Shown here piece by piece: positions 1-64,000 of a DNA stretch of 64,000 bases. Below the pieces are notes generated by a model. The model did no database searches and had not been told where the DNA came from. It saw only the letters and a program-made list of their open reading frames with translations. The DNA is from Patescibacteria group bacterium. GTDB taxonomy: Bacteria > Patescibacteriota > Patescibacteriia > UBA9934 > GWF2-40-263. Each line of letters opens with the position of its first letter. Position 1 is the first letter of the stretch. The position numbers and the translations under genes were made by a program. The stretch spans positions 2,530-66,529 of the forward strand of contig JAHJAM010000025.1 of the NCBI GenBank assembly GCA_018814025.1, read 5' to 3'.

Positions 1-56
1 AGCAAGACGCGGAGAAGAAGCTCGACGCGATCAATAATCAATTAAGCTCATGGTAA
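1..56 (+). CDS. 3' end of an upstream gene of unknown function (partial, frame 3, ends with TAA at 54-56)
   Basis: Open frame QDAEKKLDAINNQLSSW* runs to 4 nt before the tyrS start. Tight operon-like spacing. Confidence 0.3.
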   Translation, partial: QDAEKKLDAINNQLSSW

Positions 57-59
57 AGT

Positions 60-1271
60 ATGAAGACCAAGACTGATGACAAAAAAATTGAAGCTTTGCT
101 GACCCGCGGCGTGGAGAAGGTTTATCCGTCAGCCGGTTGGCTGAAAAAGGAATTGAAAAAAGGAAAACAGTTAACTTTGTATTTGGGTATTGATCCGACC
201 GGACCGACTTTGCATTTGGGGCACGCGATTGTTTTGAAGAAAATGCGCGAGTTCCAGGATTTGGGCCACAAACTGATTCTTTTGATCGGGGATTTTACCG
301 GCATGATCGGGGATCCGACCGATAAAACCGCGACCCGGCAGAGTTTGACGCGCGAGCAGGTTTTAAAAAACGCGGAGCACTATCAAGCGCAGGCGAGCAA
401 GTTCATCAGTTTTTCCGGTGCCAACAAAGCCGAGCTGAAATATAACAGCCAATGGTTTGATCGGATGAGCATGCGGGAAGTCGTGGAATTATCAGCCAAT
501 TTCAGCGTCCAGCGTTTGCTGGAGCGGGATATGTTTCAGAAAAGAATGACCGAAGGCAAGACGATTCATTTACACGAGTTCATTTATCCGCTCTTGCAGG
601 CTTATGACAGCGTGGTGATGGAGGTGGACGGGGAAGTGGGCGGCAATGACCAGACTTTCAACATGCTGACGGGCCGGGATTTGATGAAAAAAATGAAGGA
701 GCGGGAAAAGTTCGTGTTAACCACCAAGCTGTTGGTTGATCCGACCGGCAAGAAAATGGGCAAGAGCGAAGGGAACATGATCACTCTGGCGGATTCGGCG
801 CAAGAGATGTTCGGCAAGGTGATGAGCTGGCCGGATGAACTGATTGTCAGGGGTTTTGAACTGCTGACCGACGCGCCGGAGAAGGAGATTAAGGAAATCG
901 AAAAAGGAATGAAGAGCGGGAAAGTCAATCCGCGCGATGCCAAAGCGCGTTTGGCTTACCAAGTGGCGAATTTTTACCATGGCGCAAAAGAAGCCGACAA
1001 AGCCCAAGATGATTTTGCGAAAATGTTCAAGCAAAAGGAGACACCGGACGACGTCAAGGAATATAAGATTAAGGGCAAGCAGCAAAATATTTTGGAGATC
1101 TTGGTTGAGAGCAAATTGGCGGCGTCAAAAACCGAGGCTCGGCGCTTAATCGACGGCGGGGGAGTGAAGGCCAACGGCCACGCGATCGAGGGTTATGATG
1201 TGGAAATTATTCCGGGCAAAAAAGGCGTGTTAATCCAAAAAGGCAAGCGGCATTTTATCAAAGTGATTTAG
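60..1271 (+). CDS. tyrS: tyrosyl-tRNA synthetase (class I, with C-terminal S4 domain)
   Basis: HIGH-type motif 'TLHLGHAIVL', KMSKS-type motif 'KKMGKSEGN', S4-like C-terminus. Confidence 0.93.
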   Translation: MKTKTDDKKIEALLTRGVEKVYPSAGWLKKELKKGKQLTLYLGIDPTGPTLHLGHAIVLKKMREFQDLGHKLILLIGDFTGMIGDPTDKTATRQSLTREQVLKNAEHYQAQASKFISFSGANKAELKYNSQWFDRMSMREVVELSANFSVQRLLERDMFQKRMTEGKTIHLHEFIYPLLQAYDSVVMEVDGEVGGNDQTFNMLTGRDLMKKMKEREKFVLTTKLLVDPTGKKMGKSEGNMITLADSAQEMFGKVMSWPDELIVRGFELLTDAPEKEIKEIEKGMKSGKVNPRDAKARLAYQVANFYHGAKEADKAQDDFAKMFKQKETPDDVKEYKIKGKQQNILEILVESKLAASKTEARRLIDGGGVKANGHAIEGYDVEIIPGKKGVLIQKGKRHFIKVI

Positions 1272-1272
1272 T

Positions 1273-2979
1273 ATGTACGTCTGGGAACAAGCGCAGAAGC
1301 AAATCAGCCAAGAATTGAAGAAACATTTGGGCCAGAAGTTTGCCGTGTCAGCGTCTGATTTATTGACGCCGCCCAATCCGAAAATGGGGCATTTGGCTTT
1401 CGTGTGTTTCGCCGCGGCCAAGAGTTTGAAGCGGAACCCTCAAGAATTGGCCGCGGAGCTGGTTTTGAAAATTAAGACCGAAGGCTTGATTCAAGCCGTG
1501 GAGGCGCAAGGGCCGTATTTGAATTTCTTTTTGGATTTGCAGAATTTTGGGGCAGCGGTTTTGAGCGAAATATTGAAAGAGGGCAAGCAGTATGGACGCA
1601 ATGCCACCGGTCAAAAGAAAAAAGTGATGGTGGAGTATGCCAATCCCAACACGCACAAGGATGTGCACGTGGGGCATTTGCGGAATTTCGTGGTCGGGCA
1701 AGTAGCCGTGAATTTATTGAACGAAAACGGCTATCAAACCATTCCGGTTTCTTATATTAATGATTTAGGCGCGAATGTGGCCGCGTGTTTGTGGGGTATT
1801 AAGAATTTATCTAAAGGGAAAGAGCCGAAGAAGCAGGATCAAATGCAGTTTTTAAGCCGGATGTACGTGAAAGCCACGGCTCAAATGCAAGCGGATCCAA
1901 AAGTTAAAGAGGCAGTGTCAAAGATCCATTTGGAATTGGAAGAACAGAAAGGCGAATATCTTAATTTGTGGAAAAAGACGCATAAGTGGTCGGAAGATTA
2001 CTTAAAATCCGTGTTTGCTGATTTTAATTTGCCGATTCAGAAGTATTATTGGGAAAGCGATTTGATTGCGGACACAAAAAAGGCCGTTCAGGAGCTATTA
2101 AAGAAGAAGATTGCCAAAAAGAGCCAAGGGGCAATTATCGTGGATTTGGAAAAGCAGAATTTAGGCGTGGACTTGCTGGTTAAATCCGATGGCGCGCTGC
2201 TTTATAACGCTAAAGACATTGCGCTGGCCGTGAAAAAGAAAAAGGATTATCAGGCAGAGCAAAGTATTTACGTAATTGATGCGCGGCAGTCGTTGGCCAT
2301 GAAACAATTGTTCGCGGTTTTAGCCAAGATGAAATTCAAGCAAGACTTGCGGCACTTGGCTTATGATTTTGTGACTCTGCCGGAGGGAGCCATGTCTTCG
2401 CGCAAGGGCACGGTGATCCGCTATGAGGATTTTCGCGATGAAGTGACGGCTTTGGCCAGGAAGGAAACCAAGAAACGGCACAAGGGCTGGAGCGCCAAGA
2501 AATTAGATCAGACCGCGCGTTCGATCGCTTTGGCGGCCATCCGTTTTTCCATGCTCAAGCAGGATTTGAACAAAGTGATTGTTTTTGATCCCCAAGAAGC
2601 CTTGGCTTTTGACGGTTATTCCGGACCTTATCTTTTGTATACTTATGCGCGGATCAATAGCATTTTGAAAAAGGCGGGCCAAGCTTCTGGCCAACCTAAA
2701 GGCGATGATTTGCAAGAAACCGTGGAGCGGGAATTGGTGATGCTGCTGGCTCAATATCCGTCCGTGGTGCGGGAAGCCGGGGAAACATTGCAGTTATCGC
2801 AATTGGTGCATTACGCCTTCGACTTGTCGAAGAAGTTTGCGGAATATTATGAGCGGGTGCCGGTGGCGCAGGCCGAGCCGGAAGTGCGGGCCACGCGTTT
2901 GGCCACGGTCAAATCCGTGCAGCAAGTACTGGCCAACGTTTTGACCTTGCTGTCGATTGAACCGGTTAAAGAGATGTAA
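1273..2979 (+). CDS. argS: arginyl-tRNA synthetase
   Basis: 'NPNTHKDVHVGHLRN' HIGH motif typical of ArgRS. DALR anticodon-binding-like C-terminus. 568 aa. Confidence 0.92.
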   Translation: MYVWEQAQKQISQELKKHLGQKFAVSASDLLTPPNPKMGHLAFVCFAAAKSLKRNPQELAAELVLKIKTEGLIQAVEAQGPYLNFFLDLQNFGAAVLSEILKEGKQYGRNATGQKKKVMVEYANPNTHKDVHVGHLRNFVVGQVAVNLLNENGYQTIPVSYINDLGANVAACLWGIKNLSKGKEPKKQDQMQFLSRMYVKATAQMQADPKVKEAVSKIHLELEEQKGEYLNLWKKTHKWSEDYLKSVFADFNLPIQKYYWESDLIADTKKAVQELLKKKIAKKSQGAIIVDLEKQNLGVDLLVKSDGALLYNAKDIALAVKKKKDYQAEQSIYVIDARQSLAMKQLFAVLAKMKFKQDLRHLAYDFVTLPEGAMSSRKGTVIRYEDFRDEVTALARKETKKRHKGWSAKKLDQTARSIALAAIRFSMLKQDLNKVIVFDPQEALAFDGYSGPYLLYTYARINSILKKAGQASGQPKGDDLQETVERELVMLLAQYPSVVREAGETLQLSQLVHYAFDLSKKFAEYYERVPVAQAEPEVRATRLATVKSVQQVLANVLTLLSIEPVKEM

Positions 2980-2989
2980 AAAGAATTAA

Positions 2990-3020
2990 AAAGAGCCTCG
3001 CGGGTGCGGGGCTCTTTGAG
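2990..3020. terminator. GC-rich hairpin followed by a T-run, between convergent argS and the radical-SAM-like gene
   Basis: AGAGCCTCGCGGGTGCGGGGCTCT stem-loop followed by TTGAGTTTG. Confidence 0.5.
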
Positions 3021-3033
3021 TTTGCAGACCAGT

Positions 3034-4218
3034 TTAGGTCTTGGGGTTGAGGGGGAAATCGCGACTGTGGAGCAAGTCATGCTCCCAATCGGTTTGGCAG
3101 TCGCAGGTGATGGTGTAGCCGTTGCCGAACACGCCAGGGTTCAGGGTTTGGCGCCAGGCCGTGATTTGACTCAGGAGCCGGTGGTCGCAATGACCGCAGT
3201 TGCGAGGCCAATCGATCGGTCGAGGAATTTCATCATCCCAGCGGCCGAGCATGACCGGACCCAGATGAGCGGTTTGTTTCAAGACCTCGATGATGGTCCA
3301 GAGCCAGGGCGGCCGGAAGCCGTTTTCCCGGTTCCAAGCAACCATTTGCGGAGTGCCGGGCGAGATGTACAGAGCTTGGAGCAACACTTCATCAACACCC
3401 GCGCCGAAGACGTAGCTGATGGATTCGATGCATTGGTCCAAAGCGTAACCTTCGCCCATGACCAAGTGCGGTTTGAGCATCAGATAGACCGAGACTCGAC
3501 CGCCGAGGTCTTTGACTAGGCGGACGCTTTTTTCAAAAGACCGTTTGCCAATACCTTTGTGCATCAACTTGTTGCGGACGTGGTCGTTTTCGGTTTCGAA
3601 GCCGATAGCGATGTCGAGCGTTTTTCTGTTAGTAGCCAGATTATCGACCAAGGGACCAACCAGTTCTGGGGTGATGTAGGGCAAGCGTGATTCAATGCGC
3701 ACGGTTTGCGCTTGGCTTTGCTCGCCGACACGGCGGATCATCTCTAGCTGGGCATCCTGCGGAATTTCTCCGGGGTTCAGGAAAGAACCGGCCGTAAAAA
3801 TGTTGATGATGTCCACGGATTCGCGCATGGTGGCGAAACCGGCTTGGAAAATGGACAGGAATTCCTGCTCGCCGATCGGTAAGTCGCCGACATATTCGTC
3901 GACCGCCTGCTGGAAGGGGCAAAAGCTGCAACCATGGTGCTTGTTCAGGGCCCAAGCGCAGCCGCCGGGCAAATACATGAAGCCATGGGTGCCGACCCGC
4001 GAGAGTTGCGGAATATATCGAGTGTCAGTGAAGTAAACGATCTCGCCGGCCATTTGGTTGAGCAGCCGGCGAGCTTTCTCAGCTGCTAACAGATTGCGGC
4101 TGAGGCTGCCCAATAAGGACATCAAATGCGTGGGCAATTCCCGGTTCCAGAATTTTCGATGAAAAATTCGGGGTTTGTTCGGGACATTGGCCCGCACCCC
4201 CCGATTGTACGGTGCCAT
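3034..4218 (-). CDS. putative Fe-S / radical-SAM-superfamily-like enzyme with a non-canonical Cys cluster
   Basis: Long ORF. Most plausible start is ATG 4218-4216 (MAPYNRG...) with GGAGA RBS. Cys cluster 'CAWALNKHHGCSFC' (Cx9Cx2C), plus a C-terminal Cys-rich region 'NCGHCDH...CDC'. 'GFETEND' glycine-rich segment. Confidence 0.55.
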   Translation of the reverse strand: MAPYNRGVRANVPNKPRIFHRKFWNRELPTHLMSLLGSLSRNLLAAEKARRLLNQMAGEIVYFTDTRYIPQLSRVGTHGFMYLPGGCAWALNKHHGCSFCPFQQAVDEYVGDLPIGEQEFLSIFQAGFATMRESVDIINIFTAGSFLNPGEIPQDAQLEMIRRVGEQSQAQTVRIESRLPYITPELVGPLVDNLATNRKTLDIAIGFETENDHVRNKLMHKGIGKRSFEKSVRLVKDLGGRVSVYLMLKPHLVMGEGYALDQCIESISYVFGAGVDEVLLQALYISPGTPQMVAWNRENGFRPPWLWTIIEVLKQTAHLGPVMLGRWDDEIPRPIDWPRNCGHCDHRLLSQITAWRQTLNPGVFGNGYTITCDCQTDWEHDLLHSRDFPLNPKT

Positions 4219-4231
4219 GATTGTCTCCTTG

Positions 4232-4360
4232 GTTTTGGGTGAAAAGAACCAGCGCGCATTATCCCATTTATCAAGGTGATGAGCAAACTTTTGAATAACT
4301 AATGCTCGTGGTATATTAGTGGCGGTTCTTTCAACCTTACCAGATCGGGAGAGTGGCAAG
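4232..4360. promoter_or_regulatory. divergent promoter region between the radical-SAM-like gene (-) and the GNAT-like gene (+)
   Basis: AT-rich region with an extended -10 like 'gTGgTATATT' around 4303-4312. Confidence 0.3.
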
Positions 4361-5137
4361 ATGACGCAATCATTTGATATCCGACAAGCAACGCCGGCCA
4401 TGGTGCCTGAAATTCAGGCTTTGGATGTGGCGGCCTGGGGCAAAGAAAGCGCGGCTTCGGAGGAGATGATCGAGAGTCGAATCAAGCTCAATCCTTTCGG
4501 CAACTATGTGGCCGTGGAAAAGGGAACGAATCGAATCGTGGGTTCGGTTTTTTCGCTGATCACCGATGACAAGCCGATCAAGACTTGGCTTGAGTCAACG
4601 GGGAACGGGACGTGCAAAGATGTGTTCAATCCCTTCGGGGAGGTGATGTTCGGAGTGAATTTGGCCGTGCTGCCGGATAGGCAGGGAATGCAGGCGGGAT
4701 TCAGTCTGTTCACCCGGGCCGTGAGTTTGGTCTGGATCTTCGGCATCAAATACGGTCGGATGGGTGCGCGCATGCCCGAGTTCCATAAATGGAGCGGTTT
4801 GTTCGCGGCCGAGGATTATGCCCATCTTTACATTTCTGACGATGAGATTTTTTTCGTCAAAAATCAGGAGATTCGCGGTACGGACTTTGATCCGATCAAG
4901 GCTCTGCGCGATCAAAACAGCCAGGAGAAGTTGTCGCCGTCAGAATGGCCGATCGGACCGCGTCGCAGTTTGCGTCAAATGAAACCGCTGGACGGGGAGC
5001 TGGCCTTTTTTTGCTCCTGCGTGGTCCGAGATCGGCCAGTGGAGATCGCGGGTTTTTTGCCTGACTATTTCCCATCTGATACGGAAAGCGAGGGTCACGC
5101 CGTGCTTTTGGAATGGCGTAACCCGGATTTTGACTGA
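4361..5137 (+). CDS. GNAT-like acyltransferase (putative)
   Basis: Start 'MTQSFDIRQATPAMVPEIQALDVAAWGKE...' is a typical GNAT N-terminus. Preceded by GGGAGAG RBS. Confidence 0.5.
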   Translation: MTQSFDIRQATPAMVPEIQALDVAAWGKESAASEEMIESRIKLNPFGNYVAVEKGTNRIVGSVFSLITDDKPIKTWLESTGNGTCKDVFNPFGEVMFGVNLAVLPDRQGMQAGFSLFTRAVSLVWIFGIKYGRMGARMPEFHKWSGLFAAEDYAHLYISDDEIFFVKNQEIRGTDFDPIKALRDQNSQEKLSPSEWPIGPRRSLRQMKPLDGELAFFCSCVVRDRPVEIAGFLPDYFPSDTESEGHAVLLEWRNPDFD

Positions 5138-5157
5138 TCTTTTTCTCGCTCACTTTA

Positions 5158-5186
5158 AGACCGGATACCTTCCGGTCTTTTTTTCT
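5158..5186 (+). terminator. rho-independent terminator
   Basis: AGACCGGA-TACCT-TCCGGTCT hairpin followed by TTTTTTT. Confidence 0.8.
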
Positions 5187-5205
5187 GGTAGAATATAGAT
5201 ACTTT

Positions 5206-6795
5206 ATGTTTAGTTTGGCTGCTTTCCTTTTTATTAACTTGTTCGCCCTTTTCTTCGGGGGAATGGTTTTGATTAGGGACAAAAAATTGAAATCGAATCG
5301 TTTGTTTTTTATCTGGGTAATTTTAATTGTTTCATGGATTACCTTAAATTTTTTTGAAGAAGAAGAATATTTAGGATTAGCAATTCGGGAAATCCTATTG
5401 AGATCGGATTTTTCAATCGCAATTATCGGGGCGGGAATTTTGTTGTTGTTCGTTTTGAATTTTCCTAAAAAAACGACACAGTTGAAGCGAGATTTGTTAA
5501 TATTGACCCCATCTTTTATCTTGGCTTTTGCGTCGCTGACAGATTTATTGCTTTACAATGTTCGGATTACCAATCAAGGGACGATAATTTTTGCAGAGAA
5601 TTTCGGTTTTTATCTTTATGGATTATTGTTGATTGGTTATTTTGCCTTTTCGATCATAATTTTGACGAAAAAATTTAAAATAAGTAAACCGCCGTTACGC
5701 GGTCAAATCAAATCGATTCTCATCGGTCTTTCTTTCAGTTTAATAATTGGAACCGTCACCAATTTGTTTTTGCAAAATATTTTATCGGTCGACGTGTTTC
5801 GTTTTGGCATGTATTCATTAATATTTTTTATCGCGGGTACGGCTTATGCCGTTTTAAAATATGAATTTTTACGAATTCGTTTTTTAGTAGTGGAGTTTTT
5901 ACTTTTAGGAATTCTCGCAACCTTGTTAGCGCAAGTATTGGTGGCAGAAGGTTTGGTCGAGGCTTTGGTGTCATTAATTTCTTTCGTGGCCATGCTGGTT
6001 TTGGGATTTACCCTAATCAGAAGCACTTATAAAGAAACTGAACAACGTAAACAATTGGAAGTATTAACAAGGAAACTTGAAGCCAGCAATAAAAAACTCA
6101 AAGAATTGGATCAGACCAAAACGACATTTCTTTCCGTGGCTTCGCATCAATTGCGCACGCCGCTGGCGATTGCCAAGGGTTATTTAACCACGCTTGAGCG
6201 GGGCATGCTGGGCAAGCTGGCGCCCAAGCAGCTCAAGGCAGTGGAAACTTTATCCAAGAGCAACAATGAGCCGGTGGCTTTAGTGAATGAACTTTTGGAT
6301 TTGTCGCGGATTGAGTCCGGGCGTTTGGTGGCCGAAGTGACTGATGTGGATTTGCTGCCGGTCATCGATGAGATTTTTGAATACTGGCAACCCAAGGCCG
6401 CGGAAAAGAAATTGAAGTTTGTTTGGAATCGGCCAAAAGGCAAGTTAATGGTGAAAGCGGATCCGGATCGAGTCAAGGAAGTGGTGAAGAATTTTATCGA
6501 TAATGGGGTGAAGTATACGGAAAAAGGCAAAGTGGCGGTGAGCGCGGGCCAGGATGAGCAAGGCGCATATTTTCGGGTAACGGATTCCGGTTATGGCATG
6601 ACCAAAGAAGATCTTAGCCATTTGTTTGAAAAATTCGCTTCCGGATCAGCTTCGAAGAAAGTAAAAATTACTTCCGGCTTCGGCTTATTCGTGGTGAAAA
6701 ATATCGTGGAAGCCATGGGCGGGTCAGTGACCGGCCAGAGCGCGGGGCCGGGACAAGGATCGACTTTCGAGGCTCGATTTAAGCCGGGCAAATAG
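5206..6795 (+). CDS. sensor histidine kinase with an N-terminal polytopic membrane domain
   Basis: Multiple TM helices. Coiled-coil. H-box 'SVASHQLRTPLAIAKGYL'. HATPase_c motifs 'DSGYGMTKEDL', 'GFGLFVVKNIVEAMGG'. Confidence 0.88.
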   Translation: MFSLAAFLFINLFALFFGGMVLIRDKKLKSNRLFFIWVILIVSWITLNFFEEEEYLGLAIREILLRSDFSIAIIGAGILLLFVLNFPKKTTQLKRDLLILTPSFILAFASLTDLLLYNVRITNQGTIIFAENFGFYLYGLLLIGYFAFSIIILTKKFKISKPPLRGQIKSILIGLSFSLIIGTVTNLFLQNILSVDVFRFGMYSLIFFIAGTAYAVLKYEFLRIRFLVVEFLLLGILATLLAQVLVAEGLVEALVSLISFVAMLVLGFTLIRSTYKETEQRKQLEVLTRKLEASNKKLKELDQTKTTFLSVASHQLRTPLAIAKGYLTTLERGMLGKLAPKQLKAVETLSKSNNEPVALVNELLDLSRIESGRLVAEVTDVDLLPVIDEIFEYWQPKAAEKKLKFVWNRPKGKLMVKADPDRVKEVVKNFIDNGVKYTEKGKVAVSAGQDEQGAYFRVTDSGYGMTKEDLSHLFEKFASGSASKKVKITSGFGLFVVKNIVEAMGGSVTGQSAGPGQGSTFEARFKPGK

Positions 6796-6899
6796 GCCGG
6801 GCTTGTGCGTATCTTCGGTTGACCGGCGGGGCAGACATGCTATGATTCAAATAATAAGTGGGGGCCAGATCTTGGATCCCTTTTTGGTATAAAAATATT

Positions 6900-7262
6900 A
6901 TGAGTGCTTCACAAAATGAAACAATTATCGCCGAGGGGGTGAAAATGGACGGTGATTTTGTCAGCCAGGGCCACGTGGTGATTGACGGCGATGTCACCGG
7001 ATCCGTGCAAACCAGTCAGTCGTTGCGCGTGGGTGAAACCGCCAAGATTCACGCGGATATTTCGGCTGGTTCGGCTGTGATTGCCGGCGAGGTTGAAGGC
7101 AATGTCCGGGTGGTGGATCGTTTGGATATTACCGAGACCGCGATGATTCACGGCGATGTGGAAACGCAAGTATTGTCCGTGGCCGCGGGGGCGCAGTTGA
7201 ACGGACGAGTAACCATGAATCAAAGCAATCAGTCGAATGCGGAGGCGTCAGAAGCTGATTAA
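6900..7262 (+). CDS. bactofilin (polymer-forming cytoskeletal protein, DUF583/CcmA family)
   Basis: Beta-helical repeats 'VVIDGDVTGSV...AKIHADISAGSAVIAGEVEGNVRVVDRLDI...'. Confidence 0.8.
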   Translation: MSASQNETIIAEGVKMDGDFVSQGHVVIDGDVTGSVQTSQSLRVGETAKIHADISAGSAVIAGEVEGNVRVVDRLDITETAMIHGDVETQVLSVAAGAQLNGRVTMNQSNQSNAEASEAD

Positions 7263-7269
7263 GATCAAC

Positions 7270-8022
7270 ATGTACTATTACATTTACGACGAATTCATTC
7301 AGGATAAGCGCTACGAAAAGGAATTGATCCGGATTGAAAATCGCTTGGCGGATCTTGGCATTACCGGCAAGATTTCCCGCTTGGCTTTATTTCGCGATCC
7401 CACGGAAATGATTGCCGATGAAGTGAGCCGGGGAGTATCCACGGTGGTAGCCGTGGGCAATGATCAAACCGTGCGGAAAATTATCGATGTGGTGGCGGAT
7501 CAGAATGTGATTTTCGGCTTGATTCCATTGGGGACGCCGAATAATTTGGCTAAACTATTAGGCTTGCCCGAAGGCGTGCCGGCTTGCGATATATTATCCG
7601 CCCGTAGCATTGAGACGATCGATCTTGGTTCCGTGAACGGGCGCCGTTTTATCTCCGGATTGTCGGTGCCGAATTTTTCCGCGGAGATTACTTATGACGG
7701 CAAATTCAAAATTGAACCGGCTCGGCCCGGGACTTTGGAAATTCGCAATCTGGCCGGGGCGGAAATTTCCCGCGAGACGCTGGCGGATCCGCGCGACGGC
7801 TTGTTTGAAACTACGATTCGGGTGGGTTTGAAGAAGGGCTGGAATTTTTTTAAAAAACAAAAATACGGAGAAAGCTTGCTGACCTCGCGGCGCTTGGCCA
7901 TTCGCAGTCGAGAACCGATTTCGTTGATCGCGGATGGAGAAGAAATGATCGATAAGCGTTTTGACATCCGAATGAACCCGCAGCCGCTGCAGGTGATTAC
8001 CAGTCGGCGGAGAATGTTTTGA
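7270..8022 (+). CDS. diacylglycerol/lipid kinase catalytic-domain protein (YegS/DagK-like)
   Basis: 'VVAVGNDQTVRKIIDVVADQNVIFGLIPLGTPNNLAK' matches the DAGK_cat GGDG-type motif region. Confidence 0.7.
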   Translation: MYYYIYDEFIQDKRYEKELIRIENRLADLGITGKISRLALFRDPTEMIADEVSRGVSTVVAVGNDQTVRKIIDVVADQNVIFGLIPLGTPNNLAKLLGLPEGVPACDILSARSIETIDLGSVNGRRFISGLSVPNFSAEITYDGKFKIEPARPGTLEIRNLAGAEISRETLADPRDGLFETTIRVGLKKGWNFFKKQKYGESLLTSRRLAIRSREPISLIADGEEMIDKRFDIRMNPQPLQVITSRRRMF

Positions 8023-8042
8023 AAATTGAATAGCATACTCGG

Positions 8043-8081
8043 CCACGTAAAAACACCAGACTCGCTGGTGTTTTTACGTGG
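8043..8081. terminator. bidirectional terminator hairpin shared by the lipid-kinase gene (+) and tRNA-Val (-)
   Basis: CCACGTAAAAACACCAG-ACTCGC-TGGTGTTTTTACGTGG, a perfect 16-bp stem with A/T runs on both sides. Confidence 0.8.
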
Positions 8082-8155
8082 TGGATGTTGAGGGATTCGA
8101 ACCCCCGACCTTCTCGGTGTAAACGAGACGCTCTAACCAACTGAGCTAAACATCC
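8079..8155 (-). tRNA. tRNA-Val (anticodon TAC)
   Basis: Reverse complement folds as GGATGTT/AACATCC acceptor, D-arm GCTC..GAGC, anticodon loop TTTACAC, T-arm GGGGG-TTCGAAT-CCCTC, encoded CCA. Confidence 0.9.
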
Positions 8156-8204
8156 AAATGACGCAGGAAGCGTATCAAAAATATTCTAATATTTCAAGGG
8201 TTGA

Positions 8205-8233
8205 TTGACCGGAAGAATTTTACAATATATAAT
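8205..8233 (+). promoter_or_regulatory. near-consensus sigma70 promoter TTGACC-N17-TATAAT
   Basis: -35 at 8205-8210 and -10 at 8228-8233 with 17-nt spacing. Followed by GGAGGG RBS and a GTG start. Confidence 0.7.
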
Positions 8234-8268
8234 TTTTCAATCGTTCTTTTTCGAGACGGGAGGGAAGC

Positions 8269-8508
8269 GTGAAGATTACTGTTTCAACAGTTCATGGTTT
8301 CATCCAGCGAACCAGTCAGCGCGGGCCGATCGACACAGGCGAGATCGTCAAAGCATTCGGGGTGAGCAACTTCAAACAGCACCAGAAGCTCGACGGCATT
8401 GTCAGTCATTTGGCTGGCCAGAATATGATTGTTCGCATCGGAACTTCTGTCCAAACTCGCAACGTGATTAAGCAGACCAAGGACACTGACGCACGGTGCA
8501 CGGTCTGA
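8269..8508 (+). CDS. small hypothetical protein (79 aa), paralogue of the 8657 gene
   Basis: GTG start 7 nt after GGGAGGG. Own promoter and terminator. 'GFIQRTSQRGPIDTGEIVKAF' resembles 'GFIQARGGPVTDMDLADHF' in the next gene. Confidence 0.6.
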   Translation: MKITVSTVHGFIQRTSQRGPIDTGEIVKAFGVSNFKQHQKLDGIVSHLAGQNMIVRIGTSVQTRNVIKQTKDTDARCTV

Positions 8509-8531
8509 TTCTCGCTTCGGCGATCTCTGAA

Positions 8532-8557
8532 ATCCCTGGGCCACCGGGGATTTTTTA
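8532..8557 (+). terminator. rho-independent terminator
   Basis: ATCCCTGG-GCCA-CCGGGGAT stem followed by TTTTTTAT. Confidence 0.6.
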
Positions 8558-8574
8558 TCCCCAACCGGTGAGGG

Positions 8575-8603
8575 TTGACGCACTTTTGGCAAACCGGTAC
8601 AAT
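8575..8603 (+). promoter_or_regulatory. near-consensus sigma70 promoter TTGACG-N17-TACAAT
   Basis: -35 at 8575-8580, -10 at 8598-8603. Downstream GGAGGGAA RBS before ATG 8657. Confidence 0.65.
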
Positions 8604-8656
8604 TCGCCGCACGTTCTTTTTTACTCCACCTTTTGGGTGTTGCCGCGGAGGGAACA

Positions 8657-8890
8657 ATGGCAGATATGAGCAACGAGGTGATCGGCTTCATTCAAGCTCG
8701 CGGGGGGCCGGTTACGGATATGGATTTGGCGGATCATTTCAACATCCTGGAGGATCCGAACCGAGTCATTCCCATCTTTCGGGCAATCAACGAGTCGCTT
8801 CGGCGCGGAACCCTGGAGCGCCTTCCAGCTACCCATCCGATCAATGGCGGTCGGCTGGTGGTCAAACTGGCCACGGACGCCATTGCCTGA
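8657..8890 (+). CDS. small hypothetical protein (78 aa), paralogue of the 8269 gene
   Basis: ATG after GCGGAGGGAAC RBS (MADMSNEVIGFIQARGGPV...). The ORF track's earlier start, 8633, lacks an RBS. Confidence 0.6.
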   Translation: MADMSNEVIGFIQARGGPVTDMDLADHFNILEDPNRVIPIFRAINESLRRGTLERLPATHPINGGRLVVKLATDAIA

Positions 8891-8904
8891 GCAATCAGGC
8901 CAAC

Positions 8905-8936
8905 TTCTTCTAAACCCTGACTTCGGTCGGGGTTTT
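8905..8936 (+). terminator. rho-independent terminator with UUCG tetraloop
   Basis: AAACCCTGAC-TTCG-GTCGGGGTTT followed by a T/A run. Confidence 0.65.
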
Positions 8937-8992
8937 TAATTAGTCTCTTGAACAAATGATTATTTTGGGATACACTTTTGCCCACAAGATAG

Positions 8993-9079
8993 GCGAACGT
9001 GGCGGAATTGGTATACGCGCTAGCTTGAGGGGCTAGTGCCCGCAAGGGCTTGAGGGTTCGAGTCCCTCCGTTCGCACCA
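8993..9079 (+). tRNA. tRNA-Leu (anticodon GAG), class II with long variable arm
   Basis: Acceptor GCGAACG/CGTTCGC, anticodon loop TTGAGGG, variable stem GCCCGCAAGGGC, T-arm GAGGG-TTCGAGT-CCCTC, encoded CCA. Confidence 0.88.
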
Positions 9080-9110
9080 AAAAACACCGTTTAATAAAGT
9101 CGGTGTTTTT
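9080..9110 (+). terminator. rho-independent terminator after tRNA-Leu
   Basis: AAAAACACCG-TTTAATAAAGT-CGGTGTTTTTT. Confidence 0.8.
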
Positions 9111-9127
9111 TGATATACTATTTCCAT

Positions 9128-9373
9128 ATGAATCCAATTATTCGCATTTTGCTCGGCTTGGCCATTATGGCGGCCGGCTTCCTAATTGTTTGGAAATCAG
9201 AAATGGTTTTCAGCTGGGTAGGACGCATCGACTGGGCTGAGATGAAGCTCGGCTCGGGCGGCACGCGCACATTTATTAAGCTTATCGGGCTGTTGGTGGC
9301 GTTCATCGGTATTTTCGTGGCCACCAATATCATCTCGGATATTTTGACCGGCTTCGCCAACATCTTCGCTTAA
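9128..9373 (+). CDS. small hypothetical membrane protein (two TM helices)
   Basis: Hydrophobic ORF. ATG 9128 preferred over the TTG at 9110, which lies inside the terminator. Confidence 0.55.
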   Translation: MNPIIRILLGLAIMAAGFLIVWKSEMVFSWVGRIDWAEMKLGSGGTRTFIKLIGLLVAFIGIFVATNIISDILTGFANIFA

Positions 9374-9400
9374 GGATCTTAAATCTTGATTTAAATTTTT

Positions 9401-9955
9401 ATGCCAACATTACCAACGGGCCGGGCGCTGCTGGATGCACCAGCGATTTTAGCGCAAACTGGTTTAGGATTAGACATGCATTATGCGGATTTCGGATCCG
9501 GCACCTTGGGCCATTTTGTTTTTCCGGCCACGGACATGGTGGGGCCCAATGGCCAGGTTTACGCCGTGGATATTTTGAAAGGCGCGTTAGCCGGCATTGA
9601 AAGCCGGGCCAAGATGGAAAAGGTCAATAATTTAAAAGCGGTTTGGGGCGATATCGAACGCCTGAAAGGAGTTGATGTTCCGGAACACAGCGTGGATTTG
9701 ATCTCGATGGTGAATATCACCGGCTTGCTGAAGAAAAGCCCCGCGGTTTTTGAAGAGATGAAGCGCCTGTTGAAACCGGGCGGCCAATTGCTCTTAGTGG
9801 ATTGGCAAATAGCGGGTGCGTCTTTTGGGCCGCCGGCCGAAAAAAGGGTATCAGCGGAAACGATCAAGCCCCTGGCCGAACAAGCGGGTTTTGTTTTGGA
9901 AAATAGTTTTCCGGCCGGTCCTCATCATTGGGGATTGATTTTCAAGCTGGCTTAA
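9401..9955 (+). CDS. class I SAM-dependent methyltransferase
   Basis: Motif I-like 'DFGSGTLGHF'. Post-I acidic 'VYAVDI'. 'LKPGGQLLLVDW' motif. Confidence 0.75.
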   Translation: MPTLPTGRALLDAPAILAQTGLGLDMHYADFGSGTLGHFVFPATDMVGPNGQVYAVDILKGALAGIESRAKMEKVNNLKAVWGDIERLKGVDVPEHSVDLISMVNITGLLKKSPAVFEEMKRLLKPGGQLLLVDWQIAGASFGPPAEKRVSAETIKPLAEQAGFVLENSFPAGPHHWGLIFKLA

Positions 9956-10010
9956 GCTTGACGGAGAGTTAATTTTTCGATTAGATGCGGACAAATAATA
10001 ATATCTCAAT

Positions 10011-10424
10011 ATGGACTTCATGAATTTTTTCACAGTGTGGCTAAGTATTGATCCGCCAACCGTCACTCAGGGTATTGGCCGCGGGCTGATCGTTTTATTT
10101 ATTTTGATGTTTTTGGCCGGCTTGGCGCTGCGGGTGGCGCGAGCGCGTCAAGATAAAGAAGACAGTTATGGCCGCGAGCTGTATCGCCGCTTGGCCAGTC
10201 TGCTCGCCACCATGGGGGTGCTGGGCATGATCTTGGGTTTTATGAGTTTTGAAAATATTAGATTTTTGGGCGGGCGCTTTTGGTATCTGATTTGGCTGGT
10301 GGCCACGGTGATTTGGATTTTCTTGATTGTCAAATACATCAAGAAGCAGGTACCCATGATGCAGGCGCGGCAAAAAGAACGCGAAGAGAAGTTAAAGTAT
10401 ATTCCCAAACCCAAACGGAAATAA
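10011..10424 (+). CDS. hypothetical membrane protein
   Basis: 137-aa ORF with 3 predicted TM helices and a basic C-terminus. Confidence 0.5.
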   Translation: MDFMNFFTVWLSIDPPTVTQGIGRGLIVLFILMFLAGLALRVARARQDKEDSYGRELYRRLASLLATMGVLGMILGFMSFENIRFLGGRFWYLIWLVATVIWIFLIVKYIKKQVPMMQARQKEREEKLKYIPKPKRK

Positions 10425-10427
10425 GTA

Positions 10428-10804
10428 TGGCGACTTGGCGGCGCTGGTTTGGCGATCAAGGCGAAAAAGCCGCGGCGCAATATTTGCAAAGCCAAGGGTT
10501 GAAGATTTTGGATCGGCAGTACGGAGTGCGCGGCGGCGAGATTGATTTGGTGGCTCAAGACGGGGAGGAAATTGTTTTCGTGGAAGTGAAAAGCCGGCGG
10601 GATGAATCTTTCGGTTTTCCGGAAGAAGCCGTGACTCCGGCCAAAATTAGAAAGATCAGGCGAGCGATTCAATATTATTTGCAGGCCAAGAAACAGGAGG
10701 ATCGGCCTTGGCGGATTGACGTGGTGGCGATTCAGTTTGCGAACGGGCAGGAACCCAAAGTCCATCACGTGAAAGCGGTTGACATGCCCGAGGGGCTTTG
10801 GTAG
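10428..10804 (+). CDS. yraN: YraN-family (UPF0102) putative endonuclease
   Basis: 'AAAQYLQSQGLKILDRQYGVRGGEIDLVAQDGEEIVFVEVKSRR' is the classic YraN core. The ORF track's longer N-terminus overlaps the upstream gene. Confidence 0.8.
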
Positions 10805-10872
10805 TATTTTGAGCACTGGAACCTGTCGGAATCGACAGGTTCATTTATTAAGAAGCTATTTAGTAATTTTTT

Positions 10873-12228
10873 ATGTCATCAGCAATTGAACAAGCAATTC
10901 GGCAAATTTGCGAAGAAAAAGGCTTAACTTTTGAGTCAGTCATTGAGGCGATCGAGTCGGCTTTGGCCGCGGCTTATCGCAAAGATTTCGGTGAAAAGAA
11001 TCAAAACATCGAAGCGGAATTTGACGCGGCCACGGGCGGAGTCAAAGTTTTTGACGTGAAGACCGTGGTTGAAGATATGGATTTAGAAGAACTGGAGCGC
11101 TTAGAGTTGGAACGGCGCGAACGAGCCGAACAATTGGCGAAAGATGTTGAACAAGCTCGAGCCAAAGGCCAAGACATTCCGGCGGTCAGTTTTGAAGAAG
11201 AAGCCGGGCCACGATTCAATCCCAAAAACGATCTTATGATCAGCGAAGCCCGGGCGCTGAAGCCGGACGCGGAGTTGGGTGAAGTGATTCGCACGGAATT
11301 AGAAATTCCCGGTGATTTCGGGCGCATGGCCGCGATGACGGCCAAGCAGGTGATCACGCAAAAATTGCGCGAGGCGGAACGGGAAATCGTGTTTAACGAG
11401 TTCAAAGAATTTGAAGGCCACTTAATCAACGGTACCGTGCAACGCCGCGAGGGCAAAATCATTTTAGTGGATTTGGGCCGGGTGGCCGGCATCGTGCGGC
11501 CGGAGGAACAAGTGCGAACCGAGCGATACAATTCCGGCGACCGAATGAGATTTTTTGTGCGCCAAGTCAGCTTAACGACCAAGGGGCCGGAAATTCTTTT
11601 GTCGCGCACGGACGAGGGGCTGGTGCGCGATTTGTTTGAAATGGAAATTCCCGAAGTGGCCGAAGGGGTGGTGGAAATCAAAAGCATCGCCCGGGATGCG
11701 GGATCGCGTTCCAAGGTCGCGGTGTTTACCGAAGACAATCAAATTGATCCGATCGGCGCTTGTATTGGCCAGCGCGGGACGCGCATTCAAACCATCATCG
11801 GCGAATTATCCGGAGAAAAAGTCGATATCATTGAATGGAACGAAGAAGCCAAGAGTTTTATCGCCAATGCTTTGTCGCCGGCAAAAATTCATCACGTGGA
11901 GATTGATGAAGCGGCGAAAAGCGCGGTGGTCCATGTGCTCAAGGATCAGTTATCTTTAGCCATTGGCCGCGGCGGACAAAATGTGCGCTTGGCCGCTCAG
12001 CTGACCGGTTGGAAGATCAGTATTTCCGAATTGGAAGGCGGAGAAATAGTGGAAGAAGCGGACGGCGCTTTACCCGAGAATCCGGAGTCAGTCGAAAAAA
12101 CGGCGGCCACGCCGGAAGCAGCGGAAGAAACCGCGGTTGAACCGGCACCAAAAGAAGAAGTGAAAGAAGCGGCGGTCGAAGCGGCCGTCGAGAATCAAGA
12201 CTCATCTAAGGAGGCAGAAGCCGAATAA
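10873..12228 (+). CDS. nusA: transcription termination/antitermination factor NusA
   Basis: N-terminal domain, S1 domain, two KH domains ('IGACIGQRGTRIQTIIGELSGEKVDIIEW', 'LAIGRGGQNVRLAAQLTGWKI'), acidic C-terminal tail. Confidence 0.92.
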   Translation: MSSAIEQAIRQICEEKGLTFESVIEAIESALAAAYRKDFGEKNQNIEAEFDAATGGVKVFDVKTVVEDMDLEELERLELERRERAEQLAKDVEQARAKGQDIPAVSFEEEAGPRFNPKNDLMISEARALKPDAELGEVIRTELEIPGDFGRMAAMTAKQVITQKLREAEREIVFNEFKEFEGHLINGTVQRREGKIILVDLGRVAGIVRPEEQVRTERYNSGDRMRFFVRQVSLTTKGPEILLSRTDEGLVRDLFEMEIPEVAEGVVEIKSIARDAGSRSKVAVFTEDNQIDPIGACIGQRGTRIQTIIGELSGEKVDIIEWNEEAKSFIANALSPAKIHHVEIDEAAKSAVVHVLKDQLSLAIGRGGQNVRLAAQLTGWKISISELEGGEIVEEADGALPENPESVEKTAATPEAAEETAVEPAPKEEVKEAAVEAAVENQDSSKEAEAE

Positions 12229-12233
12229 CGATT

Positions 12234-13163
12234 ATGGATTTATTTCATACTTATTTATATCAGCCGATTTTCAACTTGTTGATTTGGCTGTATAACGTGA
12301 TTCCGGGCGCGGATTTAGGCTTTGCCATCATTGCCTTAACCGTGGTGATTAAAACTCTTTTGTGGCCGTTGTCCCATGCTTCCTTGAAGTCGCAGAAGCG
12401 CATGCAGGATTTGCAGCCGAAGCTGGATGAAATCAAGAAGCAGTATAAGGACGACAAAGAGGGGATGAGCAAGGCCATGATGGAACTTTACTCGTCCGAG
12501 AAAGTTAATCCTTTGGGATCTTGCCTGCCGCTCTTGATTCAGCTGCCGATTATCATTGCCTTGTTTCGCGTGTTGCGCGACGGGGTGGTGACTTCGGAAA
12601 TGTTATCCTCAACTTTGTATCCATTCGTTCAGAATCCGGAAACCGTGAATCATATTTTTCTCGGGATTCAAGATTTGTCCGAGAAGAGTTTGATTTTGGC
12701 GGTGCTGGCCGGCATTTTTCAATTCATTCAAACCAAAATGCTGATGGCGCGCCGGCCGCCGAAAGATCTGCGAAAACAAGAAGGGGCGAAAGACGAAAGC
12801 ATGATGGCGGCCATGAATAAATCCATGTTGTATTTCATGCCGATCGTGACCGTGGTGATTGGCGCTTCCTTCCCATCGGGTTTAACCCTTTATTGGGTAA
12901 CAATGAACGTCGTGACCATCCTGCAGCAGCTGGTGGCGTTTCGAAAGAAGCCGGACGAAGCCGAGGTCGACTCGGCTGGAATAGTTAGAAATGATGAGAT
13001 GGGGGTTGGAAATCCGGCGGAGCCGGACCAGGCTATGCCTGGTAATGGGACACAGGTGACGGATGACGAACTGGGAATCGGGAACAGCGCGACAGAGGCA
13101 GTAGATGCGGAGTTTACGGAAAATCCCGGCGAAGCCGGGTCAGGCTCCGCCGGAAAAGACTAA
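12234..13163 (+). CDS. yidC: membrane protein insertase YidC/Oxa1 (short form)
   Basis: 'LLWPLSHASLKSQKRMQDLQPKLDEIKKQYKDDKEGMSKAMMELYSSEKVNPLGSCLPLLIQLPI' is the 60-kDa inner-membrane insertase signature. Confidence 0.9.
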   Translation: MDLFHTYLYQPIFNLLIWLYNVIPGADLGFAIIALTVVIKTLLWPLSHASLKSQKRMQDLQPKLDEIKKQYKDDKEGMSKAMMELYSSEKVNPLGSCLPLLIQLPIIIALFRVLRDGVVTSEMLSSTLYPFVQNPETVNHIFLGIQDLSEKSLILAVLAGIFQFIQTKMLMARRPPKDLRKQEGAKDESMMAAMNKSMLYFMPIVTVVIGASFPSGLTLYWVTMNVVTILQQLVAFRKKPDEAEVDSAGIVRNDEMGVGNPAEPDQAMPGNGTQVTDDELGIGNSATEAVDAEFTENPGEAGSGSAGKD

Positions 13164-13165
13164 TG

Positions 13166-13193
13166 AAAATCCCCGTTTCAGCGGGGATTTTTA
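13166..13193 (+). terminator. rho-independent terminator after yidC
   Basis: AAAATCCCCG-TTTCAGC-GGGGATTTTT. Confidence 0.75.
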
Positions 13194-13237
13194 AATCCAC
13201 TGGGCAAATGCGGGGTGAGCGTTTAAGATGTTTGGGT

Positions 13238-14149
13238 ATGACGGATTTGGAGAAAGCGATTTGGAGGACGGTTTGCTGGTTTGCGATTTTTGAGTATCCG
13301 CTGACGGCTTTTGAGTTTTGGAAATGGCTTTGGAGTCCGGGACACCAATATTCTTTGGCTGAAGTTTTTGACGCGCTGGCGGAAAGCCCATGGCTGCACG
13401 ATCGACTGCAAGTCAAACAAGGTTTTTACGCGCGGCGGCCGGGTCGGCCCATGGCCGAGCTGGTGGCGGAGCGGCAACAAAATTTTCTGGACAGCGTTCG
13501 CAAGTATAAGAAATTGCGATCCGTAATCGATTGGTTGAGCTTGGCGCCGGGCGTGCGCGGAATCGCGGCCGTCAACACCATGAGCTGGTGGCAAACTAAC
13601 GGGCAAAGCGATATTGATCTCTTTATTATCGTTCAGCCCGGATCGATTTGGCTGTCCCGTTTGTTGTTGGTCACCCCATTTGCCTTGTTGAAGAAAAGAC
13701 CGGGAGCGGCGGACCGCCTTGACCCGTTTTGTTTTACTTTTTTCGTCAGCCAGTCAGCGATTGATTTGAAACCTTTGGCCGTGTTGGGAGCGGATCCGTA
13801 TTTGGCCTATTGGACGATGGGGGTGGTGCCGGTGTTTGGCCGGGCCGGGCAATGGCGCGAGTTTCAAGCCGAGAATCAGTGGGCCAAGGAATACCTGCCC
13901 AATGCATTTATGCGTCCCATGCATCGGGAATTGGCTGCGGCCGGCTGGCGGCCCTGGCCCGGGAGTTGGAAATTTTTGGATCAAGGGGCCAGGCGCATTC
14001 AGGAACGGCGTTTCCCGGAAAAGATTCAACTGATGAAAAATCGGGATTCGCGAGTGGTGGTTAATAATGAAGTTTTGAAATTTCACGTGGATGATCCGCG
14101 CCAGGAATTCAAGCGGCGCTGGCAAGAACTAATTAATTATGAAGCGTGA
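13238..14149 (+). CDS. hypothetical protein with a nucleotidyltransferase-like 'GxSDIDL' motif
   Basis: 'WWQTNGQSDIDLFIIVQPGSIW'. Start chosen downstream of the terminator hairpin. The track's 13163 start lies inside the hairpin. Confidence 0.5.
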   Translation: MTDLEKAIWRTVCWFAIFEYPLTAFEFWKWLWSPGHQYSLAEVFDALAESPWLHDRLQVKQGFYARRPGRPMAELVAERQQNFLDSVRKYKKLRSVIDWLSLAPGVRGIAAVNTMSWWQTNGQSDIDLFIIVQPGSIWLSRLLLVTPFALLKKRPGAADRLDPFCFTFFVSQSAIDLKPLAVLGADPYLAYWTMGVVPVFGRAGQWREFQAENQWAKEYLPNAFMRPMHRELAAAGWRPWPGSWKFLDQGARRIQERRFPEKIQLMKNRDSRVVVNNEVLKFHVDDPRQEFKRRWQELINYEA

Positions 14150-15395
14150 TCAAATCGGACAATTTTTGTTGTGGCTGGCGGTGTTCCTGGGGCCTTGGCA
14201 AACGCGTTGGATTTATTCTGAGCTGACGCTCGCGGGCGAGGCGTGGGAATACGGCCGATTAGGCGTTTATGCGGTTGAAATTTTGATTGTTTTGGCCGCG
14301 CTGGCTCTGGGCCGTCCGCAGTATGATTTTTGCGCCAAGCGCGTGAGCGGCTTGGGAATTATGTTTTTGGGCCTGGGATTTTTGTCCGTGTCGCTGGCGC
14401 AAAATTCATTTTTGGCCACGGGCGCGATGCTCCATTTGGTGTCGGCCGTGATGCTTTTTTTGCTTTTGCTGGATCGCCGAGTGGCGATGGCGCAAATCCA
14501 ATTGGCATTCATCGGCGGTTTGATTTTGCCAAGCCTGTTGGGTTGGTGGCAGGTGCTGGCCGGGACCAGTCCCGGTTCGACGCTTTTGGGTTTGGCCAGC
14601 CATCAGGCGTCAGTTTTGGGACAAGCCGTGGTGGAAACGGCTCAGGGCGATCGAATCCTGCGGGCGTACGGCAGTTTTTCCCACCCTAATGTATTGGGCG
14701 GATATTTAGCCATGGCTTCATTGTTGACGGTCTGGTTGATTAATCAAACGAAACAGAATCGGCGGTTTTTGGGGTTAGCGCTGATATTTTTGACAGCCAC
14801 GTTAGTGATCACTTTCTCTCGCAGCGCTTGGCTGGCTTTGATCTTGGGCGGATTGGCCATGAGTGCAGGCTTAATTTGGCGAAAAAAGACAATCCAGCCC
14901 GCGGTTTGGAAATTTGGCGGAAGCGCTTTGCTTGTGATGGCCGTGACCATGGGGATTTTCTCCCAAGCCGTGTTCACGCGCGTGCAAGCTCAAGCGCGCT
15001 TGGAGACGCAATCGATTGAAGAGCGCCTGGCCGCCTATCATCCTTGGCCGAAGGTGATGCAAATGAATCCGCTGACCGGGGTGGGGCCGGGGAATTACCC
15101 TTTGGCTCTGGCGGCGCTCACGCCGGATCAGCCGGCGTGGAGTTATCAGCCCATGCACAACGCAGCGTTGTTAATGATGAGCGAGGTCGGCTTATTGGGT
15201 TTGGTGATGGCCGGGTGGTGGCTGCTGGCTTTTTATCGACAAATTAAATTGAATCAGGCTTGGGTTTTGGCTCTGGCCGGCGGCGCGGCGTTCATCCCCT
15301 TAGCGCTATTTGATCATTACCTTTGGAGCAGTTGGAGCGGGCTGGCGATTTTATCAATATTTTTGGCGTTTTTTTTGAGAACCGTTCGAGATTAA
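14139..15395 (+). CDS. O-antigen ligase/polymerase-like (Wzy_C/WaaL family) polytopic membrane protein
   Basis: About 10 TM helices. 'SFSHPNVLGGYLAMASLL', 'TFSRSAWLALILGGL'. Large periplasmic loop. Confidence 0.7.
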   Translation: MKRDQIGQFLLWLAVFLGPWQTRWIYSELTLAGEAWEYGRLGVYAVEILIVLAALALGRPQYDFCAKRVSGLGIMFLGLGFLSVSLAQNSFLATGAMLHLVSAVMLFLLLLDRRVAMAQIQLAFIGGLILPSLLGWWQVLAGTSPGSTLLGLASHQASVLGQAVVETAQGDRILRAYGSFSHPNVLGGYLAMASLLTVWLINQTKQNRRFLGLALIFLTATLVITFSRSAWLALILGGLAMSAGLIWRKKTIQPAVWKFGGSALLVMAVTMGIFSQAVFTRVQAQARLETQSIEERLAAYHPWPKVMQMNPLTGVGPGNYPLALAALTPDQPAWSYQPMHNAALLMMSEVGLLGLVMAGWWLLAFYRQIKLNQAWVLALAGGAAFIPLALFDHYLWSSWSGLAILSIFLAFFLRTVRD

Positions 15396-15400
15396 GGAAT

Positions 15401-15429
15401 TTGACAAGCCCAAATATTTGCATTAAATT
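15401..15429 (+). promoter_or_regulatory. sigma70-type promoter TTGACA-N17-TAAATT upstream of groES
   Basis: -35 at 15401-15406, -10 at 15424-15429. Confidence 0.6.
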
Positions 15430-15454
15430 AGCACTCTAGTAATAAGTCTGCTAA
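15428..15454 (+). promoter_or_regulatory. CIRCE-like operator (HrcA site) TTAGCACTC-N9-GTCTGCTAA
   Basis: Matches CIRCE TTAGCACTC-N9-GAGTGCTAA with 2 mismatches in the right arm. Position overlaps the -10/TSS of the groESL promoter. Confidence 0.7.
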
Positions 15455-15464
15455 TTATTTTTTT

Positions 15465-17386
<1,922 letters not shown>

Positions 17387-17403
17387 AAGAAATTCGAAAT
17401 ATG

Positions 17404-17436
17404 AAAGGCCCGACGAGAAGTCGGGTCTTTTGTTTT
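17404..17436 (+). terminator. rho-independent terminator after groEL
   Basis: AAAGGCCCGAC-GAGAA-GTCGGGTCTTTTGTTTT. Confidence 0.85.
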
Positions 17437-17485
17437 GGCGGGAATTTGTTATGATGAAGTCATTCTTAATCATAACTTTTTACTT

Positions 17486-17815
17486 ATGGAAGCGCCAAAA
17501 ACATCATCGCAAAACATCGACGATAATAAAATAATCGCGGCTATCGGATACTTGGGAATTTTGTGCTTAATTCCTTTGCTGGCGAAAAAAGACAGCGATT
17601 TTGCCATGCATCACGGCAAGAACGGTTTAATCTTGTTGATTACTTGGTTGATTCTTTGGGTCGGCAATATCATTCCGTTTTTGGGCCAAATCGTTTGGGC
17701 GTTGGGATCTCTGGTTTTGTTGGTCATGGTGGTGATCGGCATCAGCAAAGCTTTGGCCGGCGAGAAATGGGATATGCCGGTTTTGGGTCAGTACACGGAT
17801 AAAATTAAGCTGTAA
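17486..17815 (+). CDS. DUF4870-family small membrane protein
   Basis: 'IIAAIGYLGILCLIPLLAKKDSDFAMHHGKNGLILLITWLIL...IPFLGQIVWALGSLVLLVMVVIGISKALAGEKWDMPVLG' matches the DUF4870 pattern. Confidence 0.7.
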   Translation: MEAPKTSSQNIDDNKIIAAIGYLGILCLIPLLAKKDSDFAMHHGKNGLILLITWLILWVGNIIPFLGQIVWALGSLVLLVMVVIGISKALAGEKWDMPVLGQYTDKIKL

Positions 17816-17820
17816 AGAAT

Positions 17821-18949
17821 ATGAAAGAGTTAATTCGCCAAATTCAAGACCTCCAGGAGAAAGCCGGCCGAACCTGGGGGTTGCTTTGACCTGGATACGG
17901 CCAAAGTGCAGCTGAAAAGTTTGGAAGAGCAAATGGGCAATCCGGATTTTTGGCGCGATCAGGAAAAAGCCAAAGAAGTGGGCAAGCAAGCCGCGGATTT
18001 GAAAAGCGAATTAGCGGTTTGGGAAAGCTTTAATCAGGAGGCGGACGACCTGCTGGAGATGGCTCAGCTGGCGGATCAGGAAGGCGATGAGTCATTGAGC
18101 GGGGAAATCGGCTCGAAGCTCGAGAAGCTGGAAGCGGCTTTTTCAAAAATGGAATTTGCGATTTTGTTGGCCGGACCCTACGACAAGGCCAACGCGATCG
18201 TGGCCATTCATGCCGGGTCGGGCGGCACCGAAGCGCAAGATTGGTCCGAGATGTTGTTGCGCATGTTCGTGCGCTTTGCGGAACAGAAAGGCTTTGAGGT
18301 GCAAATCGTGGATGAAGCGCGGGGCGAAGAAGCCGGCTTTAAACGAGTAATGTTTCGGGTGATCGGCCGATACGCTTACGGGTATTTAAAATCTGAACAC
18401 GGGGTGCATCGATTGGTCAGGATTTCACCTTTTGACGCGGAGAAAATGCGCCACACCAGTTTTGCGCTAGTGGAAGTTTTGCCGGAGTTTGAAAATTTGG
18501 AAGAGCTGGAAATCAATCCGGATGATTTGCGCATTGATACCTTTATGGCCGGGGGCAAAGGCGGACAAAGCGTGAACACGACTTATTCGGCGGTGCGAAT
18601 CGTGCACTTGCCGACCAAGATTACGGTCAGCTGCCAAAACGAGCGCTCGCAAAAGCAAAACAAGGAAACGGCTTTGAAAATTTTAAAAGCCAAACTGCAT
18701 CAATTGCAGCTGGCTGAGGAAGCGGCCAAGAAAAAGGAATTGCGCGGCGATTATCAGAGCGCGGAATGGGGCAATCAAATCCGTTCCTACGTGCTCCAGC
18801 CGTATAAAATGGTTAAAGACCACCGGACCGAATATGAAACTTCGGACGCGGCCGGGGTTTTGGCCGGCGACTTGGAGTCGTTTATGGAAGCCTATTTGCG
18901 CTGGGAACTGGCTCAGTCTGATCGTTTTGCCCAAGCTAATCAAGAATAA
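17821..18949 (+). CDS. prfB: peptide chain release factor 2, with programmed +1 ribosomal frameshift at CTT-TGA-C (17884-17890)
   Basis: Frame-0 ORF MKELIRQIQDLQEKAGRTWGLL* ends at TGA 17887-17889, preceded by the SD-like GGGGG. The +1 frame continues DLDTAKVQLKSLEEQMG... with SPF motif 'RISPFDA' and GGQ 'GGKGGQSVNT'. Confidence 0.93.
17869..17890 (+). promoter_or_regulatory. RF2 autoregulatory frameshift site (internal SD + CTT UGA C)
   Basis: cgaaccTGGGGGttgCTTTGAC, analogous to E. coli AGGGGGuauCUUUGAC. Confidence 0.85.
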
Positions 18950-18950
18950 T

Positions 18951-19883
18951 ATGACCAAGATTAAAAAAGCGATCGTCACCGGCGGCGCCGGATTTATCGG
19001 CTCGCACATCGTGGACGCGCTCATCAAGCGGCGAATTAAAGTGGCGGTGGTGGATGATTTATCAACCGGCCAGAAAAAGAATTTGAATCCGAACGCCAAG
19101 TTTTTCCAAGTCTCGATTGCCAGTCCGCAATTTCCACAAATCATCAAAAAATTAAAGCCGGATGTGATTTTTCATTGCGCGGCGCAGATCAACGTGCGCG
19201 AGTCAGTGAACGATCCTTTGAAGGACGCACGGCAAAATATTTTGGGAACCTTGGCTTTGGCTCAAGCGGCCGCGGACGCGAATGTCAAAAAGATTATTTT
19301 TTCCTCCTCGGGCGGGGCCATGTTTTCGGATGCTATCAAGCCGCCGTATTCGGAGAAGCAGGAGGCGCAGCCGGTTTCGCCTTACGGCATTGCCAAGCGG
19401 GCCGGAGAAATGTATTTGGATTTTTTTCATCAAACCCACGGTTTGCCGTATGTGGCTTTGCGCTACGCCAACGTCTATGGTCCGCGGCAGAACGATAAAG
19501 GCGAGGCCGGGGTCATTGCGATTTTTGCCGGCCGGATGCTGAAGGGGCAGCCGGTGAAAATTAACGGCACCGGCCGGCAGACTCGGGATTTCGTTTATGT
19601 GGATGATGTGGTCAAGGCGAATATGTTGGCAATGCGCAAAAACGCGACCGGGATTTTTCACGTGGGCACGGGCCGGCAAACGGAGATTAAAACGATTTTT
19701 AAAAAGATCAATGCTTTGACCGGCGGTTTGATGCCGCAACGCCATAACGCGGCTCAGCCCGGGGAAGTGATGCGCAGCGCGCTGGATTGCCGGAAAGCCA
19801 AACAGAGTTTAGCTTGGCAGCCGAGCGTGAAAATGGACGAAGGGTTGAAGAAGACGGTTGAATGGTTCAGGAAACAAAAGTAA
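18951..19883 (+). CDS. NAD-dependent epimerase/dehydratase (UDP-sugar 4-epimerase, GalE-like)
   Basis: Rossmann 'VTGGAGFIGSH'. Catalytic YxxxK 'SPYGIAKRAGE'. Start at ATG 18951, MTKIKKAIVTGG. The track's 18834 start overlaps prfB. Confidence 0.85.
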   Translation: MTKIKKAIVTGGAGFIGSHIVDALIKRRIKVAVVDDLSTGQKKNLNPNAKFFQVSIASPQFPQIIKKLKPDVIFHCAAQINVRESVNDPLKDARQNILGTLALAQAAADANVKKIIFSSSGGAMFSDAIKPPYSEKQEAQPVSPYGIAKRAGEMYLDFFHQTHGLPYVALRYANVYGPRQNDKGEAGVIAIFAGRMLKGQPVKINGTGRQTRDFVYVDDVVKANMLAMRKNATGIFHVGTGRQTEIKTIFKKINALTGGLMPQRHNAAQPGEVMRSALDCRKAKQSLAWQPSVKMDEGLKKTVEWFRKQK

Positions 19884-19885
19884 TT

Positions 19886-20485
19886 ATGGCGGAAGCGACT
19901 CGGCAGCAAATTCAAAAAGCGATCGACACCCTCAAAGCCGGGGGTGTCGTGGTCTTTCCCACGGAAACTTCGTACGGCTTGGGCGCGGACGCGACCAATC
20001 GGCAAGCGGTCAGGCGGGTGATGGCGATTAAGGGACGAAGCGAGAGCAAACCGCCGCCGGTCATGGTGGCGGATCTGAAGATGGCTTGGGAACACGGGAT
20101 TTTTTGTCAGCGTCTGCGAGCCTTGGCCAAGCAGTTTTGGCCCGGACCGCTGAATATCATCGTACCCAAGAAAAAGAACAGTCTCATTTTGATCGGCCAA
20201 GGTGAAGTGGCGCTGCGGGTTTCTGGCAGTGCGGTGGCCCGCGAATTGGTCAGAAAATTGGGCCGGCCGATAGTGGCCACTTCCGCGAATTTGGCCGGAG
20301 CCCCGGCCTGCTATTCAATGGCGGCTTGGCGCAAACAAACGGCCGGGCGGGCCTTACAGCCGGATTATATTTTGGACGTCGGCGCTCTGCCGCGCAATCC
20401 GGCTTCGACCATCATTAAGAAACAAAACGGAAAAATTATCGTGGTGCGGCAAGGCGCGATCCAGTTGCCGGAAAAATATGTTTAA
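19886..20485 (+). CDS. tsaC: L-threonylcarbamoyladenylate synthase (YrdC/TsaC family)
   Basis: 'GGVVVFPTETSYGLGADATN' is the YrdC signature. About 200 aa single-domain form. Confidence 0.85.
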   Translation: MAEATRQQIQKAIDTLKAGGVVVFPTETSYGLGADATNRQAVRRVMAIKGRSESKPPPVMVADLKMAWEHGIFCQRLRALAKQFWPGPLNIIVPKKKNSLILIGQGEVALRVSGSAVARELVRKLGRPIVATSANLAGAPACYSMAAWRKQTAGRALQPDYILDVGALPRNPASTIIKKQNGKIIVVRQGAIQLPEKYV

Positions 20486-21251
20486 AGCGAAAAAATCTTA
20501 CAGCCAAAATTGGCTGGTTGATCACTCGGTGGTGAAACAAATGATTCAGGCCGCGGACCTTCAAGCCGGGGAGCGGGTTTTAGAGATCGGTCCGGGCAAA
20601 GGCATGTTGACTCAAGCTTTGGTTGAGGCCGGAGCGAAAGTTTTAGCCGTGGAAGCGGATCGGGATTTGATTGCGCCCTTGCAGAAGCGGTTTGGCGATC
20701 AGATTAAATTGGTCAGGAAAGATATTTTATCGGTTGATTTATCCGGGCTGGGTCTGAAAGACGGAAAATATAAATTAATTGCCAATTTGCCTTACAGCAT
20801 TACCTCCGCGATTTTAGAAAAGTTTTTAGCCCAGGCGCCCAAACCTAGTCGCCTGGTGGTGATGGTACAAAAAGAGGTGGCGGATCGGATTGTGGCTGAA
20901 CCGCCGAAGATGGGGGTCTTGTCCGTGGCTTGCCAAATTTATGCCCAAGGAAAAAAGATCGTGAAAGTGCCGGCCAAATCTTTTCGGCCGGTTCCCAAAG
21001 TCGATTCAACCGTGGTGCGTTTGGATTTGGTGAAGACGAAAAAGGGGGTGGATCCGGAAGCCGTGATCGCTTTGGCCAAAGTCGGCTTTGCGGCGCGCCG
21101 CAAACAGCTGCAGCGCAACTTAGCGGCGGCGCAGCTGGGGGATTCGGAGGCCATCAAACAGGTCTTGCAAAATATCGGTTTAGACAAACAGGCGCGAGCG
21201 GAAAATTTGACTGTGGATAATTGGATCGAACTTCATCAAAAACTTAAATGA
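20478..21251 (+). CDS. rsmA: 16S rRNA (adenine1518/1519-N6)-dimethyltransferase
   Basis: 'SQNWLVDHSVVKQMI...ERVLEIGPGKGMLTQAL...NLPYSITSAIL' is the KsgA signature. Confidence 0.9.
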   Translation: MFKAKKSYSQNWLVDHSVVKQMIQAADLQAGERVLEIGPGKGMLTQALVEAGAKVLAVEADRDLIAPLQKRFGDQIKLVRKDILSVDLSGLGLKDGKYKLIANLPYSITSAILEKFLAQAPKPSRLVVMVQKEVADRIVAEPPKMGVLSVACQIYAQGKKIVKVPAKSFRPVPKVDSTVVRLDLVKTKKGVDPEAVIALAKVGFAARRKQLQRNLAAAQLGDSEAIKQVLQNIGLDKQARAENLTVDNWIELHQKLK

Positions 21252-21266
21252 TTAGCCGGCAAATAT

Positions 21267-21287
21267 TACCACAACCCGGTTGTGGTA
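21267..21287. repeat. REP-like palindromic repeat family A, copy 1 (TACCACAAC-ccg-GTTGTGGTA)
   Basis: 21-nt element with 9-bp inverted arms. Identical copy at 21321-21341. Reverse-orientation copy at 32501-32523. Half-copy at 32910-32924. Confidence 0.85.
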
Positions 21288-21320
21288 AATGGTTTGCATC
21301 AATAATAATAGTCTTTTTTA

Positions 21321-21341
21321 TACCACAACCCGGTTGTGGTA
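21321..21341. repeat. REP-like palindromic repeat family A, copy 2
   Basis: ATACCACAACCCGGTTGTGGTAT, 54 nt after copy 1 in the same orientation. Confidence 0.85.
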
Positions 21342-21456
21342 TAGGTTTGGTTGCTCGCTCGACCCTTCGATGAATTCAAGTAGAGTAAGCTCGGGGCTGT
21401 TTGTATTTATGCACAGTATTTTTATACGCGTTTTTCTGTTATAATATCAGCAACCT

Positions 21457-22152
21457 ATGGAAGAAATTCGGTTGCAAAAGCGCCCCCGTTCAGCTCTTTC
21501 TGTTGAGCAGAAGGTGGCTTTTGTATTATTGCTGATTTTAGGCATGGGCGGATTGATTTTAGGCATGCTTTCTTTCGGCGCGAACATTCGCCGGCCTTTT
21601 GATATTCAGCTGGCCAATTACACGGGCGAGCCGGTTTACGGAACCGACGAAATGGAACGCCGCGAACTGGCGGCTTTGAAGAATAAAGATTCGGATCAAG
21701 ACGGACTTTCGGATTACGATGAATTGTACGTGTTTAAAACCAGCCCGTACTTGTCTGATTCGGATTCGGACGGGATTGACGATCGCACGGAAATTTTTGC
21801 AGGCGAGGATCCCAACTGTCCGAGCGGCAAAGAATGCGGAGCGTTTTTCGCGGGCGAGGAAACCAGTCAAGGGGAGACGGCCACCAGCTTGCTGCCGCCG
21901 CTCACCACCACGCCGGCGGCCGGCAGTTTCGGCAACGTGACCCTCGAGTCGCCGCAAGATATTTTGGAGTATTTTCAAAGTTTGAGCACGGATGAAATTC
22001 GCGACATGCTCAAGCAGCAGGGGGTGCCGGCGGAAACTTTGGATGAATTGGATGATGCCAGTTTGCGCGAATTGATTGAATCGTCTTTGACTAAAGCCAT
22101 GGCGGAAAATCAATTCGATCAGTTTTTAACCGAAGAACCGGCGCAGTATTAG
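21457..22152 (+). CDS. membrane-anchored calcium-binding repeat protein (DxDxDG motifs, thrombospondin type-3/dockerin-like)
   Basis: N-terminal TM 'VAFVLLLILGMGGLILGML'. 'DSDQDGLSDYDE', 'DSDSDGIDDRTE' Ca-binding-like motifs. Stop is 15 nt before the giant gene. Confidence 0.65.
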   Translation: MEEIRLQKRPRSALSVEQKVAFVLLLILGMGGLILGMLSFGANIRRPFDIQLANYTGEPVYGTDEMERRELAALKNKDSDQDGLSDYDELYVFKTSPYLSDSDSDGIDDRTEIFAGEDPNCPSGKECGAFFAGEETSQGETATSLLPPLTTTPAAGSFGNVTLESPQDILEYFQSLSTDEIRDMLKQQGVPAETLDELDDASLRELIESSLTKAMAENQFDQFLTEEPAQY

Positions 22153-22166
22153 CGCCAGCCAGATTT

Positions 22167-25100
22167 ATGAAATTGTTCCAAAGCAAAACCAGGAAGCTGT
22201 TCGCCGGGTTTTTTGCGTTTGGCCTCACCTTGTCGATTGTCTCGGCGGGCATTTTCAGTTTGGTTCAGCCGGCCTGGGCGCAAGATGTCCTGAGCACCGG
22301 GCAAGCGGCTTTGGAAGCCACCAGCAGCCAAACGCCGACCGCGGGGACATCCGTCAGCGCGGGAAATCCGGCCGAGGGTCCGGCCAAAGCCTTGGGGACC
22401 GTGAATCAAAACGTGATTAAGCCATCGATTCAAATGGTTTTGGTCTCGGTTTTGTTAAATTCTTTCCAATTCCTGCTCGACCGGTTGGCCTATGAAGCGG
22501 CCGTGGCCATCGCGTCATTAGGCGCCGGGGAAACGCCGTTAATCGTTCAAAAAGAAGGCCAGGATTTGTGGGCGGATATCGGCATGGACGTGGCCGGGGA
22601 GTTTGTGGGCGGCTTGAGCGACATGAGCACGGATTTCGTGGGGTTTAATCTTTGCGCGCCGCCCAATCCTTTAGTGCGTATGAGCATTCAATTGGGCATC
22701 AAGCAAGCTTATCAGCCGCCGGAGCCGAAATGCGATATTTTGAAAGTCGGCCAAAACTGGGAAGGGTTTATTAACTCAGCCATTCAGTTATCAGACAATC
22801 CGGGCGACGCGATCATTGAAGAATTTGCCAAATCCTTGAAGCCGGGCCGGAATGAGCTGAGCGCTTCGGTGGAGATTATGCTGGAGGCCGAACACCGAAT
22901 TGATTTGGCTAAAGCCACCGGGTTTCAGCAAGCTTTAGCCGGCGACGGTTTTAAGTCAGTGACTGATTTCGTGACCGGTCAAGTGACCACGCCTTCCAGC
23001 GTGTTGCAGAAGCAATTTGAAAAAACCACCATCGAGGATCGCGATAAGGCCGCGGCCTTTCACATGCAGACCCTGATCACCAATCCGGATTATCTTTGGG
23101 CCATGCTGTTTAACACCATGAGCATTTTTACCAACACTTTGCTGTCGGAATCGCTCAATCGGATTTATACCGGCATGTTCGAAGCTTCGCCGGAGATCGA
23201 TCCTTTCAACGTTGAATATATTTCTAACAATAACCGCCAATCAGCCATTGACCGTTTTTCCAGCTACTCCTCAACTCAACCAACTTCAATTACCAATTAC
23301 AACATCATCGCCGAGTTCGTGACTTGCCCTTCGGGCGGAGTGGCGATTCCCAACATTAATAACTGCGTGATGGACGCGAATTTCGCGACCGCGGTTTCGC
23401 GCGCGGCTTCAAAGAATCCCATGACCGTTCAAGAGGCGATTGACGAAGGGCTTTTGCATGGCGATTGGCCGCTGGTCAGTCCGGATGATCGGACCAAAAA
23501 TGAAAATTCGCTGTGTTATACCTTCGGCTATTGTTATGGCAATTTAGTGAAATTGCGCAAAGCCCGGATTATCCCGGTGGGGTGGGAATTGGCGGCCAAG
23601 CGCAGCCAGCAGGGCGCGCCCGCGACTTTGCAGGAAGTGGTTGACGGTTTTGACCACTGCAACAGCCAAGGCACGATCGATAGCAGTTCAAATCGTTTTT
23701 GCCATTTGATTGATCCGAACTGGGTTTTGAAATATCCGGAAACTCAATGCCGGGCTTTTGTCAGCGGCGAACAGATTATCAGCGGCTACAGTTCGGGCCG
23801 GGCCAATACCTGCGTGGATATGCCCAGCTGCATTTCCGAAAATAATGACGGCAGCTGCGATGGCGGCTTCGGCTACTGCGTGCGCGAGAAGAATATTTGG
23901 CGTTTCCGCGGCGATGAATGTCCGGTGCAATACGCCAGCTGTTTGAAGTTTACCAACGCGGATACCAAATCGCAAAAGAGTTTATTGGTGAACACGGTTG
24001 ATTTTGGCGTGTGCGGCCAAGGCAACGCGGGCTGTTTGTGGTATCGCACGAATAAATATATCGATGACAAGGGCAATACGGACCCTTCGGACGATACTTA
24101 CGAATTTTTGCCGGCCGGGGTCAGCTACATGACGGTCGCGCGCGACGCCGCGGTTGAATACGCGGGCTCAACCCGAACCTTTGGCTATTACGCGCACGAG
24201 GATCGGATTTATTTTGACCGGGACGCGGAAGAATGTGCGTCTCAAGACGCTGGTTGTACCAAGCTATATAAAATTGCTGATAATTTAGTTTTGAATGCGG
24301 TTGCAAATGGAAGTTTTGAACAAGATGAGAATAATGACGGGGTGCCGGATGGCTGGATTGGCTTGGAAGCCACGGATCGCGAGAGTGATACTGATGAAGT
24401 TCAGACCGGCGAATATGCCTTGCATATTCATAATGAACCAAACGTGTTTAGCCAGTCCGGCATTCAATTGGCACCGAATACTTTTTATACTTTCAGCCTT
24501 TATGCCAAGCAGGGGAGTGCGGGGGCAACAGCGGCGAATGCTAAGATCAGGATTTATGACGCGTTTGGCGGCTTGATTGATCTGACCGGCTTGTCCACGA
24601 CTTGTACGGTGCAAAGCAATTACTTCCGTTTAGAGTTGCTAAACTTGAACAATGATTATTCTCGTTATGAATGTTCTTTTACTACGCCGGGCACGACCGC
24701 GGCCGCGTCATTAGAAATTGATCCGTTTAACCGAGCCCGTTTCGACGCTATTCAAATCGAGAAAGGCGCGGTGGCGTCCAATTTTGCGGATGGCTATAAT
24801 CGCGAGGGCGCGACCGCTTATCTGAAATTGGCGCCGGACTATTTGGGATGCGAAGGCAAAGCCACGGATCCCCAAGCCTGCGAGCAATATACCCAAGTTT
24901 GTACCGAACAAGAGGTGGGTTGTAATTTGTACACGCCCAAGGGCGGCGGACCGGCGATTCCGGCCATCATCAGCGCGGTGGATGCGTGTCCGGCCGAATG
25001 CGTGGGCTACGCGGCTTTTAAGCAAGAAGCCACCAAATATGAGCTGGCCTTTTTCCCGGAATATTTTATCGCGGACACGGCCGCCAGCTGTACGGCCGAG

Positions 25101-28100
25101 CAAGTGGGCTGCGACAGCTTCACGAATTTGGATGCTTTGGACCAAGGCGGAGAGGGAATTGAATATTATTCCGATTTGCGGGCTTGTTTGACGCCGGCGG
25201 ACGCGGGCGACAATACGGGCGCGGACCGGGCCGCTAATTATTTCACTTGGGAAGGCACGGATCAGGCCGGCTATCAGCTGCGTTCCTGGTGGCTTTTGCA
25301 ATCAAACCTGAGCGATGCGCCATGTTCGAATTGGACCATGAGCGGCGCCTCCTCCTTAATATGTAACGACAGCGGGTCAGGGCTGGCGGCTTGCGACAGC
25401 CATGACGATTTGGTGAACAATCCGGATTGCCGCGAGTTTTTCGATGAAAACGGAGTCCGCCATTATCGCGAATATTCCAAGACCGTTACCATTAGCGAGG
25501 ATTGCCACCCATACCGCAAGACCATTGCCTTGCGCGACGACTGTTTGGCTTCCGACGGCTATTACACCCCGGCCGGCGAGTGCCGGTACTTTGGCGTGCC
25601 TGTGGAAAGCCAGAGCTGTTCGGCTTCGGCGGTCGGCTGTCGATCATATACGGGCGGGGCCGCGCGCAATCAAAGCGTGGTTTTCGATGATAATCTTGAG
25701 AGCGGCACCGTGGCCAATTACATGACGGAAAACGGCATCAACATTGCTTTTAGCAATGAGTCGCTGGCGCCGGACGGACATTCTTTGCGCGTTTATAATG
25801 CCAGCGGCACGGAATTTATCGCCACTACTCAGGCGATTATGACCAGCGAATGCGCGACCGCGGGCGGCTGTGCCAATCAAAATAGCGAGATGAACGGCGA
25901 GTGCGTGATTGCACAAGGAGAAATTGATTGCGGTCCGCTGCGCGACAAAATCGCGGCCGGCAAGACATTTAATTTGGAATTTTTAGCCAAAGGCAATGGC
26001 GCCATCAAGGCCGCTTTAATCGAACACGGCGGCGCGGATGACCTGCATTATTTCGGCGAAGCGCAACTGACCGGCGCTTGGCGGCTTTACACGCTTGGTC
26101 CATTGGATACCAGCGATTTGGATTACATTGATCGGACCACGGTTTTAGGTTTTCAAACCAGCGGAGCCACGGAATTTTTCTTGGATAATATCCGCCTGAC
26201 GCAAGCTGAAGATAACATTACTTTGATTAAAGATTCTTGGGTGACGCCCGCGGCTTGCGATCAAACGCCCAACGGCCTGAGTTCGCCGCAGTATTACCTG
26301 GGCTGCCAGGAATATTCGGATGTCACCAACCGTCCCAATTATCTTTATCAGTTCAGCCGCTTGTGCGGGGAAGATAAGGTCGGCTGCGAGGCTTATTATC
26401 AAACTTACAATTCGCAATCGCCTTACGGCCAAGTCAATAATGCGCGCTGTTTGAATGGCGCGGCGCCGAATGGCTCGCCGGTCGGCGCTTTGACCGCCTG
26501 CCAGTTTAACGGCCGGACCGTGTGTTCGATTGCGCCCGGAACCAATTTCTGTTTGTTCAATTTAGATCAAGCCATTAGCCGGCCTTTGCCCGCCAAGATC
26601 GTTTTGGGTCCGGAAGCCAAACTGGTTTCCGGGGATCGGCCGGTCTATTTGATTGATGACGGTTCAACTTCGTGTTCGGCGGCCAATGTTGGCTGTACGG
26701 AAATCGGCCAGCCCACGTTTAATCGCGACAAAACTCAAGTCACGGGTTTTGAATCCGCCTATTTCATGAATAATCCGGATGAGTATGAAAATACTCTTTG
26801 CGCCCACAAGGCTTTATTCTGTGCTGAGTGGTCATCGACCAAAGACGGCAATTTCTACTTCAAAGATCCGCTGGATCAAACTTGTGAATACAAGACCGGC
26901 ATCACCATCGATCGGCGCGAGTTTTTTGGCTGGTTCCGTAAAGGCAGCAATGAGCCGTGCGATTGGAATGATTTGAACCAGGACGGCGCCTACCATCCGG
27001 CGGATGATTCAGCTTTAATCAAGGAAGGCGGCAAATTTGAAGTTTGGCGCAATGGCGACAGCCAGTATTCGGGCTGGGTCGCGCAATGCGATCAGAATAT
27101 GGATTTGTGCACGGAATTTTTAGACCCGACCGATTCGCAAGAAGGGCGAAACCCGCTGGGCACGTCCTATTATTTCAAAAACAACGACGCTTTAAGCGAA
27201 AGCTCTCTGGCCGCGACTCAGCGCTGCGACGGCTTAGTCAGCCAGAAGCAGGGTTGCGTGCTGTTCCACAATTCCAGCATTTCCGACATGTATTATTCGG
27301 CCGAGCCCAGCTACATTGCTTCCGAACGCGCGGATATCTTGTTCGGGGACGCACAATTTGCCAAGGTTGATCCGATTGATTGCACCAATTACGATCCGAA
27401 CGAAAATCGGCTGGGGAAAAACCTATGCGAGCTGCGCTGCGCTTACCGCACGGGCGGCTTGGCTAATCCGCTCAAGACCTTGGCGACCACGGCTTCAACC
27501 GCTGATGCGAACCTGCTGTATTCAGGCGCTTGCGTGGATAATTCCGATTGCCCAAGCCAAGTGGCGGCCAACGGCTTGACTTACGCGGGCAACTGCGTGA
27601 GCGTGGAGCCGGCGGCACGCTTTACCAATAACACTAATGCCATTGTGAAAGTGGTGCGCGATCGCGCTTGCGCCCAGTGGCTGACGTGCGAATCAAAGAG
27701 CGTGACTTTTGATGACCAGCAGCAGAAGTGGGTGGAGGTGTGCGAGAATTTGGAGCTGTGCTCGCGCTATACCCGGGAAGGGGACACCACCGAGTGCACG
27801 GCCGCGGATCAGCCTGAACCGTATGTGCTGGATGCGCTGTACTATGCGGCCCGCGACGTAACTTGGACCGGGGTGGAATATTCCGGCTACTCGATTCCGG
27901 ATCAGCTGCCCGTGGATCTTTATGACCAGGTGGATTTGAATCCCAGCAAGTGGTGCGTCAGTACCGCTTCGGGGCGGCCTTACCGCGATGAGCAAACTGA
28001 TTTAGGCGTGCCTTGCACCAGTGATGACGGTTGCGATTATCTGGCCGCGGCCGGCGACTATTATTGCAGTCCGGCCAACGAACAGTATTATGTTTTGGCC

Positions 28101-31100
28101 AATGTGGCCGGGCCGTGCACGGAAGATTACAACACGGCTTGTACCGTGGGCTTTTGTGAGGATCATCCGAATATTGCCTGCGGCAATTCCAGCCATTGTC
28201 CCGATAATGGCGAGATCTGCGTGGTGGGCTATTGCCAGGACGTATATTTGGCGATTGGCTGTGATACGAACACGCAGTGCAACGGCGTTTCCGGCGGCCG
28301 AAACATCTGCGATCCGGTGGCGCGCAAGTGCGTGAATCAATTGACAACCGGCGAAAACGCCACGGCTTGCCGCAGTGCCGGCGACTGTACGGGCATCAAT
28401 CCGACCTGCACGCCCAGCGCCTTATCTCGAGTCGGCACCTGTTTTAATCAGCAGTGCTTGCTGGATATCAAAGGCCAGCCTTACAGTGCGAAACAGGACA
28501 AGGTGATTAACCCGGAGTGCCGCGGCTATCCGGAAATCGATTCGCCGTTTTCCGGTATCCCGGGCACGGTGGTGACCAAATATACGACCAAACCACCACC
28601 GACCGATTTCCTGCCGCAAGCTCAGGAGAAAAAAGTCGGCTACGGCCAAGTGAATATTTGCGCGCCGATTCAAACCGCGGCCGGGGTTTGGGCTTATACT
28701 TCTGATTGTTTGTGCAGTTATGAAAAGATGACTTACGGCGACGGGATCAAAACCTTTTATTATCCCAAAGGCACGGATCTGGATAATTTAGAAGGCGTGT
28801 GCGTGGGCGGACAATTCGACAGCTATACTTGCGCCAAGGATTCCGAATGCGGGTGCGCACGCGACAGCAGCTGCGAGGGGAATGAAATTAGCCTGGGCAT
28901 CTGCGCGCTGCCTAAGAAAAAAGAAACTTATCAAGGCTGGACCGGCCATTGCATTGAACGGGATTCGTCCACGCATATTTATGTGGAACAAGAAAAGAAC
29001 GCGTGTTTAACTTGGCTGCCCGTGGATCGGCTGACCGGGGCCACTGATTTGTACGGAAAAGATTTGGAAGCCGGACAATTCATCAATCAAGACGTTTTCT
29101 ATTGTTCCGAAACCGGCTATTACATGGATTTGTATCCGACCGGCACGGTTTTTGATGATTACAGTAATATTGTGGGCATTGATTATGCTTGCGCGTCGTC
29201 AATAGACGCTCCGGGAAATTTTCAGTGTGAGCAGGGCGAACGGGATAGTTGTGAAAAAAATGCTTACTGTCCGGCAGGCTGGGTGGCGCTGGTGGGTGTT
29301 TGCCATGGAAGTAGCAAGACGGAGACCAGTTTAGGGTATTGTACGGCGGATGTGTTGAATGAAAATTCAGACCTCCGAACCAAAATGCCGATTCAGGCCG
29401 CTGATCTGGCCTTGCCGCCGCTGGCACCGAATCTTAATGATTGTCCATATTTTTGCGTGCCAAAAAACAGTTATCATTCCGAGGGCAATGATGTCGGAAC
29501 GGCCTGCTTCGGTTCCGGACAGCTTTCAACAACTAATGTGGACGGCACTTCGGTTTTTGCCACCCCTTATTATCTGAACGATAACTTAGGAGTCGCGAAC
29601 GGCGAATCGTTTGCCAGCAGTACGGGCGCCTTCAAGAAATATTCCGACTGCGTGGTGCGCGGCGTGCCGGTGGGAACGAGCGAATACGAAACAGACTGGT
29701 ATTATAATTCCAGTTTTGAAGACGAAAATAGCGGATGGTATAAGGGGTATGGCTGGAAGCGCAATACTGATCTCAGTCCGGGCGAAATTGCGGTAGATTT
29801 CGGTCTCGGGCACGCCGCTTATGGTATTTTGCATCGGGCCGTGGGCGCCGGATATAAACATTGCGAAAGTTTAGGACAGGCTTGCACGACCGATGCTCAA
29901 TGTTTGGGTAATTATTCGACGGCGTTTGGTCCGGGCGGCATTCCGTCCAGTTTGACTGGCGCAACACTTCTGGCGTTTGAGGCGTTTTTGAATCAAGTTG
30001 CCCCATTTGTCGGCCAGTGCGGAACTTACGGCGGACCCGAGACGACCAGCGGATCGATTCGGCCTTATTACGGCTGTTATGAACTGACCCAAGTTTCTCA
30101 AGAAGTGACTACGGGTGCGGCCTTGGCGGAAAGCAACAAAGCCTGGACCAATCGTTTGTGGCAGAGCGCGGATCCGCTTTATCAAACCAAGACCAATATG
30201 CCCCAATGGACCGGTTCGGCTACCCAACCTTTGGAATATACGGTGCTGGATGCTCCCGCACCGGCCGGACAGGCTTTGTTTGCGGATTATTTCCAGCGCG
30301 ACGGGCTGACCAATAGATATCTCATGCGGGATTTTGCCGATGCTTTCCCCTTGCCGGTGCGGACTGATTTGGGCGGTTTTGCCATCGGTACAGTGGGTTT
30401 GGATATCAAAGCCGGCATTACGGACGCGGAAGCTTACAAATATCCGAGTTTGAATCAGTATAAAACCGGAGCCAGCAGTACGGCTTTGAAATCCGGGCAC
30501 ACGCCATACAGCTTAGCGCTCTCTTATGAAGACTTGGGAAATGGTTCTGAACTATCCGCGGTTTCAGGGGACATCGCTTTAGACCAGTATGGCCGTTTTG
30601 GAAACAGCAATAGTACGGAGGTAGGCGTCAGTCCGGATCCGGACGGGCAACAAAGCGTGCGCCGTTTGTTATCACAATTTTTTGCAAAAACATATGCGGT
30701 TTATCAATATGTTTGGAATGACAACCGCGGCACGTATGTGAAACAGCCGGACGCGGCCGGGGAGCAGTACGAATCAATGGATATTTCCAGCCAGGGCGAT
30801 GCTTTGGGCACAGAGTTTAATCAATATTCCGGCAATGGCGGACAGGTGCCGGTAGTGAAGTCAGTGGGTTCATGCCAAAACGGCTTATGCGCCGAAGGTA
30901 CGTCCGGCACGATGTCGGTCAACGGCATCGACGATGAAGATATTGTGATGAATGGCTATCAAACTTTCCAAGCCACGTTAAGCTTCTTTACCTATGCCCA
31001 GCCCAACCAATTGCCGATCCGCCAGATTATTGTGGATTGGGGAAATGGCACCGAGGAGGGGTCGATGGACACTTGGACGAATTGGCCTTTAACCAGCCAC

Positions 31101-31643
31101 AGCGGTTCTTCGGCCGCGGATAATTATTATAAAAATCATCGCGGCACTGACGGTTATGGCGGGGAAGTTTGGTGCGATGAAGGACGCATGGGGTTTGGCG
31201 GCAGCGGCGAAGCGTGCGAAAGCTCTTACCTGACTTTTGTGAATTCTTACCGATGTACCCCAACCATACTGACGGAATTGGATACAGCCGGGCGCGTGTG
31301 CCGGTTCCTAACTTTGCCAAACGGCGAGCGGAGATTGGAATATTCGCCGTGTATTGATCAGGGCTTGCAGGCTTGCGGCTTCCAGCCGCGCGTGTATGTG
31401 AAGGATAACTGGGGCTGGTGCACGGGGTATTGTACGAGTAATCCGGATGAGACACCGCTGGATGGTATTGATAATCCACCTGATTCAACTAATCAATGTT
31501 ATGGAAGTGAGTGTGATTTTGTGAGCTGTCCGAGTACGGGGCTGGGTGGTACTCCAACGTCAGATGTGTGCCCTGATGGTGAGTTTAGCGGTATAGATGA
31601 TCCATGGATATATTTTGACGGAGTGATTAAAATTCAGCCGTAG
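22167..31643 (+). CDS. giant secreted cysteine-rich surface protein (3158 aa) with two CBM4/9-like jelly-roll domains
   Basis: Uninterrupted 9.5-kb ORF. Signal peptide 'FAFGLTLSIVSAGIFSLVQPAWAQD'. More than 150 Cys. 'NAVANGSFEQDENNDGVPDGW...FDAIQIEKG' (nt ~24300-24780). 'FDDNLESGT...FFLDNIRLTQAE' (nt ~25690-26210). Confidence 0.9.
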   Translation: MKLFQSKTRKLFAGFFAFGLTLSIVSAGIFSLVQPAWAQDVLSTGQAALEATSSQTPTAGTSVSAGNPAEGPAKALGTVNQNVIKPSIQMVLVSVLLNSFQFLLDRLAYEAAVAIASLGAGETPLIVQKEGQDLWADIGMDVAGEFVGGLSDMSTDFVGFNLCAPPNPLVRMSIQLGIKQAYQPPEPKCDILKVGQNWEGFINSAIQLSDNPGDAIIEEFAKSLKPGRNELSASVEIMLEAEHRIDLAKATGFQQALAGDGFKSVTDFVTGQVTTPSSVLQKQFEKTTIEDRDKAAAFHMQTLITNPDYLWAMLFNTMSIFTNTLLSESLNRIYTGMFEASPEIDPFNVEYISNNNRQSAIDRFSSYSSTQPTSITNYNIIAEFVTCPSGGVAIPNINNCVMDANFATAVSRAASKNPMTVQEAIDEGLLHGDWPLVSPDDRTKNENSLCYTFGYCYGNLVKLRKARIIPVGWELAAKRSQQGAPATLQEVVDGFDHCNSQGTIDSSSNRFCHLIDPNWVLKYPETQCRAFVSGEQIISGYSSGRANTCVDMPSCISENNDGSCDGGFGYCVREKNIWRFRGDECPVQYASCLKFTNADTKSQKSLLVNTVDFGVCGQGNAGCLWYRTNKYIDDKGNTDPSDDTYEFLPAGVSYMTVARDAAVEYAGSTRTFGYYAHEDRIYFDRDAEECASQDAGCTKLYKIADNLVLNAVANGSFEQDENNDGVPDGWIGLEATDRESDTDEVQTGEYALHIHNEPNVFSQSGIQLAPNTFYTFSLYAKQGSAGATAANAKIRIYDAFGGLIDLTGLSTTCTVQSNYFRLELLNLNNDYSRYECSFTTPGTTAAASLEIDPFNRARFDAIQIEKGAVASNFADGYNREGATAYLKLAPDYLGCEGKATDPQACEQYTQVCTEQEVGCNLYTPKGGGPAIPAIISAVDACPAECVGYAAFKQEATKYELAFFPEYFIADTAASCTAEQVGCDSFTNLDALDQGGEGIEYYSDLRACLTPADAGDNTGADRAANYFTWEGTDQAGYQLRSWWLLQSNLSDAPCSNWTMSGASSLICNDSGSGLAACDSHDDLVNNPDCREFFDENGVRHYREYSKTVTISEDCHPYRKTIALRDDCLASDGYYTPAGECRYFGVPVESQSCSASAVGCRSYTGGAARNQSVVFDDNLESGTVANYMTENGINIAFSNESLAPDGHSLRVYNASGTEFIATTQAIMTSECATAGGCANQNSEMNGECVIAQGEIDCGPLRDKIAAGKTFNLEFLAKGNGAIKAALIEHGGADDLHYFGEAQLTGAWRLYTLGPLDTSDLDYIDRTTVLGFQTSGATEFFLDNIRLTQAEDNITLIKDSWVTPAACDQTPNGLSSPQYYLGCQEYSDVTNRPNYLYQFSRLCGEDKVGCEAYYQTYNSQSPYGQVNNARCLNGAAPNGSPVGALTACQFNGRTVCSIAPGTNFCLFNLDQAISRPLPAKIVLGPEAKLVSGDRPVYLIDDGSTSCSAANVGCTEIGQPTFNRDKTQVTGFESAYFMNNPDEYENTLCAHKALFCAEWSSTKDGNFYFKDPLDQTCEYKTGITIDRREFFGWFRKGSNEPCDWNDLNQDGAYHPADDSALIKEGGKFEVWRNGDSQYSGWVAQCDQNMDLCTEFLDPTDSQEGRNPLGTSYYFKNNDALSESSLAATQRCDGLVSQKQGCVLFHNSSISDMYYSAEPSYIASERADILFGDAQFAKVDPIDCTNYDPNENRLGKNLCELRCAYRTGGLANPLKTLATTASTADANLLYSGACVDNSDCPSQVAANGLTYAGNCVSVEPAARFTNNTNAIVKVVRDRACAQWLTCESKSVTFDDQQQKWVEVCENLELCSRYTREGDTTECTAADQPEPYVLDALYYAARDVTWTGVEYSGYSIPDQLPVDLYDQVDLNPSKWCVSTASGRPYRDEQTDLGVPCTSDDGCDYLAAAGDYYCSPANEQYYVLANVAGPCTEDYNTACTVGFCEDHPNIACGNSSHCPDNGEICVVGYCQDVYLAIGCDTNTQCNGVSGGRNICDPVARKCVNQLTTGENATACRSAGDCTGINPTCTPSALSRVGTCFNQQCLLDIKGQPYSAKQDKVINPECRGYPEIDSPFSGIPGTVVTKYTTKPPPTDFLPQAQEKKVGYGQVNICAPIQTAAGVWAYTSDCLCSYEKMTYGDGIKTFYYPKGTDLDNLEGVCVGGQFDSYTCAKDSECGCARDSSCEGNEISLGICALPKKKETYQGWTGHCIERDSSTHIYVEQEKNACLTWLPVDRLTGATDLYGKDLEAGQFINQDVFYCSETGYYMDLYPTGTVFDDYSNIVGIDYACASSIDAPGNFQCEQGERDSCEKNAYCPAGWVALVGVCHGSSKTETSLGYCTADVLNENSDLRTKMPIQAADLALPPLAPNLNDCPYFCVPKNSYHSEGNDVGTACFGSGQLSTTNVDGTSVFATPYYLNDNLGVANGESFASSTGAFKKYSDCVVRGVPVGTSEYETDWYYNSSFEDENSGWYKGYGWKRNTDLSPGEIAVDFGLGHAAYGILHRAVGAGYKHCESLGQACTTDAQCLGNYSTAFGPGGIPSSLTGATLLAFEAFLNQVAPFVGQCGTYGGPETTSGSIRPYYGCYELTQVSQEVTTGAALAESNKAWTNRLWQSADPLYQTKTNMPQWTGSATQPLEYTVLDAPAPAGQALFADYFQRDGLTNRYLMRDFADAFPLPVRTDLGGFAIGTVGLDIKAGITDAEAYKYPSLNQYKTGASSTALKSGHTPYSLALSYEDLGNGSELSAVSGDIALDQYGRFGNSNSTEVGVSPDPDGQQSVRRLLSQFFAKTYAVYQYVWNDNRGTYVKQPDAAGEQYESMDISSQGDALGTEFNQYSGNGGQVPVVKSVGSCQNGLCAEGTSGTMSVNGIDDEDIVMNGYQTFQATLSFFTYAQPNQLPIRQIIVDWGNGTEEGSMDTWTNWPLTSHSGSSAADNYYKNHRGTDGYGGEVWCDEGRMGFGGSGEACESSYLTFVNSYRCTPTILTELDTAGRVCRFLTLPNGERRLEYSPCIDQGLQACGFQPRVYVKDNWGWCTGYCTSNPDETPLDGIDNPPDSTNQCYGSECDFVSCPSTGLGGTPTSDVCPDGEFSGIDDPWIYFDGVIKIQP

Positions 31644-31663
31644 TGGGAAAATTTGGAGATTAA

Positions 31664-31690
31664 AAAAGACCAGTGCTAGGCACTGGTCTT
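31664..31690. terminator. bidirectional terminator between the giant gene (+) and the lipoprotein gene (-)
   Basis: AAAAGACCAGTGC-TAG-GCACTGGTCTT, a perfect 11-bp stem. Confidence 0.8.
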
Positions 31691-31711
31691 AAGTTTGGCG
31701 GCCTCTGCCAG

Positions 31712-32286
31712 CTATTTGCGAGAGTACACGCAGTTGAGTTCGTTGCCTCCAACAAGGATGGCGTGGTGCTGGAAACTCTCGCCGTCATTGGCAATGGTGC
31801 CGTCGATGCAGTAGCCGACGCTATTGCATCCTTCGTAGTGGTTGCCCACGATTTCGGCGTTGATGTTGGCGAAGCCGCGCATTTCGATCTTGCCGTTGTT
31901 GACCAAGGTGAGAAGCTCGCGTTCTTCCTGGCAGTTTGCATCGCTGGTGATATAGAACTCTTTGAGCGGGATGCCGGCTGTAATGGTCAGGAGGACCAAC
32001 TCGCCATTGTCATCCACATCGGCAGTAGCCGGTACGCTCAGAAATGATGAGCCTTGGCTTTCGATCTCGTAGACGCCGGCCGCGTGGACCTTGTGCTCGC
32101 AGGTCATGGCATTGGTGCAGACCACCTCGCCGTCGACCAGGAAGTCGCCGGGCGGAACGCCTTGGGTGATGCTCATGGAGAGCGTGGCTGTGAAAGAACC
32201 GGGGTTGCCGCCGTCGGGATCGAATTCGGCAGGGCCGCACGCCAGAATGGGCGCGGCGAGGAGAAGCATCATTATCTTCTTCATCG
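31712..32286 (-). CDS. hypothetical lipoprotein
   Basis: Start MKKIMMLLLAAPILAC (lipobox-like LAC) after GAGGTGA RBS. The track's ORF extends further upstream without an RBS. Confidence 0.7.
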
Positions 32287-32500
32287 TATCACCTCGTTTT
32301 TGCCCCGCAGTGCGGGTTGGGTTAAAGAGCTTATCTCTACTTAAATTAGACAGCAAACTTTTGGTTTTGTCAAGGTGGCTCCGGACAAACGGTGAATAAT
32401 GAAGCAGGTATTATTTAGCTAATATTAGCCAAGACTCTTGACATATTGTGTTTTTTGTGATATATTTATCAGTCTTCAAAGTTGAGTAATCATCATCCCA

Positions 32501-32523
32501 ATACCACAACCGGGTTGTGGTAT
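32501..32523. repeat. REP-like palindromic repeat family A, inverted-orientation copy (ATACCACAACCGGGTTGTGGTAT)
   Basis: Same arms as the 21267/21321 copies, but the asymmetric centre is CGG instead of CCG, i.e. opposite orientation. Confidence 0.85.
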
Positions 32524-32543
32524 CGGTGAACAGGAGGTTTAGG

Positions 32544-32819
32544 ATGTTTAACAAGAAGCGAGCGGAAAAAATGGTGGGCGCGGCGGCTTGTACGCTGCAG
32601 TTGGTCCTGATCTTTGGCGGGTACTCGGATCAGATTCGGCAGATGCTTAAGGCCGAGTCGTTGGCCGGCGTGTCCATTACGCTGTTCGTGCTAGTGCTCA
32701 TCTCACACTTGTTCTGGACAGTGTATGCGCTGATCAAGCGCGACAAGGCCGTGCTGATTCCGCAGATCCCGGGATTCCTATTGGCCGCTTCGATTGTGGT
32801 CATAATTATTTCTAAATAG
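32544..32819 (+). CDS. small hypothetical membrane protein (3 TM, 91 aa)
   Basis: ATG 32544 after CAGGAGG RBS. Hydrophobic. Confidence 0.55.
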   Translation: MFNKKRAEKMVGAAACTLQLVLIFGGYSDQIRQMLKAESLAGVSITLFVLVLISHLFWTVYALIKRDKAVLIPQIPGFLLAASIVVIIISK

Positions 32820-32909
32820 TATTCAGTCCGTGTTTATACCTCCGACTTAGGTCGGAGGTTTTTTATCCAAGCAACCCCGGGTGGAGGCTTGGTATGGCAG
32901 GTACTCGCA

Positions 32910-32924
32910 ATACCACAACCCGGT
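32910..32924. repeat. partial family-A REP copy (ATACCACAACCCGGT) abutting a family-B repeat
   Basis: Left arm plus centre only. Confidence 0.6.
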
Positions 32925-32929
32925 AACCG

Positions 32930-32950
32930 TTTCCATCATCCGGCTATGGA
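32930..32950. repeat. REP-like repeat family B (TTCCATCATCCGGCTATGGAA), left flank of the RAYT gene
   Basis: Imperfect palindrome. Reverse-complement copies at 33672-33692 and 33582-33602. Related copy CCATCATCCGGTGATGG at 51012-51028. Confidence 0.8.
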
Positions 32951-32953
32951 AAA

Positions 32954-33565
32954 TTATTTCATAAATTCTTGATAAGATTTTTGATCCATAAATTCTTCGT
33001 CTAGCCATTTAGGATCGACAATGTTATTTGCACCTGAAGAATTTAGAAAGTCAGCGTAGCTGGACCAAGGGTAGTCACGCAGAAATTGGTTTATTTGATC
33101 CCAATTTGTGTGTGGTTTGTTAATGAGTTTCAGTGGATTGCAGTGAATATATTTAGTTAAGTAGATAAGTTGTCTCTCGTTTGTAACTTGTTTGATCTTG
33201 TAGGGCCCCTCAAATAACCTACCCGTTCTCTTGTGTTTTAGGTTGAAATATTTTGTGTATCCGTTACCTAATCGTTGAAAAAAATGTGATATTCCATTGT
33301 CAGAATTTTGTTGGAGTAAGATGTGAAAGTGGTTTGGCATTAAACAGTAACACCGGATGTTGACCAGTTTTGTCCGACATGTGTTTTTATTGTAGCCGTT
33401 ATTTCTAGTTAATGTACATGTTGCTTTGCGATTGATTTGATTAAAGACTGCCATTCCTTTCAAGAATCTTTGATAGTCATTTTTATCGTCAAAGATAATT
33501 CGTTTATCAACTCCGCGATTATAGATGTGACAATATTGTCCATTGTAAAATTCCATTCTTTTCAT
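32954..33565 (-). mobile_element. REP-associated tyrosine transposase (RAYT; IS200-like HuH/Y1 transposase)
   Basis: HuH motif 'CLMPNHFHILLQ'. Catalytic Tyr region 'LIYLTKYIHCNPLK'. About 200 aa. Likely start MKRMEFYNGQ at 33565, but the ORF is open to 33664. Flanked by inverted family-B palindromes. Confidence 0.8.
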
Positions 33566-33671
33566 AAAGAATTCCAAAGCCGGATGATGGAAAATAAAAC
33601 TTCCACCAACTGGTGTTTGGTGGAAGTACACTGATAATATCGCACATTTTTTCATGATTGTCAACTACAAA

Positions 33672-33692
33672 TTCCATAGCCGGATGATGGAA
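33672..33692. repeat. REP-like repeat family B, right flank of RAYT (TTCCATAGCCGGATGATGGAA)
   Basis: Inverted relative to 32930-32950. Near-duplicate 90 nt upstream at 33582-33602 (AATTCCAAAGCCGGATGATGGAAA). Confidence 0.8.
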
Positions 33693-33701
33693 AGTTTGGT
33701 A

Positions 33702-34082
33702 CGATATTTTTGAGGAGTGGCGACTGGTAGCGAGCGAGTGGTGGCTTTATGCCGTCGACTGTTCAAACGGATTCGACTGCATGGAAGGCCATGAGTCGAC
33801 TTTGGCACCAGACCGGTTGGAATGAAGGCGAATTCCATTCCGGGCCGGTGTGCCCGCCCATCCGGGCTAAGCGGTTTCCAAGAAGCCTTTTGGAAAACGC
33901 ATCCGTGGCTACCACGGTTTTTTCGGCCGCCGGGTGGCGTAGCTCAAGCGGAGCTCGACACCCAATCCTCACTGCCGGTGAGTTCTGACTTGTTCGCAAG
34001 TCCGAGCTCGCCGGCTTTTTTGTTGTGTGCTAATATTTTTTTGAGGCCAGACTGTCAGCCCTGAAACGCTACCACTCCTCAA
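33702..34082 (+). ncRNA. candidate structured noncoding element (~380 nt, GC-rich) bounded by inverted repeats; identity unresolved
   Basis: No credible ORF on either strand. Terminal inverted repeats TTGAGGAGTGG..TGGTAGCG (33702-33724) and CGCTACCACTCCTCAA (34066-34082). Internal hairpins (TTCCAAGAAGCCTTTTGGAA; CGTGGCTACCACG). GCCGGC+T6 at ~34008-34020. Confidence 0.3.
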
Positions 34083-34091
34083 CGGTCGCCG

Positions 34092-34124
34092 CTCCTCGTC
34101 TCGATTTCGATCAAACGAGGAGGA
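34092..34124 (+). promoter_or_regulatory. RBS-sequestering hairpin upstream of the small lipoprotein gene
   Basis: CTCCTCGT (34093-34100) pairs with ACGAGGAG (34115-34122), overlapping the SD GAGGAGGA 7 nt before ATG 34129. Confidence 0.5.
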
Positions 34125-34128
34125 TCCA

Positions 34129-34335
34129 ATGAAAACCCAGACACACCAAGTACTACCCGTTTTTTCCGCACTCGCGGTTTGCTTCATCTGCGGGTTTGGT
34201 GGTTGCAGTGCGCCGGAGAAACCGATCCGCGCGCTTTTCCCTGCTTTGAATCGGTCAGCGGGATTGGAAGGCGACGAGCATGACCGAACAGTAGGGTCGG
34301 CTTGGGTCGATTTGGATTCAGGTCTGGTGGTTTAA
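34129..34335 (+). CDS. small putative lipoprotein (68 aa)
   Basis: Strong SD. Signal peptide with Cys-containing lipobox-like 'FGGCSAPE'. Followed by a terminator. Confidence 0.55.
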   Translation: MKTQTHQVLPVFSALAVCFICGFGGCSAPEKPIRALFPALNRSAGLEGDEHDRTVGSAWVDLDSGLVV

Positions 34336-34342
34336 GCCTCAC

Positions 34343-34385
34343 GGCCGGTCGGAGTTCTGCTCCGACCGGCTCTTTTCTTTTGCGT
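34343..34385 (+). terminator. rho-independent terminator
   Basis: CCGGTCGGAG-TTCTG-CTCCGACCGG followed by CTCTTTTCTTTTG. Confidence 0.8.
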
Positions 34386-34430
34386 TTGAATCAGGCAAGA
34401 TATTAGGTATTCAATCTTAATCAAGTCAAT

Positions 34431-35690
34431 ATGATCGATAGCAAACTTATCCAAGAACAGCCGGATTTGGTGGCCGCTAACAATCAAAAGCGGGGAGCCA
34501 AAATTGATATTTCCGCGGCGCAAAATTTGCTATCCGAGCGTTCATCTTTGATTGGTGAGGTTGAGAAATTGCGCGCTCAAGGCAATGAAATTGCGGGCCA
34601 GATCCCCAAAGTAGCGGATGAGGCGCGGGCGGCTTTGGTGGCGGAAGGGAAGAATATTAAGGATCAAGTGAAAGTTAAGGACGAAGAGCTAAACAAAGTC
34701 CAAGCCCAATTGGATGAAGAATTGCACAAATATCCCAATGTTTTGCGCGAAGACGTGCCTGAGGGCTCGGACGAAAGTGCGAATCAAGAAATGCGAAAAA
34801 TCGGCGAGCCACCAAAATTTGAGTTCGAAGTTAAAGATCATTTGGAGTTGGGGGAGAACTTGGGTTTGATCGACGTGGAACGAGCCGCGAAAATTTCCGG
34901 CAGCCGTTTCGCTTACTTCAAGGGCGAATTCGTGCAGCTGGAATTTGCCTTAATTAATTACGTTTTGTCGGTTTTGGTGCCGGAAGGCTTTCGGCCGGTT
35001 TTGCCGCCGCACATCATTTCCACCAAGGCTATGCGCGCCATGGGCTATTTGGATCACGGCGGGGAAGAAGAAGTTTATCACTTAAAAAATGACGACGCGG
35101 TGTTAATCGGCACTTCGGAGCAGGCGGTGGGACCGATGTTCATGGATGAAATGATCGCGGGCGAGGAATTGCCGTTGCGCTTTGTGGCCTTCTCGCCTTG
35201 TTATCGCCGGGAAGCCGGGAGCTACGGTAAGGACGTGCGCGGCATTTTGCGCATGCACCAATTCGACAAGCTGGAAATGTTCAGCTATGTCTTGCCTGAG
35301 CAGTCGGATCAGGAACATGAATTTTTGCTGGCCATGCAAGAGCGGCTTATGCAAGGCTTGAAACTGCCGTATCGGGTGATGAAACTGTCGGCCGGAGATA
35401 CGGGCGCGCCTTCGGCGCGCACTTATGACATTGAAACTTGGATGCCGTCGCAAAATACTTACCGAGAGACTCATTCAACCTCAAATACGACAGATTATCA
35501 GTCGCGCCGTCTAAACACGCGCTACAAAAATGGCAAAGAGAAAGGCTACGTGCATATGTTAAACGGCACGGCTTTCGCGATTGGCCGAATCATGATTGCG
35601 ATTATGGAAAATTATCAACAGGCCGAAGGCAGCATTGAAGTGCCGGATATTTTGCGGCCGTGGCTGGGCAAAGATAAAATTGGAAGTTAA
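34431..35690 (+). CDS. serS: seryl-tRNA synthetase
   Basis: N-terminal coiled-coil arm. Class II motifs ('FRRE...GS', 'GTAFAIGRIMIAIMENYQ'). Confidence 0.93.
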   Translation: MIDSKLIQEQPDLVAANNQKRGAKIDISAAQNLLSERSSLIGEVEKLRAQGNEIAGQIPKVADEARAALVAEGKNIKDQVKVKDEELNKVQAQLDEELHKYPNVLREDVPEGSDESANQEMRKIGEPPKFEFEVKDHLELGENLGLIDVERAAKISGSRFAYFKGEFVQLEFALINYVLSVLVPEGFRPVLPPHIISTKAMRAMGYLDHGGEEEVYHLKNDDAVLIGTSEQAVGPMFMDEMIAGEELPLRFVAFSPCYRREAGSYGKDVRGILRMHQFDKLEMFSYVLPEQSDQEHEFLLAMQERLMQGLKLPYRVMKLSAGDTGAPSARTYDIETWMPSQNTYRETHSTSNTTDYQSRRLNTRYKNGKEKGYVHMLNGTAFAIGRIMIAIMENYQQAEGSIEVPDILRPWLGKDKIGS

Positions 35691-35756
35691 CATGTTATTC
35701 ACAAAGCGTTTGTCAAAAATTTTGAACGCGTTTTGGGAAAAATAATCATTGAAGTT

Positions 35757-35786
35757 TAAAGCGATCCGGGCGGATCGCTTTTTGTT
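35757..35786 (+). terminator. rho-independent terminator after serS
   Basis: AAAGCGATCC-GGGC-GGATCGCTTTTTGTTTTG. Confidence 0.85.
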
Positions 35787-36120
35787 TTGTTAAAAATACA
35801 TAACGCGAAATTTGGCTTAAATCAGCCCAATTATGCCTTGACCTCGCTAAAATAATATGATGTTGTGAAAATAGGAGGAAGCGCTTAATCTATCCGGTTC
35901 GGGCGAGAAGATGGGTAAAGTGACGGAGGATAATCTTTTCCATCGGCCCCGTGGAGAAAGCGCTCCTGAAAAATAAAAAATTAATGCGCTTGGTGGAAGT
36001 GCATTTCGAGCCAACGTTGTCGAACGGCTCGTCTCGGAGCAGGAGTACTAATGCTCCGGACGAGACAGTCGACCAGACCGGTCAACTGCTCGCGGTTCTT
36101 TACAACTCAAGGAGCAGGCG

Positions 36121-38127
36121 ATGAAGAAAATCTTTTGGCTGATCGGCATGCTGGCGGGCTGCACCATCGAATGGCAGCCGACTCATCAATATTATACCGA
36201 GGGGGAGATTGAAGAGCCGAGCGCGCCGGTGGCCGAAGCCGCGCCGGAATCAGAGCCCGGGGATCAGCCCGCGGATTTGGGCGGCGCCAATGAAGGCGCA
36301 ATCAGCCAGCTGCCGTTTGCTTTCGGGCAAAGCCGGCGCTGCGTCCAAGGCGCACACGACCCCTTCAGTCATAACGGGTATTCCACCCGCTATGACTTGG
36401 ACTTGGACACCAGCAATAGCGAAGACGAGGAGATTTATGTGCCGGTTTCCGGGGTGGCTTACGCGCACCAAAACAATCCGGAAATAAATTTCGGCCGGCA
36501 CGTGAACATTGATTTGGGCGACGGCACCTACGTCACGATCGCTCATTTCAAAGAGATATTTTTGCACGACGGCGCGCCCGTGGCCGCCGGCCAGCTGATG
36601 GGCCTGGAAGGCTGTACAGGTTTTTGCACGGGCGATCATGTGCATTTCGGCCGGCATCGGGGCGCGGCCTGGGAGGAAGCGCAACACGGAGAATCCATCC
36701 CAGTCCAGGTGCAAACCGAGAACGGGGTTTGGTCTTCCGAATCATTTGTTTGCGGTTTGGAGAACGGACAATCCTATCGTTCGAAATTATTGGAGATCGG
36801 CACTCACCCCAACGGCACTTTGGTGAAATCCGCGCATGCGTCTAAGACTTATTTGTTGGATCAAGGACGGCGGCGCTGGATTACCAATCAGGATGTGTTC
36901 TGGAGCCGGGGCTACGATTTTCAAGACGTGATCATGGTTTCGGATGAAGAGCTGCAAGCGTATCCGGCCGGGTCGGACTTGGATCAGGCCGGCGGCGTGT
37001 TCGCGGCTTACGACGGCAATCAAGAGCTGTGGCTGTTTGTCGGCCACGAGTCGCAGACGGATCGCCAGCGCCAGCGCGTGGGCCGATTGGATTGGCCGGC
37101 GGTGCTGGCGTCCTGGGGTTTGAATCCCGCGGACGCGAATGATTTGCGGCCTTACACGGTCAATAGCTCCTCTTTTTTCGCCCAATGGCCGCCGTATCAG
37201 GGCTGGGCGACTTTTCGAGACGGCGCTTTGCTGACTCAGGTTTCCAGCTCGGACGTGTTGGTGGTCAGTGATGGCGCGGCCGTGCCGATTGAAACCTGGC
37301 CCGCATTTTTGCAGCCGGGTTTCCGGCCGGATCGGATCTTAACCATCGAGGACGGTAGTTTAGATTATCATTTTGCCGTGGTGGGATCTTGTGCGAACGC
37401 GAGCGGCATTTGCTTGCGGGCAGGGGATTTGCATCAATACGGTTCATTGGATTTGGGCGTGCCGGCCAGGGCCAGACCGCAACCGGAAGTCATTCTGCCG
37501 GATCCGGAACCGGAACCTGAATCTGAACCGGAAGTGATTCCCGAGCCCGAACCAGAGGTTATTCCGGATCCCGAACCGGAACCGGAAGTGATTTTGCCTG
37601 ATCCGGAACCGGAACTGGAAGTGATCCCAGAGCCAGAACCCGAGCCCGAACCGGAGGTTACTCCGGATCCGGAACCAGAGCCTGAACCGGAAATTGAGAT
37701 TGTGCCCGATCCCGAGCCTGAATCTGAACCGGAGCCGCCAGCGCCTTCGTATTTGAGCGTGCGCTGGACCACGCCTTTTGGGGTGCGGGCTGAACGCATC
37801 ACTCTGTCCGGCGAATACACTTTTGCGGACGGCAGTCTGGGTTTTTTCTGGCACGAACTCAAGACCGTGCATGACGCTGCGGAAATCGCGATCCTGTTTT
37901 ATGGCGCAGCCGCCGGGGACAGTTTCCGATTTTCAGTTGAGTTTGCGGATGCCAACGGCTATGTGAGCTGGTCATGCATCGGTCCTTACGTGACCGGTAC
38001 GAATCAGCGCGGAACGCTGCAGGGAAGCGCGTCCGCGCATGTGGATAATCAAGAAGTAAATGTCCAAACCGCGGGCGATCCTTCGGGACAAACCACGGGC
38101 TGCGGACTGATCGTTCATCTGCCTTGA
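36121..38127 (+). CDS. M23-family (LytM-like) peptidoglycan endopeptidase lipoprotein with a Pro/Glu-repeat linker
   Basis: Lipoprotein signal 'LIGMLAGCT'. M23 motifs '[17 protein letters not shown]...[14 protein letters not shown]'. PEPEPE low-complexity region (aa ~455-540). Confidence 0.8.
37480..37740 (+). repeat. imperfect tandem nucleotide repeats (CCGGAACC/GGAACCGGAA units) encoding the PEPE linker
   Basis: Repeated gatccggaaccggaacc / gaaccggaagtgattcc units. Confidence 0.7.
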
Positions 38128-38132
38128 ATTCT

Positions 38133-38198
38133 AACCCCAGATTTTCGCTAAAATCTGGGGTTTTTTTCTTAGAAAAAGCCAGAGCCCGGCTCTGGCTT
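38133..38198 (+). terminator. two tandem rho-independent terminators
   Basis: AACCCCAGATTTTCGCTAAAATCTGGGGTTTTTTT, then AAAGCCAGAGCC-CGG-CTCTGGCTT. Confidence 0.85.
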
Positions 38199-38256
38199 GG
38201 GGAAAGGGATTTATCCACGATTTTTGCAACCAAATATGGTATAATTTCTCTTAGTT

Positions 38257-41004
38257 ATGCAAAGGTTTCAGACTCGGAGCCTAGAAGTGTTTTTGCGCTT
38301 GCAAGAGCGCTGGAACAAACATAAGAATCATCCATTAACTTGGTTGGGAATTTTTGTATTAGTCGCCGTGGCCGCGGGTTTGCTTTTCGTGAATCCGGTC
38401 TGGGCTCAGACGACGCCGGCCGCGACTGACGCGGTCAGTGAAAACCTGGTCAAGCGTTTTGCGGGTTGGATTGCGGGCATTGTAATCGAATACGTGGTGC
38501 CGGCCGTGACCCAGGTGTTTTTGTTGATTATCAGCATCGTGATCACCATCATGCAATACAATAGTTTTTCCACTTCCACGGTGGTGGGTACGGGCTGGGT
38601 GATTGTGCGCGATATCATGAATATTTTCTTTGTCATGGTGCTGATCGTGATTGCCATGGGCACTATCTTTGGCGGCGGCAAGTTTAAGTGGACCCAGCAA
38701 GTGCCGCGCTTAATGCTGTTTGCTTTGCTGATTAATTTTTCGCGGACCATTTGCGGCATCATGATTGATTTTGGCCAAGTGATCATGCTGACTTTTGCCA
38801 ACGCTTTGAAAGATTTGGCCTCGGGCAATTTTATTCAATTGTTCGGGATCATGGATTTTTACCAGTATAGCCAGACTGGAGTTTCGGCCGCGACCACTTC
38901 AAAATACGAGCTGTTGCTGGTGGCTTTGATGACGCTTTTCGTGATGCTGGCCGTAACCATCACCATGGGTATTTTTGTGATGATTTTGATTTATCGCATT
39001 GTCATGCTTTGGATTTTGGTGGTGCTTTCGCCTTTGGCTTTTTTCTTGGGCGGGGCCAGGGATTTGTTCGGACAAGAAGGCTACATCAAATGGTGGACGC
39101 AGTTTAAGTGCGCGGTGGTGATCGGCCCGGTGCTGGCATTTTTCTTATGGCTGACTTTATCCGTGGCCGGATCCGGCAGCGTTTCCATTACCGAAGGCCT
39201 GACCACGGCTTCGACCAGTACTGATAATCCGTCAGACATGCTGACTAAGATTTTTGAAAAAGGAAACTTTATCAGCTTATTGATCGGTTTGGGCATGATG
39301 TACGCGGGGTTTGACGCGGCCTCAAGTTTTTGCGGCAGCGAAGCCATGTTCAGCGGCATGATCGGCCGAGCCAAAGGTGCAGTCGGGACGGCCGCTAAGT
39401 GGACAGCCGGCGGAGCCGCGGGCTTGGCGATTTTGGGCACGCGCCAAGGAGCGAAAGCTGTGAGTTCAGTGGGGACCGGCGTGGGTAAAGCCGCGGCCGG
39501 CGCGGGTTCGGCGGCTTTGATCGGGGGCACGGCCGGTTTGGTGGCCAGCAACAGCGGGTTAGCTCGAGTGACCGGTAAATTGTTGCGCACCCCAACAGCG
39601 CAAGGCCGAGCTGAGGTGGCGCGCGATTTGGCCGGATCTAAGAATAAGACCGTGGCACGCTTAGCCGGCGGCTATGCTGATACTTTGGATAAGCGGGTAG
39701 CTGCCGATTATGTCGAGGCGGGCAAAGGCATGGAAGGCGCCAGCCGCCAGACCAAGCTTGATTATTTGGATAGCGTGGCGCGCGGGGGCAAACCGACTTT
39801 GCCGGGCGAGCAAAAGCGGGCGGCCATGGCTTTCAGCCAGGCCATGGGCGATCCCAAGGCTTTGGAACAATTGGAAAAGAAAGGCCAGCTTAAGAGTCTT
39901 TATGATATGTTCGGCAAAGATTTGGAACGCATCTCCGGCGGCGATGATAAAATGGCGGATCGGCTCGGCGCTTTTGAGGAATCACGGCCTGATTTGACCG
40001 GCGATACTGATAAGATTGATGCTTCGAATATTGGGAAATTAGGCTTGGGCGCGTTCGCGGCCAAATCGGTTAGTGACAGCTTGCGTGGCCGACCGGCTCC
40101 GGTCGGATCTAAAGCGAATGATTTGTACGAGCATGTGGCGCAGGGATATTTGGGACCGGCTAAACAAGCGGCTTTGCTTGAAGGCGAGTCCGGAATGTTT
40201 AAGAAAATGAGTGGCGAAGAATTAGCCCAGCTGGCGCCGGAACGAATAGCGGATAAAATTGATGTGACTATGGTTGAGAAGAGTCCGGGCATGGTGGCCA
40301 ATGTCATGAACAGCACTAATCCGCAAGTGCAACAGGCGGTTCGCGGTTTGGATCCGAGTGTTTTGGATCGAATGATGCGCGCGCACGCGGGCATTTCGGC
40401 CACCGGTCAAGTGGAAGATGCTGATAAGTTTAAGTCAGCCATTAGCGCCAACCCGAGCCTGGTTTCGACCTTTACGCCGGCCATGATGAGCGGCGGGGCT
40501 TCAAAAGCGATTGCGGAAAATTTCGGGGTGAAAGAATGGCAAAAAGCCAGCGCGCAAATTCAAAAGAATCCGGATGAGAATGTGGAATTGCGCATGAATT
40601 TGGCTCAAGCTTCGGATGAAGCGGCTCAAGGAGAAGATTACAATGACCAATCAGTCAAAGCCGCGGCCATGTTTGATCAACAAATGTCAGCCATGGATGC
40701 GCGGGAGACTGCGGAGATTGAGCGTCGAACTTCGGCCACGGAAATTGTGAACACAGCCGCGGCTCAGGAACAAATTACGCAAATTACCAAGAAATTGAGA
40801 TCGGATAGCACGGCTTTTGACCAGGCGCGCGAAAAAATGCTGGCGGCGCAAGGCCGGTCCCGAGCGGCCGTGGAAGCGAATGATTACGTGAAGGCAACCA
40901 AGTTTGACGACATCGCCCATAAGTATGAATTGCAGTCGGAAAATTTAGCCGCCAAGATCGCGGAAGCCAATCGAAAAATTGAAGCCTTGGAAGGCAATGC
41001 GTAA
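38257..41004 (+). CDS. polytopic membrane protein, VirB6/TrbL/TcpH-like (T4SS channel component) with a long Ala/Lys/Glu-rich C-terminal domain
   Basis: Signal-like N-terminus. Eight or more TM helices in the first ~420 aa. A C-terminal ~500-aa hydrophilic low-complexity/coiled-coil region. The architecture matches Gram-positive VirB6-like proteins. Confidence 0.5.
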   Translation: MQRFQTRSLEVFLRLQERWNKHKNHPLTWLGIFVLVAVAAGLLFVNPVWAQTTPAATDAVSENLVKRFAGWIAGIVIEYVVPAVTQVFLLIISIVITIMQYNSFSTSTVVGTGWVIVRDIMNIFFVMVLIVIAMGTIFGGGKFKWTQQVPRLMLFALLINFSRTICGIMIDFGQVIMLTFANALKDLASGNFIQLFGIMDFYQYSQTGVSAATTSKYELLLVALMTLFVMLAVTITMGIFVMILIYRIVMLWILVVLSPLAFFLGGARDLFGQEGYIKWWTQFKCAVVIGPVLAFFLWLTLSVAGSGSVSITEGLTTASTSTDNPSDMLTKIFEKGNFISLLIGLGMMYAGFDAASSFCGSEAMFSGMIGRAKGAVGTAAKWTAGGAAGLAILGTRQGAKAVSSVGTGVGKAAAGAGSAALIGGTAGLVASNSGLARVTGKLLRTPTAQGRAEVARDLAGSKNKTVARLAGGYADTLDKRVAADYVEAGKGMEGASRQTKLDYLDSVARGGKPTLPGEQKRAAMAFSQAMGDPKALEQLEKKGQLKSLYDMFGKDLERISGGDDKMADRLGAFEESRPDLTGDTDKIDASNIGKLGLGAFAAKSVSDSLRGRPAPVGSKANDLYEHVAQGYLGPAKQAALLEGESGMFKKMSGEELAQLAPERIADKIDVTMVEKSPGMVANVMNSTNPQVQQAVRGLDPSVLDRMMRAHAGISATGQVEDADKFKSAISANPSLVSTFTPAMMSGGASKAIAENFGVKEWQKASAQIQKNPDENVELRMNLAQASDEAAQGEDYNDQSVKAAAMFDQQMSAMDARETAEIERRTSATEIVNTAAAQEQITQITKKLRSDSTAFDQAREKMLAAQGRSRAAVEANDYVKATKFDDIAHKYELQSENLAAKIAEANRKIEALEGNA

Positions 41005-41034
41005 GCGTTAACCAGTTTCATAAGCAGGAGGATT

Positions 41035-43257
41035 ATGGCTAATCAGCCAAAGACAATGCAAGATTTACCGGAGGCGGTCGTGGATTTTTTAAACGGCCTG
41101 GAAGGTTTTGAATATATCAGCCATTTCATTAAGAAATTCGGTTTAAAACCAGAACAAGATATTGAAGTGATTAATTTGGTTTTGGATACGGTTTTGGGCC
41201 AAGTGGTTTTCGCGGATTTGCCGGAAGAAATAGAGGTGCTGTTCGGATTTGATGCCGAACAAGCTAAGCAAGCAGCCATTGAGCTGGCTGGCCATCGCTT
41301 GTTGCCAATTTCCGGCGTGATCGGGAATGTGGCCGAGCAGATTAAGAATTGGGGAGGGGATTTGGAACAATTTAAAAGCCAAGGCACGGTCGTAATGCCG
41401 GAGCTGACCGCGGAATCTTTTGTGCAAGGGGCTTTGAAGGATTTGGGCGTGGCCATGGAAAATGAAGTGCTGCAGCACCGTTTGGAATTGGTTTTGGTTT
41501 CTTACGCCAAAGGCGTGCGGGATCAGAGCGAAGCTCTGGGCACCATGACCCGGGCGCAAAAAGTCGGGGGTTTGGATATGGCGCAGGAAGATGCCGAAGT
41601 TCTGCTGAAGGAAATTGATCAGAAGATGGCGTTTATAAATATTTCGTTTAAGGAGAAAGTAGGTAGGGAAGAAGTAGGTAGGGTAAAAGTTCAGGATGTG
41701 AAGCCGCCGGTGAGGCAGGTTAGAAACGATAAGATGATGGTTGGAAAGGAGCAAACGCGGGTTGGAAGTGATTTGACCAAGAAAAAGAACAAAAGGGATC
41801 CGGAAATAGAGAAGATGCTGGCGACTTTGAAAGCGGATCAGGAAAAATCAAAGGCATTACTTAGTCAATTGAAGAATCAAAAAGTTAGAAATGAACAAAC
41901 GCAAGTTGGAAATGTTTTAACTAAGAAAAAAGACCCGGAAATAGAGAAGATGCTGGCGACTTTGAAAGCGGATCGGGAGAAGTCGCGGGAGCTGTTGAAG
42001 CAATTGAAGAATCAAAAAATTAAAAATGAGCAAAAACAGGTTGGAAATGAGAAGATGAGGGTTGGAAATAAGGATACGATTAAAACCGCGAAAAAGGATT
42101 TAATAGTTGAGAATGAAGCTTTGGCGAGAAATAATGGCGCGCCCACGGCCGCGGTCAAAGCGGAAGTTAAGAAGCCGGTTAAATTAGCGCCAAAAAAGCC
42201 AAACAAAAAATCAGTCGATACTTCGATATTAAATAAGAAAGCCAAAACCGGTTTGGGGGCTGATGTTTTCGACGATGAGGATGAGGCTGAGGTTCAACGA
42301 ATCGCTTCGGTCAGAGCCAAATCTTTGGCCGGCGCCAATGATCCGATTCAGGCGCTGATTGAGCAAATTATCGGGACGGCCAAGCTGAAATTTTCGGATG
42401 AAGAGATTAAACAGCGATTTATCAAAGCCGTGGAATCGCGGATTCGCGATGTGCGGGACATTTACGAAGTGCGGGCGCAATTGGAAAGCTCCAAGGATCA
42501 AGGCGGAGTGGGCTTGGCCGGGGCTCAGCTGGCGGAAACCGTGCAAGTGATCGATCGCTTGGTGAATGAACATCAAACCAAGCTGCAAGCCGAGTCGGAA
42601 AAGAAACAACACGAGTCAATGGCGCAAAAGCGGGCACAAACCGCGCAGGCCGCGCTGGCCGCCAAGCAGCTGGCAGATCAATTAATGGCCAAGCGCTACG
42701 CGGAAATCACGGGCCGAGCGCCGAGCGAGGCGGTGATCGGATCAGTGACCGGAAGCAACTCGGCCGGATCCGCGGAAGCAACCCTAGCCCGCCAAGAACA
42801 GCAAATTGACGCGCATCAAGTCAAGCAAGCGGTGATGGGCGCGCAGCGGATTGCGCCGAAAACCGCGAAACTCTCGGCCTCGAGCATTATGGCCGCGGCC
42901 GGCGCCAAGCCTCAAGTTCAGGATGTGCGCTTCACCCGCCGCTTAGCCGGTCCGGTGGAAGAGCTGCGCAATATGACGATCGTGGAATTCCGCCGCTTAT
43001 CAACCGATCCGCAAGCGGCCAGCGAAAAGATCAAAGATAAAATCGCCTTGGTTGAAGATCAAGGCTACGAACAAAAAATCGCGGCCATTAAAGGCTGGCG
43101 CTCCTCGCCGATCAACCAAGCGTATTTAAGCTTATCGCGCGAAGCTTTGCTTTCGGGCAAGCGGATCTCGGACTTATTAAAGGAGAAGGGGGAGGGAAGC
43201 TTAACCGAGGCCGAGCTGGTGGCGATTATGAAGCTCAACGGCGAGTTGCATTTCTGA
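41035..43257 (+). CDS. hypothetical coiled-coil protein with 45-aa tandem repeats
   Basis: Preceded by AGGAGGA RBS. Lys/Glu/Gln-rich. ~2.5 copies of the 'DPEIEKMLATLKAD.EKS..LL.QLKNQK..NEQ.QVGN' unit. Confidence 0.6.
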   Translation: MANQPKTMQDLPEAVVDFLNGLEGFEYISHFIKKFGLKPEQDIEVINLVLDTVLGQVVFADLPEEIEVLFGFDAEQAKQAAIELAGHRLLPISGVIGNVAEQIKNWGGDLEQFKSQGTVVMPELTAESFVQGALKDLGVAMENEVLQHRLELVLVSYAKGVRDQSEALGTMTRAQKVGGLDMAQEDAEVLLKEIDQKMAFINISFKEKVGREEVGRVKVQDVKPPVRQVRNDKMMVGKEQTRVGSDLTKKKNKRDPEIEKMLATLKADQEKSKALLSQLKNQKVRNEQTQVGNVLTKKKDPEIEKMLATLKADREKSRELLKQLKNQKIKNEQKQVGNEKMRVGNKDTIKTAKKDLIVENEALARNNGAPTAAVKAEVKKPVKLAPKKPNKKSVDTSILNKKAKTGLGADVFDDEDEAEVQRIASVRAKSLAGANDPIQALIEQIIGTAKLKFSDEEIKQRFIKAVESRIRDVRDIYEVRAQLESSKDQGGVGLAGAQLAETVQVIDRLVNEHQTKLQAESEKKQHESMAQKRAQTAQAALAAKQLADQLMAKRYAEITGRAPSEAVIGSVTGSNSAGSAEATLARQEQQIDAHQVKQAVMGAQRIAPKTAKLSASSIMAAAGAKPQVQDVRFTRRLAGPVEELRNMTIVEFRRLSTDPQAASEKIKDKIALVEDQGYEQKIAAIKGWRSSPINQAYLSLSREALLSGKRISDLLKEKGEGSLTEAELVAIMKLNGELHF
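41715..42075 (+). repeat. 135-nt tandem repeat (~2.5 copies) inside the 41035 gene
   Basis: Unit starts 41797 (gatccggaaatagagaagatgctggcgactttgaaagcggatc...) and 41932 (gacccggaaatagagaagatgctggcgactttgaaagcggatc...). Confidence 0.8.
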
Positions 43258-43269
43258 TAAGATGAGATT

Positions 43270-43704
43270 ATGCCCCAACAGTTTACCGTGCCACAATTTA
43301 TCGACGCGGAGGATAAAATCCTCGGACCGATCACCATCCGCCAGTTTGTCATCTTATTAGTGGCGTTTATGACGGATGCGGTTTTGTACAAACTTCTGCC
43401 GTTTGTGCCTTTTCTTTTGGTGGCCATTCCCTTAATCGCCGTGGCCGGCATTATCGCTTTTGTGAAGATTAACGGCATGCCCTTTCATTATTTTATTTTG
43501 AATTTGCTGCAAACTCTGAAGCGGCCGCAACTGAGAGTGTGGGATAAGACGATTAACGATTCGGAGCTGCGGGATTTGATCAAAGTGGTCAAAGAACCCC
43601 CGCCGCCGCCGCCGGAACGCAAGGCGCCGGTCTCCCGGTCGCGCTTGAACGAATTAACCTTAGTCGTCAACACTGGCGGACTTTATAAACCCGAGGGTGA
43701 ATAA
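43270..43704 (+). CDS. small two-TM membrane protein, VirB3/PrgI/TcpE-like
   Basis: 144 aa. Two adjacent hydrophobic helices. Located immediately upstream of the VirB4-like ATPase, as in Gram-positive T4SS. Confidence 0.45.
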   Translation: MPQQFTVPQFIDAEDKILGPITIRQFVILLVAFMTDAVLYKLLPFVPFLLVAIPLIAVAGIIAFVKINGMPFHYFILNLLQTLKRPQLRVWDKTINDSELRDLIKVVKEPPPPPPERKAPVSRSRLNELTLVVNTGGLYKPEGE

Positions 43705-43709
43705 ACAAT

Positions 43710-44387
43710 ATGCAAAGCAAACAAATGGCAAAATCTAAACCCGGGCCGGCCACGCAGCGCTATTTGGATATCGCGGAAATCCGCGATGATTTGGTGATCA
43801 TGAAGGACGGTACGGTGCGGGGCGTGCTCATGGTTTCCAGCATCAACTTCGCCCTTAAATCCGTGGATGAGCAAGAGGCGACCATCCAGGCCTACATGTC
43901 TTTTTTGAACAGTTTGGAATATCCGATTCAGATCGTGATTCAATCGCGTAAGATGAACATTGACGCCTACCTCGAATCTTTAAACGAACAATACAAAAAA
44001 TCCGTGAATGATTTGCTGCGGGCGCAAATTCTCGATTACCGCAATTTCGTTCAAGAATTGGTCAGTTTGGGAGAGATTATGCAGAAGCGCTTTTACGTGG
44101 TCGTGCCTTATGATCCGATCAGTAATAAGAAAAAGAATTTTTTCAGCCGCTTATCCGAGGCGATTTCGCCGGTGGCCGCGGCCAAGCTTTCCAATAAACA
44201 AATGAAGGATCGGCTCGATCAATTGGGCCGCCGGCTGGAAATGACCGCCGGCCAGCTGGAGTCCATGGGCTTGCAGGTGGCGCGTTTGGATACGCAAAGC
44301 CTGATTGAATTGTATTACACGGCTTACAATCCCGATCTTTTTGAAGATCAGAAATTGGATGATATTTCCAAGATCCGGACCGACTAA
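43710..44387 (+). CDS. VirB4/TraC-family N-terminal domain (split gene, part 1)
   Basis: GAGGGTGA RBS. 'DGTVRGVLMVSSINFALKSVDEQEATIQAYMSFLNSLEYPIQIVIQSRK' resembles the N-terminal region of Gram-positive VirB4-like ATPases. Same reading frame as the next ORF. Confidence 0.55.
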   Translation: MQSKQMAKSKPGPATQRYLDIAEIRDDLVIMKDGTVRGVLMVSSINFALKSVDEQEATIQAYMSFLNSLEYPIQIVIQSRKMNIDAYLESLNEQYKKSVNDLLRAQILDYRNFVQELVSLGEIMQKRFYVVVPYDPISNKKKNFFSRLSEAISPVAAAKLSNKQMKDRLDQLGRRLEMTAGQLESMGLQVARLDTQSLIELYYTAYNPDLFEDQKLDDISKIRTD

Positions 44388-44411
44388 TTTTTAATCAGCA
44401 AATGAGAATTT

Positions 44412-46568
44412 ATGGCCATTGAAATAGGCAAAATCCAAAAAGGCGCCATGCCCGCGCCGCCGCCGGCGCCGGTCAAACCCAAAGAAATGACCGAGGTGGA
44501 GAAACAAGCGGCCGAAACCAAAATTTTGTTGGAAGAGGAAAGGATCTACCGCCAAGGCGTGGTCACGGTTCGGGATTTGATTTCCCCGGCCGCTTTCGAA
44601 GTCAATCCGACTTTTTTGAAAATTTCCGGGATTTACGTGCGCACCATGTTCGTGATCACTTATCCGCGCCACTTGGGCGTGGGCTGGTCTTCGCCTTTGA
44701 TCAACCTGAATAAGACTTTGGATATCGCCATGTTTTTCTATCCGGTCAAGGCGAACATTATTTTGAAGCAATTGCAGAAGAAGGTCGGTATTTTAGAAGC
44801 CGGGATCATGGCGGACGCGGAAAAAGGTGCGCCGCGCGACCCGCTGCGGGAAACGGCCTTGCGCGACATTGAAGCTTTGCGCGACGCCTTAACTCAGGGC
44901 GTGGAGCATTTTTTCCAATTCGGTTTTTACGTGACCATGTATGCCAAGAATGAAGAGGAGCTGGAAAAGACTTCGCAAGAATTCGAGGCCATGCTGGGCA
45001 GCAAGTTGATTTACAGCAAAGCCGGCTACTATCAGGCCGAGCAGGGCTTCAACTCAACTTTGCCTCTGGGCAACGACGAGCTGATGATCAGCTATAACAT
45101 GAATACTTCGCCGATCGCGGCTTCCTTTCCGTTTATCAGTTCGGATTTGACTTCGGACAACGGGATTTTATTCGGCATCAACCGGCATAACAACTCTTTG
45201 ATTCTGTTTGACCGCTTCAGCTTGCAGAATGCCAATTCGGTGGTGTTCGCGACTTCGGGGGCGGGCAAATCCTACGCGATCAAATTAGAAATTTTGCGCT
45301 CATTGATGATGGGCGTGGAAGTGATCGTGATTGATCCGGAAATGGAATATAAGCATTTGTCCGACGCCGTGGGCGGCACTTACGTGAATGTTTCTCTGGC
45401 TTCGCCGGCCAAAATCAACCCGTTTGATTTGCCTAGAAAAGTGGGCGAGGACACGAAAGTCGACGACATTATTCGCAGTGCGGTGATCACCCTCAAGGGC
45501 TTGTTGCGGATTATGATCGGCAAGCCGATCGGCGAAGCCGGCAAGGTCGGTTTTGAACCGGAAGAGGATTCGATTTTGGACCGGGCCTTGATTGAAACTT
45601 TTGCCAAAAAAGACATTACGGCCGAGACCGCGAATTTGTCAGCCGTGGAGCCGCCGATCATGCAGGATTTTCAAGATGTGCTGGAAGGCATGGAAGGGGC
45701 GGATGATTTGGTGGCGCGTTTGAAAAAATATACGGAGGGCACCTTCTCCGGCTTGCTGAATTCGCCGACCACGGTGGAAATGAACAATCAGCTGGTGATC
45801 TTTTCCGTGCGCGATTTGGAAGATGAACTGCGGCCCATGGCGATTTATACCATCGTCAATTATATTTGGAACGTGGTGCGCGCCGAGCGGAAAAAGCGCA
45901 TTTTGGTGATTGACGAAGCTTGGTGGCTGATGCAGCACGACGATTCCGCGAAATTCATTTTTGCTCTGGTCAAGCGCTGCCGTAAGTATTTCATGGGCGT
46001 GACCACCATCACCCAGGACGTGAATGACTTTTTGCGCTCGCCTTACGGCCAGGCCATTGTGACCAACTCTTCAATGCAAATTCTTTTGAAGCAGTCGCCG
46101 GCCGGCATTGATAAAATTCAAGAAACTTTCCAGCTGACGGACGGAGAAAAATATCTTTTGTTGGAATCGGCCGTGGGCGAGGGGATTTTCTTCGCCGGAG
46201 CCAAACACGCGGCCATCAAGGTGGTGGCTTCGTACACAGAGGATCAAATCGTGACCACGAATCCGGCTCAACTTTTGGAAATTGAGGGCGCGAAAAAGGA
46301 ATTTGATGAAAAAATGGCGGCCGAAGAAACGGCCAGAAAGGAAAGCGCGGGACCGGGCGGATCAGTCCAAGCCCAAAGTGAAGAACCAGTTGAGGAACCG
46401 GCGGAAGCGGCGGTTGAAGAATTAAGCGCGGAGCAAATCGAAGCCCAAAAGGTCCAAGCCCAAGCCGCGGCCGCCTTTTTAGCCAAAGAGCAAGGCGGAG
46501 CCGCGCCCGGTACCGAAGCCGCGGGCCGAGCTGAAGCGGATAAATTACGCGAATCTTTAAAGGTTTAA
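44412..46568 (+). CDS. VirB4/TrsE/PrgJ-family type IV secretion ATPase (split gene, part 2)
   Basis: Walker A 'FATSGAGKSY'. Walker B 'RILVIDEAWWLM'. CagE/TrbE/VirB4 family. Acidic C-terminal tail. Confidence 0.85.
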   Translation: MAIEIGKIQKGAMPAPPPAPVKPKEMTEVEKQAAETKILLEEERIYRQGVVTVRDLISPAAFEVNPTFLKISGIYVRTMFVITYPRHLGVGWSSPLINLNKTLDIAMFFYPVKANIILKQLQKKVGILEAGIMADAEKGAPRDPLRETALRDIEALRDALTQGVEHFFQFGFYVTMYAKNEEELEKTSQEFEAMLGSKLIYSKAGYYQAEQGFNSTLPLGNDELMISYNMNTSPIAASFPFISSDLTSDNGILFGINRHNNSLILFDRFSLQNANSVVFATSGAGKSYAIKLEILRSLMMGVEVIVIDPEMEYKHLSDAVGGTYVNVSLASPAKINPFDLPRKVGEDTKVDDIIRSAVITLKGLLRIMIGKPIGEAGKVGFEPEEDSILDRALIETFAKKDITAETANLSAVEPPIMQDFQDVLEGMEGADDLVARLKKYTEGTFSGLLNSPTTVEMNNQLVIFSVRDLEDELRPMAIYTIVNYIWNVVRAERKKRILVIDEAWWLMQHDDSAKFIFALVKRCRKYFMGVTTITQDVNDFLRSPYGQAIVTNSSMQILLKQSPAGIDKIQETFQLTDGEKYLLLESAVGEGIFFAGAKHAAIKVVASYTEDQIVTTNPAQLLEIEGAKKEFDEKMAAEETARKESAGPGGSVQAQSEEPVEEPAEAAVEELSAEQIEAQKVQAQAAAAFLAKEQGGAAPGTEAAGRAEADKLRESLKV

Positions 46569-46569
46569 T

Positions 46570-47133
46570 ATGACGCGCAAACAAAAAATAGGAATCGGGA
46601 TGGCGCTAATTGCGGTGATAATCATGTTGATTTGGCTCTGGCTGCTGCGCGGGCCAGCGCCGGCCGTACCGCCGGCCGTGATCGCACCCGCGATTGAGGA
46701 AGAAACCCAGGCGCCGACATCGGTCCCGACTCAGGAAATGGCGGCCGAGCAGGCGAAGCGGGATGAGTCCGCGGGTTTGCAGTCTTTGGCGAAAACTTTT
46801 ACCGAACGCTATGGCAGTTTTTCCACGGAAGCGAATTTTGCCAATTTGTCGGATGTGATGATTATGATGACGCCGAGCTTTTCGGCTCAAACTCAAGCCG
46901 ATATCGAGGCGGCGAGCTTGGGAGAAAATTTTTACGGCGTGACCACCAAAGTGGTTAGTGTGAGCGTGGATCAATTGGATGAGGAAGCGGGTTTGGCAAA
47001 GTTGACGATTAACACCCAGCGCCAGGAAGCCGTGGACAGCCCGCAGAATATCTCGGTCAAATATCAAGATTTAGTTTTGAATTTTGAAATGATTAGCGGA
47101 ACATGGAAAGTCTCGTCCGCCGTTTGGCAATAG
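46570..47133 (+). CDS. membrane-anchored hypothetical protein (possible VirB8/PrgL/TcpC-like)
   Basis: N-terminal TM 'IGIGMALIAVIIMLIWLWLL'. About 150-aa extracytoplasmic domain. Position after VirB4. Confidence 0.35.
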   Translation: MTRKQKIGIGMALIAVIIMLIWLWLLRGPAPAVPPAVIAPAIEEETQAPTSVPTQEMAAEQAKRDESAGLQSLAKTFTERYGSFSTEANFANLSDVMIMMTPSFSAQTQADIEAASLGENFYGVTTKVVSVSVDQLDEEAGLAKLTINTQRQEAVDSPQNISVKYQDLVLNFEMISGTWKVSSAVWQ

Positions 47134-47801
47134 AATCGATTTGGCCGCGGTTTTGCATCCGTTGCGGTCGCGAGGGGGAAGTATTTTGCCGGCCTTGCCA
47201 GGAGGCTTACCGGCCGAGGATTTCTTTTGCGGCTTGTCCATTTTGCGGACGAGGCGGGTCTGATCGAGTCTGCGACGAGTGCGGGCCGAAAACGTATTTG
47301 GACGGCGTGATCAGCTTGGCCGCTTACGGAGATCCGGTCGTTCGCGAAGCGATCGGACTTTGGAAGTACCACGGCGATGAACAAGCTCAAGCCACGATTG
47401 AATTATGGGTGCGGCAGCTGGCTCAAAGTTTGCGGCTGGCCGAGGCAGTTGAGGCCGTCAGTTTTATCCCTTTGCATGAGAGTAAAAAGCGCAGCCGCGG
47501 GTTTGATCAGGCTCAAGAATTGGCCAAAATGGTGGCGCGCCTGATCAATCGGCCGGTTCAAGAAGTTTTGCGGCGCGACCGGAAGACCCGGGCTCAAGCC
47601 CAGCTGACCAATGAACAGCGGCTGGTCGGAGATCTGGATGGAATTTTTCGAGTGCAGGGGAATCTGCCCCAGAGCGTGGTTTTGTGCGATGACGTGTTTA
47701 CCAGCGGGGCCACCATGGATGCGGCCGCGCGAGAATTGAAAGAACACGGCGTAAAAACGGTTTTCGGATTAACTTTAGCCAAAGGTTCATTAAAGACTTG
47801 A
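47103..47801 (+). CDS. comFC: ComF-family protein (ComFC; zinc ribbon + phosphoribosyltransferase domain)
   Basis: 'CIRCGREGEVFCRPCQ...CPFCG' double zinc ribbon. PRTase motif 'VVLCDDVFTSGATMDAA'. Confidence 0.8.
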   Translation: MESLVRRLAIESIWPRFCIRCGREGEVFCRPCQEAYRPRISFAACPFCGRGGSDRVCDECGPKTYLDGVISLAAYGDPVVREAIGLWKYHGDEQAQATIELWVRQLAQSLRLAEAVEAVSFIPLHESKKRSRGFDQAQELAKMVARLINRPVQEVLRRDRKTRAQAQLTNEQRLVGDLDGIFRVQGNLPQSVVLCDDVFTSGATMDAAARELKEHGVKTVFGLTLAKGSLKT

Positions 47802-47857
47802 TTTATTTCAGAAATTGGCTTATTCTTACCCCACCAGGACGCAAGTTTTGGCAGCAC

Positions 47858-47951
47858 GGAGAGGTACCCAAGAGGCTGAAGGGGCGGGTTTGCTAAACCT
47901 GTAGGTCGGGGTTTTCTCGGCGCGGGGGTTCGAATCCCCCCCTCTCCGCCA
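47858..47951 (+). tRNA. tRNA-Ser (anticodon GCT)
   Basis: Acceptor GGAGAGG/CCTCTCC. Anticodon loop TTGCTAA. Long variable arm. T-arm GGGGG-TTCGAAT-CCCCC. Encoded CCA. Confidence 0.85.
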
Positions 47952-48045
47952 TCGAGCTTAGCTCGATTGTTCCGCGGTTAGCCAAAGCTCAGCTTTGGCC
48001 GCACTCGAGATAAGCTCGATGATGAGTCGAGCTCAGCTCGACCAC
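47952..48045 (+). repeat. tRNA-Ser-associated ~95-nt repeat, copy 1 (three AGCT-centred hairpins)
   Basis: TCGAGCTtAGCTCGA, CCAAAGCTcAGCTTTGG, GTCGAGCTcAGCTCGAC modules. ~90% identical copy at 48172-48265. Confidence 0.8.
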
Positions 48046-48081
48046 AAACCGTGAGGGTAAACAGTTTGAACTTTGTCGCAA

Positions 48082-48171
<90 letters not shown>

Positions 48172-48265
48172 TCGAGCTTAGCTCGATTGTTCTACGGTTA
48201 GCCAAAGCTGAGCTTTGGCTGTACTCGAGATAAGTTCGATAATTAGTCGAGCTTAGCTCGACCAA
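48172..48265 (+). repeat. tRNA-Ser-associated ~95-nt repeat, copy 2
   Basis: tcgagcttagctcgattgttctacggttagccaaagctgagctttggctgtactcgagataagttcgataattagtcgagcttagctcgacc. Confidence 0.8.
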
Positions 48266-48288
48266 TGAAAATAATTTTCTCTTGATTT

Positions 48289-48783
48289 ATGGAGGATCAA
48301 AAAGTAAAAATTGCCGGCCGGCCCTTGCTTGATTGGGAAGTGGACGAATTCATGAAGCATGATCGTTCCCCGGCTTGGTATATCGTAGCGGCCGTGATCG
48401 GTTTGAGCTTAATCATTTATGCGGTGGCCACGGCGAATTTTCTGTTCGCGGTCATCATGCTGATGATCGGCATCATTATCCTGATCTCTTCATTTACCGA
48501 ACCGAACGCGATTGAAGTTTTTATCACCACCATGGGGGTGGTCGTGGGCGATTCTTTTTACGAATATAAAGATATTAAAGATTTTGCCGTGATTTACGAA
48601 CCGCCGGAGGTGAATCTTTTATACCTGAATTTCAAGTCGCCTTGGCAGCCGGTGATGGCGATTCCGCTGAAAGAATTAGATCCGAATACGGTTCGAGAAA
48701 TTTTATTGAATTACCTGGCTGAAGATTTGGAACAAGAGGAAGAACGCTTGACAGACGTGTTGCGCCGGCTGTATAAGTTGTAG
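48289..48783 (+). CDS. hypothetical membrane protein (two TM helices)
   Basis: 164-aa ORF. Hydrophobic pair 'WYIVAAVIGLSLIIYAVATANFLFAVIMLMIGIIILI'. Confidence 0.55.
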   Translation: MEDQKVKIAGRPLLDWEVDEFMKHDRSPAWYIVAAVIGLSLIIYAVATANFLFAVIMLMIGIIILISSFTEPNAIEVFITTMGVVVGDSFYEYKDIKDFAVIYEPPEVNLLYLNFKSPWQPVMAIPLKELDPNTVREILLNYLAEDLEQEEERLTDVLRRLYKL

Positions 48784-48804
48784 GCTTCGTCAAAAATTTT
48801 TTAT

Positions 48805-48881
48805 GCGGTCGTAGCTCAGATGGATAGAGCATCAGCTTGCGGAGCTGAGGGTCGCAGGTTCGAATCCTGCCGATCGCACCA
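48805..48881 (+). tRNA. tRNA-Arg (anticodon read as GCG)
   Basis: Acceptor GCGGTCG/CGATCGC. Anticodon stem TCAGC/GCTGA with loop TTGCGGA. T-arm GCAGG-TTCGAAT-CCTGC. Encoded CCA. Confidence 0.75.
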
Positions 48882-48885
48882 CAAA

Positions 48886-48911
48886 GTACTCCAGTTTGTC
48901 TGGAGTTTTTT
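48886..48911 (+). terminator. rho-independent terminator after tRNA-Arg
   Basis: GTACTCCAG-TTTGT-CTGGAGTTTTTTG. Confidence 0.8.
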
Positions 48912-48955
48912 GTTTGTTTGGCAAAAAAGAGGCGAATGAGTAAGATAAAATCACT

Positions 48956-51007
48956 ATGGCGATTCACTTGAGCACATCAGTGGCGGCTTTGCCCGGCATT
49001 GGGGCCGGGGCCGCGAAGGATTTGAAAAACCTGGGCGTGGTTTGCGTGCGCGATTTGTTGGAATATTTTCCTTTTCGCTATGATGATTTTTCAAAAATCA
49101 AAGCCATCGCCGATTTGCGGCATGGCGATACGGTCACTGTGACGGGCCGGATTCGAGCCATTGAATCGCGCCAAGCGAAAAATCGCCGGCTGACTTTAAC
49201 GGAGGCGATCGTGGAGGACGGTACCGGAGAAATCAAAGTGATCTGGTTTAATCAGCCTTATCTGGAAAAAACTTTGTCGATTGGGAAAGTGGTTTCTTTA
49301 GCCGGGACCGTGGATTCGAAATTCGGCAAAACTTTAGTCAATCCGATTTACGAAGCCGCGCACACGAATATTCACACGGGCCGAATTGTGCCGGTTTACG
49401 GCCGAACCGGGGCTTTGACCATCCGTCGCTTGCGCGGCGCCATGCAAACGGCTTTGGCCGCGGCGGATGAAATTGTGGAGTGGCTGCCGGGGAAAGTCCG
49501 AGGGCAGGAACATTGGCCGGACGAGCCCGAGGCGCTGCGGGCGGTTCATTTTCCCAAGGACAATCAAGAATTGGCGCGGGCGATTGAGCGGCTGAAATTT
49601 GACGAGCTGTTTTTGCATCAGATGCTGTTTGCGGAAGTGCGCCGGCAAAAGGAGGTTAAGGAAGCCAAGGCTTGGGCGATCGATGAGTCTTATCTTAAGG
49701 AATTCGTTCAGCGTTTGCCGTTTGAATTAACCACGGATCAAAAAATGGCGGTTTGGGAAATCGTGCAGGATTGTGCCAAGGATCACCCCATGAACCGATT
49801 GTTGGAAGGGGATGTGGGCAGCGGCAAAACCGTGGTGGCGGCCATGGCTTTGGCGCACGCGATCAAACAAGGCGGCAAAGCCGCGTATCTGGCGCCCACG
49901 GAAATTTTAGCCAAGCAAGTGCATCAAGAATTGTCGAAATATTTATCCGGAGTGGAAGTGGCGCTGTTTACGGCCGGGCAAGTGAAATTGGGGCAGGAGG
50001 AGATTAGCCGAAATAATTTATTAGCGCTCTTAGCTCGAGGCGACTGCGCCTGCGTGGTGGGCACGCAGACTTTGATTCAAGAAGGCGTGAGTTTGCCGGA
50101 TCTGGGCTTGATCGTGATTGATGAACAGCATCGTTTTGGCGTGCGCCAGCGGCATGCCTTGCTGGAAACCGGGGATCGGCCGGCGCCGCATCTTTTGTCC
50201 ATGACGGCCACGCCGATTCCGCGCTCTTTGGCTTTGACTTTGTACGGCGATCTGCAGCTTTCGATCATCCGCCAAAAACCCAAGGGCCGCAAGCCGATCG
50301 CCACCCGGATCGCTTTTGAAAAAGCCAAAGCCGCCATGTGGCAGCAGGTGGAAGCGGAAATTAAAAACGGCCATCGGGCTTACGTGATTTGTCCGCTGAT
50401 CGATCCGTCAGACAAGCTGGGGACTCAGTCCGTGACTGAAACCGCCCAGGTTTTATCCAAGGGAGTATTGAAAAAAGTTAAGGTGGGAATTTTGCACGGC
50501 AAGCTGAAATCCGATGAGAAAGAACAGGTGATGAATGATTTTAAGAGCGGTCGAATTGAAGTTTTGGTGGCCACCACCGTAGTGGAAGTGGGAGTGGATG
50601 TGCCGGATGCGACCATGATGGTTATTTTGGGCGCGGAGCGGTTCGGTTTGGCGCAACTGCACCAGTTGCGCGGCCGGGTCGGGCGCAGCGAACGCCAATC
50701 GTATTGTTATCTGGCGCCGGAGACTTTTTCATCAAATACCAAAGAACGCTTAATGGCCATGGTGCATTGTGAGGACGGTTTTGAATTGGCGGAGCGGGAT
50801 TTGCAACTGCGCGGCGCCGGCAATGTTTTCGGCACGGCCCAATCCGGGTTTCCGGATTTTAAATTGGCCACGGTCGGGGACGCGGATTTAATCAAAAAAG
50901 CCCATGAATGGGCTCAGGAAATTTTGGCCAAAGATCCGCATTTGGATCGCAAGCCGTTATTGCGGCAAAAAATTGATGATGCGCTGGCGCAAGCTCATCT
51001 GGAGTAA
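48956..51007 (+). CDS. recG: ATP-dependent DNA helicase RecG
   Basis: Wedge domain. Helicase motif I 'GDVGSGKTVVA'. Motif II 'DEQHRFGV'. Confidence 0.92.
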   Translation: MAIHLSTSVAALPGIGAGAAKDLKNLGVVCVRDLLEYFPFRYDDFSKIKAIADLRHGDTVTVTGRIRAIESRQAKNRRLTLTEAIVEDGTGEIKVIWFNQPYLEKTLSIGKVVSLAGTVDSKFGKTLVNPIYEAAHTNIHTGRIVPVYGRTGALTIRRLRGAMQTALAAADEIVEWLPGKVRGQEHWPDEPEALRAVHFPKDNQELARAIERLKFDELFLHQMLFAEVRRQKEVKEAKAWAIDESYLKEFVQRLPFELTTDQKMAVWEIVQDCAKDHPMNRLLEGDVGSGKTVVAAMALAHAIKQGGKAAYLAPTEILAKQVHQELSKYLSGVEVALFTAGQVKLGQEEISRNNLLALLARGDCACVVGTQTLIQEGVSLPDLGLIVIDEQHRFGVRQRHALLETGDRPAPHLLSMTATPIPRSLALTLYGDLQLSIIRQKPKGRKPIATRIAFEKAKAAMWQQVEAEIKNGHRAYVICPLIDPSDKLGTQSVTETAQVLSKGVLKKVKVGILHGKLKSDEKEQVMNDFKSGRIEVLVATTVVEVGVDVPDATMMVILGAERFGLAQLHQLRGRVGRSERQSYCYLAPETFSSNTKERLMAMVHCEDGFELAERDLQLRGAGNVFGTAQSGFPDFKLATVGDADLIKKAHEWAQEILAKDPHLDRKPLLRQKIDDALAQAHLE

Positions 51008-51011
51008 CTTT

Positions 51012-51028
51012 CCATCATCCGGTGATGG
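51012..51028. repeat. palindromic repeat family B copy (CCATCATCCGGTGATGG) between convergent recG and radA
   Basis: Near-perfect palindrome related to the RAYT-flanking repeats. Probably also serves as a bidirectional terminator. Confidence 0.7.
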
Positions 51029-51035
51029 ACAAGTG

Positions 51036-52355
51036 TCAGAGTAAATCTTTAATGGTTTTAACGATTTTGACTTCGAGCTTGGTCGGAGTTTTTTGGTGTT
51101 TGGGCACAATGGCGTGTTCGAGGCCAAAGCGCTGGGCTTCGGTTAGGCGTCTTTCCAAATAGGGCACGGATCGAATCTCGCCGCCCAAACCGACTTCGCC
51201 CACAAGCACGGTGGCGGCCTGGCCGATCACGCCTTTTTCCGCGGATAAGATGGCGGCGCAAACCGCTAAATCCGCGGCCGGTTCTTTGACGGTTAAGCCG
51301 CCGATGACATTAATGTAAATATCCCGCTCGCCCAGCTTGAGGCCGGCGTGTTTGGATAAAATCGCGCTCAACATCTGTAGGCGATTTTGGTCAAAGCCGG
51401 AGGCGCGGCGAATCGGGTTGCCGTACGCGGTTTTTTCCACTAAAGCTTGGATTTCCACCAGAAAGACACGCGAGCCTTCGGCGAGGGCCGTGATGACTGA
51501 GCCGGGCACATTGACTCGTTCTTCCAAAAAACGAGCCGAGGGATTGGCCACGGCTTGCAGGCCGTTTTGAGTCATGGCAAAAACCCCGACTTCGTCAGTG
51601 GAGCCGAAACGGTTTTTGCTGGCGCGAAGCAGGCGGTAAAGATGCTGAGGATCACCCTCGATCGACAAGACCACATCCACTAAGTGTTCGAGCATTTTTG
51701 GACCGGCCACGCTGCCGTCTTTGGTAACTTGGCCGATGAGCAAAATCGGGATGTCCGTGCGCTTGGCCAAATCCAACAATAAACTGGTGGCGTAGCGAAC
51801 CAGGTTGGGACTGCCGGCCGGACTGTCCATTTCCAAGGAGTTCAGGGTTTGGACCGAATCGATAATAGCTAAGCCGGGTTTTTCTTTTTCAATGGCCGAG
51901 ATCAAGCTTTCGATCGGGTAGGGCTCGAGAAAGTTGATGTGCTCAAGCGAGGCGGCCAAACGAGAAAATCTTTGCGCCAGTTGATGCGCGGATTCTTCGC
52001 CGGAAATATAAAGCACCGGTTTATCTTTTTGACTAATGTTTCCGGCTAAGGATGTCACTAAGGTAGATTTGCCAATGCCGGGTTCGCCGGAAATTAAAGT
52101 TAAGCTGCCAGGAACCAAGCCACCACCTAAAACGCGATCCACTTCCGGATCGCCGGTTGAGAGGCGCTCGGGCCGGCGGGTTTGCTCAAGATCAAAAAGC
52201 CGCGCGCTGGTCGGCGCCGCGGCTTTATTCTTTAGGGGTTTCAGAGCCGGGACAACCGTTTCCTCCTGTTCAATTAGAGTGCCCCATTTGCCGCACTGGT
52301 CGCAACGGCCGGACCATTTGGCGGATTGGGCATCGCAATAGGTGCAATGATGCAT
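51036..52355 (-). CDS. radA: DNA repair protein RadA/Sms
   Basis: N-terminal zinc finger 'CTYCDAQSAKWSGRCDQCGKWG'. Walker A 'GEPGIGKST'. KNRFG motif. Lon-protease-like C-terminal domain. Confidence 0.92.
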   Translation of the reverse strand: MHHCTYCDAQSAKWSGRCDQCGKWGTLIEQEETVVPALKPLKNKAAAPTSARLFDLEQTRRPERLSTGDPEVDRVLGGGLVPGSLTLISGEPGIGKSTLVTSLAGNISQKDKPVLYISGEESAHQLAQRFSRLAASLEHINFLEPYPIESLISAIEKEKPGLAIIDSVQTLNSLEMDSPAGSPNLVRYATSLLLDLAKRTDIPILLIGQVTKDGSVAGPKMLEHLVDVVLSIEGDPQHLYRLLRASKNRFGSTDEVGVFAMTQNGLQAVANPSARFLEERVNVPGSVITALAEGSRVFLVEIQALVEKTAYGNPIRRASGFDQNRLQMLSAILSKHAGLKLGERDIYINVIGGLTVKEPAADLAVCAAILSAEKGVIGQAATVLVGEVGLGGEIRSVPYLERRLTEAQRFGLEHAIVPKHQKTPTKLEVKIVKTIKDLL

Positions 52356-52360
52356 AAGGT

Positions 52361-53686
52361 TTATTTGCAGGTCGTGGACATTTTGGGTTTTTCAAAATGC
52401 CAAGGCTCGGAGCTGAGCACGCAGAAGCCCTGGGCTTTCATTTCCGCAATCAGCGTGGCTTGGCAGGCATTGGCAAAACAGGCAGACAAGTCGCCCAAGC
52501 ATTCTTTTTGGCTGATGCAAGGAATCCATTTATCTTCATACTTTTCCGCGGCCCAAATGTCAACGGCTCGGGCCGTGGTGTGCGGGCAATTTTTCGGGTC
52601 GAGATTTTTTAAAATGCAGGTTGAGGGCCGGTTCGGTTTTCGATTGCAGGTGGCTGAGCCGGGCTCGTTTTGACAATTTTGTCTGATCAAAGCGATTTGC
52701 TTTTCCACCGAACGGAAACCGGAAGAAATATACAGCCCATAGTTTTTTCCGTTCAAGTTGCCGGCGGCTTGTTCCACGGCTTGGGCGGCCTCTTGAGTGA
52801 TCAGCGAACCGGCGGGCTTGGGATTGAGAATATTGGCGCCGGCCGCGTTGCGCAAATCCGCGGGCGGAGCCAGGCCGCTGATCGAATTTTCTTCGCCTTC
52901 GCCAAAAGGCAGGCCCGGGGCCGAAGCCACTTGCTGGACGATAACCGGACGCAATAAGGTCAATTCCGGATTCACGGTATAAAGAATGGCGTAGGTGCCC
53001 AAGAGCAGAACGAAACCGATCACGGCGTTGGAAATGCGAGTCTTGGCTTCGCCGGCATCGCCGCGGCCGGCGGATAAAACATACTGCAGCCCGCCAATCA
53101 TGACCATAACGATGGCAATGGTTAAGGAAGCGCCGATCAGCCACTGATAGACAGAGGAAAAATATTCGCCAATGAAGTCGATAGAAAGTTTATTGCCTTT
53201 GCGCAAAGGCTCGGAAAAGCTCAAGCCGGGAATGGGCACGGCCAGTTGGGGCGTTTGGTAGGGCACGATTTTGATTTCCGCGTTGGGATCGGTTTGCACT
53301 CCGGAAAAGCTGCGCTGTTCGCATTCGGCCAGGGCGTTTTTTTACGCGGTCGGGGCGGTGCTTGGGTCAGCGATAAACAGTTGATTGATAAAACTGACGT
53401 CGTAGTATTTTTTGTCGATGCGCAAGCCCACGTCATTGGGACAGGCGACGTTGCAATAATATAATCCCTGATCCGCGCCGGGTTCGGAAACCGGAGTCAC
53501 GACTTGGCAATATTTGCCAATTTCATCTTTAAAGTTCGCGTCGTCAACTCGGAAATAACAAAGACAGCGCGCATTGACTGCTTGCGCTCGGGCGACCGGG
53601 GCGGCGGAAAGAAACAAAAGACCGAACAGTCCGATGAGCACGGGTCCGAGCATTAGGAGTTTAAGGGTTTTGGCGGTTGGCGACAT
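52361..53686 (-). pseudogene. cell-wall hydrolase paralogue (Cys-rich N-domain + two-TM module + M15/VanY-like D,D-carboxypeptidase) interrupted by one in-frame TAA at 53342-53344
   Basis: ORFs 53342-53686 and 52361-53299 are in the same frame. Read-through gives '...TA*KNALAECEQRSFSGVQTD...', aligning with 'NQAQRDCANRAFSAVAG' of the intact paralogue (53691-55067). M15 motifs 'SGFRS', 'HTTARAVD', 'EPWHFE'. Confidence 0.65.
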
Positions 53687-53690
53687 GAAT

Positions 53691-55067
53691 TTAACGTTTG
53701 ATGCAAGTTAGAACCGGGCCCGCGCCTTTGAAAGTGACGTGAATGTGCGGGCCGGAGGTATTGCCGGATTGTTCAATGGTTTGGCAGCCGCAGTCTTCTC
53801 GGCTGAAGGGGTCGTCGCAAGGGGTGCCGGTTTGATTGCACCAGCCGTTTTCCGCAGCTTTCCACCCATCCGGCGGCGTTTCGCCTTGGCAGCAGCGGCC
53901 GCCCACGTGGCCGATCAGTTCGCCTTGAATGACGGAATCGCCATCAGCCAGAGGAGTGCCGTCGCCGCGAATGAAATCTTTCACATGGCAGATGTAGGCG
54001 ACGGCGCCGCTGCTTTTGATGGTTAAAGTATTGCCGCAAGGATTATCCGCTTCGCTTCTTTTTAAAACCGTGACCGTGCCGCTGAAGGGGGAGCGGATCG
54101 GGGAATCCCAGGGCGCGACCCAGTCAATGGATTTAATATTTTGCCATTGGTAGTTTTGATCCCGGAAATGGTAGTTGCAGGATTCTTTTTGTCCGGTGGG
54201 CGAGGTGAAGCCGCCGGCCAATTTACACTGATCTTGGTTTTGCTGGGCCAAGGCATAGGCTTGATCGCAGTTGCTGCCCGCCCCGCTGGTTAAATCGCCT
54301 TCGTTGCCCACGGTTTCCATGGCCAAGACCGGATCAATAGTTTTCAAGCGCAGCGGACCCAGCACGGTCAATTCCGGATTAACCGTGTAAAGAATAATGT
54401 AAGTGCTCAAGAGCAGAATCAAGCCGATGACCGCATTGGTGATTCGGGTTTTGGCCGCGCCCACGTCGCCGCGGCCGGCGGATAAAACATATTGCAGGCC
54501 GCCGATCATGATCATGACAATGGCGATGGTGAGCGAGGCGCCGAGCAGCCATTGGTAGACGCCGGAAATGTATTGGCCGATAAAATCAATGGTCAGGTAT
54601 TGGCCTTGCTTGAGAGGTTCGCTGAAAGAAAGATTGGGAATGGCCACGCCCAGCACCGGAACGGTGAATTTTTTCGTGCCGGCCACATTGCCGGCCACGG
54701 CGGAAAAAGCGCGATTGGCGCAATCCCGCTGGGCTTGGTTGTAAGCCGGGTCAGCCACGTCTCCGAGGAATTGAACGATGTTGAGATCGAGCGCGTAGCG
54801 GGGATCGGTGACGAACAGTTTGAGTTTTGCCTCGCAGGCTTCACGGCAAAATTTATCCGGATTGGCCGGCTGTTGATTCAGACCAGTGGCAAATTCTTGG
54901 CAGTGGGTGCCGATTTGCTGGCTTGTGTCCGCGTAGGAGACTTTGAAATTACACAAGCAAGCCGTGTCCGCGGCTTGGGCCAGAGACGGGGCGGCCAAAA
55001 ATAGGCTCAGCAGCAGGCCGAGCAGAATCGGACTGATTAATTTACGGCCGCAAGGCATTTTCCACAT
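53691..55067 (-). CDS. secreted/membrane-anchored M23 (LytM-like) peptidoglycan endopeptidase with Cys-rich N-domain and two-TM module
   Basis: Signal peptide. 'CLCNFKV' Cys-rich domain. Shared module 'IPNLSFSEPLKQG...IGGLQYVLSAGRGDVGAAKTRITNAVIGLILLL'. M23 C-terminal motif 'SGPHIHVTF'. Confidence 0.75.
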   Translation of the reverse strand: MWKMPCGRKLISPILLGLLLSLFLAAPSLAQAADTACLCNFKVSYADTSQQIGTHCQEFATGLNQQPANPDKFCREACEAKLKLFVTDPRYALDLNIVQFLGDVADPAYNQAQRDCANRAFSAVAGNVAGTKKFTVPVLGVAIPNLSFSEPLKQGQYLTIDFIGQYISGVYQWLLGASLTIAIVMIMIGGLQYVLSAGRGDVGAAKTRITNAVIGLILLLSTYIILYTVNPELTVLGPLRLKTIDPVLAMETVGNEGDLTSGAGSNCDQAYALAQQNQDQCKLAGGFTSPTGQKESCNYHFRDQNYQWQNIKSIDWVAPWDSPIRSPFSGTVTVLKRSEADNPCGNTLTIKSSGAVAYICHVKDFIRGDGTPLADGDSVIQGELIGHVGGRCCQGETPPDGWKAAENGWCNQTGTPCDDPFSREDCGCQTIEQSGNTSGPHIHVTFKGAGPVLTCIKR

Positions 55068-55695
55068 AAGAGATAAGGCTGGCGGTTGAAAGGGCGCCGG
55101 CGTAAGACCGTTGATTGATAAAGAGGGTGGGGGTGGCGGTTAAGCCCAGGGCTTGGGCTTCGGCCAAATCCCGTTCAATGACGGGCAAAGGATCTTGCTG
55201 ATCAACGCAGCGCGCGAAGGAGTCCAAATCCAACCCGAGTTCTTGAGCCATGACCATGAATTGATCTTGAGATAATTGGTTTTGCCGAGCGAATAATAAA
55301 TCATGATAAGGCCAGAATTGATTTTGCTGGTCCGCGCAATGAGCGGCCACGGCCGCGGGCGAGGCCAGGGGGTGCAGGGATTGGTTGGGCAGATTTTTCC
55401 AAACGATTTGAACTTGAGTCGGATAGGTTTGATGCACGGTGGCGAGCGAAGCGGCCAGCTGTTGGCAGGCGGAACATAAAAAATCAGAAAAGACGAGAAT
55501 CTTGACCGGAGCCTGCAGACTACCCAGGGCCGGATTGATAAATGTGGCCGTGGGCAAGCCGTTGCCCGAGTTTTCTAAAGCCGCGATTTTATCCGCCAGC
55601 GGCGCGCGAATCGGCAGGAGATGGAAAATAAACAGGACAAAAATAATCACCGTGGTGACGCCGAGGGATAAGAAGATAAGCCATTTGTGCGGCAT
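55042..55695 (-). CDS. DsbA/BdbD-like thiol:disulfide oxidoreductase (thioredoxin fold, membrane-anchored)
   Basis: N-terminal TM. CxxC active site 'DFLCSACQQL'. Confidence 0.8.
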   Translation of the reverse strand: MPHKWLIFLSLGVTTVIIFVLFIFHLLPIRAPLADKIAALENSGNGLPTATFINPALGSLQAPVKILVFSDFLCSACQQLAASLATVHQTYPTQVQIVWKNLPNQSLHPLASPAAVAAHCADQQNQFWPYHDLLFARQNQLSQDQFMVMAQELGLDLDSFARCVDQQDPLPVIERDLAEAQALGLTATPTLFINQRSYAGALSTASLISYVENALRP

Positions 55696-55707
55696 AGGGG
55701 GAGGCGT

Positions 55708-56919
55708 TTATTTGAGTTTGAGACTGCTAAGCTGGCCGGAAACCGCATCCGTGAAATACAAGGTGCGGCCGTCGCCGCTGACCGTGAGATTTTCCATGGC
55801 CAGGTTTTGCGTGGGGATGGCCAGCAAGCTGGTGCGGCCGGTGGCCAGATCAACCTGATAGAGATTGTCCGGCAGGTTGCGGTACAGGGTGCGCTGAAAG
55901 CCGGCGTTGGTAGGCAGGTTTTGGGGCACGGCGCAGTAGGCTTCGGAATTGGAAGTGAAAGTGCATTTATCCGCCCAAGTATTCAGGCCCAGGCTGCGGC
56001 GGTTTTCACCCATGGTGGCCGGGCTGGCATCAACAATCCAGAGCAAAGGCTTTTCGCCGCTGTAAGCGCCGGAAGCCGAATATAGGAGCTGGCGGCCGTC
56101 CGGGGACCAGTTGGGCAAGAAACCCAAGCCTTCAATGATTAATCCTTTGTAGTTTTCGTGATTTTGGCCGATGGGCAGGATCATTTTTCGATCCAAGCCG
56201 CCGCTTAACGGTTCGGCCGTGTCCGCGAAGGCGATTACTTTATTGCTGGGCGACCAGCTGACTTGAACTTTATCCGCATTTAAGCCCAAGGCTTGAACAG
56301 CTTTGACATTGGAGCCGTCCGCGTTGCTGGTCACTAGCCAGCGATTGTCCGGATCAACGGCCATGTTTTTGGCCACGATTTGGTCCGAGCTATCGGAAAA
56401 ATCAAAGTCCTGCCAATGCTTGGGCAGAGTGACTTGCTGCTGGGTGGCAAAGTCGTAAACGATATTGGAGCCGTCCGGAAATTCAATAATGGCTTTATTG
56501 GCGTCCCCGTTCCAGACTACATTTTCGGCTTGCGGGAATTGCTGTTCAGATAAGCTGATCACATTGCCTTGGTCGTCGATTTGGTAAAAGCGGCCGTCGT
56601 TAGCATCGTAATAGTTGACTTGATTGCCGCTGACGGCGGTGTTGCTGACCGCGGAAGAGGTGAGAGTGGTGGTTTGCGTTTCGCGTCCTTGGGCCACGGT
56701 ATCGGCCAAGCTAACGCCGGCTCCGGGCGCAACTGGGATGGGCGAGCCTTCGCCGGCCGTGGGCAGATCCGGGGTTTCAGTGGCCGGCGGGGCCACGATT
56801 TCTTCGGGCGGGGTTTCAATCACCCCGCGGAAAAAGGCGAAGTAAAGGCCGGCGCCAATCAGGAGGATGGAGCCGATGAAGGCCACGATCATTAAAATTT
56901 GTTTCGTTTGGTCATTCAT
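55708..56919 (-). CDS. membrane-anchored TolB-like beta-propeller (PD40 repeat) protein
   Basis: N-terminal TM. Pro/Thr-rich linker. Repeated 'WSPDG/WSPSN' PD40-like blades. Confidence 0.65.
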   Translation of the reverse strand: MNDQTKQILMIVAFIGSILLIGAGLYFAFFRGVIETPPEEIVAPPATETPDLPTAGEGSPIPVAPGAGVSLADTVAQGRETQTTTLTSSAVSNTAVSGNQVNYYDANDGRFYQIDDQGNVISLSEQQFPQAENVVWNGDANKAIIEFPDGSNIVYDFATQQQVTLPKHWQDFDFSDSSDQIVAKNMAVDPDNRWLVTSNADGSNVKAVQALGLNADKVQVSWSPSNKVIAFADTAEPLSGGLDRKMILPIGQNHENYKGLIIEGLGFLPNWSPDGRQLLYSASGAYSGEKPLLWIVDASPATMGENRRSLGLNTWADKCTFTSNSEAYCAVPQNLPTNAGFQRTLYRNLPDNLYQVDLATGRTSLLAIPTQNLAMENLTVSGDGRTLYFTDAVSGQLSSLKLK

Positions 56920-56928
56920 AAAATGAAG

Positions 56929-58236
56929 CTAAAAAATAAAGTTGCCAAGATTTTCGAGTAAAAATTGTATGGCTTCGATTGAGCCTTCGGCAGCCATGGC
57001 AATAAAGCCGATAATGATTAAAATCATGGCACCGATGATTAAGACAATTAGCAGAACGATCAGGTCAGCCAGAACAATGGAGGCTCGAGCCAGGGAGTCA
57101 GGCAAGATGGGAATTTTCCAGGCTTGGAAAGAAGGCGGAGACAAGAAGCGACTTTTGCCTTTTTTGACCATTGATCCCCAAATAAGTTGGAGATTGAACC
57201 AAGCCAGACCGAGAATCGTCCCAAAGGAAAAGTCGACCATTAGGGGCAGGAGCGATCGGTCGATTTGATGATTAACCTGGTCGCGCTTGGCGTGTCCGCC
57301 TTTTCGCGCGGCTGATTTTTGAGCTTGTTGTTTTTTATCTTGTTTCGCTTCTTGTTTGGATTGTCGAGTCGCTTGTCTTTGGCTATTGAGTTGGCCTTTG
57401 GCATCTCGCTTGCTCGCGCTTGAAGCCAGCGGATCAGAGGATTGAGGAACAGTTCGCGCGGCTTGTTTATTGGCATTCAACTGTCCGGCCGGATCAGAGG
57501 CTTGAGCCGGCAGATTCAAACTGGGGGTGGGACGAATCGGAGCCGCTTGCGGGGCTTGAGCCAAAGCCTTGCGCTCGCCCAGAGCGGAACCGATTTGACT
57601 CGGTGTTTGACTGCGGTCCTTTGAGCCTTTGCCAGTTGTTTCCATTCCAATATCCGAACTTTTGGTTGGGGCGCGATTATTTCGACGACTGTTTAAATTC
57701 GATGACGAGTTTGGGATCTGATCTTCTTCTTCTTCGTTTTCCCGAGCTTTCAGTTGATTGGCAGTGTCGATTTTAGAACCGGTATCTTTAACGGATTGGC
57801 CGGTTTTTGAAACTGTCTTGCCGGCTTGACGGGCTGCTTGACCGCCAGCTTCCATGCCTTTGCCAGCGGCTTGAGCACCAAGACCAGCACCTTTGGTTAG
57901 GCCGCCGAGACCCATTAATGGAACACCGGCAATAGCACCAATACCAGTGGATGAAAGTGCGGCTCCGGCCGAGGCCATGCCTGCACCGGCTGCGCCCATG
58001 CCTTTTCCAGCCATTTGGGCGCCGCGGCCGCCGGCTTGAACAGCTCCACCGGCGACTTGCATGCCAGTTCCAGCCACTTGCATCCCTGTTCCAGCCGCTT
58101 TCATTCCGGTGGCGGCAGTTTGAGCGGTTCTTTGGGTAACTTGGGGATGGTGATTTTGTTGAGCCAAAAATTGCTGCTGCCTTAAACGGGCTGCCATTTC
58201 GCTTTGTTGGGCATATTGTGTGGCAGCTTCAGCCAT
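56929..58236 (-). CDS. hypothetical low-complexity membrane protein (Ala/Gly/Gln/Met-rich repeats, C-terminal TM)
   Basis: 'AAGTGMQVAGTGMQVAGGAVQAGGRGAQMAGKGMGAAGAGM' repeats. C-terminal hydrophobic helices. Confidence 0.5.
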   Translation of the reverse strand: MAEAATQYAQQSEMAARLRQQQFLAQQNHHPQVTQRTAQTAATGMKAAGTGMQVAGTGMQVAGGAVQAGGRGAQMAGKGMGAAGAGMASAGAALSSTGIGAIAGVPLMGLGGLTKGAGLGAQAAGKGMEAGGQAARQAGKTVSKTGQSVKDTGSKIDTANQLKARENEEEEDQIPNSSSNLNSRRNNRAPTKSSDIGMETTGKGSKDRSQTPSQIGSALGERKALAQAPQAAPIRPTPSLNLPAQASDPAGQLNANKQAARTVPQSSDPLASSASKRDAKGQLNSQRQATRQSKQEAKQDKKQQAQKSAARKGGHAKRDQVNHQIDRSLLPLMVDFSFGTILGLAWFNLQLIWGSMVKKGKSRFLSPPSFQAWKIPILPDSLARASIVLADLIVLLIVLIIGAMILIIIGFIAMAAEGSIEAIQFLLENLGNFIF

Positions 58237-58262
58237 ATAAAGATGAAGTTATTTTACCACAT

Positions 58263-58289
58263 AAAAACCGCTCTTTCGAGCGGTTTTTT
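58263..58289. terminator. palindromic terminator hairpin downstream of htpX
   Basis: AAAAACCGCTC-TTTCG-AGCGGTTTTTT. Confidence 0.75.
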
Positions 58290-59184
58290 ATACACCGATT
58301 TGGCGGAGTTTTTTGATGCGCTCCATGATGGGCGGGTGCGTGGAAAACAGGTGTTCAAATTTTTTGGTCACGTAGGGATCAAAGGGGTTGGCGATGAACA
58401 AATGGGCCGTGGCGTGGTTGGCATTTTTCAGGGGGCGATCGTGCTGGGCGATTTTTTCCAAGGCTCGGGCCAGGCCTTCGGGGTAGCGGGTCAGCAAGGC
58501 GCCGGAAGCATCGGCCAAGTATTCGCGCGAGCGGGAAACCGCCAGTTTAATCAGCTCGGCGATGAACGGGGAAAGCACGGCCAGAATCAAGCCAGCCAAG
58601 AATAAGAACATGGCCAATTGGCCGGCTTCATCATTGGAACGGCGGCCGCGGCTAAATAGAAAAGTGCGCATCAGCCAATCCGAAAGCAAGAGAATCACGC
58701 CGACTAAAACAATGACGATCGTCATGACGCGGATATCGTAGTTTTTGATGTGGGCCAGTTCATGGGCAATCACGCCTTCGAGTTCGAGTTTATCCATGAT
58801 TTGGATCAAGCCTGTGGTCAGAGCCAGGGAAGCGTGGGCCGGATCGCGGCCCGTGGCAAAAGCATTGGGCGAAGGGTCGTTGATGACATAAACTTTGGGC
58901 ATGGGCAGGCCGGCGGCGATGGTCAGGTTTTCCACGATCAGATAAACCTGAGGCAAGTCGCGCTTTTGGATTTGCTTGGCGCCGGTGGAGATTAAGGCCA
59001 CGGAATCGCCTTTAAAATAACCAAACAAAGTCATGACCGTGGCAATGATGGCGGCCGCGATCAAGCCGGCTTCGGCCGAGCCCGTGTACTGGCCGAAGAT
59101 CCAGCCTAACAAAAGGATGACCACCGCGAAGATGGCCATCAGAAAAATTGTTTTTCGTTTGTTGCGGGCGATTTCGGAGTACAT
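58288..59184 (-). CDS. htpX: HtpX-like zinc metalloprotease (peptidase M48)
   Basis: HExxH 'HELAHIKNYD'. Four TM helices. Confidence 0.88.
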   Translation of the reverse strand: MYSEIARNKRKTIFLMAIFAVVILLLGWIFGQYTGSAEAGLIAAAIIATVMTLFGYFKGDSVALISTGAKQIQKRDLPQVYLIVENLTIAAGLPMPKVYVINDPSPNAFATGRDPAHASLALTTGLIQIMDKLELEGVIAHELAHIKNYDIRVMTIVIVLVGVILLLSDWLMRTFLFSRGRRSNDEAGQLAMFLFLAGLILAVLSPFIAELIKLAVSRSREYLADASGALLTRYPEGLARALEKIAQHDRPLKNANHATAHLFIANPFDPYVTKKFEHLFSTHPPIMERIKKLRQIGV

Positions 59185-59195
59185 AGAGAGGGAGA

Positions 59196-59250
59196 AAGTA
59201 GAAAGTAGAGAGTAGAAAGTGAACGAAACACCTTCTACTTTCTACTTTTA
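59196..59250 (-). terminator. long hairpin (GTAGAAAGTAGA repeats) downstream of lemA
   Basis: gtagaaagtagagagtagaaagtgaacgaaacaccttctactttctac forms a ~16-bp stem followed by a pyrimidine run on the minus strand. Confidence 0.55.
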
Positions 59251-59802
59251 AAATTTGACCTGCGGGGGCTCATTCACGATATCCGGAGCGTCGAAGAAAG
59301 CATATTTCTTAAAGCCCAGCAGATTGCCGATGAGGTTGGTGGGGAAGACTTGCAGCTTGGTGTTGAAGTCGCGGACATTGCCGTTGTAGAAGCGGCGGGA
59401 AGCTTGAATTTTATCTTCCGCGTCAGCCAATTCTTGTTGAAGATGAAGGAAGTTTCCCGCGGCTTGCAGGGCCGGGTATGATTCGGCCACGGCAAACAAG
59501 GATTTCAAGGTTTGGGAAAGCGCGTTTTCCGCTTGGGCATGAGCCTCCGGGGTGGTGGCTTGCATGGCTTGCGAACGAGCTTGAGTGACTTTGGTGAACA
59601 CGCCTTCTTCGTGCTGGGCATAGGCTTTGACCGTCTCCACAATGTTGGGAATGAGGTCATAGCGGCGTTTTAATTGGACTTCGATGACGGACCAGGCTTC
59701 ATCGGTGCGGTTGCGTGAGAGGATTAAGCCGTTGTATGTTAGAATTAACCAGCCGGCGACAACAACAATGACGCCAAGGACGATCCAGAGAGCTATCATC
59801 AT
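59248..59802 (-). CDS. lemA: LemA-family membrane protein
   Basis: N-terminal TM. 'NGLILSRNRTDEAWSVIEVQLKRRYDLIPNIVETVKAYAQHE' is the LemA signature. Confidence 0.88.
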   Translation of the reverse strand: MMIALWIVLGVIVVVAGWLILTYNGLILSRNRTDEAWSVIEVQLKRRYDLIPNIVETVKAYAQHEEGVFTKVTQARSQAMQATTPEAHAQAENALSQTLKSLFAVAESYPALQAAGNFLHLQQELADAEDKIQASRRFYNGNVRDFNTKLQVFPTNLIGNLLGFKKYAFFDAPDIVNEPPQVKF

Positions 59803-59871
59803 AAAAAATTAGTATTAGGGTTTAAGATTAGTTAAACTTTACGTAAATTCAGCATAAAAGTCAATAAATAT

Positions 59872-61215
59872 ATGGAATTCCCCGAAGAAATATTTCGTTC
59901 CTATGATATCCGCGGCACCGTGGATCAATTAAGTCCGGAATTAGCGTATCGAGTCGGGCAGGCGATGGTGAAAATGACCGGGGCGAAGAAAGTGGTGGTG
60001 GGCTATGACATGCGAGCCACCAGTCCGGAGTTGGCGCAAAAGGCGATTGAGGGGATTACCTCAATGGGCGCGAACGTGGTCAACATCGGCCAAGCCACTA
60101 CGCCGCTGTTGAACTTTGCTTTATCTTATTATCCGGATCATGAGGCCGGGCTGATGGTCACGGCCTCGCATAACCCGGCCGAATATAACGGTTTTAAAAT
60201 GATGCGCGGGGATGCCATGCCGATTAGCGGGAAGGAGGTTCAAAAGTTAATAAAAGAAGAGGAGGTAGGGGAAGAGGTAGGTAGGGTGAAAGGGGAAGTG
60301 ACTACTAAAGAAGTAGTTGATGAGTATTTGGATTACGTGGTGAAGAAAGCCGCGGCGCCGGATTTGAAAGGAATGAAAGTGGTGATTGATGCGGGCAACG
60401 GCATGAGCGAGGTGGTGCTGCCGAAATTGTTTGCGCGCTTGGCCTGCGAAATGATCCCCATGTATTTTGAACCGGACGGCACTTTTCCCAATCATGAAGC
60501 CAATCCGATCAAGCTTGAAACTTTGACGGATTTGAAAAAGAAAGTGCTGGCGGAAAAGGCGGATTTGGGCATTGCTCTGGACGGGGACGGGGATCGAGTG
60601 ATTTTTGTGGATGAAAAAGGCGACCATATCAATGGCGACGTGATGCTGGCGATTTTGGCTGATTCACGTTTGAAGGGAAATCCGGAAAGGCCGGTGGTGT
60701 GGAGCGCGAACGCCAGCTGGGCGGTGCGGGACGCGATTGAGGCGAACCGGGGCTTGAGCATTATGGAAAAAGTCGGGCGCACCAATATTATCAAGCGCGT
60801 GAAAAAAGAAGCGGCCGTGATTGGCGGGGAAGTATCAGCCCATTATTTTTATCCGGAGTTTTCCGGCTTGGAATCAACGGATTTTACGATTCTGCTGGTC
60901 TTAAAGCTGTTGAAGAAGTCCGGGGGGCCAATGTCTGAACTGGTCAAGCCGTTTGCCAAGTATGTGATTTCCGGGGAAATTAATTTTGCAGTGAAGGATA
61001 AGGAAGCGGCGATTGAATCATTAGGGAAAAAGTATAAGGGCCAAGCCCTTGAGATTAGCACTTTGGATGGGATTCGAGCGGAATTTAAGGACTGGTGGTT
61101 CAATATTCGACCGTCCAATACCGAGCCTTTGATTCGTTTGAATTTAGAAGCCAAGAGCCAAGAATTGATGGCCACGAAACGAGACGAGATCGCGGCTTTC
61201 ATCAAGAGCCTTTAA
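59872..61215 (+). CDS. phosphoglucomutase/phosphomannomutase (alpha-D-phosphohexomutase)
   Basis: Active-site 'VTASHNPAEYNGFK'. Mg-binding 'DGDGDR'. Sugar-binding 'GGEVSAHYFY'. Confidence 0.88.
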   Translation: MEFPEEIFRSYDIRGTVDQLSPELAYRVGQAMVKMTGAKKVVVGYDMRATSPELAQKAIEGITSMGANVVNIGQATTPLLNFALSYYPDHEAGLMVTASHNPAEYNGFKMMRGDAMPISGKEVQKLIKEEEVGEEVGRVKGEVTTKEVVDEYLDYVVKKAAAPDLKGMKVVIDAGNGMSEVVLPKLFARLACEMIPMYFEPDGTFPNHEANPIKLETLTDLKKKVLAEKADLGIALDGDGDRVIFVDEKGDHINGDVMLAILADSRLKGNPERPVVWSANASWAVRDAIEANRGLSIMEKVGRTNIIKRVKKEAAVIGGEVSAHYFYPEFSGLESTDFTILLVLKLLKKSGGPMSELVKPFAKYVISGEINFAVKDKEAAIESLGKKYKGQALEISTLDGIRAEFKDWWFNIRPSNTEPLIRLNLEAKSQELMATKRDEIAAFIKSL

Positions 61216-61253
61216 GATTTGCGGAAGGGGAGGAAAACTAGTAAAATTGGTTC

Positions 61254-62378
61254 ATGTTTTTAACCATCATCACTTTCATCTTAGTTCTCGGCCTGCTTGT
61301 GTTTGCACATGAGTTGGGTCATTTTATTTCCGCCAAAAAAATGGGCATGAAGGTGGATGAGTTCGGCTTTGGCTATCCGCCGCGCATCTGGGGCTGGCGG
61401 CATCCCAAGAGCGGTACGATATATTCGATTAACTGGATTCCGGTGGGCGGGTTCGTGCGCATCAAGGGCGAAAGCGGCGAGTTTAAGCATGATCGGGACA
61501 GTTTTTCCGCCAAGGCGGCTTGGCGGCGGTTTATTGTTTTGGTGGCGGGCGTGGTGATGAATATCGTGTTGGCGGCCGGGCTGCTGTCCATCGGTTTTAT
61601 GATCGGCTTGCCCAGTGCCATTGATGAAAACACGCCTCCCAGCGCGATTGTCAAAGAAGAGCAACTGATCATTATGCGAGTCATGGACGGCTCGCCCGCG
61701 GCCGAGGCCAAAGTCACGGCCGGGGACGCTTTAGTTTCCATTGACGGGAAAATTTTTGAGACATCGGAGGCGGCGCGCGAGTATATCGGCGAGCGCGCGG
61801 CAGCGGGCATTGATTTAACTTTGCAAAAAGAAAGCGGCGATTATTATGATGCCCGAATCATGTCGCGATTTATTCCGGAGGCGGACATGGTGGGTATTGG
61901 CGTGGGTATTGTCAAAACCGGCATTGTTTCTTATCCGCCGCACATCGCGGTGGGGCAAGGCATTTCCGCCACTTGGCTGTTGACCGGCGAAATCACCAAA
62001 GCCTTTGGCGGGATCATCCACGGTTTGTTAACTACGGGCCAGGCGGGCGTGGATATTTCCGGACCGGTCGGGATCGCGGTCATGTCCGGTGAGTTTGCCC
62101 AAATGGGGTTTGTTTATTTGTTGCAGTTTATGGCCATCCTTTCCATTAATCTGGCGATTATTAATATTTTACCCTTGCCGGCTTTGGATGGCGGACGCAT
62201 TCTGTTCTTGATTATTGAGAAAATTCGCCGCCGGCCAGTCAGCGAGAAGGTCGAGGGCGTGATTCACACCATCGGTTTTGCCCTGCTCATGCTGATCGTG
62301 GTGGTGGTGACTTACCAAGATTTTGCGCGCTACGGCGGACGCATGTGGGAGGGGATTAAGGGATTGTTTGGAGCATAG
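61254..62378 (+). CDS. rseP: RIP metalloprotease RseP (site-2 protease, M50) with PDZ domain
   Basis: HExxH in TM1 'FAHELGHFISAKK'. PDZ. 'LDGGR' motif 'ALDGGRILF'. Confidence 0.88.
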   Translation: MFLTIITFILVLGLLVFAHELGHFISAKKMGMKVDEFGFGYPPRIWGWRHPKSGTIYSINWIPVGGFVRIKGESGEFKHDRDSFSAKAAWRRFIVLVAGVVMNIVLAAGLLSIGFMIGLPSAIDENTPPSAIVKEEQLIIMRVMDGSPAAEAKVTAGDALVSIDGKIFETSEAAREYIGERAAAGIDLTLQKESGDYYDARIMSRFIPEADMVGIGVGIVKTGIVSYPPHIAVGQGISATWLLTGEITKAFGGIIHGLLTTGQAGVDISGPVGIAVMSGEFAQMGFVYLLQFMAILSINLAIINILPLPALDGGRILFLIIEKIRRRPVSEKVEGVIHTIGFALLMLIVVVVTYQDFARYGGRMWEGIKGLFGA

Positions 62379-62506
62379 TTTCCTCGTCGTCATTGCGAGG
62401 AATGAGTTATTCATCGAATGACGAAGCAATCTCAAATGACTCGAGATTGCCGCGCGTCGACAAAATACTCCGCTCGCAATGACGAATTGATGAATATAAG
62501 AAAATT
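62379..62506 (+). promoter_or_regulatory. pheS leader with nested long-range inverted repeats
   Basis: CGTCATTGCGAG (62388-62399) pairs with CTCGCAATGACG (62483-62494). Inner palindromes GCAATC/GATTGC, TCGAATGACGA. Confidence 0.35.
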
Positions 62507-63580
62507 ATGAAAGAAGAATTTGAACAACTTAAAGATCTAGCCCAAGAGGCTTTGAAATCAGTACTCGATCGCGACAAACTCGAGGTTTTAAAGATCGAGT
62601 TCTTAGGGCGCAAAGGCAAGATGGCCGAGCTCATGAAGCAAATCGTGAACGTGGCGGATGAGGAGCGAAAATTGATCGGGGCTTTGGCTAATGAGGTTAA
62701 GACCGGTTTGGAATCAGCGTTTTCCGCCAAAGAACAAGAATTGGCCGGGGCTGAAGAAGCGGGCCGAGCCGAGAAAGAATGGCTTGATATCAGCGAACCG
62801 GGCGCTTGGTCCAAAGAAGGCCATTTGCATCCGGTGACCACGGCCATTGGCGAGATTTCCGATATCTTTGCTCGTTTGGGTTTTGCGTGCGTGCGCGCGC
62901 CCGAAGTGGAATGGGATTATTATGCTTTTGAATCTTTAAACATGCCGCCGGACCATCCGGCGCGGGACGACTGGGAGACTTTTTTTATCGCGGACGGCGC
63001 CCAAACCGCGCAGGGCAAAGGCGAGAAGCAGGGCAAAATGGTTTTGACCCCGCACACTTCCAATTCGCAAAATCGGGAAATGGCCAAAGGCAAGCTGCCG
63101 ATTCGGATGATCAACATTAATCGAACTTATCGCCGGCAGTCGGATGTTTCGCACACGCCCATGTTCCACCAGTTCGAGGGTTTGATGATTGATCAGGGCG
63201 TGACCATCGCGCATTTGAAAGGCGTGCTGGATTATTTTGCGCGCACTTATTTTGGAGCAGAACGCAAAACGCGTTTGCGGCCGCATCATTTCCGTTTTAC
63301 CGAACCCAGTTTTGAAATTGATATTAGCTGTGGTGTTTGCCAAGGCCACGCGAGCTCGGACTCAACTTGCCGTTTGTGCAAAGCCGGTTGGCTGGAGTTG
63401 GGCGGAGCCGGCATGGTGCATCCTAACGTGATTCGCGCCGGCGGCTTGGATCCGGAGAAATACACGGGCTTTGCTTTTGGCTGGGGTATCGAGCGCACGC
63501 TCATGATGCGCGAGGGCATGCAAGTGGATGATATCAGGACGCTGTATCGGAATGATTTAAGATTTGTAAAACAATTTTGA
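62507..63580 (+). CDS. pheS: phenylalanyl-tRNA synthetase alpha subunit (with CxxC...CxxC zinc-ribbon insertion)
   Basis: Class II motifs 'FHQFEGLMID', 'GFAFGWGIERTLM'. 'CGVCQGHASSDSTCRLC'. Confidence 0.92.
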   Translation: MKEEFEQLKDLAQEALKSVLDRDKLEVLKIEFLGRKGKMAELMKQIVNVADEERKLIGALANEVKTGLESAFSAKEQELAGAEEAGRAEKEWLDISEPGAWSKEGHLHPVTTAIGEISDIFARLGFACVRAPEVEWDYYAFESLNMPPDHPARDDWETFFIADGAQTAQGKGEKQGKMVLTPHTSNSQNREMAKGKLPIRMININRTYRRQSDVSHTPMFHQFEGLMIDQGVTIAHLKGVLDYFARTYFGAERKTRLRPHHFRFTEPSFEIDISCGVCQGHASSDSTCRLCKAGWLELGGAGMVHPNVIRAGGLDPEKYTGFAFGWGIERTLMMREGMQVDDIRTLYRNDLRFVKQF

Positions 63581-63588
63581 TAAGAGAC

Positions 63589-63733
63589 CTCCCCCCGGCC
63601 CCCTCCTTCGTAAGGAGGGGGAGAAACGCGAGGGAATAACCTCCCCCCGGCCCCCTCCTTCGTAAGGAGGGGGAGTCCGAGAGGATGCAGTACGTCCTCC
63701 TCCCCCTTACGAAGGGGGAGGTCGGGAGGGGGT
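63589..63733. repeat. three copies (two direct, one inverted) of a ~36-nt SD/anti-SD-like hairpin element in the pheS-pheT spacer
   Basis: CCTCCCCCCGGCCCCCTCCTTCGTAAGGAGGGGGAG at 63589-63624 and 63649-63684. Inverted copy CTCCTCCCCCTTACGAAGGGGGAGGTCGGGAGGGGGTC at 63695-63733. Confidence 0.85.
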
Positions 63734-63746
63734 CTTGAAAAGTATT

Positions 63747-64000
63747 ATGAATATCCTAGTAAGCTACAACTGGCTCAAAGAATACTTACAGACGAATTTA
63801 TCGGCTGAGGATTTTGCAGCCAAGACCACGAACGCGGGCAACAGTGTTGAGTATATTGAAAACATGGCGCATCGCTTCGACAACATGGTGGTGGGGGAGA
63901 TTACCAACATCAAAGATCACCCGAATGCGGATCGCCTGAAAATTGCGGAAGTGAAAATTGGGACCATGAAAAAAGTGGAGATTGTATGCGGGGGCGTGAA
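63747..64000 (+). CDS. pheT: phenylalanyl-tRNA synthetase beta subunit (5' partial)
   Basis: 'MNILVSYNWLKEYLQTNLSAEDFAAKTTNAGNSVEYIE...' is the typical PheT N-terminus (tRNA-binding domain). Runs off the window end. Confidence 0.85.
   Translation, partial: MNILVSYNWLKEYLQTNLSAEDFAAKTTNAGNSVEYIENMAHRFDNMVVGEITNIKDHPNADRLKIAEVKIGTMKKVEIVCGGV

Follow-up and report, generated by a model that had tools for sequence, protein, structure and literature searches.

REP-like palindromes in the long spacers around a conserved giant-protein locus of a Patescibacteria genome

Palindrome copies and genes at the locus

The window, a 64-kb stretch of DNA from a genome of the Patescibacteria lineage, contains a 9.5-kb gene encoding a giant secreted protein. 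Together with the gene preceding it and a convergent lipoprotein gene, it lies between copies of a short palindrome, here named family A. The relevant features are as follows.

21266-21288, unstranded: family A copy 1 (TTACCACAACCCGGTTGTGGTAA), 15 nt 3' of the rsmA stop codon
21319-21343, unstranded: family A copy 2 (TATACCACAACCCGGTTGTGGTATA), 54 nt from copy 1, terminator-like on the plus strand
21400-21456, plus: promoter block of the TSP3-like/giant operon (TTTATGCACAGTA...GTTTTTCTGTTATAAT), with TATAAT at 21440-21445
21457-22152, plus: membrane-anchored 231-aa protein with Asp-rich TSP3-like repeats; its ortholog in the relative L021 has a faint PF18884 match
22167-31643, plus: giant secreted protein, 3158 aa, with a weak CBM_4_9 match
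31666-31690, unstranded: terminator hairpin in the spacer where the giant and lipoprotein genes converge, scored as terminator-like on the minus strand
31712-32287, minus: lipoprotein gene (MKKIMMLLLAAPILAC...), lipobox LAC, with an ortholog in relatives
32438-32466, plus: sigma-70-like promoter TTGACA-17-TATATT for the SemiSWEET gene, 11/12 matches, with TG extension
32501-32523, unstranded: family A copy 3, central G on the plus strand, in the predicted 5' UTR of the SemiSWEET gene, about 10 nt before the AGGAGG ribosome-binding site
32544-32819, plus: gene for a SemiSWEET-type transporter (PF03083), with an intrinsic terminator behind it at 32838-32859
32909-32924, plus: family A copy truncated at the central CCGG (AATACCACAACCCGG), with a copy of a second palindrome, family B, 6 nt away

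Family A reads ATACCACAACC(C/G)GGTTGTGGTAT. An exact 21-mer, TACCACAACCCGGTTGTGGTA, is found on the plus strand at 21267-21287 and 21321-21341 and on the minus strand at 32502-32522, where 0.01 matches would be expected; none of 100 dinucleotide shuffles contained as many. Its 9-nt arm, ACCACAACC, occurs seven times against 0.23 expected, the seventh occurrence being the half copy at 32909-32924. The perfect palindrome reaches 23-25 nt at every full copy, and the copies are identical over 21-23 nt. No alignable sequence was found in the flanks of the full copies, so the repeat unit is the palindrome alone. All copies in the window, three full and one truncated, are intergenic.

An earlier note on this DNA had placed the palindromes at 21267, 21321 and 32501, with a half-copy at 32910, around three genes and about 400 bp short of a RAYT-type gene. 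This description is confirmed throughout; the gene in question, of the Y1_Tnp type, lies 431 bp past the third full copy. The inverted orientation which the note also described is correct insofar as the central base of copy 3 is opposite to that of the upstream copies. However, the 21-mer and its reverse complement differ at one position only, the central C/G, and the sites are matched on both strands with 0-1 mismatch. Since the site is otherwise self-complementary, its orientation is defined by a single base.

The two upstream copies can pair as one hairpin with a minimum free energy of -38.4 kcal/mol (z = -4.2) and one central C.C mismatch. Their ability to form one long hairpin makes them a REPIN-like doublet (21266-21343). 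Judged by the central base, these two copies are direct, not inverted, and palindromy makes the difference nearly nil.

A canonical REP occurs in tens to hundreds of copies per genome; for a dispersed family, the three and a half copies in the 64 kb read, all of them within 12 kb of one another, are few. When GTDB species representatives, JGI metagenomes and IMG/VR, collections from which the source genome is absent, were scanned for exact matches to family A, only chance-level single matches in unrelated taxa came up. Within the window, hairpins or palindromes are present in most long spacers, repeated palindrome families in several of them. The similarity of family A to family B, to hairpin X (see below) and to a palindrome at 38176 is weak, with scores of 7-9 (95th percentile of the null 7, 99th percentile 10).

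Conservation of the locus in relatives

The gene order YidC, GroES/EL, RF1, Sua5, RsmA, TSP3-like, giant, lipoprotein, SerS is kept in four relatives (L019, L020, L021 and L026), whose giant proteins show 35-56% identity to the one in the window. The palindrome is absent from all four. With 202 homologues at E<=1e-10, the giant protein represents a conserved Uhrbacteria family. The variable DNA is the interval between the lipoprotein gene and serS, beyond the bracket.

These observations bear on the proposal of the earlier note, an 11-kb giant-protein cassette that could move, be excised or invert, with family A copies as its inverted ends, as a possible route for surface-protein variation or exchange. 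The copies indeed flank the locus on both sides with opposite central bases, a Y1 transposase gene lies close by, and REP sequences are possible recombination join points in other bacteria. Nevertheless, we consider it extremely improbable that such a cassette exists. In four palindrome-free relatives, gene order within and around the bracket is conserved, and the segment does not vary in presence, position or orientation; a syntenic locus in relatives was the second part of what the note itself had named as refuting its reading. The variable content sits outside the bracket, and the supposed inversion hangs on one base. In independent assemblies of the same strain, three contigs (99.95-99.98% identical) run colinear with the window over both palindrome-bearing junctions, the middle of the giant gene being uncovered. 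Because the operon promoter is located inside the bracket, inversion would not switch expression, and no recombinase gene was found within the bracketed segment. Likewise unsupported is the view that the distant copies form an inverted REP pair acting as RAYT substrate: Y1/RAYT enzymes work on hairpins tens of bases apart, which is the spacing of the pairs in REPINs, and here the distance is 11 kb. What resembles a REPIN is the upstream doublet itself, and the repeats belonging to the Y1 gene are those of family B.

Between the two spacers that carry family A there is just one short spacer, 68 bp, taken up by the terminator hairpin. Two consecutive long spacers being occupied, the giant-protein locus is bracketed automatically. 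The bracketing is probably incidental.

The spacer between rsmA and the TSP3-like gene measures 205 bp in the window, 94 bp in L026, 20 bp in L019, 12 bp in L020 and 193 bp in L021, where it holds another, different long inverted repeat. In L026, the closest relative with this spacer, it consists of a terminator and the promoter block, which is conserved also in L018, whose contig begins just downstream of where the palindrome would be. As the L026 spacer contains the terminator and promoter only, the two upstream family A copies represent a lineage-specific insertion. The doublet thereby occupies the place which a canonical terminator has in the closest relative.

This position lends some support to the idea that the host has selected the copies as RNA elements (terminators, insulators or mRNA stabilisers), which arose by local duplication and have no link to a transposase. 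The copies form stable hairpins, and copy 2 passes as terminator-like in the scan. However, copies 1 and 3 lack a T tract, and copy 3 is situated in a 5' UTR instead of at a 3' end. For identical copies to stand 11 kb from each other, some copying mechanism is needed, and the truncated copy abuts the Y1 module, a member of a family regularly flanked by such palindromes. We therefore find this explanation unlikely as it stands; an RNA-level role is largely a consequence of the copying model favoured below more than an alternative to it.

Still less likely, in our opinion, is that family A serves as operator for a dimeric DNA-binding protein regulating the giant-protein operon together with the lipoprotein and SemiSWEET genes, which form a divergent pair, the copies being binding sites and not mobile DNA. 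A perfect 10-1-10 palindrome has operator size, every full copy lies in a promoter-containing spacer, and the 54 bp between the upstream copies correspond to about five helical turns. The perfect identity of all copies would also be compatible with a protein-binding site under selection. On the other hand, the site is not conserved at orthologous promoters: it is absent in L026, where the promoter block itself is conserved (the L018 contig starts too far downstream to include it). Identity over 21-23 nt is the pattern of copying, not of independently evolved sites. The upstream copies are 100-170 bp upstream of the -10 element, the truncated copy lies behind a terminator beside the Y1 module, where a promoter is not expected, and no regulator gene is adjacent.

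The Y1 transposase-like gene and its own palindromes

The gene next to the truncated family A copy is embedded in a module with the following features.

32931-32951, minus: family B palindrome (TTCCATAGCCGGATGATGGAA), 3 nt after the Y1 stop codon, inverted with respect to the two upstream copies, at the left edge of the low-GC module
32954-33565, minus: Y1 HUH transposase-like (RAYT-like) gene, 203 aa, with HFH at 79-81 and Tyr139; GC 0.34 against 0.515 in the rest of the window
33572-33592, plus: family B copy with one mismatch, directly upstream of the Y1 start codon
33599-33627, minus: hairpin X (ACTTCCACCAAC...GTTGGTGGAAGT on the plus strand) in the Y1 leader, terminator-like on the minus strand; its arm is weakly like those of A and B
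33636-33664, minus: promoter-like site TTGACA-17-GATATT for the Y1 gene
33672-33692, plus: exact family B copy at the right edge of the low-GC module
33694-33702, plus: GTTTGGTAC, possibly the degenerate right half of a family A copy that the Y1 module has split (GTT-TGGTA against GTTGTGGTA); suggestive only
51010-51030, minus: dispersed family B-like palindrome (TTCCATCATCCGGTGATGGAC) between two convergent genes

The Y1 protein scores 35.4 bits with Pfam Y1_Tnp (PF01797; cutoff 23), and in an alignment with seven homologues H79, H81, Y139 and N143 are invariant, so that the Y1 HUH core is present. With the NCBIfam model REP_Tyr_transpos (NF047646) it reaches 41.2 bits, below the cutoff of 80, and no sequence relative was found in the PDB at E<=1. 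The gene is present in a single copy in the window. Its flanking repeats are inverted across the gene, two family B copies upstream and one downstream, in a REPtron-like arrangement. Family B is a palindrome different from family A; one further, degenerate B-like copy is found in the 64 kb, 17 kb from the module.

The low-GC module comprises 760 bp, has sharp GC boundaries at about 32940 and 33720 with family B at its edges, and abuts the truncated family A copy. Probably it landed in or beside a copy of family A. The putative right half at 33694-33702 is imperfect, and an equally good score is obtained in 2.1% of 30-nt windows (p about 0.02, post hoc).

Four Y1 homologues from three lineages of Patescibacteria each have their own flanking short palindromes, some of them perfect with a 3-nt centre. 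In one case (L012) all palindrome copies are on one strand. For three of the homologues, no extra copies of the flanking repeats were found in up to 10 kb on each side. Two homologues (P0016 and P0024) both lie in an EF-Ts/GAPDH context, pointing to vertical inheritance. The low GC of the Y1 gene (0.34 against 0.51) in two hosts of higher GC is a hint of transfer. Short palindromes of a related kind are also found in-frame within coding genes of relatives, namely in rsmA of L020 and in the variable loop of several Y1 genes.

Comparison with known systems and proposed origin

REP, REPIN and RAYT (TnpA-REP) systems have been described from Proteobacteria (Nunvar 2010; Bertels & Rainey 2011, PMC3116915; Ton-Hoang 2012; Quentin et al. 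2018, PMC6006769). Family A resembles them in being a short extragenic palindrome with identical copies, and its doublet, like a REPIN, is foldable as one long hairpin. Like RAYT loci, the Y1 gene has palindromes of its own inverted across it, more than one palindrome family around it, and a fixed genomic context across related genomes. There are also differences. The canonical REP is an imperfect hairpin whose foot carries an unpaired 5' GT[AG]G tetranucleotide (PMC6006769), whereas family A has no such foot, GTGG/CCAC lying inside the stem, and its palindromes are perfect, not bulged. The Y1 protein departs from RAYTs in its subthreshold NCBIfam score and in having no PDB sequence relative. 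The host, too, is not a proteobacterium, and our literature search found no report of a RAYT or REPIN for the Patescibacteria lineage.

A single Y1 gene in a compact module of some 760 bp that has hairpins at both ends is also reminiscent of IS200/IS605 elements (TnpA Y1, subterminal hairpins), as are the terminator-like hairpin in the leader, the foreign low GC with sharp boundaries and the possible insertion into or beside a palindrome. Unlike the ends of IS200/IS605, which read on one strand, the end hairpins here are inverted across the gene, and there is one copy in 64 kb. The conserved contexts of Y1 homologues in related genomes are likewise not those of an active insertion sequence. 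Rickettsia palindromic elements are in-frame palindromic insertions in protein-coding genes. The in-frame palindromes of the relatives, which are not family A, are similar to these elements, whereas family A in the window is confined to sites between genes.

Taken together, we regard it as probable that family A is a REP/REPIN-like, lineage-specific repeat copied into long spacers, with no mobile cassette and no significance in the bracketing. The REP-like part of the earlier reading thus persists, as a short, non-random intergenic palindromic repeat near a Y1/RAYT-like gene whose homologues are similarly flanked; the framing of a giant-protein cassette does not. Family A would be a REP-like extragenic palindrome of about 23 nt (10-bp arms and one central base), specific to the lineage of this Uhrbacteria-like Patescibacteria genome. 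As a small selfish repeat it would recently have spread into a few long spacers, the nearest free ones, as a doublet behind rsmA, a singlet in the SemiSWEET 5' UTR and a truncated copy beside the Y1 module. Copying may be due to a Y1 HUH transposase which recognises and cleaves the hairpin in single-stranded DNA, either the neighbouring Y1 acting in trans or another one elsewhere in the genome; the cognate palindrome of the neighbouring gene would be family B. Once settled, the hairpins may act on the RNA, by protecting 3' ends or by partially terminating transcription.

A wider possibility, which we put forward tentatively and think doubtful, is that Patescibacteria including Uhrbacteria carry an undescribed system of the REP/RAYT type. 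It would comprise a distinct low-GC Y1 clade, perfect short palindromes that have no GT[AG]G foot, several palindrome families side by side in each genome, and copies lying in-frame in housekeeping and transposase genes. Family A would then be an actively copied member reshaping spacers, by replacing terminators and entering 5' UTRs, beside a conserved giant surface-protein operon.

For the biology of these bacteria, we advise against listing this locus among mobile or phase-variable surface-protein cassettes. REP/RAYT-like repeats, characterised so far mainly in Proteobacteria, appear to be present in the tiny, tightly packed genomes of Patescibacteria, where they make up much of the scarce long intergenic DNA and, in relatives, even occur in-frame inside genes. 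In these lineages they plausibly break up metagenome assemblies and blur regulatory predictions based on spacers.

Palindrome copies around the giant-protein locus

Exact matches to the 21-mer TACCACAACCCGGTTGTGGTA are found at 21267 and 21321 on the plus strand, and its reverse complement at 32502, against 0.01 matches expected from dinucleotide-preserving shuffles of the window. The presence of this palindrome (family A) on both sides of the giant-protein locus, as described in the earlier note, is thus borne out. All full copies are perfect palindromes, 23-25 nt long. Its 9-nt arm is found seven times (0.23 expected), the odd, seventh occurrence belonging to a truncated copy, AATACCACAACCCGG, at 32909-32924. 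Comparison of flanks revealed no shared sequence outside the palindrome, which therefore does not belong to a longer repeated element. The inverted orientation holds in part: the reverse complement does lie at 32502, but TACCACAACCCGGTTGTGGTA differs from its own reverse complement only in the central base (both strands being listed with 0 or 1 mismatch), and "direct" and "inverted" copies are therefore told apart by a single base.

Genes around the family A copies
20478-21251, rsmA
21457-22152, TSP3-like membrane protein, Asp-rich, 231 aa
22167-31643, giant protein, 3158 aa
31712-32287, minus strand, lipoprotein gene
32544-32819, SemiSWEET gene, followed by an intrinsic terminator
32954-33565, minus strand, Y1_Tnp gene
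from 34431, serS

The lipoprotein gene, implied earlier to share the orientation of its neighbours, actually lies on the minus strand. A search with the giant protein gave 202 homologues at E<=1e-10; almost all measure ~3,000-3,400 aa, and many carry an Uhrbacteria label. Judged by the giant protein and RsmA, the source, a Patescibacteria MAG, is placed among Candidatus Uhrbacteria relatives.

The interval 21457-32287 includes a single spacer of 68 bp, which a terminator hairpin occupies. Family A thus sits in whichever long spacers come first on the two sides of the locus, and this accounts for the apparent bracketing. Most long spacers of the window contain hairpins or palindromes, several of them with repeated palindrome families.

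Gene order and spacer content in relatives

The bracketed segment had been proposed to be a mobile or recombinogenic cassette. In three relatives with 39-46% giant-protein identity (contigs L019, L020 and L021), the order is YidC, an unnamed gene, Wzy, GroES, GroEL, MamF-like, RF1, epimerase, Sua5, RsmA, TSP3-like, giant protein and lipoprotein (minus strand). Where contigs are long enough (L019, L020), SerS and M23 peptidase follow, same as in the window. L026, from the closest relative with rsmA (RsmA identity 73%), keeps this order up to the contig end. Neither family A nor family B, the palindrome flanking the Y1 gene, is present in these four contigs. What varies is found beyond the bracket, in the interval separating the lipoprotein gene from serS: SemiSWEET and Y1 genes in the window, seven other genes in L019, and a small ORF with a TrmB-family gene in L020.

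Colinearity with the window, and the same family A copies, were also seen in three further contigs of this strain (99.95-99.98% identity), which cover both palindrome-bearing junctions but leave out the central part of the giant gene. A search for strain variants turned up none: every other contig encoding these proteins (from Logan SRR2540949 and GCA_018822945.1) belongs to this strain and is colinear. Moreover, the operon promoter block (TATAAT at 21440-21445) is inside the bracket, so that inversion would not switch expression. Conserved synteny among relatives, one of the two observations that the earlier note would count jointly against a cassette, together with the absence of the palindrome from these relatives, variation outside the bracket, colinear same-strain contigs and the internal promoter, leaves the cassette and inversion idea not supported.

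The rsmA/TSP3-like spacer measures 205 bp in the window as opposed to 94 bp in L026, where it consists of a canonical terminator (GAGCCGTACGGCCC, then a T run) and a promoter block. This block, TTTATGCACAGTA...GTTTTTCTGnTATAATAT, is common to the window, L026 and L018 (a further relative). The ~110 extra bases of the window are the two family A copies and the DNA between them, located where L026 has its terminator. The same spacer is 20 bp in L019, 12 bp in L020 and 193 bp in L021, the last containing a different long inverted repeat. Judging from this comparison, the upstream family A copies are a recent insertion. Its different contents across lineages indicate that the spacer accepts different small palindromic insertions, and that the giant-protein operon does not have family A as a conserved regulatory component.

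The L021 insertion (L021:7060-7245), with inverted-repeat arms of roughly 40 bp (AACGGGGTTGCGAATAACGAATTAGTTACTTATTACAC...), looks like a MITE. The promoter block is conserved at the nucleotide level in three lineages (window 21400-21459; L026:4056-4113; L018:37-90). TATAAT ends only 11 nt from the TSP3-like ATG and no Shine-Dalgarno sequence is present, suggesting that the giant-protein operon transcript is leaderless or near-leaderless.

The Y1 gene, family B and homologous genes

The Y1 protein is of HUH/Tyr type (Pfam, 35 bits), with H79, H81 and Y139 invariant. Its 41 bits fall below the NCBIfam RAYT equivalog cutoff of 80, and a PDB sequence search gave no match. Family B, TTCCATAGCCGGATGATGGAA, flanks the gene with one copy 3 nt past the stop codon and two inverted copies upstream. 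The upstream pair encloses a promoter-like site and hairpin X (33599-33627), which is terminator-like; a further, B-like copy is located at 51010. G+C content falls from ~0.53 to ~0.3 at 32940 and goes up again at 33720, both steps coinciding exactly with the outer family B copies. On the outer side of the left one of these, 6 nt away, is the truncated family A copy. Directly outside the right one, GTTTGGTAC matches the missing family A half with one deletion, as well as 2.1% of 30-nt windows do. This arrangement suggests, without proving it, that the Y1 module landed in a family A copy. No second Y1 gene that could be cognate to family A was found in the window.

Beyond the module (window 33700-34430), ~420 bp of G+C-rich DNA (about 0.55) lack credible ORFs and matched nothing in Rfam even at E<=1. 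Next come a 68-aa ORF (34129-34335) whose start resembles a lipobox signal and a strong terminator (34343-34371). The only other stretch with GC below 0.40 (612-nt windows) is 5000-5600, comprising a 290-bp spacer and the start of a 529-aa ORF (5206-6795).

Four homologous Y1 genes from three lineages, whose surroundings were fetched, are each flanked by a lineage-specific palindrome.

Palindromes flanking Y1 homologues
L012-L014: TTACCAACGCTAAAGGTTGGTAA, three copies
L015/L016: ATGTGCAGAAT...ATTCTGCACAT; related form in L022/L023
L024: GTCGAAGCTAAGCTTCGAC

Like family A, some of these are perfect around a centre of 3 nt. No extra copies were detected near these genes in the flanks retrieved, which reached up to 10 kb per side. 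The shared EF-Ts/GAPDH context of two homologues, P0016 and P0024, indicates vertical inheritance. Set against the published REP classification (PMC6006769), the repeats have no canonical GT[AG]G foot and resemble the "atypical" structures of some subclasses.

Three Parcubacteria-type Y1 genes also include their own flanking palindrome in-frame (L015:10170-10194, L022:10170-10194, L024:10179-10197), in a variable loop preceding the HUH motif (e.g. NVQNPILHI in P0016), at the same position and with differing sequences; the Y1 gene of the window has no internal copy. Similarly, rsmA of L020 (GCA_943357095.1) contains CCCTCTCCTTTCGAAGGAGAGGG and TCCCCTCCTCATAGGGAGGAGGGGA in-frame (L020:8702-8724 and L020:8999-9023), encoding PSPFEGEG and SPPHREEGT within two insertions (10 and 13 aa) relative to RsmA of the window, reminiscent of Rickettsia palindromic elements. 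Similar copies occur inside two other L020 ORFs (L020:1093-1114 and L020:2541-2563).

Other palindromes and the nature of family A

A single perfect palindrome, AAGCCAGAGCCCGGCTCTGGCTT (38176-38198), right behind the terminator of the M23 peptidase gene, equals family A in length and has the same CCCGG centre. The G+C-rich CCCCCTCCTTCGTAAGGAGGGGG is present in three copies (two direct, 52 nt apart, and one inverted) at 63599-63721 in one spacer (63581-63747); the distant relative L020 has palindromes of this kind too, which makes the family older or more widely spread than family A. After each of the two tRNA-Ser genes (47858-47951 and 48082-48171) comes one and the same series of three short palindromes, ATCGAGCTTAGCTCGAT, GCCAAAGCT(C/G)AGCTTTGGC and GTCGAGCT(C/T)AGCTCGAC (window 47951-48262), apparently a duplicated block. 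The final palindrome is similar to that flanking Y1 in L024.

By eye, the A, B, X, 38176 and L012 palindromes have a common CCA...CCGG...TGG skeleton. The family A arm is weakly similar to B and X (scores 7-9; 95th percentile 7, 99th 10), and the resemblance of the L012 palindrome is not significant. A common origin of all five was set aside, their alignment scores being of borderline significance relative to random palindromes.

Scanning for exact matches to the 19-mer core of family A, in collections without the source genome, returned five single matches among GTDB representatives (an archaeon, Saprospiraceae, Lachnospiraceae, Omnitrophota and Streptomyces), four in JGI metagenomes and none in IMG/VR. 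None of the matched GTDB and JGI sequences is related to the window by BLAST; these are chance-level matches in unrelated taxa. Family B had no match in IMG/VR. The papers searched contained no report linking RAYTs or REPINs with Patescibacteria. Known RNA families were sought in the spacers and dismissed, Rfam giving only spurious miRNA-precursor matches from the long doublet hairpin.

The family A doublet (21266-21343) folds into a single hairpin with one central mismatch (-38.4 kcal/mol, z = -4.2), the geometry of a REPIN. Copy 2 passes a terminator-like scan. Copy 3, a predicted stable hairpin, corresponds to ~+27 to +50 of the predicted SemiSWEET transcript, before the ribosome-binding site. 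A REP-like nature of family A is plausible, a REP/REPIN-like repeat being its most likely identity. We infer its tie to the neighbouring Y1 gene from proximity, the abutting truncated copy and the weak arm similarity to B and X. Family A may have been copied by a Y1 transposase, and its hairpins may act at the RNA level as terminators or stabilisers.

Follow-up and report, generated by a model that had tools for sequence, protein, structure and literature searches.

Introduction

Large extracellular Cys-rich proteins have been described in the CPR lineage Peribacteria, where a role in attachment was proposed (Anantharaman et al., 2016, PeerJ, PMC4736985). That set forms a strain-variable 14-gene cluster whose products average 1655 aa and 7% Cys, and a disulfide-forming enzyme is encoded in the same genome (PMC4736985); an MdbA-like oxidoreductase family is enriched in CPR (bioRxiv 10.1101/335083). 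Monoderm T4SSs depend on surface adhesins, none of which has been detected in Patescibacteria, and in class ABY1 the genes of KsgA, comF, recG, and radA are found near virB4 (PMC12102498).

Here, we describe a locus in a window (the whole stretch of DNA analyzed, 64,000 nt) that encodes a membrane protein, SMALL, and a very large exported protein, GIANT, a conserved yet uncharacterized core pair of Uhrbacteria. The locus had been assigned to a CPR bacterium, and this lineage is borne out by the homologues, which belong to Candidatus Uhrbacteria and Patescibacteria.

The SMALL–GIANT Operon

The features of the locus are listed in Table 1. The initial annotation had described an operon of two ORFs, and the layout is recovered as such, SMALL (231 aa) and GIANT (3158 aa) being separated by a 14-nt spacer. 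In each of the 70 eligible loci, SMALL lies directly upstream of GIANT in the same orientation, and the distance from the SMALL stop to the GIANT start has a median of 5 nt across loci; a two-gene operon is thus supported. No full sigma-70 site was detected by a consensus scan, hence the promoter-like element TGTTATAAT is no more than a candidate promoter. The hairpin located 24 nt past the GIANT stop codon is flanked by A- and T-rich runs, and is a candidate bidirectional terminator between the convergent genes. The convergent lipoprotein gene is recurrent in position and poorly conserved in sequence (tblastn detection in 2 of 51 loci).

Table 1. Features of the SMALL–GIANT locus and its context, in coordinates of the window.
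Feature	Residues	Position	Strand	Remarks
Extended -10 promoter-like element TGTTATAAT		21437..21445	+	read from sequence; 11 nt before SMALL start codon
SMALL ORF	231 aa	21457..22152	+	membrane protein
GIANT ORF	3158 aa	22167..31643	+	exported, 134 Cys
Sec signal peptide	1-38	22167..22280	+	predicted cleavage AWA-QD
Cys-poor N-terminal region	80-380	22404..23306	+	AF2: long helices, low pLDDT (30-50)
Most conserved module	380-700	23304..24266	+	mean identity 59% over aa 401-600
CBM-like jelly roll 1	700-880	24264..24806	+	conserved internal Cys pair C813-C836
Cys-rich module after CBM1	880-1165	24804..25661	+	aa ~970-1162 confidently modelled, beta-rich
CBM-like jelly roll 2	1165-1350	25659..26216	+	sequence profile only
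Conserved non-repetitive Cys-rich core	1350-2320	26214..29126	+	Cys-dense beta-hairpin block, aa ~1980-2105
Fast-evolving indel-rich region	2320-2880	29124..30806	+	mean identity 15-17% over aa 2401-2800
Conserved C-terminal beta-rich domain	2880-3158	30804..31640	+	motifs VDWGD, DNWGWCTG; pLDDT 75-92
Perfect 9-bp hairpin GACCAGTGC-TAG-GCACTGGTC		31668..31688	.	read from sequence
Convergent Cys-containing lipoprotein ORF		31712..32356	-	lipobox LLAAPILAC
Monoderm-type T4SS/competence cluster		36121..47801	+	context
DsbA/MdbA-like thiol-disulfide oxidoreductase		55042..55695	-	membrane-anchored, context

Integrity and Export of GIANT

Many homologues of 3,000-3,400 aa align collinearly with GIANT along its entire length (100%), and a partial protein of 2146 aa in NCBI matches it with 100% identity; hence, there is no signal of a frameshift or chimera, and the ORF is intact. 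The mature protein has a mass of ~338 kDa and a pI of 4.4. Its Cys residues, initially put at more than 150, actually number 134 (4.2%), which is even, and in a comparison of 40 homologues ~100 of them prove invariant or almost so. Tandem Repeats Finder reveals no tandem repeats in the gene.

The signal peptide noted initially is seen again: its n-region is basic, its hydrophobic core spans aa 11-35, and AWA-QD is the probable cleavage site. Of 114 full-length homologues, 102 bear an equivalent signal peptide. GIANT is thus predicted to be exported. As for an anchor, beyond the signal peptide no other TM segment, LPXTG, or RTX motif was found, and a motif scan returned no GGxGxD, LPx[TSA]G, or HExxH.

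Modular Structure of GIANT

Only parts of the AF2 models of GIANT are confident (mean pLDDT 60). The Cys-poor N-terminal region has no detected relative in PDB; it contains a conserved hydrophobic helix (aa ~85-105), and may be a docking or oligomerization region. The module that follows, aa 380-700, includes a small, confidently modelled alpha/beta domain (AF2, aa ~380-525) and invariant acidic residues, and in terms of sequence is the one that defines the family; it yields no PDB relative at E ≤ 10.

The two segments previously proposed to be CBM-like jelly rolls carry their motifs where claimed: GSFE at aa 715 and IQIEKG at aa 862 of segment 1; FDDNLESG at aa 1173 and FFLDNIRLT at aa 1337 of segment 2. 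Pfam CBM_4_9 (PF02018) matches aa 710-851 with 23.6 bits, just under the gathering score of 25.9; the same family is matched in 15 of 15 scanned family members (best E = 2.4e-10), and most homologues carry a precomputed PF02018 annotation. The family profile of segment 1 matches CBM16 (2zew, E = 5e-6), and its AF2 model (pLDDT ~80-90) retrieves the same structure in Foldseek (E = 2.4e-7, target TM 0.71), and also CBM4-2, CBM22, and CBM61. Segment 2 has no Pfam match; its family profile matches CBM4 of laminarinase 16A (1gui, E = 3e-6), CBM22 (4xup, 0.004), and CBM4-2 (3jxs, 0.016), and an hhalign comparison links the two segments with 84-93% probability. The assignment of both segments to CBM4/9/16/22-type modules is supported by profiles and, for segment 1, also by the predicted fold. 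The modules are placed about one third along the length of GIANT.

Here, each CBM goes together with a Cys-rich module. All-against-all hhalign comparison of alignment slices shows these two units to be the sole duplication in GIANT, so that, as read from the alignments, CBM plus homologous Cys-rich module represent one ancient two-unit duplication. No PDB relative was found for the Cys-rich module after CBM1, and no PDB or BFVD relative for the C-terminal domain; the remaining ~89% of GIANT, outside the CBM segments, shows no match to a Pfam family or a solved structure.

Family Spread and Conservation

At least 332 species genomes encode full-length collinear homologues of GIANT, and at 50% identity the family falls into ~1,000 clusters. 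An exhaustive profile search with the aa 380-700 module yields 1144 matches, 980 of them at E ≤ 1e-30, with almost no distant tail. By these searches the family is large and sharply bounded, and spans the whole Uhrbacteria lineage. Neighbors of the pair are conserved as well, RsmA being found in 67 of 67 cases, RF1 in 54 of 55, and GroEL in 45 of 49; GIANT belongs to the core genes, is present in single copy, and is inherited vertically in synteny with housekeeping genes, unlike a variable accessory gene.

Conservation decreases along GIANT toward the C-terminus. With its closest homologue GIANT shares 66-86% identity over aa 1-1000, against 28-42% over aa 2000-3158; family-wide, identity falls from 59% (aa 401-600) to 15-17% (aa 2401-2800). 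Hence, it is highest in the N-terminal third, and the region aa 2320-2880 is the fastest evolving, followed by the conserved C-terminal domain.

SMALL and the DsbA-Like Oxidoreductase

SMALL had been described as a membrane-anchored protein with TSP3-like calcium-binding repeats, and the sequence agrees with this. It is predicted to be a type-II membrane protein with a single, N-terminal TM helix (aa ~20-43), followed by two TSP3/EF-hand-like DxDxDGxxDxxE calcium loops (aa 78-89 and 101-112), 23 residues apart; an extracellular location of the loops is supported by the predicted topology. The loops are followed by a C-x5-C pair, which is conserved, and then by a variable linker that leads to the C-terminal domain, which is acidic, helical, and likewise conserved. 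Of 73 family members, 58 have two DxDxDG motifs. The matches of SMALL to TSP3_bac, MtsD, and CglD are weak: TSP3_bac (PF18884) scores 15.3 bits (E = 0.018) at a cut-off of 25, and among six further members one reaches 29.1 bits, above the cut-off, and three match weakly.

The DsbA-like oxidoreductase claimed elsewhere in the window is recognized above cut-off by Thioredoxin_4 (E = 2e-24, 87 bits) and DSBA (E = 1.6e-13, 51 bits), and has a CSAC motif at aa 74 and a TM helix at aa 6-24. This enzyme may be the one that oxidizes GIANT.

Proposed Function

We suggest, with a probability of roughly 45%, that SMALL and GIANT build a cell-surface contact structure. GIANT, exported via its Sec signal peptide, would form a surface fibre, oxidized outside the cell by an enzyme of the DsbA/MdbA type and thereby rigid with ~67 disulfides. 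Conceivably, the two proteins interact and GIANT is retained at the surface in this way, SMALL holding it non-covalently via the helical region near the N-terminus of GIANT; the conserved N-terminal third would then be the cell-proximal base, the CBM modules could bind glycans on the envelope of a partner (host) cell, and the fast-evolving region could confer partner specificity. In favor of a contact structure are the export signal, the lack of an own anchor, the strict pairing with SMALL, and the topology and calcium loops of the latter; further, the conserved Cys residues along with a DsbA-like gene, the two CBM modules, the conservation gradient, and the lineage-wide retention of 9.5 kb, a large genomic investment; and the precedent of Cys-rich proteins with a proposed role in attachment in another CPR lineage (PMC4736985). 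However, a conserved, non-repetitive, single-copy gene in synteny with housekeeping genes fits a structural envelope component too, and CBM_4_9-type folds are also known from non-adhesive contexts, among them enzymes, phage spikes, and the receptor-binding domains of toxins. A look at the literature yielded no proteomic work.

A more specific version of the same explanation, which we consider rather unlikely, assigns the pair to the adjacent T4SS/competence machinery as its adhesin or module for surface contact, by analogy with PrgB/PrgC, bringing the partner envelope to the T4SS for transfer of DNA or protein. On enterococcal pCF10, the genes of PrgB and PrgC are located on the 5' side of those of the channel. 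The cluster in our window encodes an M23 lipoprotein, a VirB6-like protein with six TM segments, a coiled-coil protein, PrgI-like and TraC-like proteins, VirB4, a protein with one TM segment, and ComF. In 30 of 35 loci (86%), such a cluster follows GIANT on the same strand at a distance of up to 10 kb, the nearest at 1.2-1.9 kb. In locus L084, RsmA runs straight into the VirB6-like gene, and SMALL, GIANT, and the M23 gene of the type seen in our window are absent; in comparison with this backbone the pair occupies the 5' junction of the cluster. The gene neighborhood reported for class ABY1 agrees with our window, and adhesins are expected but undetected in Patescibacteria (PMC12102498). Against this version, the pair and the T4SS genes do not form one transcription unit, always being separated by the convergent lipoprotein gene and often also by housekeeping genes (SerRS); the 86% adjacency does not exceed the rates for RsmA, RF1, and GroEL, and may be plain synteny. 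Further, L084 has the T4SS without the pair at this junction, L086 has it without GIANT within 10 kb upstream, 5 of the 35 GIANT loci have no T4SS within 10 kb, LPXTG is absent, and no homology to the PrgB polymer adhesin or Ag I/II is found in Pfam, NCBIfam, or PDB. In its fullest form, likewise of low probability, the pair would be the ABY1 T4SS adhesin, a disulfide-stapled 338-kDa fibre docked on SMALL, whose CBMs capture the host envelope, and the T4SS-ComF-RecG-RadA machinery would import DNA or other macromolecules from the host; ~90% of this adhesin would then consist of folds without known relatives.

It is unlikely that GIANT is a structural envelope protein (surface layer, sheath, or stalk) serving integrity or cell shape instead of contact with another cell. 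This would suit the gene's single-copy core status, its vertical inheritance, and its synteny with GroEL, RF1, and RsmA, the collinear non-repetitive build with invariant Cys residues, the sharply bounded lineage-wide family, and the obligatory membrane partner. Nevertheless, the Pfam search detects no SLH or other S-layer domain, the lone S-layer structural match is non-significant (8cka, E = 0.31), and the two CBMs, like the fast evolution of the distal region, suit ligand recognition better than a lattice. High Cys content and a mass of 338 kDa are atypical among S-layer proteins.

Quite improbable is a secreted enzyme degrading glycans or the cell wall, with a novel catalytic domain in aa 380-700 and the CBMs targeting the substrate, on the pattern of multidomain glycoside hydrolases. 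CBM4/9/16/22 are classically joined to glycoside hydrolases, the best PDB matches come from xylanases, laminarinase, and endoglucanase, and the most conserved module does have invariant acidic residues; however, Pfam, NCBIfam, PDB profile search, and Foldseek identify no catalytic family, HExxH or another recognizable catalytic motif is not seen, and ~2,000 residues of conserved Cys-rich sequence are left unexplained. Finally, the N-to-C conservation gradient and hypervariable aa 2320-2880 might suggest that GIANT is a polymorphic toxin or contact-dependent effector, whose conserved part delivers a variable toxic tip; this reading is already disfavored and highly improbable, given the conserved extreme C-terminus (aa 2880-3158), the convergent downstream gene with no co-directional immunity-like gene, and the absence of toxin, Rhs, or pretoxin domains in Pfam.

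Comparison with Known Systems

GIANT resembles giant repeat adhesins (SiiE, LapA/RTX, MpIBP, Gram-positive LPXTG Ig-repeat proteins) in size, export, presumed surface location, ligand-binding modules placed within a long extender, and the involvement of calcium, here in the partner SMALL. Unlike them, it has no tandem Ig-like repeats, RTX/T1SS signal, or LPXTG, its gene is part of the vertically inherited core, and its extender is a disulfide-rich unique sequence rather than a string of calcium-stiffened repeats; a typical repeat-type giant adhesin was rejected, as there is no tandem array and no RTX/T1SS or LPXTG anchor. The likeness to CBM4, CBM9, CBM16, and CBM22 holds for both segments at the level of profiles and for segment 1 also at the level of predicted fold; unlike usual CBMs, these modules occur without a recognizable glycoside hydrolase, carry extra disulfides, and are followed by a homologous Cys-rich module. 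With PrgB/PrgC of pCF10 GIANT shares a gene position 5' of monoderm-type T4SS channel genes and a large, presumably surface-exposed product, whereas it lies outside the T4SS transcription unit, the association is not universal, and LPXTG is absent.

SMALL is similar to bacterial TSP3 proteins (PF18884; Myxococcus CglD, MtsD) in its tandem DxDxDGxxDxxE loops, although this bitopic membrane protein of 231 aa has no more than two repeats and scores below the cut-off (15.3 < 25 bits). Compared to the Peribacteria set, GIANT is a single gene with 4.2% Cys, collinear throughout the lineage and always paired with SMALL; by description, the proteins have in common that they are large, Cys-rich, and unannotated, bear signal peptides, and occur in CPR together with a disulfide enzyme.

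A conserved pair of a calcium-loop membrane protein and a giant exported protein

ORF listing and translation bear out the two co-directional ORFs of the initial annotation, here called SMALL (a membrane protein with Ca-binding loops) and GIANT (an exported Cys-rich protein), with a spacer of 14 nt between them (see the table). SMALL combines a single TM helix near its N-terminus with DxDxDG motifs at aa 78 and aa 101, and the motifs quoted earlier for GIANT are found at aa 715, 862, 1173, and 1337; the number of cysteines is 134 (4.2%), against the more than 150 claimed. A candidate extended -10 element, TGTTATAAT, is located 11 nt upstream of SMALL, and downstream of the GIANT stop codon there is a perfect 9-bp hairpin. 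Frameshifts and chimerism, raised in the initial annotation, receive no support: a partial NCBI protein shows 100% identity to the GIANT product, and many homologues 3,000-3,400 aa long align collinearly along 100% of the ORF, so an assembly artefact is rejected. Cargo of a mobile element or prophage is rejected given the conserved chromosomal position and uniform GC content.

Features of the window, with strand and description
Feature	Position	Strand	Description
RF1	17906-18949		listed ORF
Epimerase	18834-19883		listed ORF
Palindrome CCACAACCCGGTTGTGG, copy 1	21269-21285		perfect, REP-like
Palindrome CCACAACCCGGTTGTGG, copy 2	21323-21339		perfect, REP-like
SMALL	21457-22152	+	231 aa
GIANT	22167-31643	+	3158 aa
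RGD-like triplet	23907-23915		GIANT aa 581-583
Lipoprotein	31712-32356	-	Cys-containing ORF with lipobox, convergent, directly 3' of GIANT
Palindrome CCACAACCCGGTTGTGG, copy 3	32504-32520		perfect, REP-like
RAYT-like gene	32954-33664	-	IS200/REP-associated tyrosine transposase-like; Y1_Tnp E=1.7e-8
T4SS/competence, part 1	36121-47801	+	monoderm-type
PrgI-like	43270-43704		within T4SS cluster
T4SS/competence, part 2	51036-55695	-	

An export signal and two CBM-type modules are present in GIANT, which lacks an anchor of its own. Its sole strongly hydrophobic stretch (aa 11-35), with a basic n-region before it and AWA|QD after it, resembles a Sec signal peptide; 102 of 114 full-length homologues likewise have a signal peptide with an A-x-A cleavage site. 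For the mature protein, a mass of ~338 kDa and pI 4.4 are computed. A motif search of the mature protein yields no LPXTG, RTX, HExxH, or CxxC motif, and the gene contains no tandem repeats. RTX and LPXTG adhesins are rejected by the absence of the respective motifs, and an S-layer protein by the absence of SLH or any other S-layer Pfam domain.

GIANT is obligatorily and tightly coupled to SMALL. Tblastn of the window proteins against 83 related loci places SMALL directly upstream of GIANT and in the same orientation in all eligible loci (70 of 70). Between the SMALL stop and the GIANT start the median distance is 5 nt, and 64 of 76 loci fall in the range -10 to +40 nt. Among 73 SMALL sequences, the TM helix is conserved, as is the motif DTDxDGLxDYDELYxYKTSPYxxDSDSDGxxDxxE, followed by a C-x5-C pair, a variable linker, and an acidic helical C-terminal domain. 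Pfam TSP3_bac stays below threshold for SMALL of the window and exceeds it in one of six further members; EF-hand and SAM-like matches, both weak, recur in the family.

Extent and conservation of the GIANT family

A word-indexed search yields more than 200 GIANT homologues at 35-56% identity, nearly all of 2,900-3,500 aa, those with a name being "hypothetical protein" of Candidatus Uhrbacteria or Patescibacteria; a scan of one genome per GTDB species yields 332 loci encoding a relative. An exhaustive HMMER search with a profile of the most conserved GIANT module, aa 380-700, against 1.84 billion cluster representatives retrieves 1144 proteins at E<=1e-3, 980 of them at E<=1e-30, with hardly any distant tail. 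The module occupies aa ~350-730 in all matches listed, the proteins being 2,600-3,700 aa long; shorter matches look like contig-end fragments. Clustered at 50% identity, the family makes up ~1,000 clusters, and it occurs in at least 332 species genomes. Neither a description of it nor expression data came up in literature searches.

The cysteine framework is invariant, ~100 of the 134 cysteines being invariant or nearly so in a 40-sequence alignment, and conservation drops from the N- to the C-terminus. Residues 80-2320 are highly conserved, most of all aa 401-600 (mean identity 59%); conservation then collapses at aa 2320-2880 (identity 15-17%, many indels), and is regained in the C-terminal domain, aa 2880-3158. 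The closest homologue shows 66-86% identity over the first 1,000 aa and 28-42% over the last 1,200 aa. The most conserved module also contains an RGD-like triplet (R/K-G-D/E, G582 invariant; motif WRFRGDxCP), which is probably structural.

Domain structure of GIANT

The two jelly-roll CBM-like domains proposed initially, CBM1 (aa 700-880) and CBM2 (aa 1165-1350), are supported by family profiles and an internal duplication, and CBM1 also by a structure model. The family profile of CBM1 matches CBM16 2zew (E=5e-6) and CBM4 1gui (E=5e-5); that of CBM2 matches CBM4 1gui (E=3e-6), CBM22 4xup (E=0.004), and CBM4-2 3jxs (E=0.016). For aa 80-1170, the AF2 model reaches a mean pLDDT of 60 and is confident in three blocks, aa ~380-525, 700-880, and 970-1162; Foldseek retrieves CBM16, CBM4-2, CBM22, and CBM61, plus toxin and phage receptor-binding jelly rolls (best match E=2.4e-7, target TM-score 0.71). 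Local all-against-all hhalign of alignment slices reveals a single ancient duplication, in which CBM1 and its Cys module (aa ~766-990) correspond to CBM2 and its Cys module (aa ~1261-1515) with 84-93% probability, and no further internal repeats.

In Pfam, GIANT of the window matches CBM_4_9 alone (aa 710-851), just under the cut-off (23.6 vs 25.9 bits); CBM_4_9 matches all 15 scanned members (best E=2.4e-10), with no other recurrent domain among them. The sole NCBIfam match, a sub-threshold GTA/phage spike-fibre, overlaps CBM1 and was taken as the same jelly roll; TAZ zinc-finger matches (E>=0.025) were discounted as reflecting Cys spacing only. About 89% of the length matches no Pfam family or solved structure: phmmer of whole GIANT against PDB gives no matches, the whole-family profile nothing credible, and per-region family profiles no credible PDB relatives for aa 80-380, 380-700, 880-1165, 1960-2320, and 2880-3158. 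The model of aa 1960-3158 (pLDDT 60, pTM 0.50) has no significant Foldseek match in PDB or viral BFVD. The alignments behind the models had 38-40 rows only, which probably limited model quality.

Proposed mechanism, genomic neighbourhood, and alternatives

We tentatively propose, with a probability of about 0.45, that GIANT is a SMALL-anchored, extracellularly oxidised fibre binding glycans of a partner cell. GIANT would be oxidised outside the cell, dock on SMALL via its conserved N-terminal helical region, and reach out as a rigid fibre; its CBMs may bind glycans on the partner cell, and its variable region could set partner specificity.

The same surface structure might act specifically for the T4SS, which we consider unlikely. 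The window holds a complete monoderm-type T4SS and competence neighbourhood: an M23 lipoprotein, a 6-TM VirB6-like protein, a coiled-coil protein, PrgI-like, TraC-like, VirB4, and a 1-TM protein (possibly VirB8-like), with ComF, RecG, RadA, a DsbA-like gene, and two T4SS_pilin-hydrolase fusions, T4SS_pilin+VanY/M15 and T4SS_pilin+M23 (19 Cys), with a 26-nt overlap between the start of the latter gene and the end of the DsbA-like one. This matches the context of ABY1-class T4SSs in a 2025 survey, where adhesins for Patescibacteria T4SSs were not detected (PMC12102498). In 30 of 35 loci the M23-VirB6-like cluster follows GIANT at a distance of 10 kb or less, the nearest at 1.2-1.9 kb. Upstream, the order GroEL, RF1, epimerase, (TsaC), RsmA is kept in 74-100% of eligible loci, TsaC being the least constant (48/65). 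One Patescibacteria genome (locus L084; GCA_028710985.1, JAQTTB010000001.1, 9025-17278) has the same GroEL-RF1-epimerase-RsmA backbone; there, RsmA is followed immediately by the VirB6-like gene and T4SS cluster, and SMALL, GIANT, and the window-type M23 are missing at this site. SMALL-GIANT thus sits at the 5' junction of the T4SS cluster. L084 offers a natural with/without comparison for the pair at this position. However, a further locus, L086, has the T4SS cluster and no GIANT gene within 10 kb upstream, and the convergent lipoprotein gene, often with housekeeping genes, always lies between GIANT and the T4SS genes. Moreover, in tblastn synteny T4SS adjacency is no more frequent than that of unrelated housekeeping neighbours, so synteny alone establishes no functional link; such a link is a reasonable hypothesis.

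The lipoprotein (~214-255 aa, several Cys, lipobox) recurs directly 3' of GIANT in many genomes, as in the GIANT-M23 gap of loci L003, L039, L041, and L063; its barely conserved sequence suggests a fast-evolving surface lipoprotein. Copies of palindrome CCACAACCCGGTTGTGG, none being predicted by shuffles, flank the SMALL-GIANT-lipoprotein block on both sides, the third adjoining the RAYT-like gene. The listed RF1 and epimerase ORFs share 116 nt; since the epimerase match in Pfam begins at ~aa 44, the epimerase probably starts further downstream than listed. Over window positions 1-51000 the GC skew is positive throughout, and nearly all genes to ~51 kb are on the + strand, which fits a leading-strand, possibly origin-proximal region; an origin-proximal position was suggested for T4SS loci (PMC12102498).

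That GIANT is a structural envelope protein seems quite improbable, and a novel CBM-targeted enzyme is doubtful indeed. A polymorphic toxin is highly implausible and was rejected, as the extreme C-terminus is conserved and the downstream gene is convergent.

Significance and comparison with known systems

Uhrbacteria genomes are roughly 0.6-1 Mb. The 9.5-kb GIANT gene, ~1% of the genome and with ~67 putative disulfides in its product, is kept in every Uhrbacteria lineage examined; its retention in such tiny genomes points to a function central to a presumably episymbiotic lifestyle. The family is a concrete candidate for the structure by which a major uncultured CPR group makes physical contact, and for the T4SS adhesin that the 2025 survey could not find; it may also be a source of new disulfide-rich folds. 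CBM1 and CBM2, expressible alone, could serve as probes for the bound glycan and hence the host of Uhrbacteria.

Large Cys-rich extracellular proteins with a suggested role in attachment were described in CPR Peribacteria (PMC4736985, 2016), and an MdbA-like oxidoreductase family is enriched in CPR (10.1101/335083); the general kind is therefore already known. Unlike the Peribacteria proteins and classical giant adhesins, GIANT is a single, non-repetitive, lineage-wide core gene with an obligatory small Ca-binding partner and a conserved position next to the T4SS, and most of its sequence (~89%) is outside known families.

Follow-up and report, generated by a model that had tools for sequence, protein, structure and literature searches.

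A Y1/HUH Transposase Gene of the RAYT Type Between Inverted Copies of an Imperfect Palindrome in a Patescibacterium: A Probable REPtron/TIRtron-Type Cassette

Introduction

The locus considered here raises the question of whether a short transposase gene and the palindromes around it make up a single element and, if so, to which of the known kinds of Y1/HUH systems this element belongs. It is located in the window, i.e., the whole stretch of 64 kb that was analyzed, in which the Y1 gene occurs as one copy, with no second copy found, and is surrounded by copies of an imperfect 21-mer palindrome, B (TTCCATAGCCGGATGATGGAA). The Y1 protein and the adjoining SerRS are both annotated as "Patescibacteria group bacterium", and the nearest named relatives of the SerRS are from Candidatus Uhrbacteria; the host is an Uhrbacteria-like Patescibacterium. 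To our knowledge, REP/RAYT systems have been characterized almost only in Proteobacteria, Cyanobacteria, and Bacteroidetes, and no literature linking REP or RAYT with Patescibacteria/CPR was found beyond an incidental KEGG label.

The data presented below point to the AT-rich segment 32930-33693 (764 bp) as a probable REPtron/TIRtron-type cassette, in which the gene of a class-2 Y1/HUH ssDNA endonuclease/ligase, together with its own recognition hairpins (B) inverted at both ends, would have landed as a unit. The window cassette is a known kind of element in a lineage for which the searchable literature holds no description, and its relevance lies in the presence of the same kind of element in the ultra-small, streamlined genomes of Patescibacteria, where it forms a large family of thousands of clusters.

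Identity of the Encoded Protein

The minus-strand open reading frame (33664..32954) opens at a TTG, and its likely start is the ATG at 33565, which matches the homologues and the NCBI call (MBU0646548.1, 203 aa) and gives the N-terminus MKRMEFYNGQ...; the codons of the HUH histidines (H79, H81) are found at 33331-33323 and that of the catalytic Tyr139 at 33151-33149. The 203-aa protein, which includes a C-terminal tail, matches Pfam Y1_Tnp (PF01797) with 35.4 bits against a cutoff of 23, and the sole other family match is the NCBIfam RAYT equivalog NF047646, at 41.2 bits and below its cutoff of 80; profile searches bear out the Y1 transposase of the original prediction and leave the RAYT equivalog unreached. 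No HTH domain is detected in this protein by Pfam. In an alignment of the window protein with 27 homologues, H79, H81, Tyr139, and N143 are invariant and P144 is nearly so, in agreement with the HuH and Tyr motifs predicted for this gene, and further conserved motifs of these 28 sequences are HxxNRG in the N-terminal and WSS in the C-terminal part. In the window protein the motifs take the form PNHFH, LFEG (LFQG in most relatives), YIHCNP (YIHLNP in relatives), and WSS.

A phmmer search of the PDB with the single protein gave no match; in a search with the family profile, the best solved relative is E. coli TnpA_REP (4ER8; E=0.005), with the HUH and Y-x-x-x-N-P motifs aligned, followed by ISDra2 TnpA. 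The AF2 model (pLDDT 86.9, pTM 0.84), whose sole disordered stretch comprises residues 50-56, likewise finds 4ER8 first in Foldseek (TM 0.61/0.73), whereas the IS608, ISDra2, and IS200 transposases reach a query-normalised TM of about 0.41, with target-normalised values of 0.52-0.64 for IS608 and ISDra2. The motif Y-x-x-x-N-P is that of class 2 (RAYT-like) and Y-x-x-x-Q that of IS200 (Quentin et al. 2018, PMC6006769). The Pfam Y1_Tnp match, the Y-x-x-x-N-P motif, and the agreement of sequence and fold on 4ER8 as the best match therefore support a Y1/HUH transposase of the RAYT and not of the IS200 type. Of the attributes of class-2 TnpA_Y1 in the broad sense, HUH and Tyr in a Y1 fold, Y-x-x-x-N-P, and inverted flanking palindromes are present; those of a canonical RAYT, an equivalog score and a GT[AG]G foot, are absent from the window element. 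Judged by motifs alone and without a tree, the protein looks like a member of subclass 2.1 ("TIRYT").

Arrangement of Palindrome B Around the Gene

B has four matches with at most 3 mismatches in the window, whereas shuffles predict 0.01 (Table 1). The outer B arms form a perfect 22-nt inverted repeat, as the inverted flanking copies of the original prediction implied, and the 3' arm begins 2 nt past the TAA stop. A third copy, also predicted, exists, although at 33572-33592 and not at 33582-33602; it has the orientation of the distal upstream copy and ends 6 nt before the ATG, and its predicted position inside the 5' region of the gene would apply only under unlikely upstream TTG or ATG starts. 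Relative to the gene, the B copies are located at -127 and -27 upstream and, inverted, at +3 downstream. In gene orientation, the upstream end reads ...cgTACCAAAC, then TTTCCATCATCCGGCTATGGAA (33693-33672), then tttgtag TTGACA -17- GATATT; the leader continues with ACTTCCACCAAACACCAGTTGGTGGAAGT TTTATT (33627-33599 plus the T-run), TTCCATCATCCGGCTTTGGAA (33592-33572), ttcttt, and the ATG; and the 3' end comprises the 203 codons, TAA, tt, TTCCATAGCCGGATGATGGAA(A) (32951-32930), cggtt, and ACCGGGTTGTGGTAT. The sigma-70-like promoter match sits between the two upstream B copies and is directed into the gene. The strong leader hairpin, which is terminator- or attenuator-like, has a TTCCA...TGGAA foot in common with B and occurs once in the window.

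Table 1. Positions of the gene, the palindromes, and further features in the window.
Feature	Position	Strand	Remarks
Family A, ATACCACAACCSGGTTGTGGTAT	21266, 21320, 32501; half copy at 32910		
Exact half (15 nt, ATACCACAACCCGGT) of family-A palindrome ATACCACAACCSGGTTGTGGTAT	32910..32924	(+)	
B, gene-distal (3') arm of 22-nt inverted repeat	32930..32951	(-)	21-nt match 32931-32951, 0 mismatches
Class-2 Y1/HUH transposase gene (RAYT/TIRYT type), 203 aa	32954..33565	(-)	ORF, Pfam, alignment, fold
B, proximal upstream copy	33572..33592	(+)	1 mismatch (20/21)
Strong hairpin, then TTTTATTTT on gene strand	33599..33627	(-)	11-bp stem, -10.5 kcal/mol as ssDNA; folding
Sigma-70-like promoter match, TTGACA-17-GATATT with TG	33636..33664	(-)	consensus match only
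B, distal upstream arm of 22-nt inverted repeat	33672..33693	(+)	21-nt match 33672-33692, 0 mismatches
Hairpin TTCCAAGAAGCCTTTTGGAA with B-type TTCCA...TGGAA foot	33876..33895	(+)	184 nt outside cassette
Family C, CCATCGAGCTTAGCTCGATTG	47949, 48169, 48242		
Family D, GCCAAAGCTSAGCTTTGGC	47981, 48200		
Solo B-like palindrome, CCATCATCCGGTGATGG core at 51012-51028	51010..51030	(-)	18/21, 3 mismatches
Family E, CCCCCTCCTTCGTAAGGAGGGGG	63599, 63651; inverted at 63699		

Base composition delimits the same segment, with a GC content of 0.31-0.40 between the outer B arms versus 0.46-0.61 on either side; the fall in GC coincides with these arms, and the distal upstream arm is the upstream edge of the AT-rich segment. 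Next to the 3' arm, the exact half of a family-A palindrome is separated by 5 nt from the B arm, or by 6 nt if the 21-nt B match is taken as the limit. A degenerate other half, GTTTGGTAC (vs TGTGGTAT), at 33694-33702 abuts the opposite B arm and matches at 8/9 positions when one indel is admitted. The cassette appears to have entered the genome as a unit, since GC falls at the outer B arms, family-A halves abut both ends, and the gene is AT-rich in all the homologous loci compared (see below). Its landing inside a resident family-A palindrome is suggestive only, because one of the two halves needs the indel.

The palindrome predicted between the convergent recG (48956-51007) and radA (52355-51036) is real, with 3/21 differences from B: it occupies the 28 bp that separate the two stop codons, the identities of recG and radA are confirmed by NCBIfam with scores above the cutoffs, and an 18/21 match to B is expected about 0.01 times per window. 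As single-stranded DNA, the recG/radA copy is the better hairpin, at -5.9 kcal/mol versus -3.4 to -3.9 kcal/mol for the gene-flanking B copies, which are weak hairpins with a 6-bp stem and a 9-nt loop (z about -2 to -2.8). The foot of B is TTCCA/TGGAA; neither a GT[AG]G foot nor GGGGWSAS is present in B, and no T-run follows the B copies. Apart from the diverged recG/radA palindrome, the 64 kb contain no B copy remote from the gene. There is no B copy inside the window gene, the best internal match (12/21) being equal to the shuffle mean; the 9-mer TGTCGGACA (codons 61-64) is similar to REP cores found in some of the relatives but too short to count as an internal REP. A scan of a contig collection that does not contain the source genome with TCCANNNCCGGATGATGGAAA yielded 60 single matches in unrelated taxa, none of them Patescibacteria, consistent with chance.

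Flanking Palindromes in Homologous Loci

Of 80 homologous metagenome loci fetched, 73 were usable. In each of these, the upstream and downstream flanks of the gene, 250 nt long, were compared with each other for inverted repeats, and the best repeat gave the score of the locus, with a threshold of at least 15. This score is reached in 49/73 loci, shuffled controls being at about 8 with a maximum of 14, and by 6/221 of the neighbouring genes in the same loci (67% vs 2.7%; Fisher p=9e-31). The flanking repeats are palindromes of 17-36 nt that differ in nearly every locus. Upstream, their median position relative to the start codon is about -51 nt; downstream, they are found 0-10 nt past the stop. 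In about 36/49 loci, as counted from the tabulated loci, the two flanking copies have opposite orientations. The layout of the window fits this pattern, and the flanking arrangement is supported as a family-wide trait.

The similarity of the palindromes follows that of the proteins (Mantel p=0.001), and locus pairs with more than 60% protein identity have 81% of the palindrome in common. Where two paralogues are present in one locus (L082, L123, and L126), each has its own palindrome, and the paralogues in relatives are only 30-43% identical to the query. Solo copies or tight inverted doublets away from the gene occur in 10/49 loci (among them L063, L065, L086, L106, and L108), the dispersed copies totalling 21 over roughly 371 kb of locus sequence, and the tight inverted doublets look like REPINs. 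With its own co-diverging hairpin of 17-36 nt in each member, the family offers a natural series for the co-evolution of HUH enzymes and hairpins and a possible source of orthogonal sequence-specific ssDNA-binding or -cleaving enzymes, e.g., HUH tags.

The Y1 protein has only 43-49% identity to its nearest relatives, among which those with a source name come almost exclusively from Patescibacteria. A full HMMER scan of 1.84 billion cluster representatives recovered 2,235 clusters (50% identity) with a cutoff of E<=1e-30 and 18,505 with E<=1e-10, and the gene is therefore common in the phylum and no oddity; the view that such a system is unusual in a minimal genome is not supported by these figures. 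A plasmid- or phage-borne family was also considered and rejected, as plasmids and phages yielded only distant homologues (<=35% identity) in a few plasmids and one phage record.

Intragenic Copies in Relatives

In 20/49 relatives the flanking palindrome is also present in frame inside the gene, at codons 46-69, which correspond to the loop preceding the HUH motif, disordered in the model. A second in-frame site, at codons 147-159 and past the helix of the catalytic Tyr, is occupied in 8/49, and six loci have both; the locus L128 contains five palindrome copies, two of which encode QLGGETPK(S/L). Loops with and without a recognisable copy have nearly the same length (61.8 vs 60.9 residues), and in the syntenic loci L065/L066 one joint change, from GAGGTCSGACCTC to GAGGCYTSGCCTC (TGATNGAGGTCSGACCTCAATCA to TGAAAGAGGCYTSGCCTCTTTCA), affects the copy inside the gene and those upstream and downstream of it. 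The equal loop length and this joint change indicate that the copies appear to evolve in concert rather than to be independent insertions.

A tentative extension of these observations, which we regard as possible and somewhat doubtful, is that a Patescibacteria-wide clade of class-2 Y1 genes keeps its target hairpin at up to four fixed positions (upstream, in two surface loops of the ORF, and just past the stop) that are matched by concerted evolution. The intragenic copies might then have a function, either within a self-processing or autoregulatory circuit or as a source of REPIN-like doublets via internal deletion, and not be accidental REP insertions; if true, such behaviour of intragenic copies would be undescribed for known REPtrons.

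Residence, Mobility, and Alternative Readings

Three syntenic locus pairs (L113/L136, L081/L103, and L065/L066) have gene identities of 71-82% and flank identities of 73-85%, and this similarity of gene and flanks implies that the gene can remain at one site for long. No near-identical gene pair exists among the 73 loci (best 82%), and this, like the single copy in the window, also speaks for a resident, RAYT-like element. Movement as a unit is suggested, in contrast, by the higher AT content of the gene relative to its surroundings in 68/68 loci compared, by a mean of 8.9 points, and by the many related genes that occupy unrelated contexts. The same population is represented in two other assemblies (GCA_018822945.1 JAHJJE010000042.1 and a Logan SRR2540949 contig) that are 99.97% identical; no polymorphism is found at the element in these two, all 4-5 differences being outside it, and the assemblies are therefore uninformative on mobility. 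With the SerRS as marker, the closest relatives were fetched at 69-72% identity, an 83% match on a 1.9-kb contig being left out, and no empty site was found among them; the synteny upstream of serS is not conserved in these relatives, nor is there DNA similarity. An excision junction was not seen in the relatives or assemblies examined. With one diverged distant B in 64 kb and no element polymorphism in the two assemblies, the "active or recently active" system of the original prediction is not sustained.

Part of these features would also be left by an autonomous IS200-like insertion sequence, in which the B copies would be the element ends, the whole 764-bp unit would transpose, and separate REP-like repeats would not exist. 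Such an element would account for a discrete AT-rich unit with a perfect 22-nt inverted repeat as its exact bounds, its apparent insertion into another palindrome, a gene that is AT-rich relative to the host in every locus compared, as is common for mobile DNA, the small number of dispersed copies, the unrelated contexts of related genes, and a size near that of IS200 (about 0.7 kb). The catalytic motif of the protein, however, is Y-x-x-x-N-P and not the Y-x-x-x-Q of IS200, its fold is nearer to TnpA_REP than to IS608 or ISDra2, and the end hairpins are inverted, whereas those of IS200/IS605 have the same orientation. The single copy in the window and the lack of near-identical gene pairs among the loci are also at variance with an insertion sequence, as are the three syntenic pairs, in which the gene has stayed in place while the DNA diverged by about 25%, and the solo palindromes and doublets without a gene, including that at 51010-51030; this reading is unlikely.

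A decaying cassette, the protein of which no longer acts on B and in which the recG/radA hairpin would be a terminator-like palindrome of chance resemblance, is highly improbable. Weak hairpins at the gene ends, a single diverged distant copy, and no signs of movement across three near-identical assemblies are what such a relic would present; nevertheless, the ORF is intact with all the invariant family residues kept, and this integrity, together with the identity of the two arms (22/22) and of the third copy (20/21), argues against an old relic. The 18/21 match at 51010 would hardly be reached by chance, and the copies in relatives stay matched across speciation, and this speaks for a function still maintained in the family. 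Finally, a role of the palindromes as ordinary terminators or operators, i.e., as transcription signals unlinked to the protein, as their intergenic positions, one of them between convergent genes, and the abundance of hairpins in the window could suggest, is scarcely credible and was already disfavoured by the gene-specific, family-wide linkage, the co-divergence with the protein, the copies inside the ORF in relatives, and the lack of a T-run at the B copies.

Under the preferred reading as a REPtron/TIRtron-type cassette, and if E. coli TnpA_REP and IS608 TnpA are taken as models, the enzyme would bind the imperfect B hairpin in single-stranded DNA, e.g., in the lagging-strand template. Tyr139 would cut beside the hairpin and form a 5'-phosphotyrosine link, with the HUH histidines holding a metal ion, and the enzyme would then rejoin the DNA. 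Such cutting and rejoining could preserve the match between the protein and its B copies and, from time to time, give rise to solo copies, that between recG and radA being an example.

Comparison with Known Systems

The E. coli TnpA_REP (RAYT, YafM; 4ER8; Quentin subclass 2.2 / Bertels group 2) has the Y1/HUH fold and the Y-x-x-x-N-P motif in common with the window protein, and the E. coli REPtron likewise consists of a low-copy gene between inverted copies of its own imperfect palindrome, with solo copies between convergent genes. The window protein differs from TnpA_REP in that it is only 13% identical to it and is longer, with a C-terminal tail that carries the WSS motif; its palindrome differs from that of the REPtron in the absence of the GT[AG]G foot and the very few dispersed copies visible, and the gene in being strongly AT-rich relative to the host.

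Classical RAYTs are accompanied by REP families of tens to hundreds of copies. Several observations on the window stand against a REPtron reading, namely a single dispersed B in 64 kb with 3/21 differences, weak hairpins without a GT[AG]G foot, an equivalog score that is not attained, and motifs of the subclass 2.1 kind; moreover, neither polymorphism nor an excision junction nor an empty site was observed.

With the IS200/IS608 TnpA (subclass 1.1), the window element has in common the HUH/Y1 catalytic core, end hairpins, and the small single-gene unit, and the IS200 leader contains a terminator-like hairpin comparable to that of the window leader. The IS200/IS608 proteins, in contrast, have Y-x-x-x-Q and consist of only a core of roughly 150 aa, with subterminal hairpins in the same orientation and many near-identical copies per genome, none of which are seen in the window.

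The TIRYT/TIRtron systems of TnpA_Y1 subclass 2.1 (Di Nocera 2013, PMC3733652; Quentin 2018, PMC6006769; Bertels group 1) resemble the window protein, in a comparison of motifs made without a tree, in NH[YF]H, the FQ-type motif, Y[IV]HLNP, the SS tail, and a length of 200-240 aa. TIRtrons also have flanking terminal inverted repeats, which can be self-complementary, and their repeat families are small or absent. The reported TIRs carry GGGGWSAS, and TIRYT a C-terminal HTH (DnaA_C-like) domain, whereas the window element has neither GGGGWSAS nor an HTH detected by Pfam. No REPs were found for subclass 2.1 by Quentin et al. (2018, PMC6006769), and this subclass is reported to be without REP-like hairpins; the clade from Patescibacteria, in contrast, has end hairpins, solo copies, doublets, and intragenic copies.

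In-frame REPs were described as unique to subclass 2.4, where they are inserted between HuH and Y (Quentin et al., PMC6006769). The relatives of the window gene are similar to this subclass (Bertels group 4) in carrying the flanking palindrome in frame inside the ORF, although the subclass 2.4 motifs WQ and YIxNNP differ from those of the window family, and the copies in the relatives are located before HuH and after Y. Loop length in these relatives, moreover, is equal with or without a copy, and the window gene itself has no internal copy.

Other Palindromes and Hairpins of the Window

A hairpin census of the window counts 50 strong hairpins versus about 7 in shuffles. The palindrome families A, C, D, and E are built like the palindromes that flank homologues elsewhere, and in 645 kb of related loci none of them was found, with the exception of one 2-mismatch match to E in L098 (19253); they may belong to further Y1 paralogues beyond the window. 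For the purposes of annotation, elements of this kind would account for several short palindrome families in such genomes, and "transposase" here does not equal a classical IS. The structured region adjoining the cassette gave no match in Rfam, even at E<=10. It is in and next to the cassette that the B-type foot is concentrated, since the TTCCA...TGGAA hairpin motifs of the window are five in number (1.1 expected) and are all located within 32931-33895.

Palindrome copies within and around the Y1 genes of relatives

In the homologous loci, the flanking palindrome recurs in frame within the Y1 open reading frame at two fixed loops, the first at codons 46-69 (20 of the 49 loci with a locus-specific palindrome on both sides of the gene) and the second at codons 147-159 (8 of the 49), whereas the window Y1 gene contains no intragenic copy of its flanking palindrome. 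The metagenome loci with such a copy include L092, L093, L128, L132, L101, L133, L064, L065, and L115. The encoded peptide depends on the orientation of the palindrome, reading, for example, xIEV[EQ]PxY or GG[SP]TSI, and the loop has the same length with or without the copy. The palindrome copies of the syntenic loci L065 and L066 undergo concerted evolution: at this orthologous site, the palindromes upstream of, within, and downstream of the gene have all been altered jointly between the two genomes, with compensatory changes in the stems, while the Y1 genes retain 71% identity. L113/L136 and L081/L103 are further syntenic pairs. At the loci L086, L063, L106, and L108, the locus-specific palindrome also occurs kilobases away from the Y1 gene as tight inverted, REPIN-like doublets, and in L063 one palindrome is nested in another.

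In every one of the 68 homologous loci whose flanks are long enough, the Y1 gene is more AT-rich than its surroundings (mean GC 34.0% vs. 43.0%); the window gene thus shares its low GC with the family, and this feature alone is no proof of recent transfer.

Surroundings of the cassette

Four other palindrome families are repeated in the window (table below), among them family A, a near-perfect palindrome (ATACCACAACCSGGTTGTGGTAT, -8.6 kcal/mol).

Features of the window outside the Y1 cassette
Feature	Position	Strand	Remarks
Family A, two copies	21266-21288, 21320-21342		54 nt apart, after rsmA/ksgA
Giant protein	22167-31643		3,158 aa
Family A	32501-32523		leader of SemiSWEET-like gene
Family A, exact half copy	32910-32924		abuts cassette
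GC-rich stretch without ORF	33694-34022, up to 34100	+	adjoins cassette
B-like foot AATTCCATTCCGG	33831-33843		in GC-rich stretch
B-like foot	33876-33895		in GC-rich stretch
68-aa ORF	34129-34335	+	GGAGG ribosome-binding site, lipoprotein-like signal
Strong terminator	34343-34371		after 68-aa ORF, immediately upstream of serS
PrgI/TraC-like/TraG-type cluster	about 43270-46568		downstream of cassette region
Families C (CCATCGAGCTTAGCTCGATTG) and D (GCCAAAGCTSAGCTTTGGC)	47949-48266		after each of two tRNA-Ser genes
Family E (CCCCCTCCTTCGTAAGGAGGGGG), three copies	63599-63721		spaced ~50 nt, third inverted

Two readings apply to the GC-rich stretch adjoining the cassette: a structured RNA of an undescribed kind, or a heap of decayed hairpin repeats. 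The RNA fold of 33700-34375 gives z=-8.2 against shuffles, and a long hairpin with a U-run lies near 33965-34022; an Rfam search of the stretch returned nothing, even at E<=10, ARAGORN found no tmRNA, and two B-like feet occur in it. The 68-aa ORF, whose lipoprotein-like signal reads …CFICGFGGC, has no family match and is annotated as a gene in one assembly (L146).

Upstream of the cassette region, the giant protein looks secreted. On contig L145, which is identical, Pfam labels assign PrgI, TraC-like, and TraG-type P-loop domains to the downstream cluster; by these labels, the cluster is type IV secretion- or conjugation-like.
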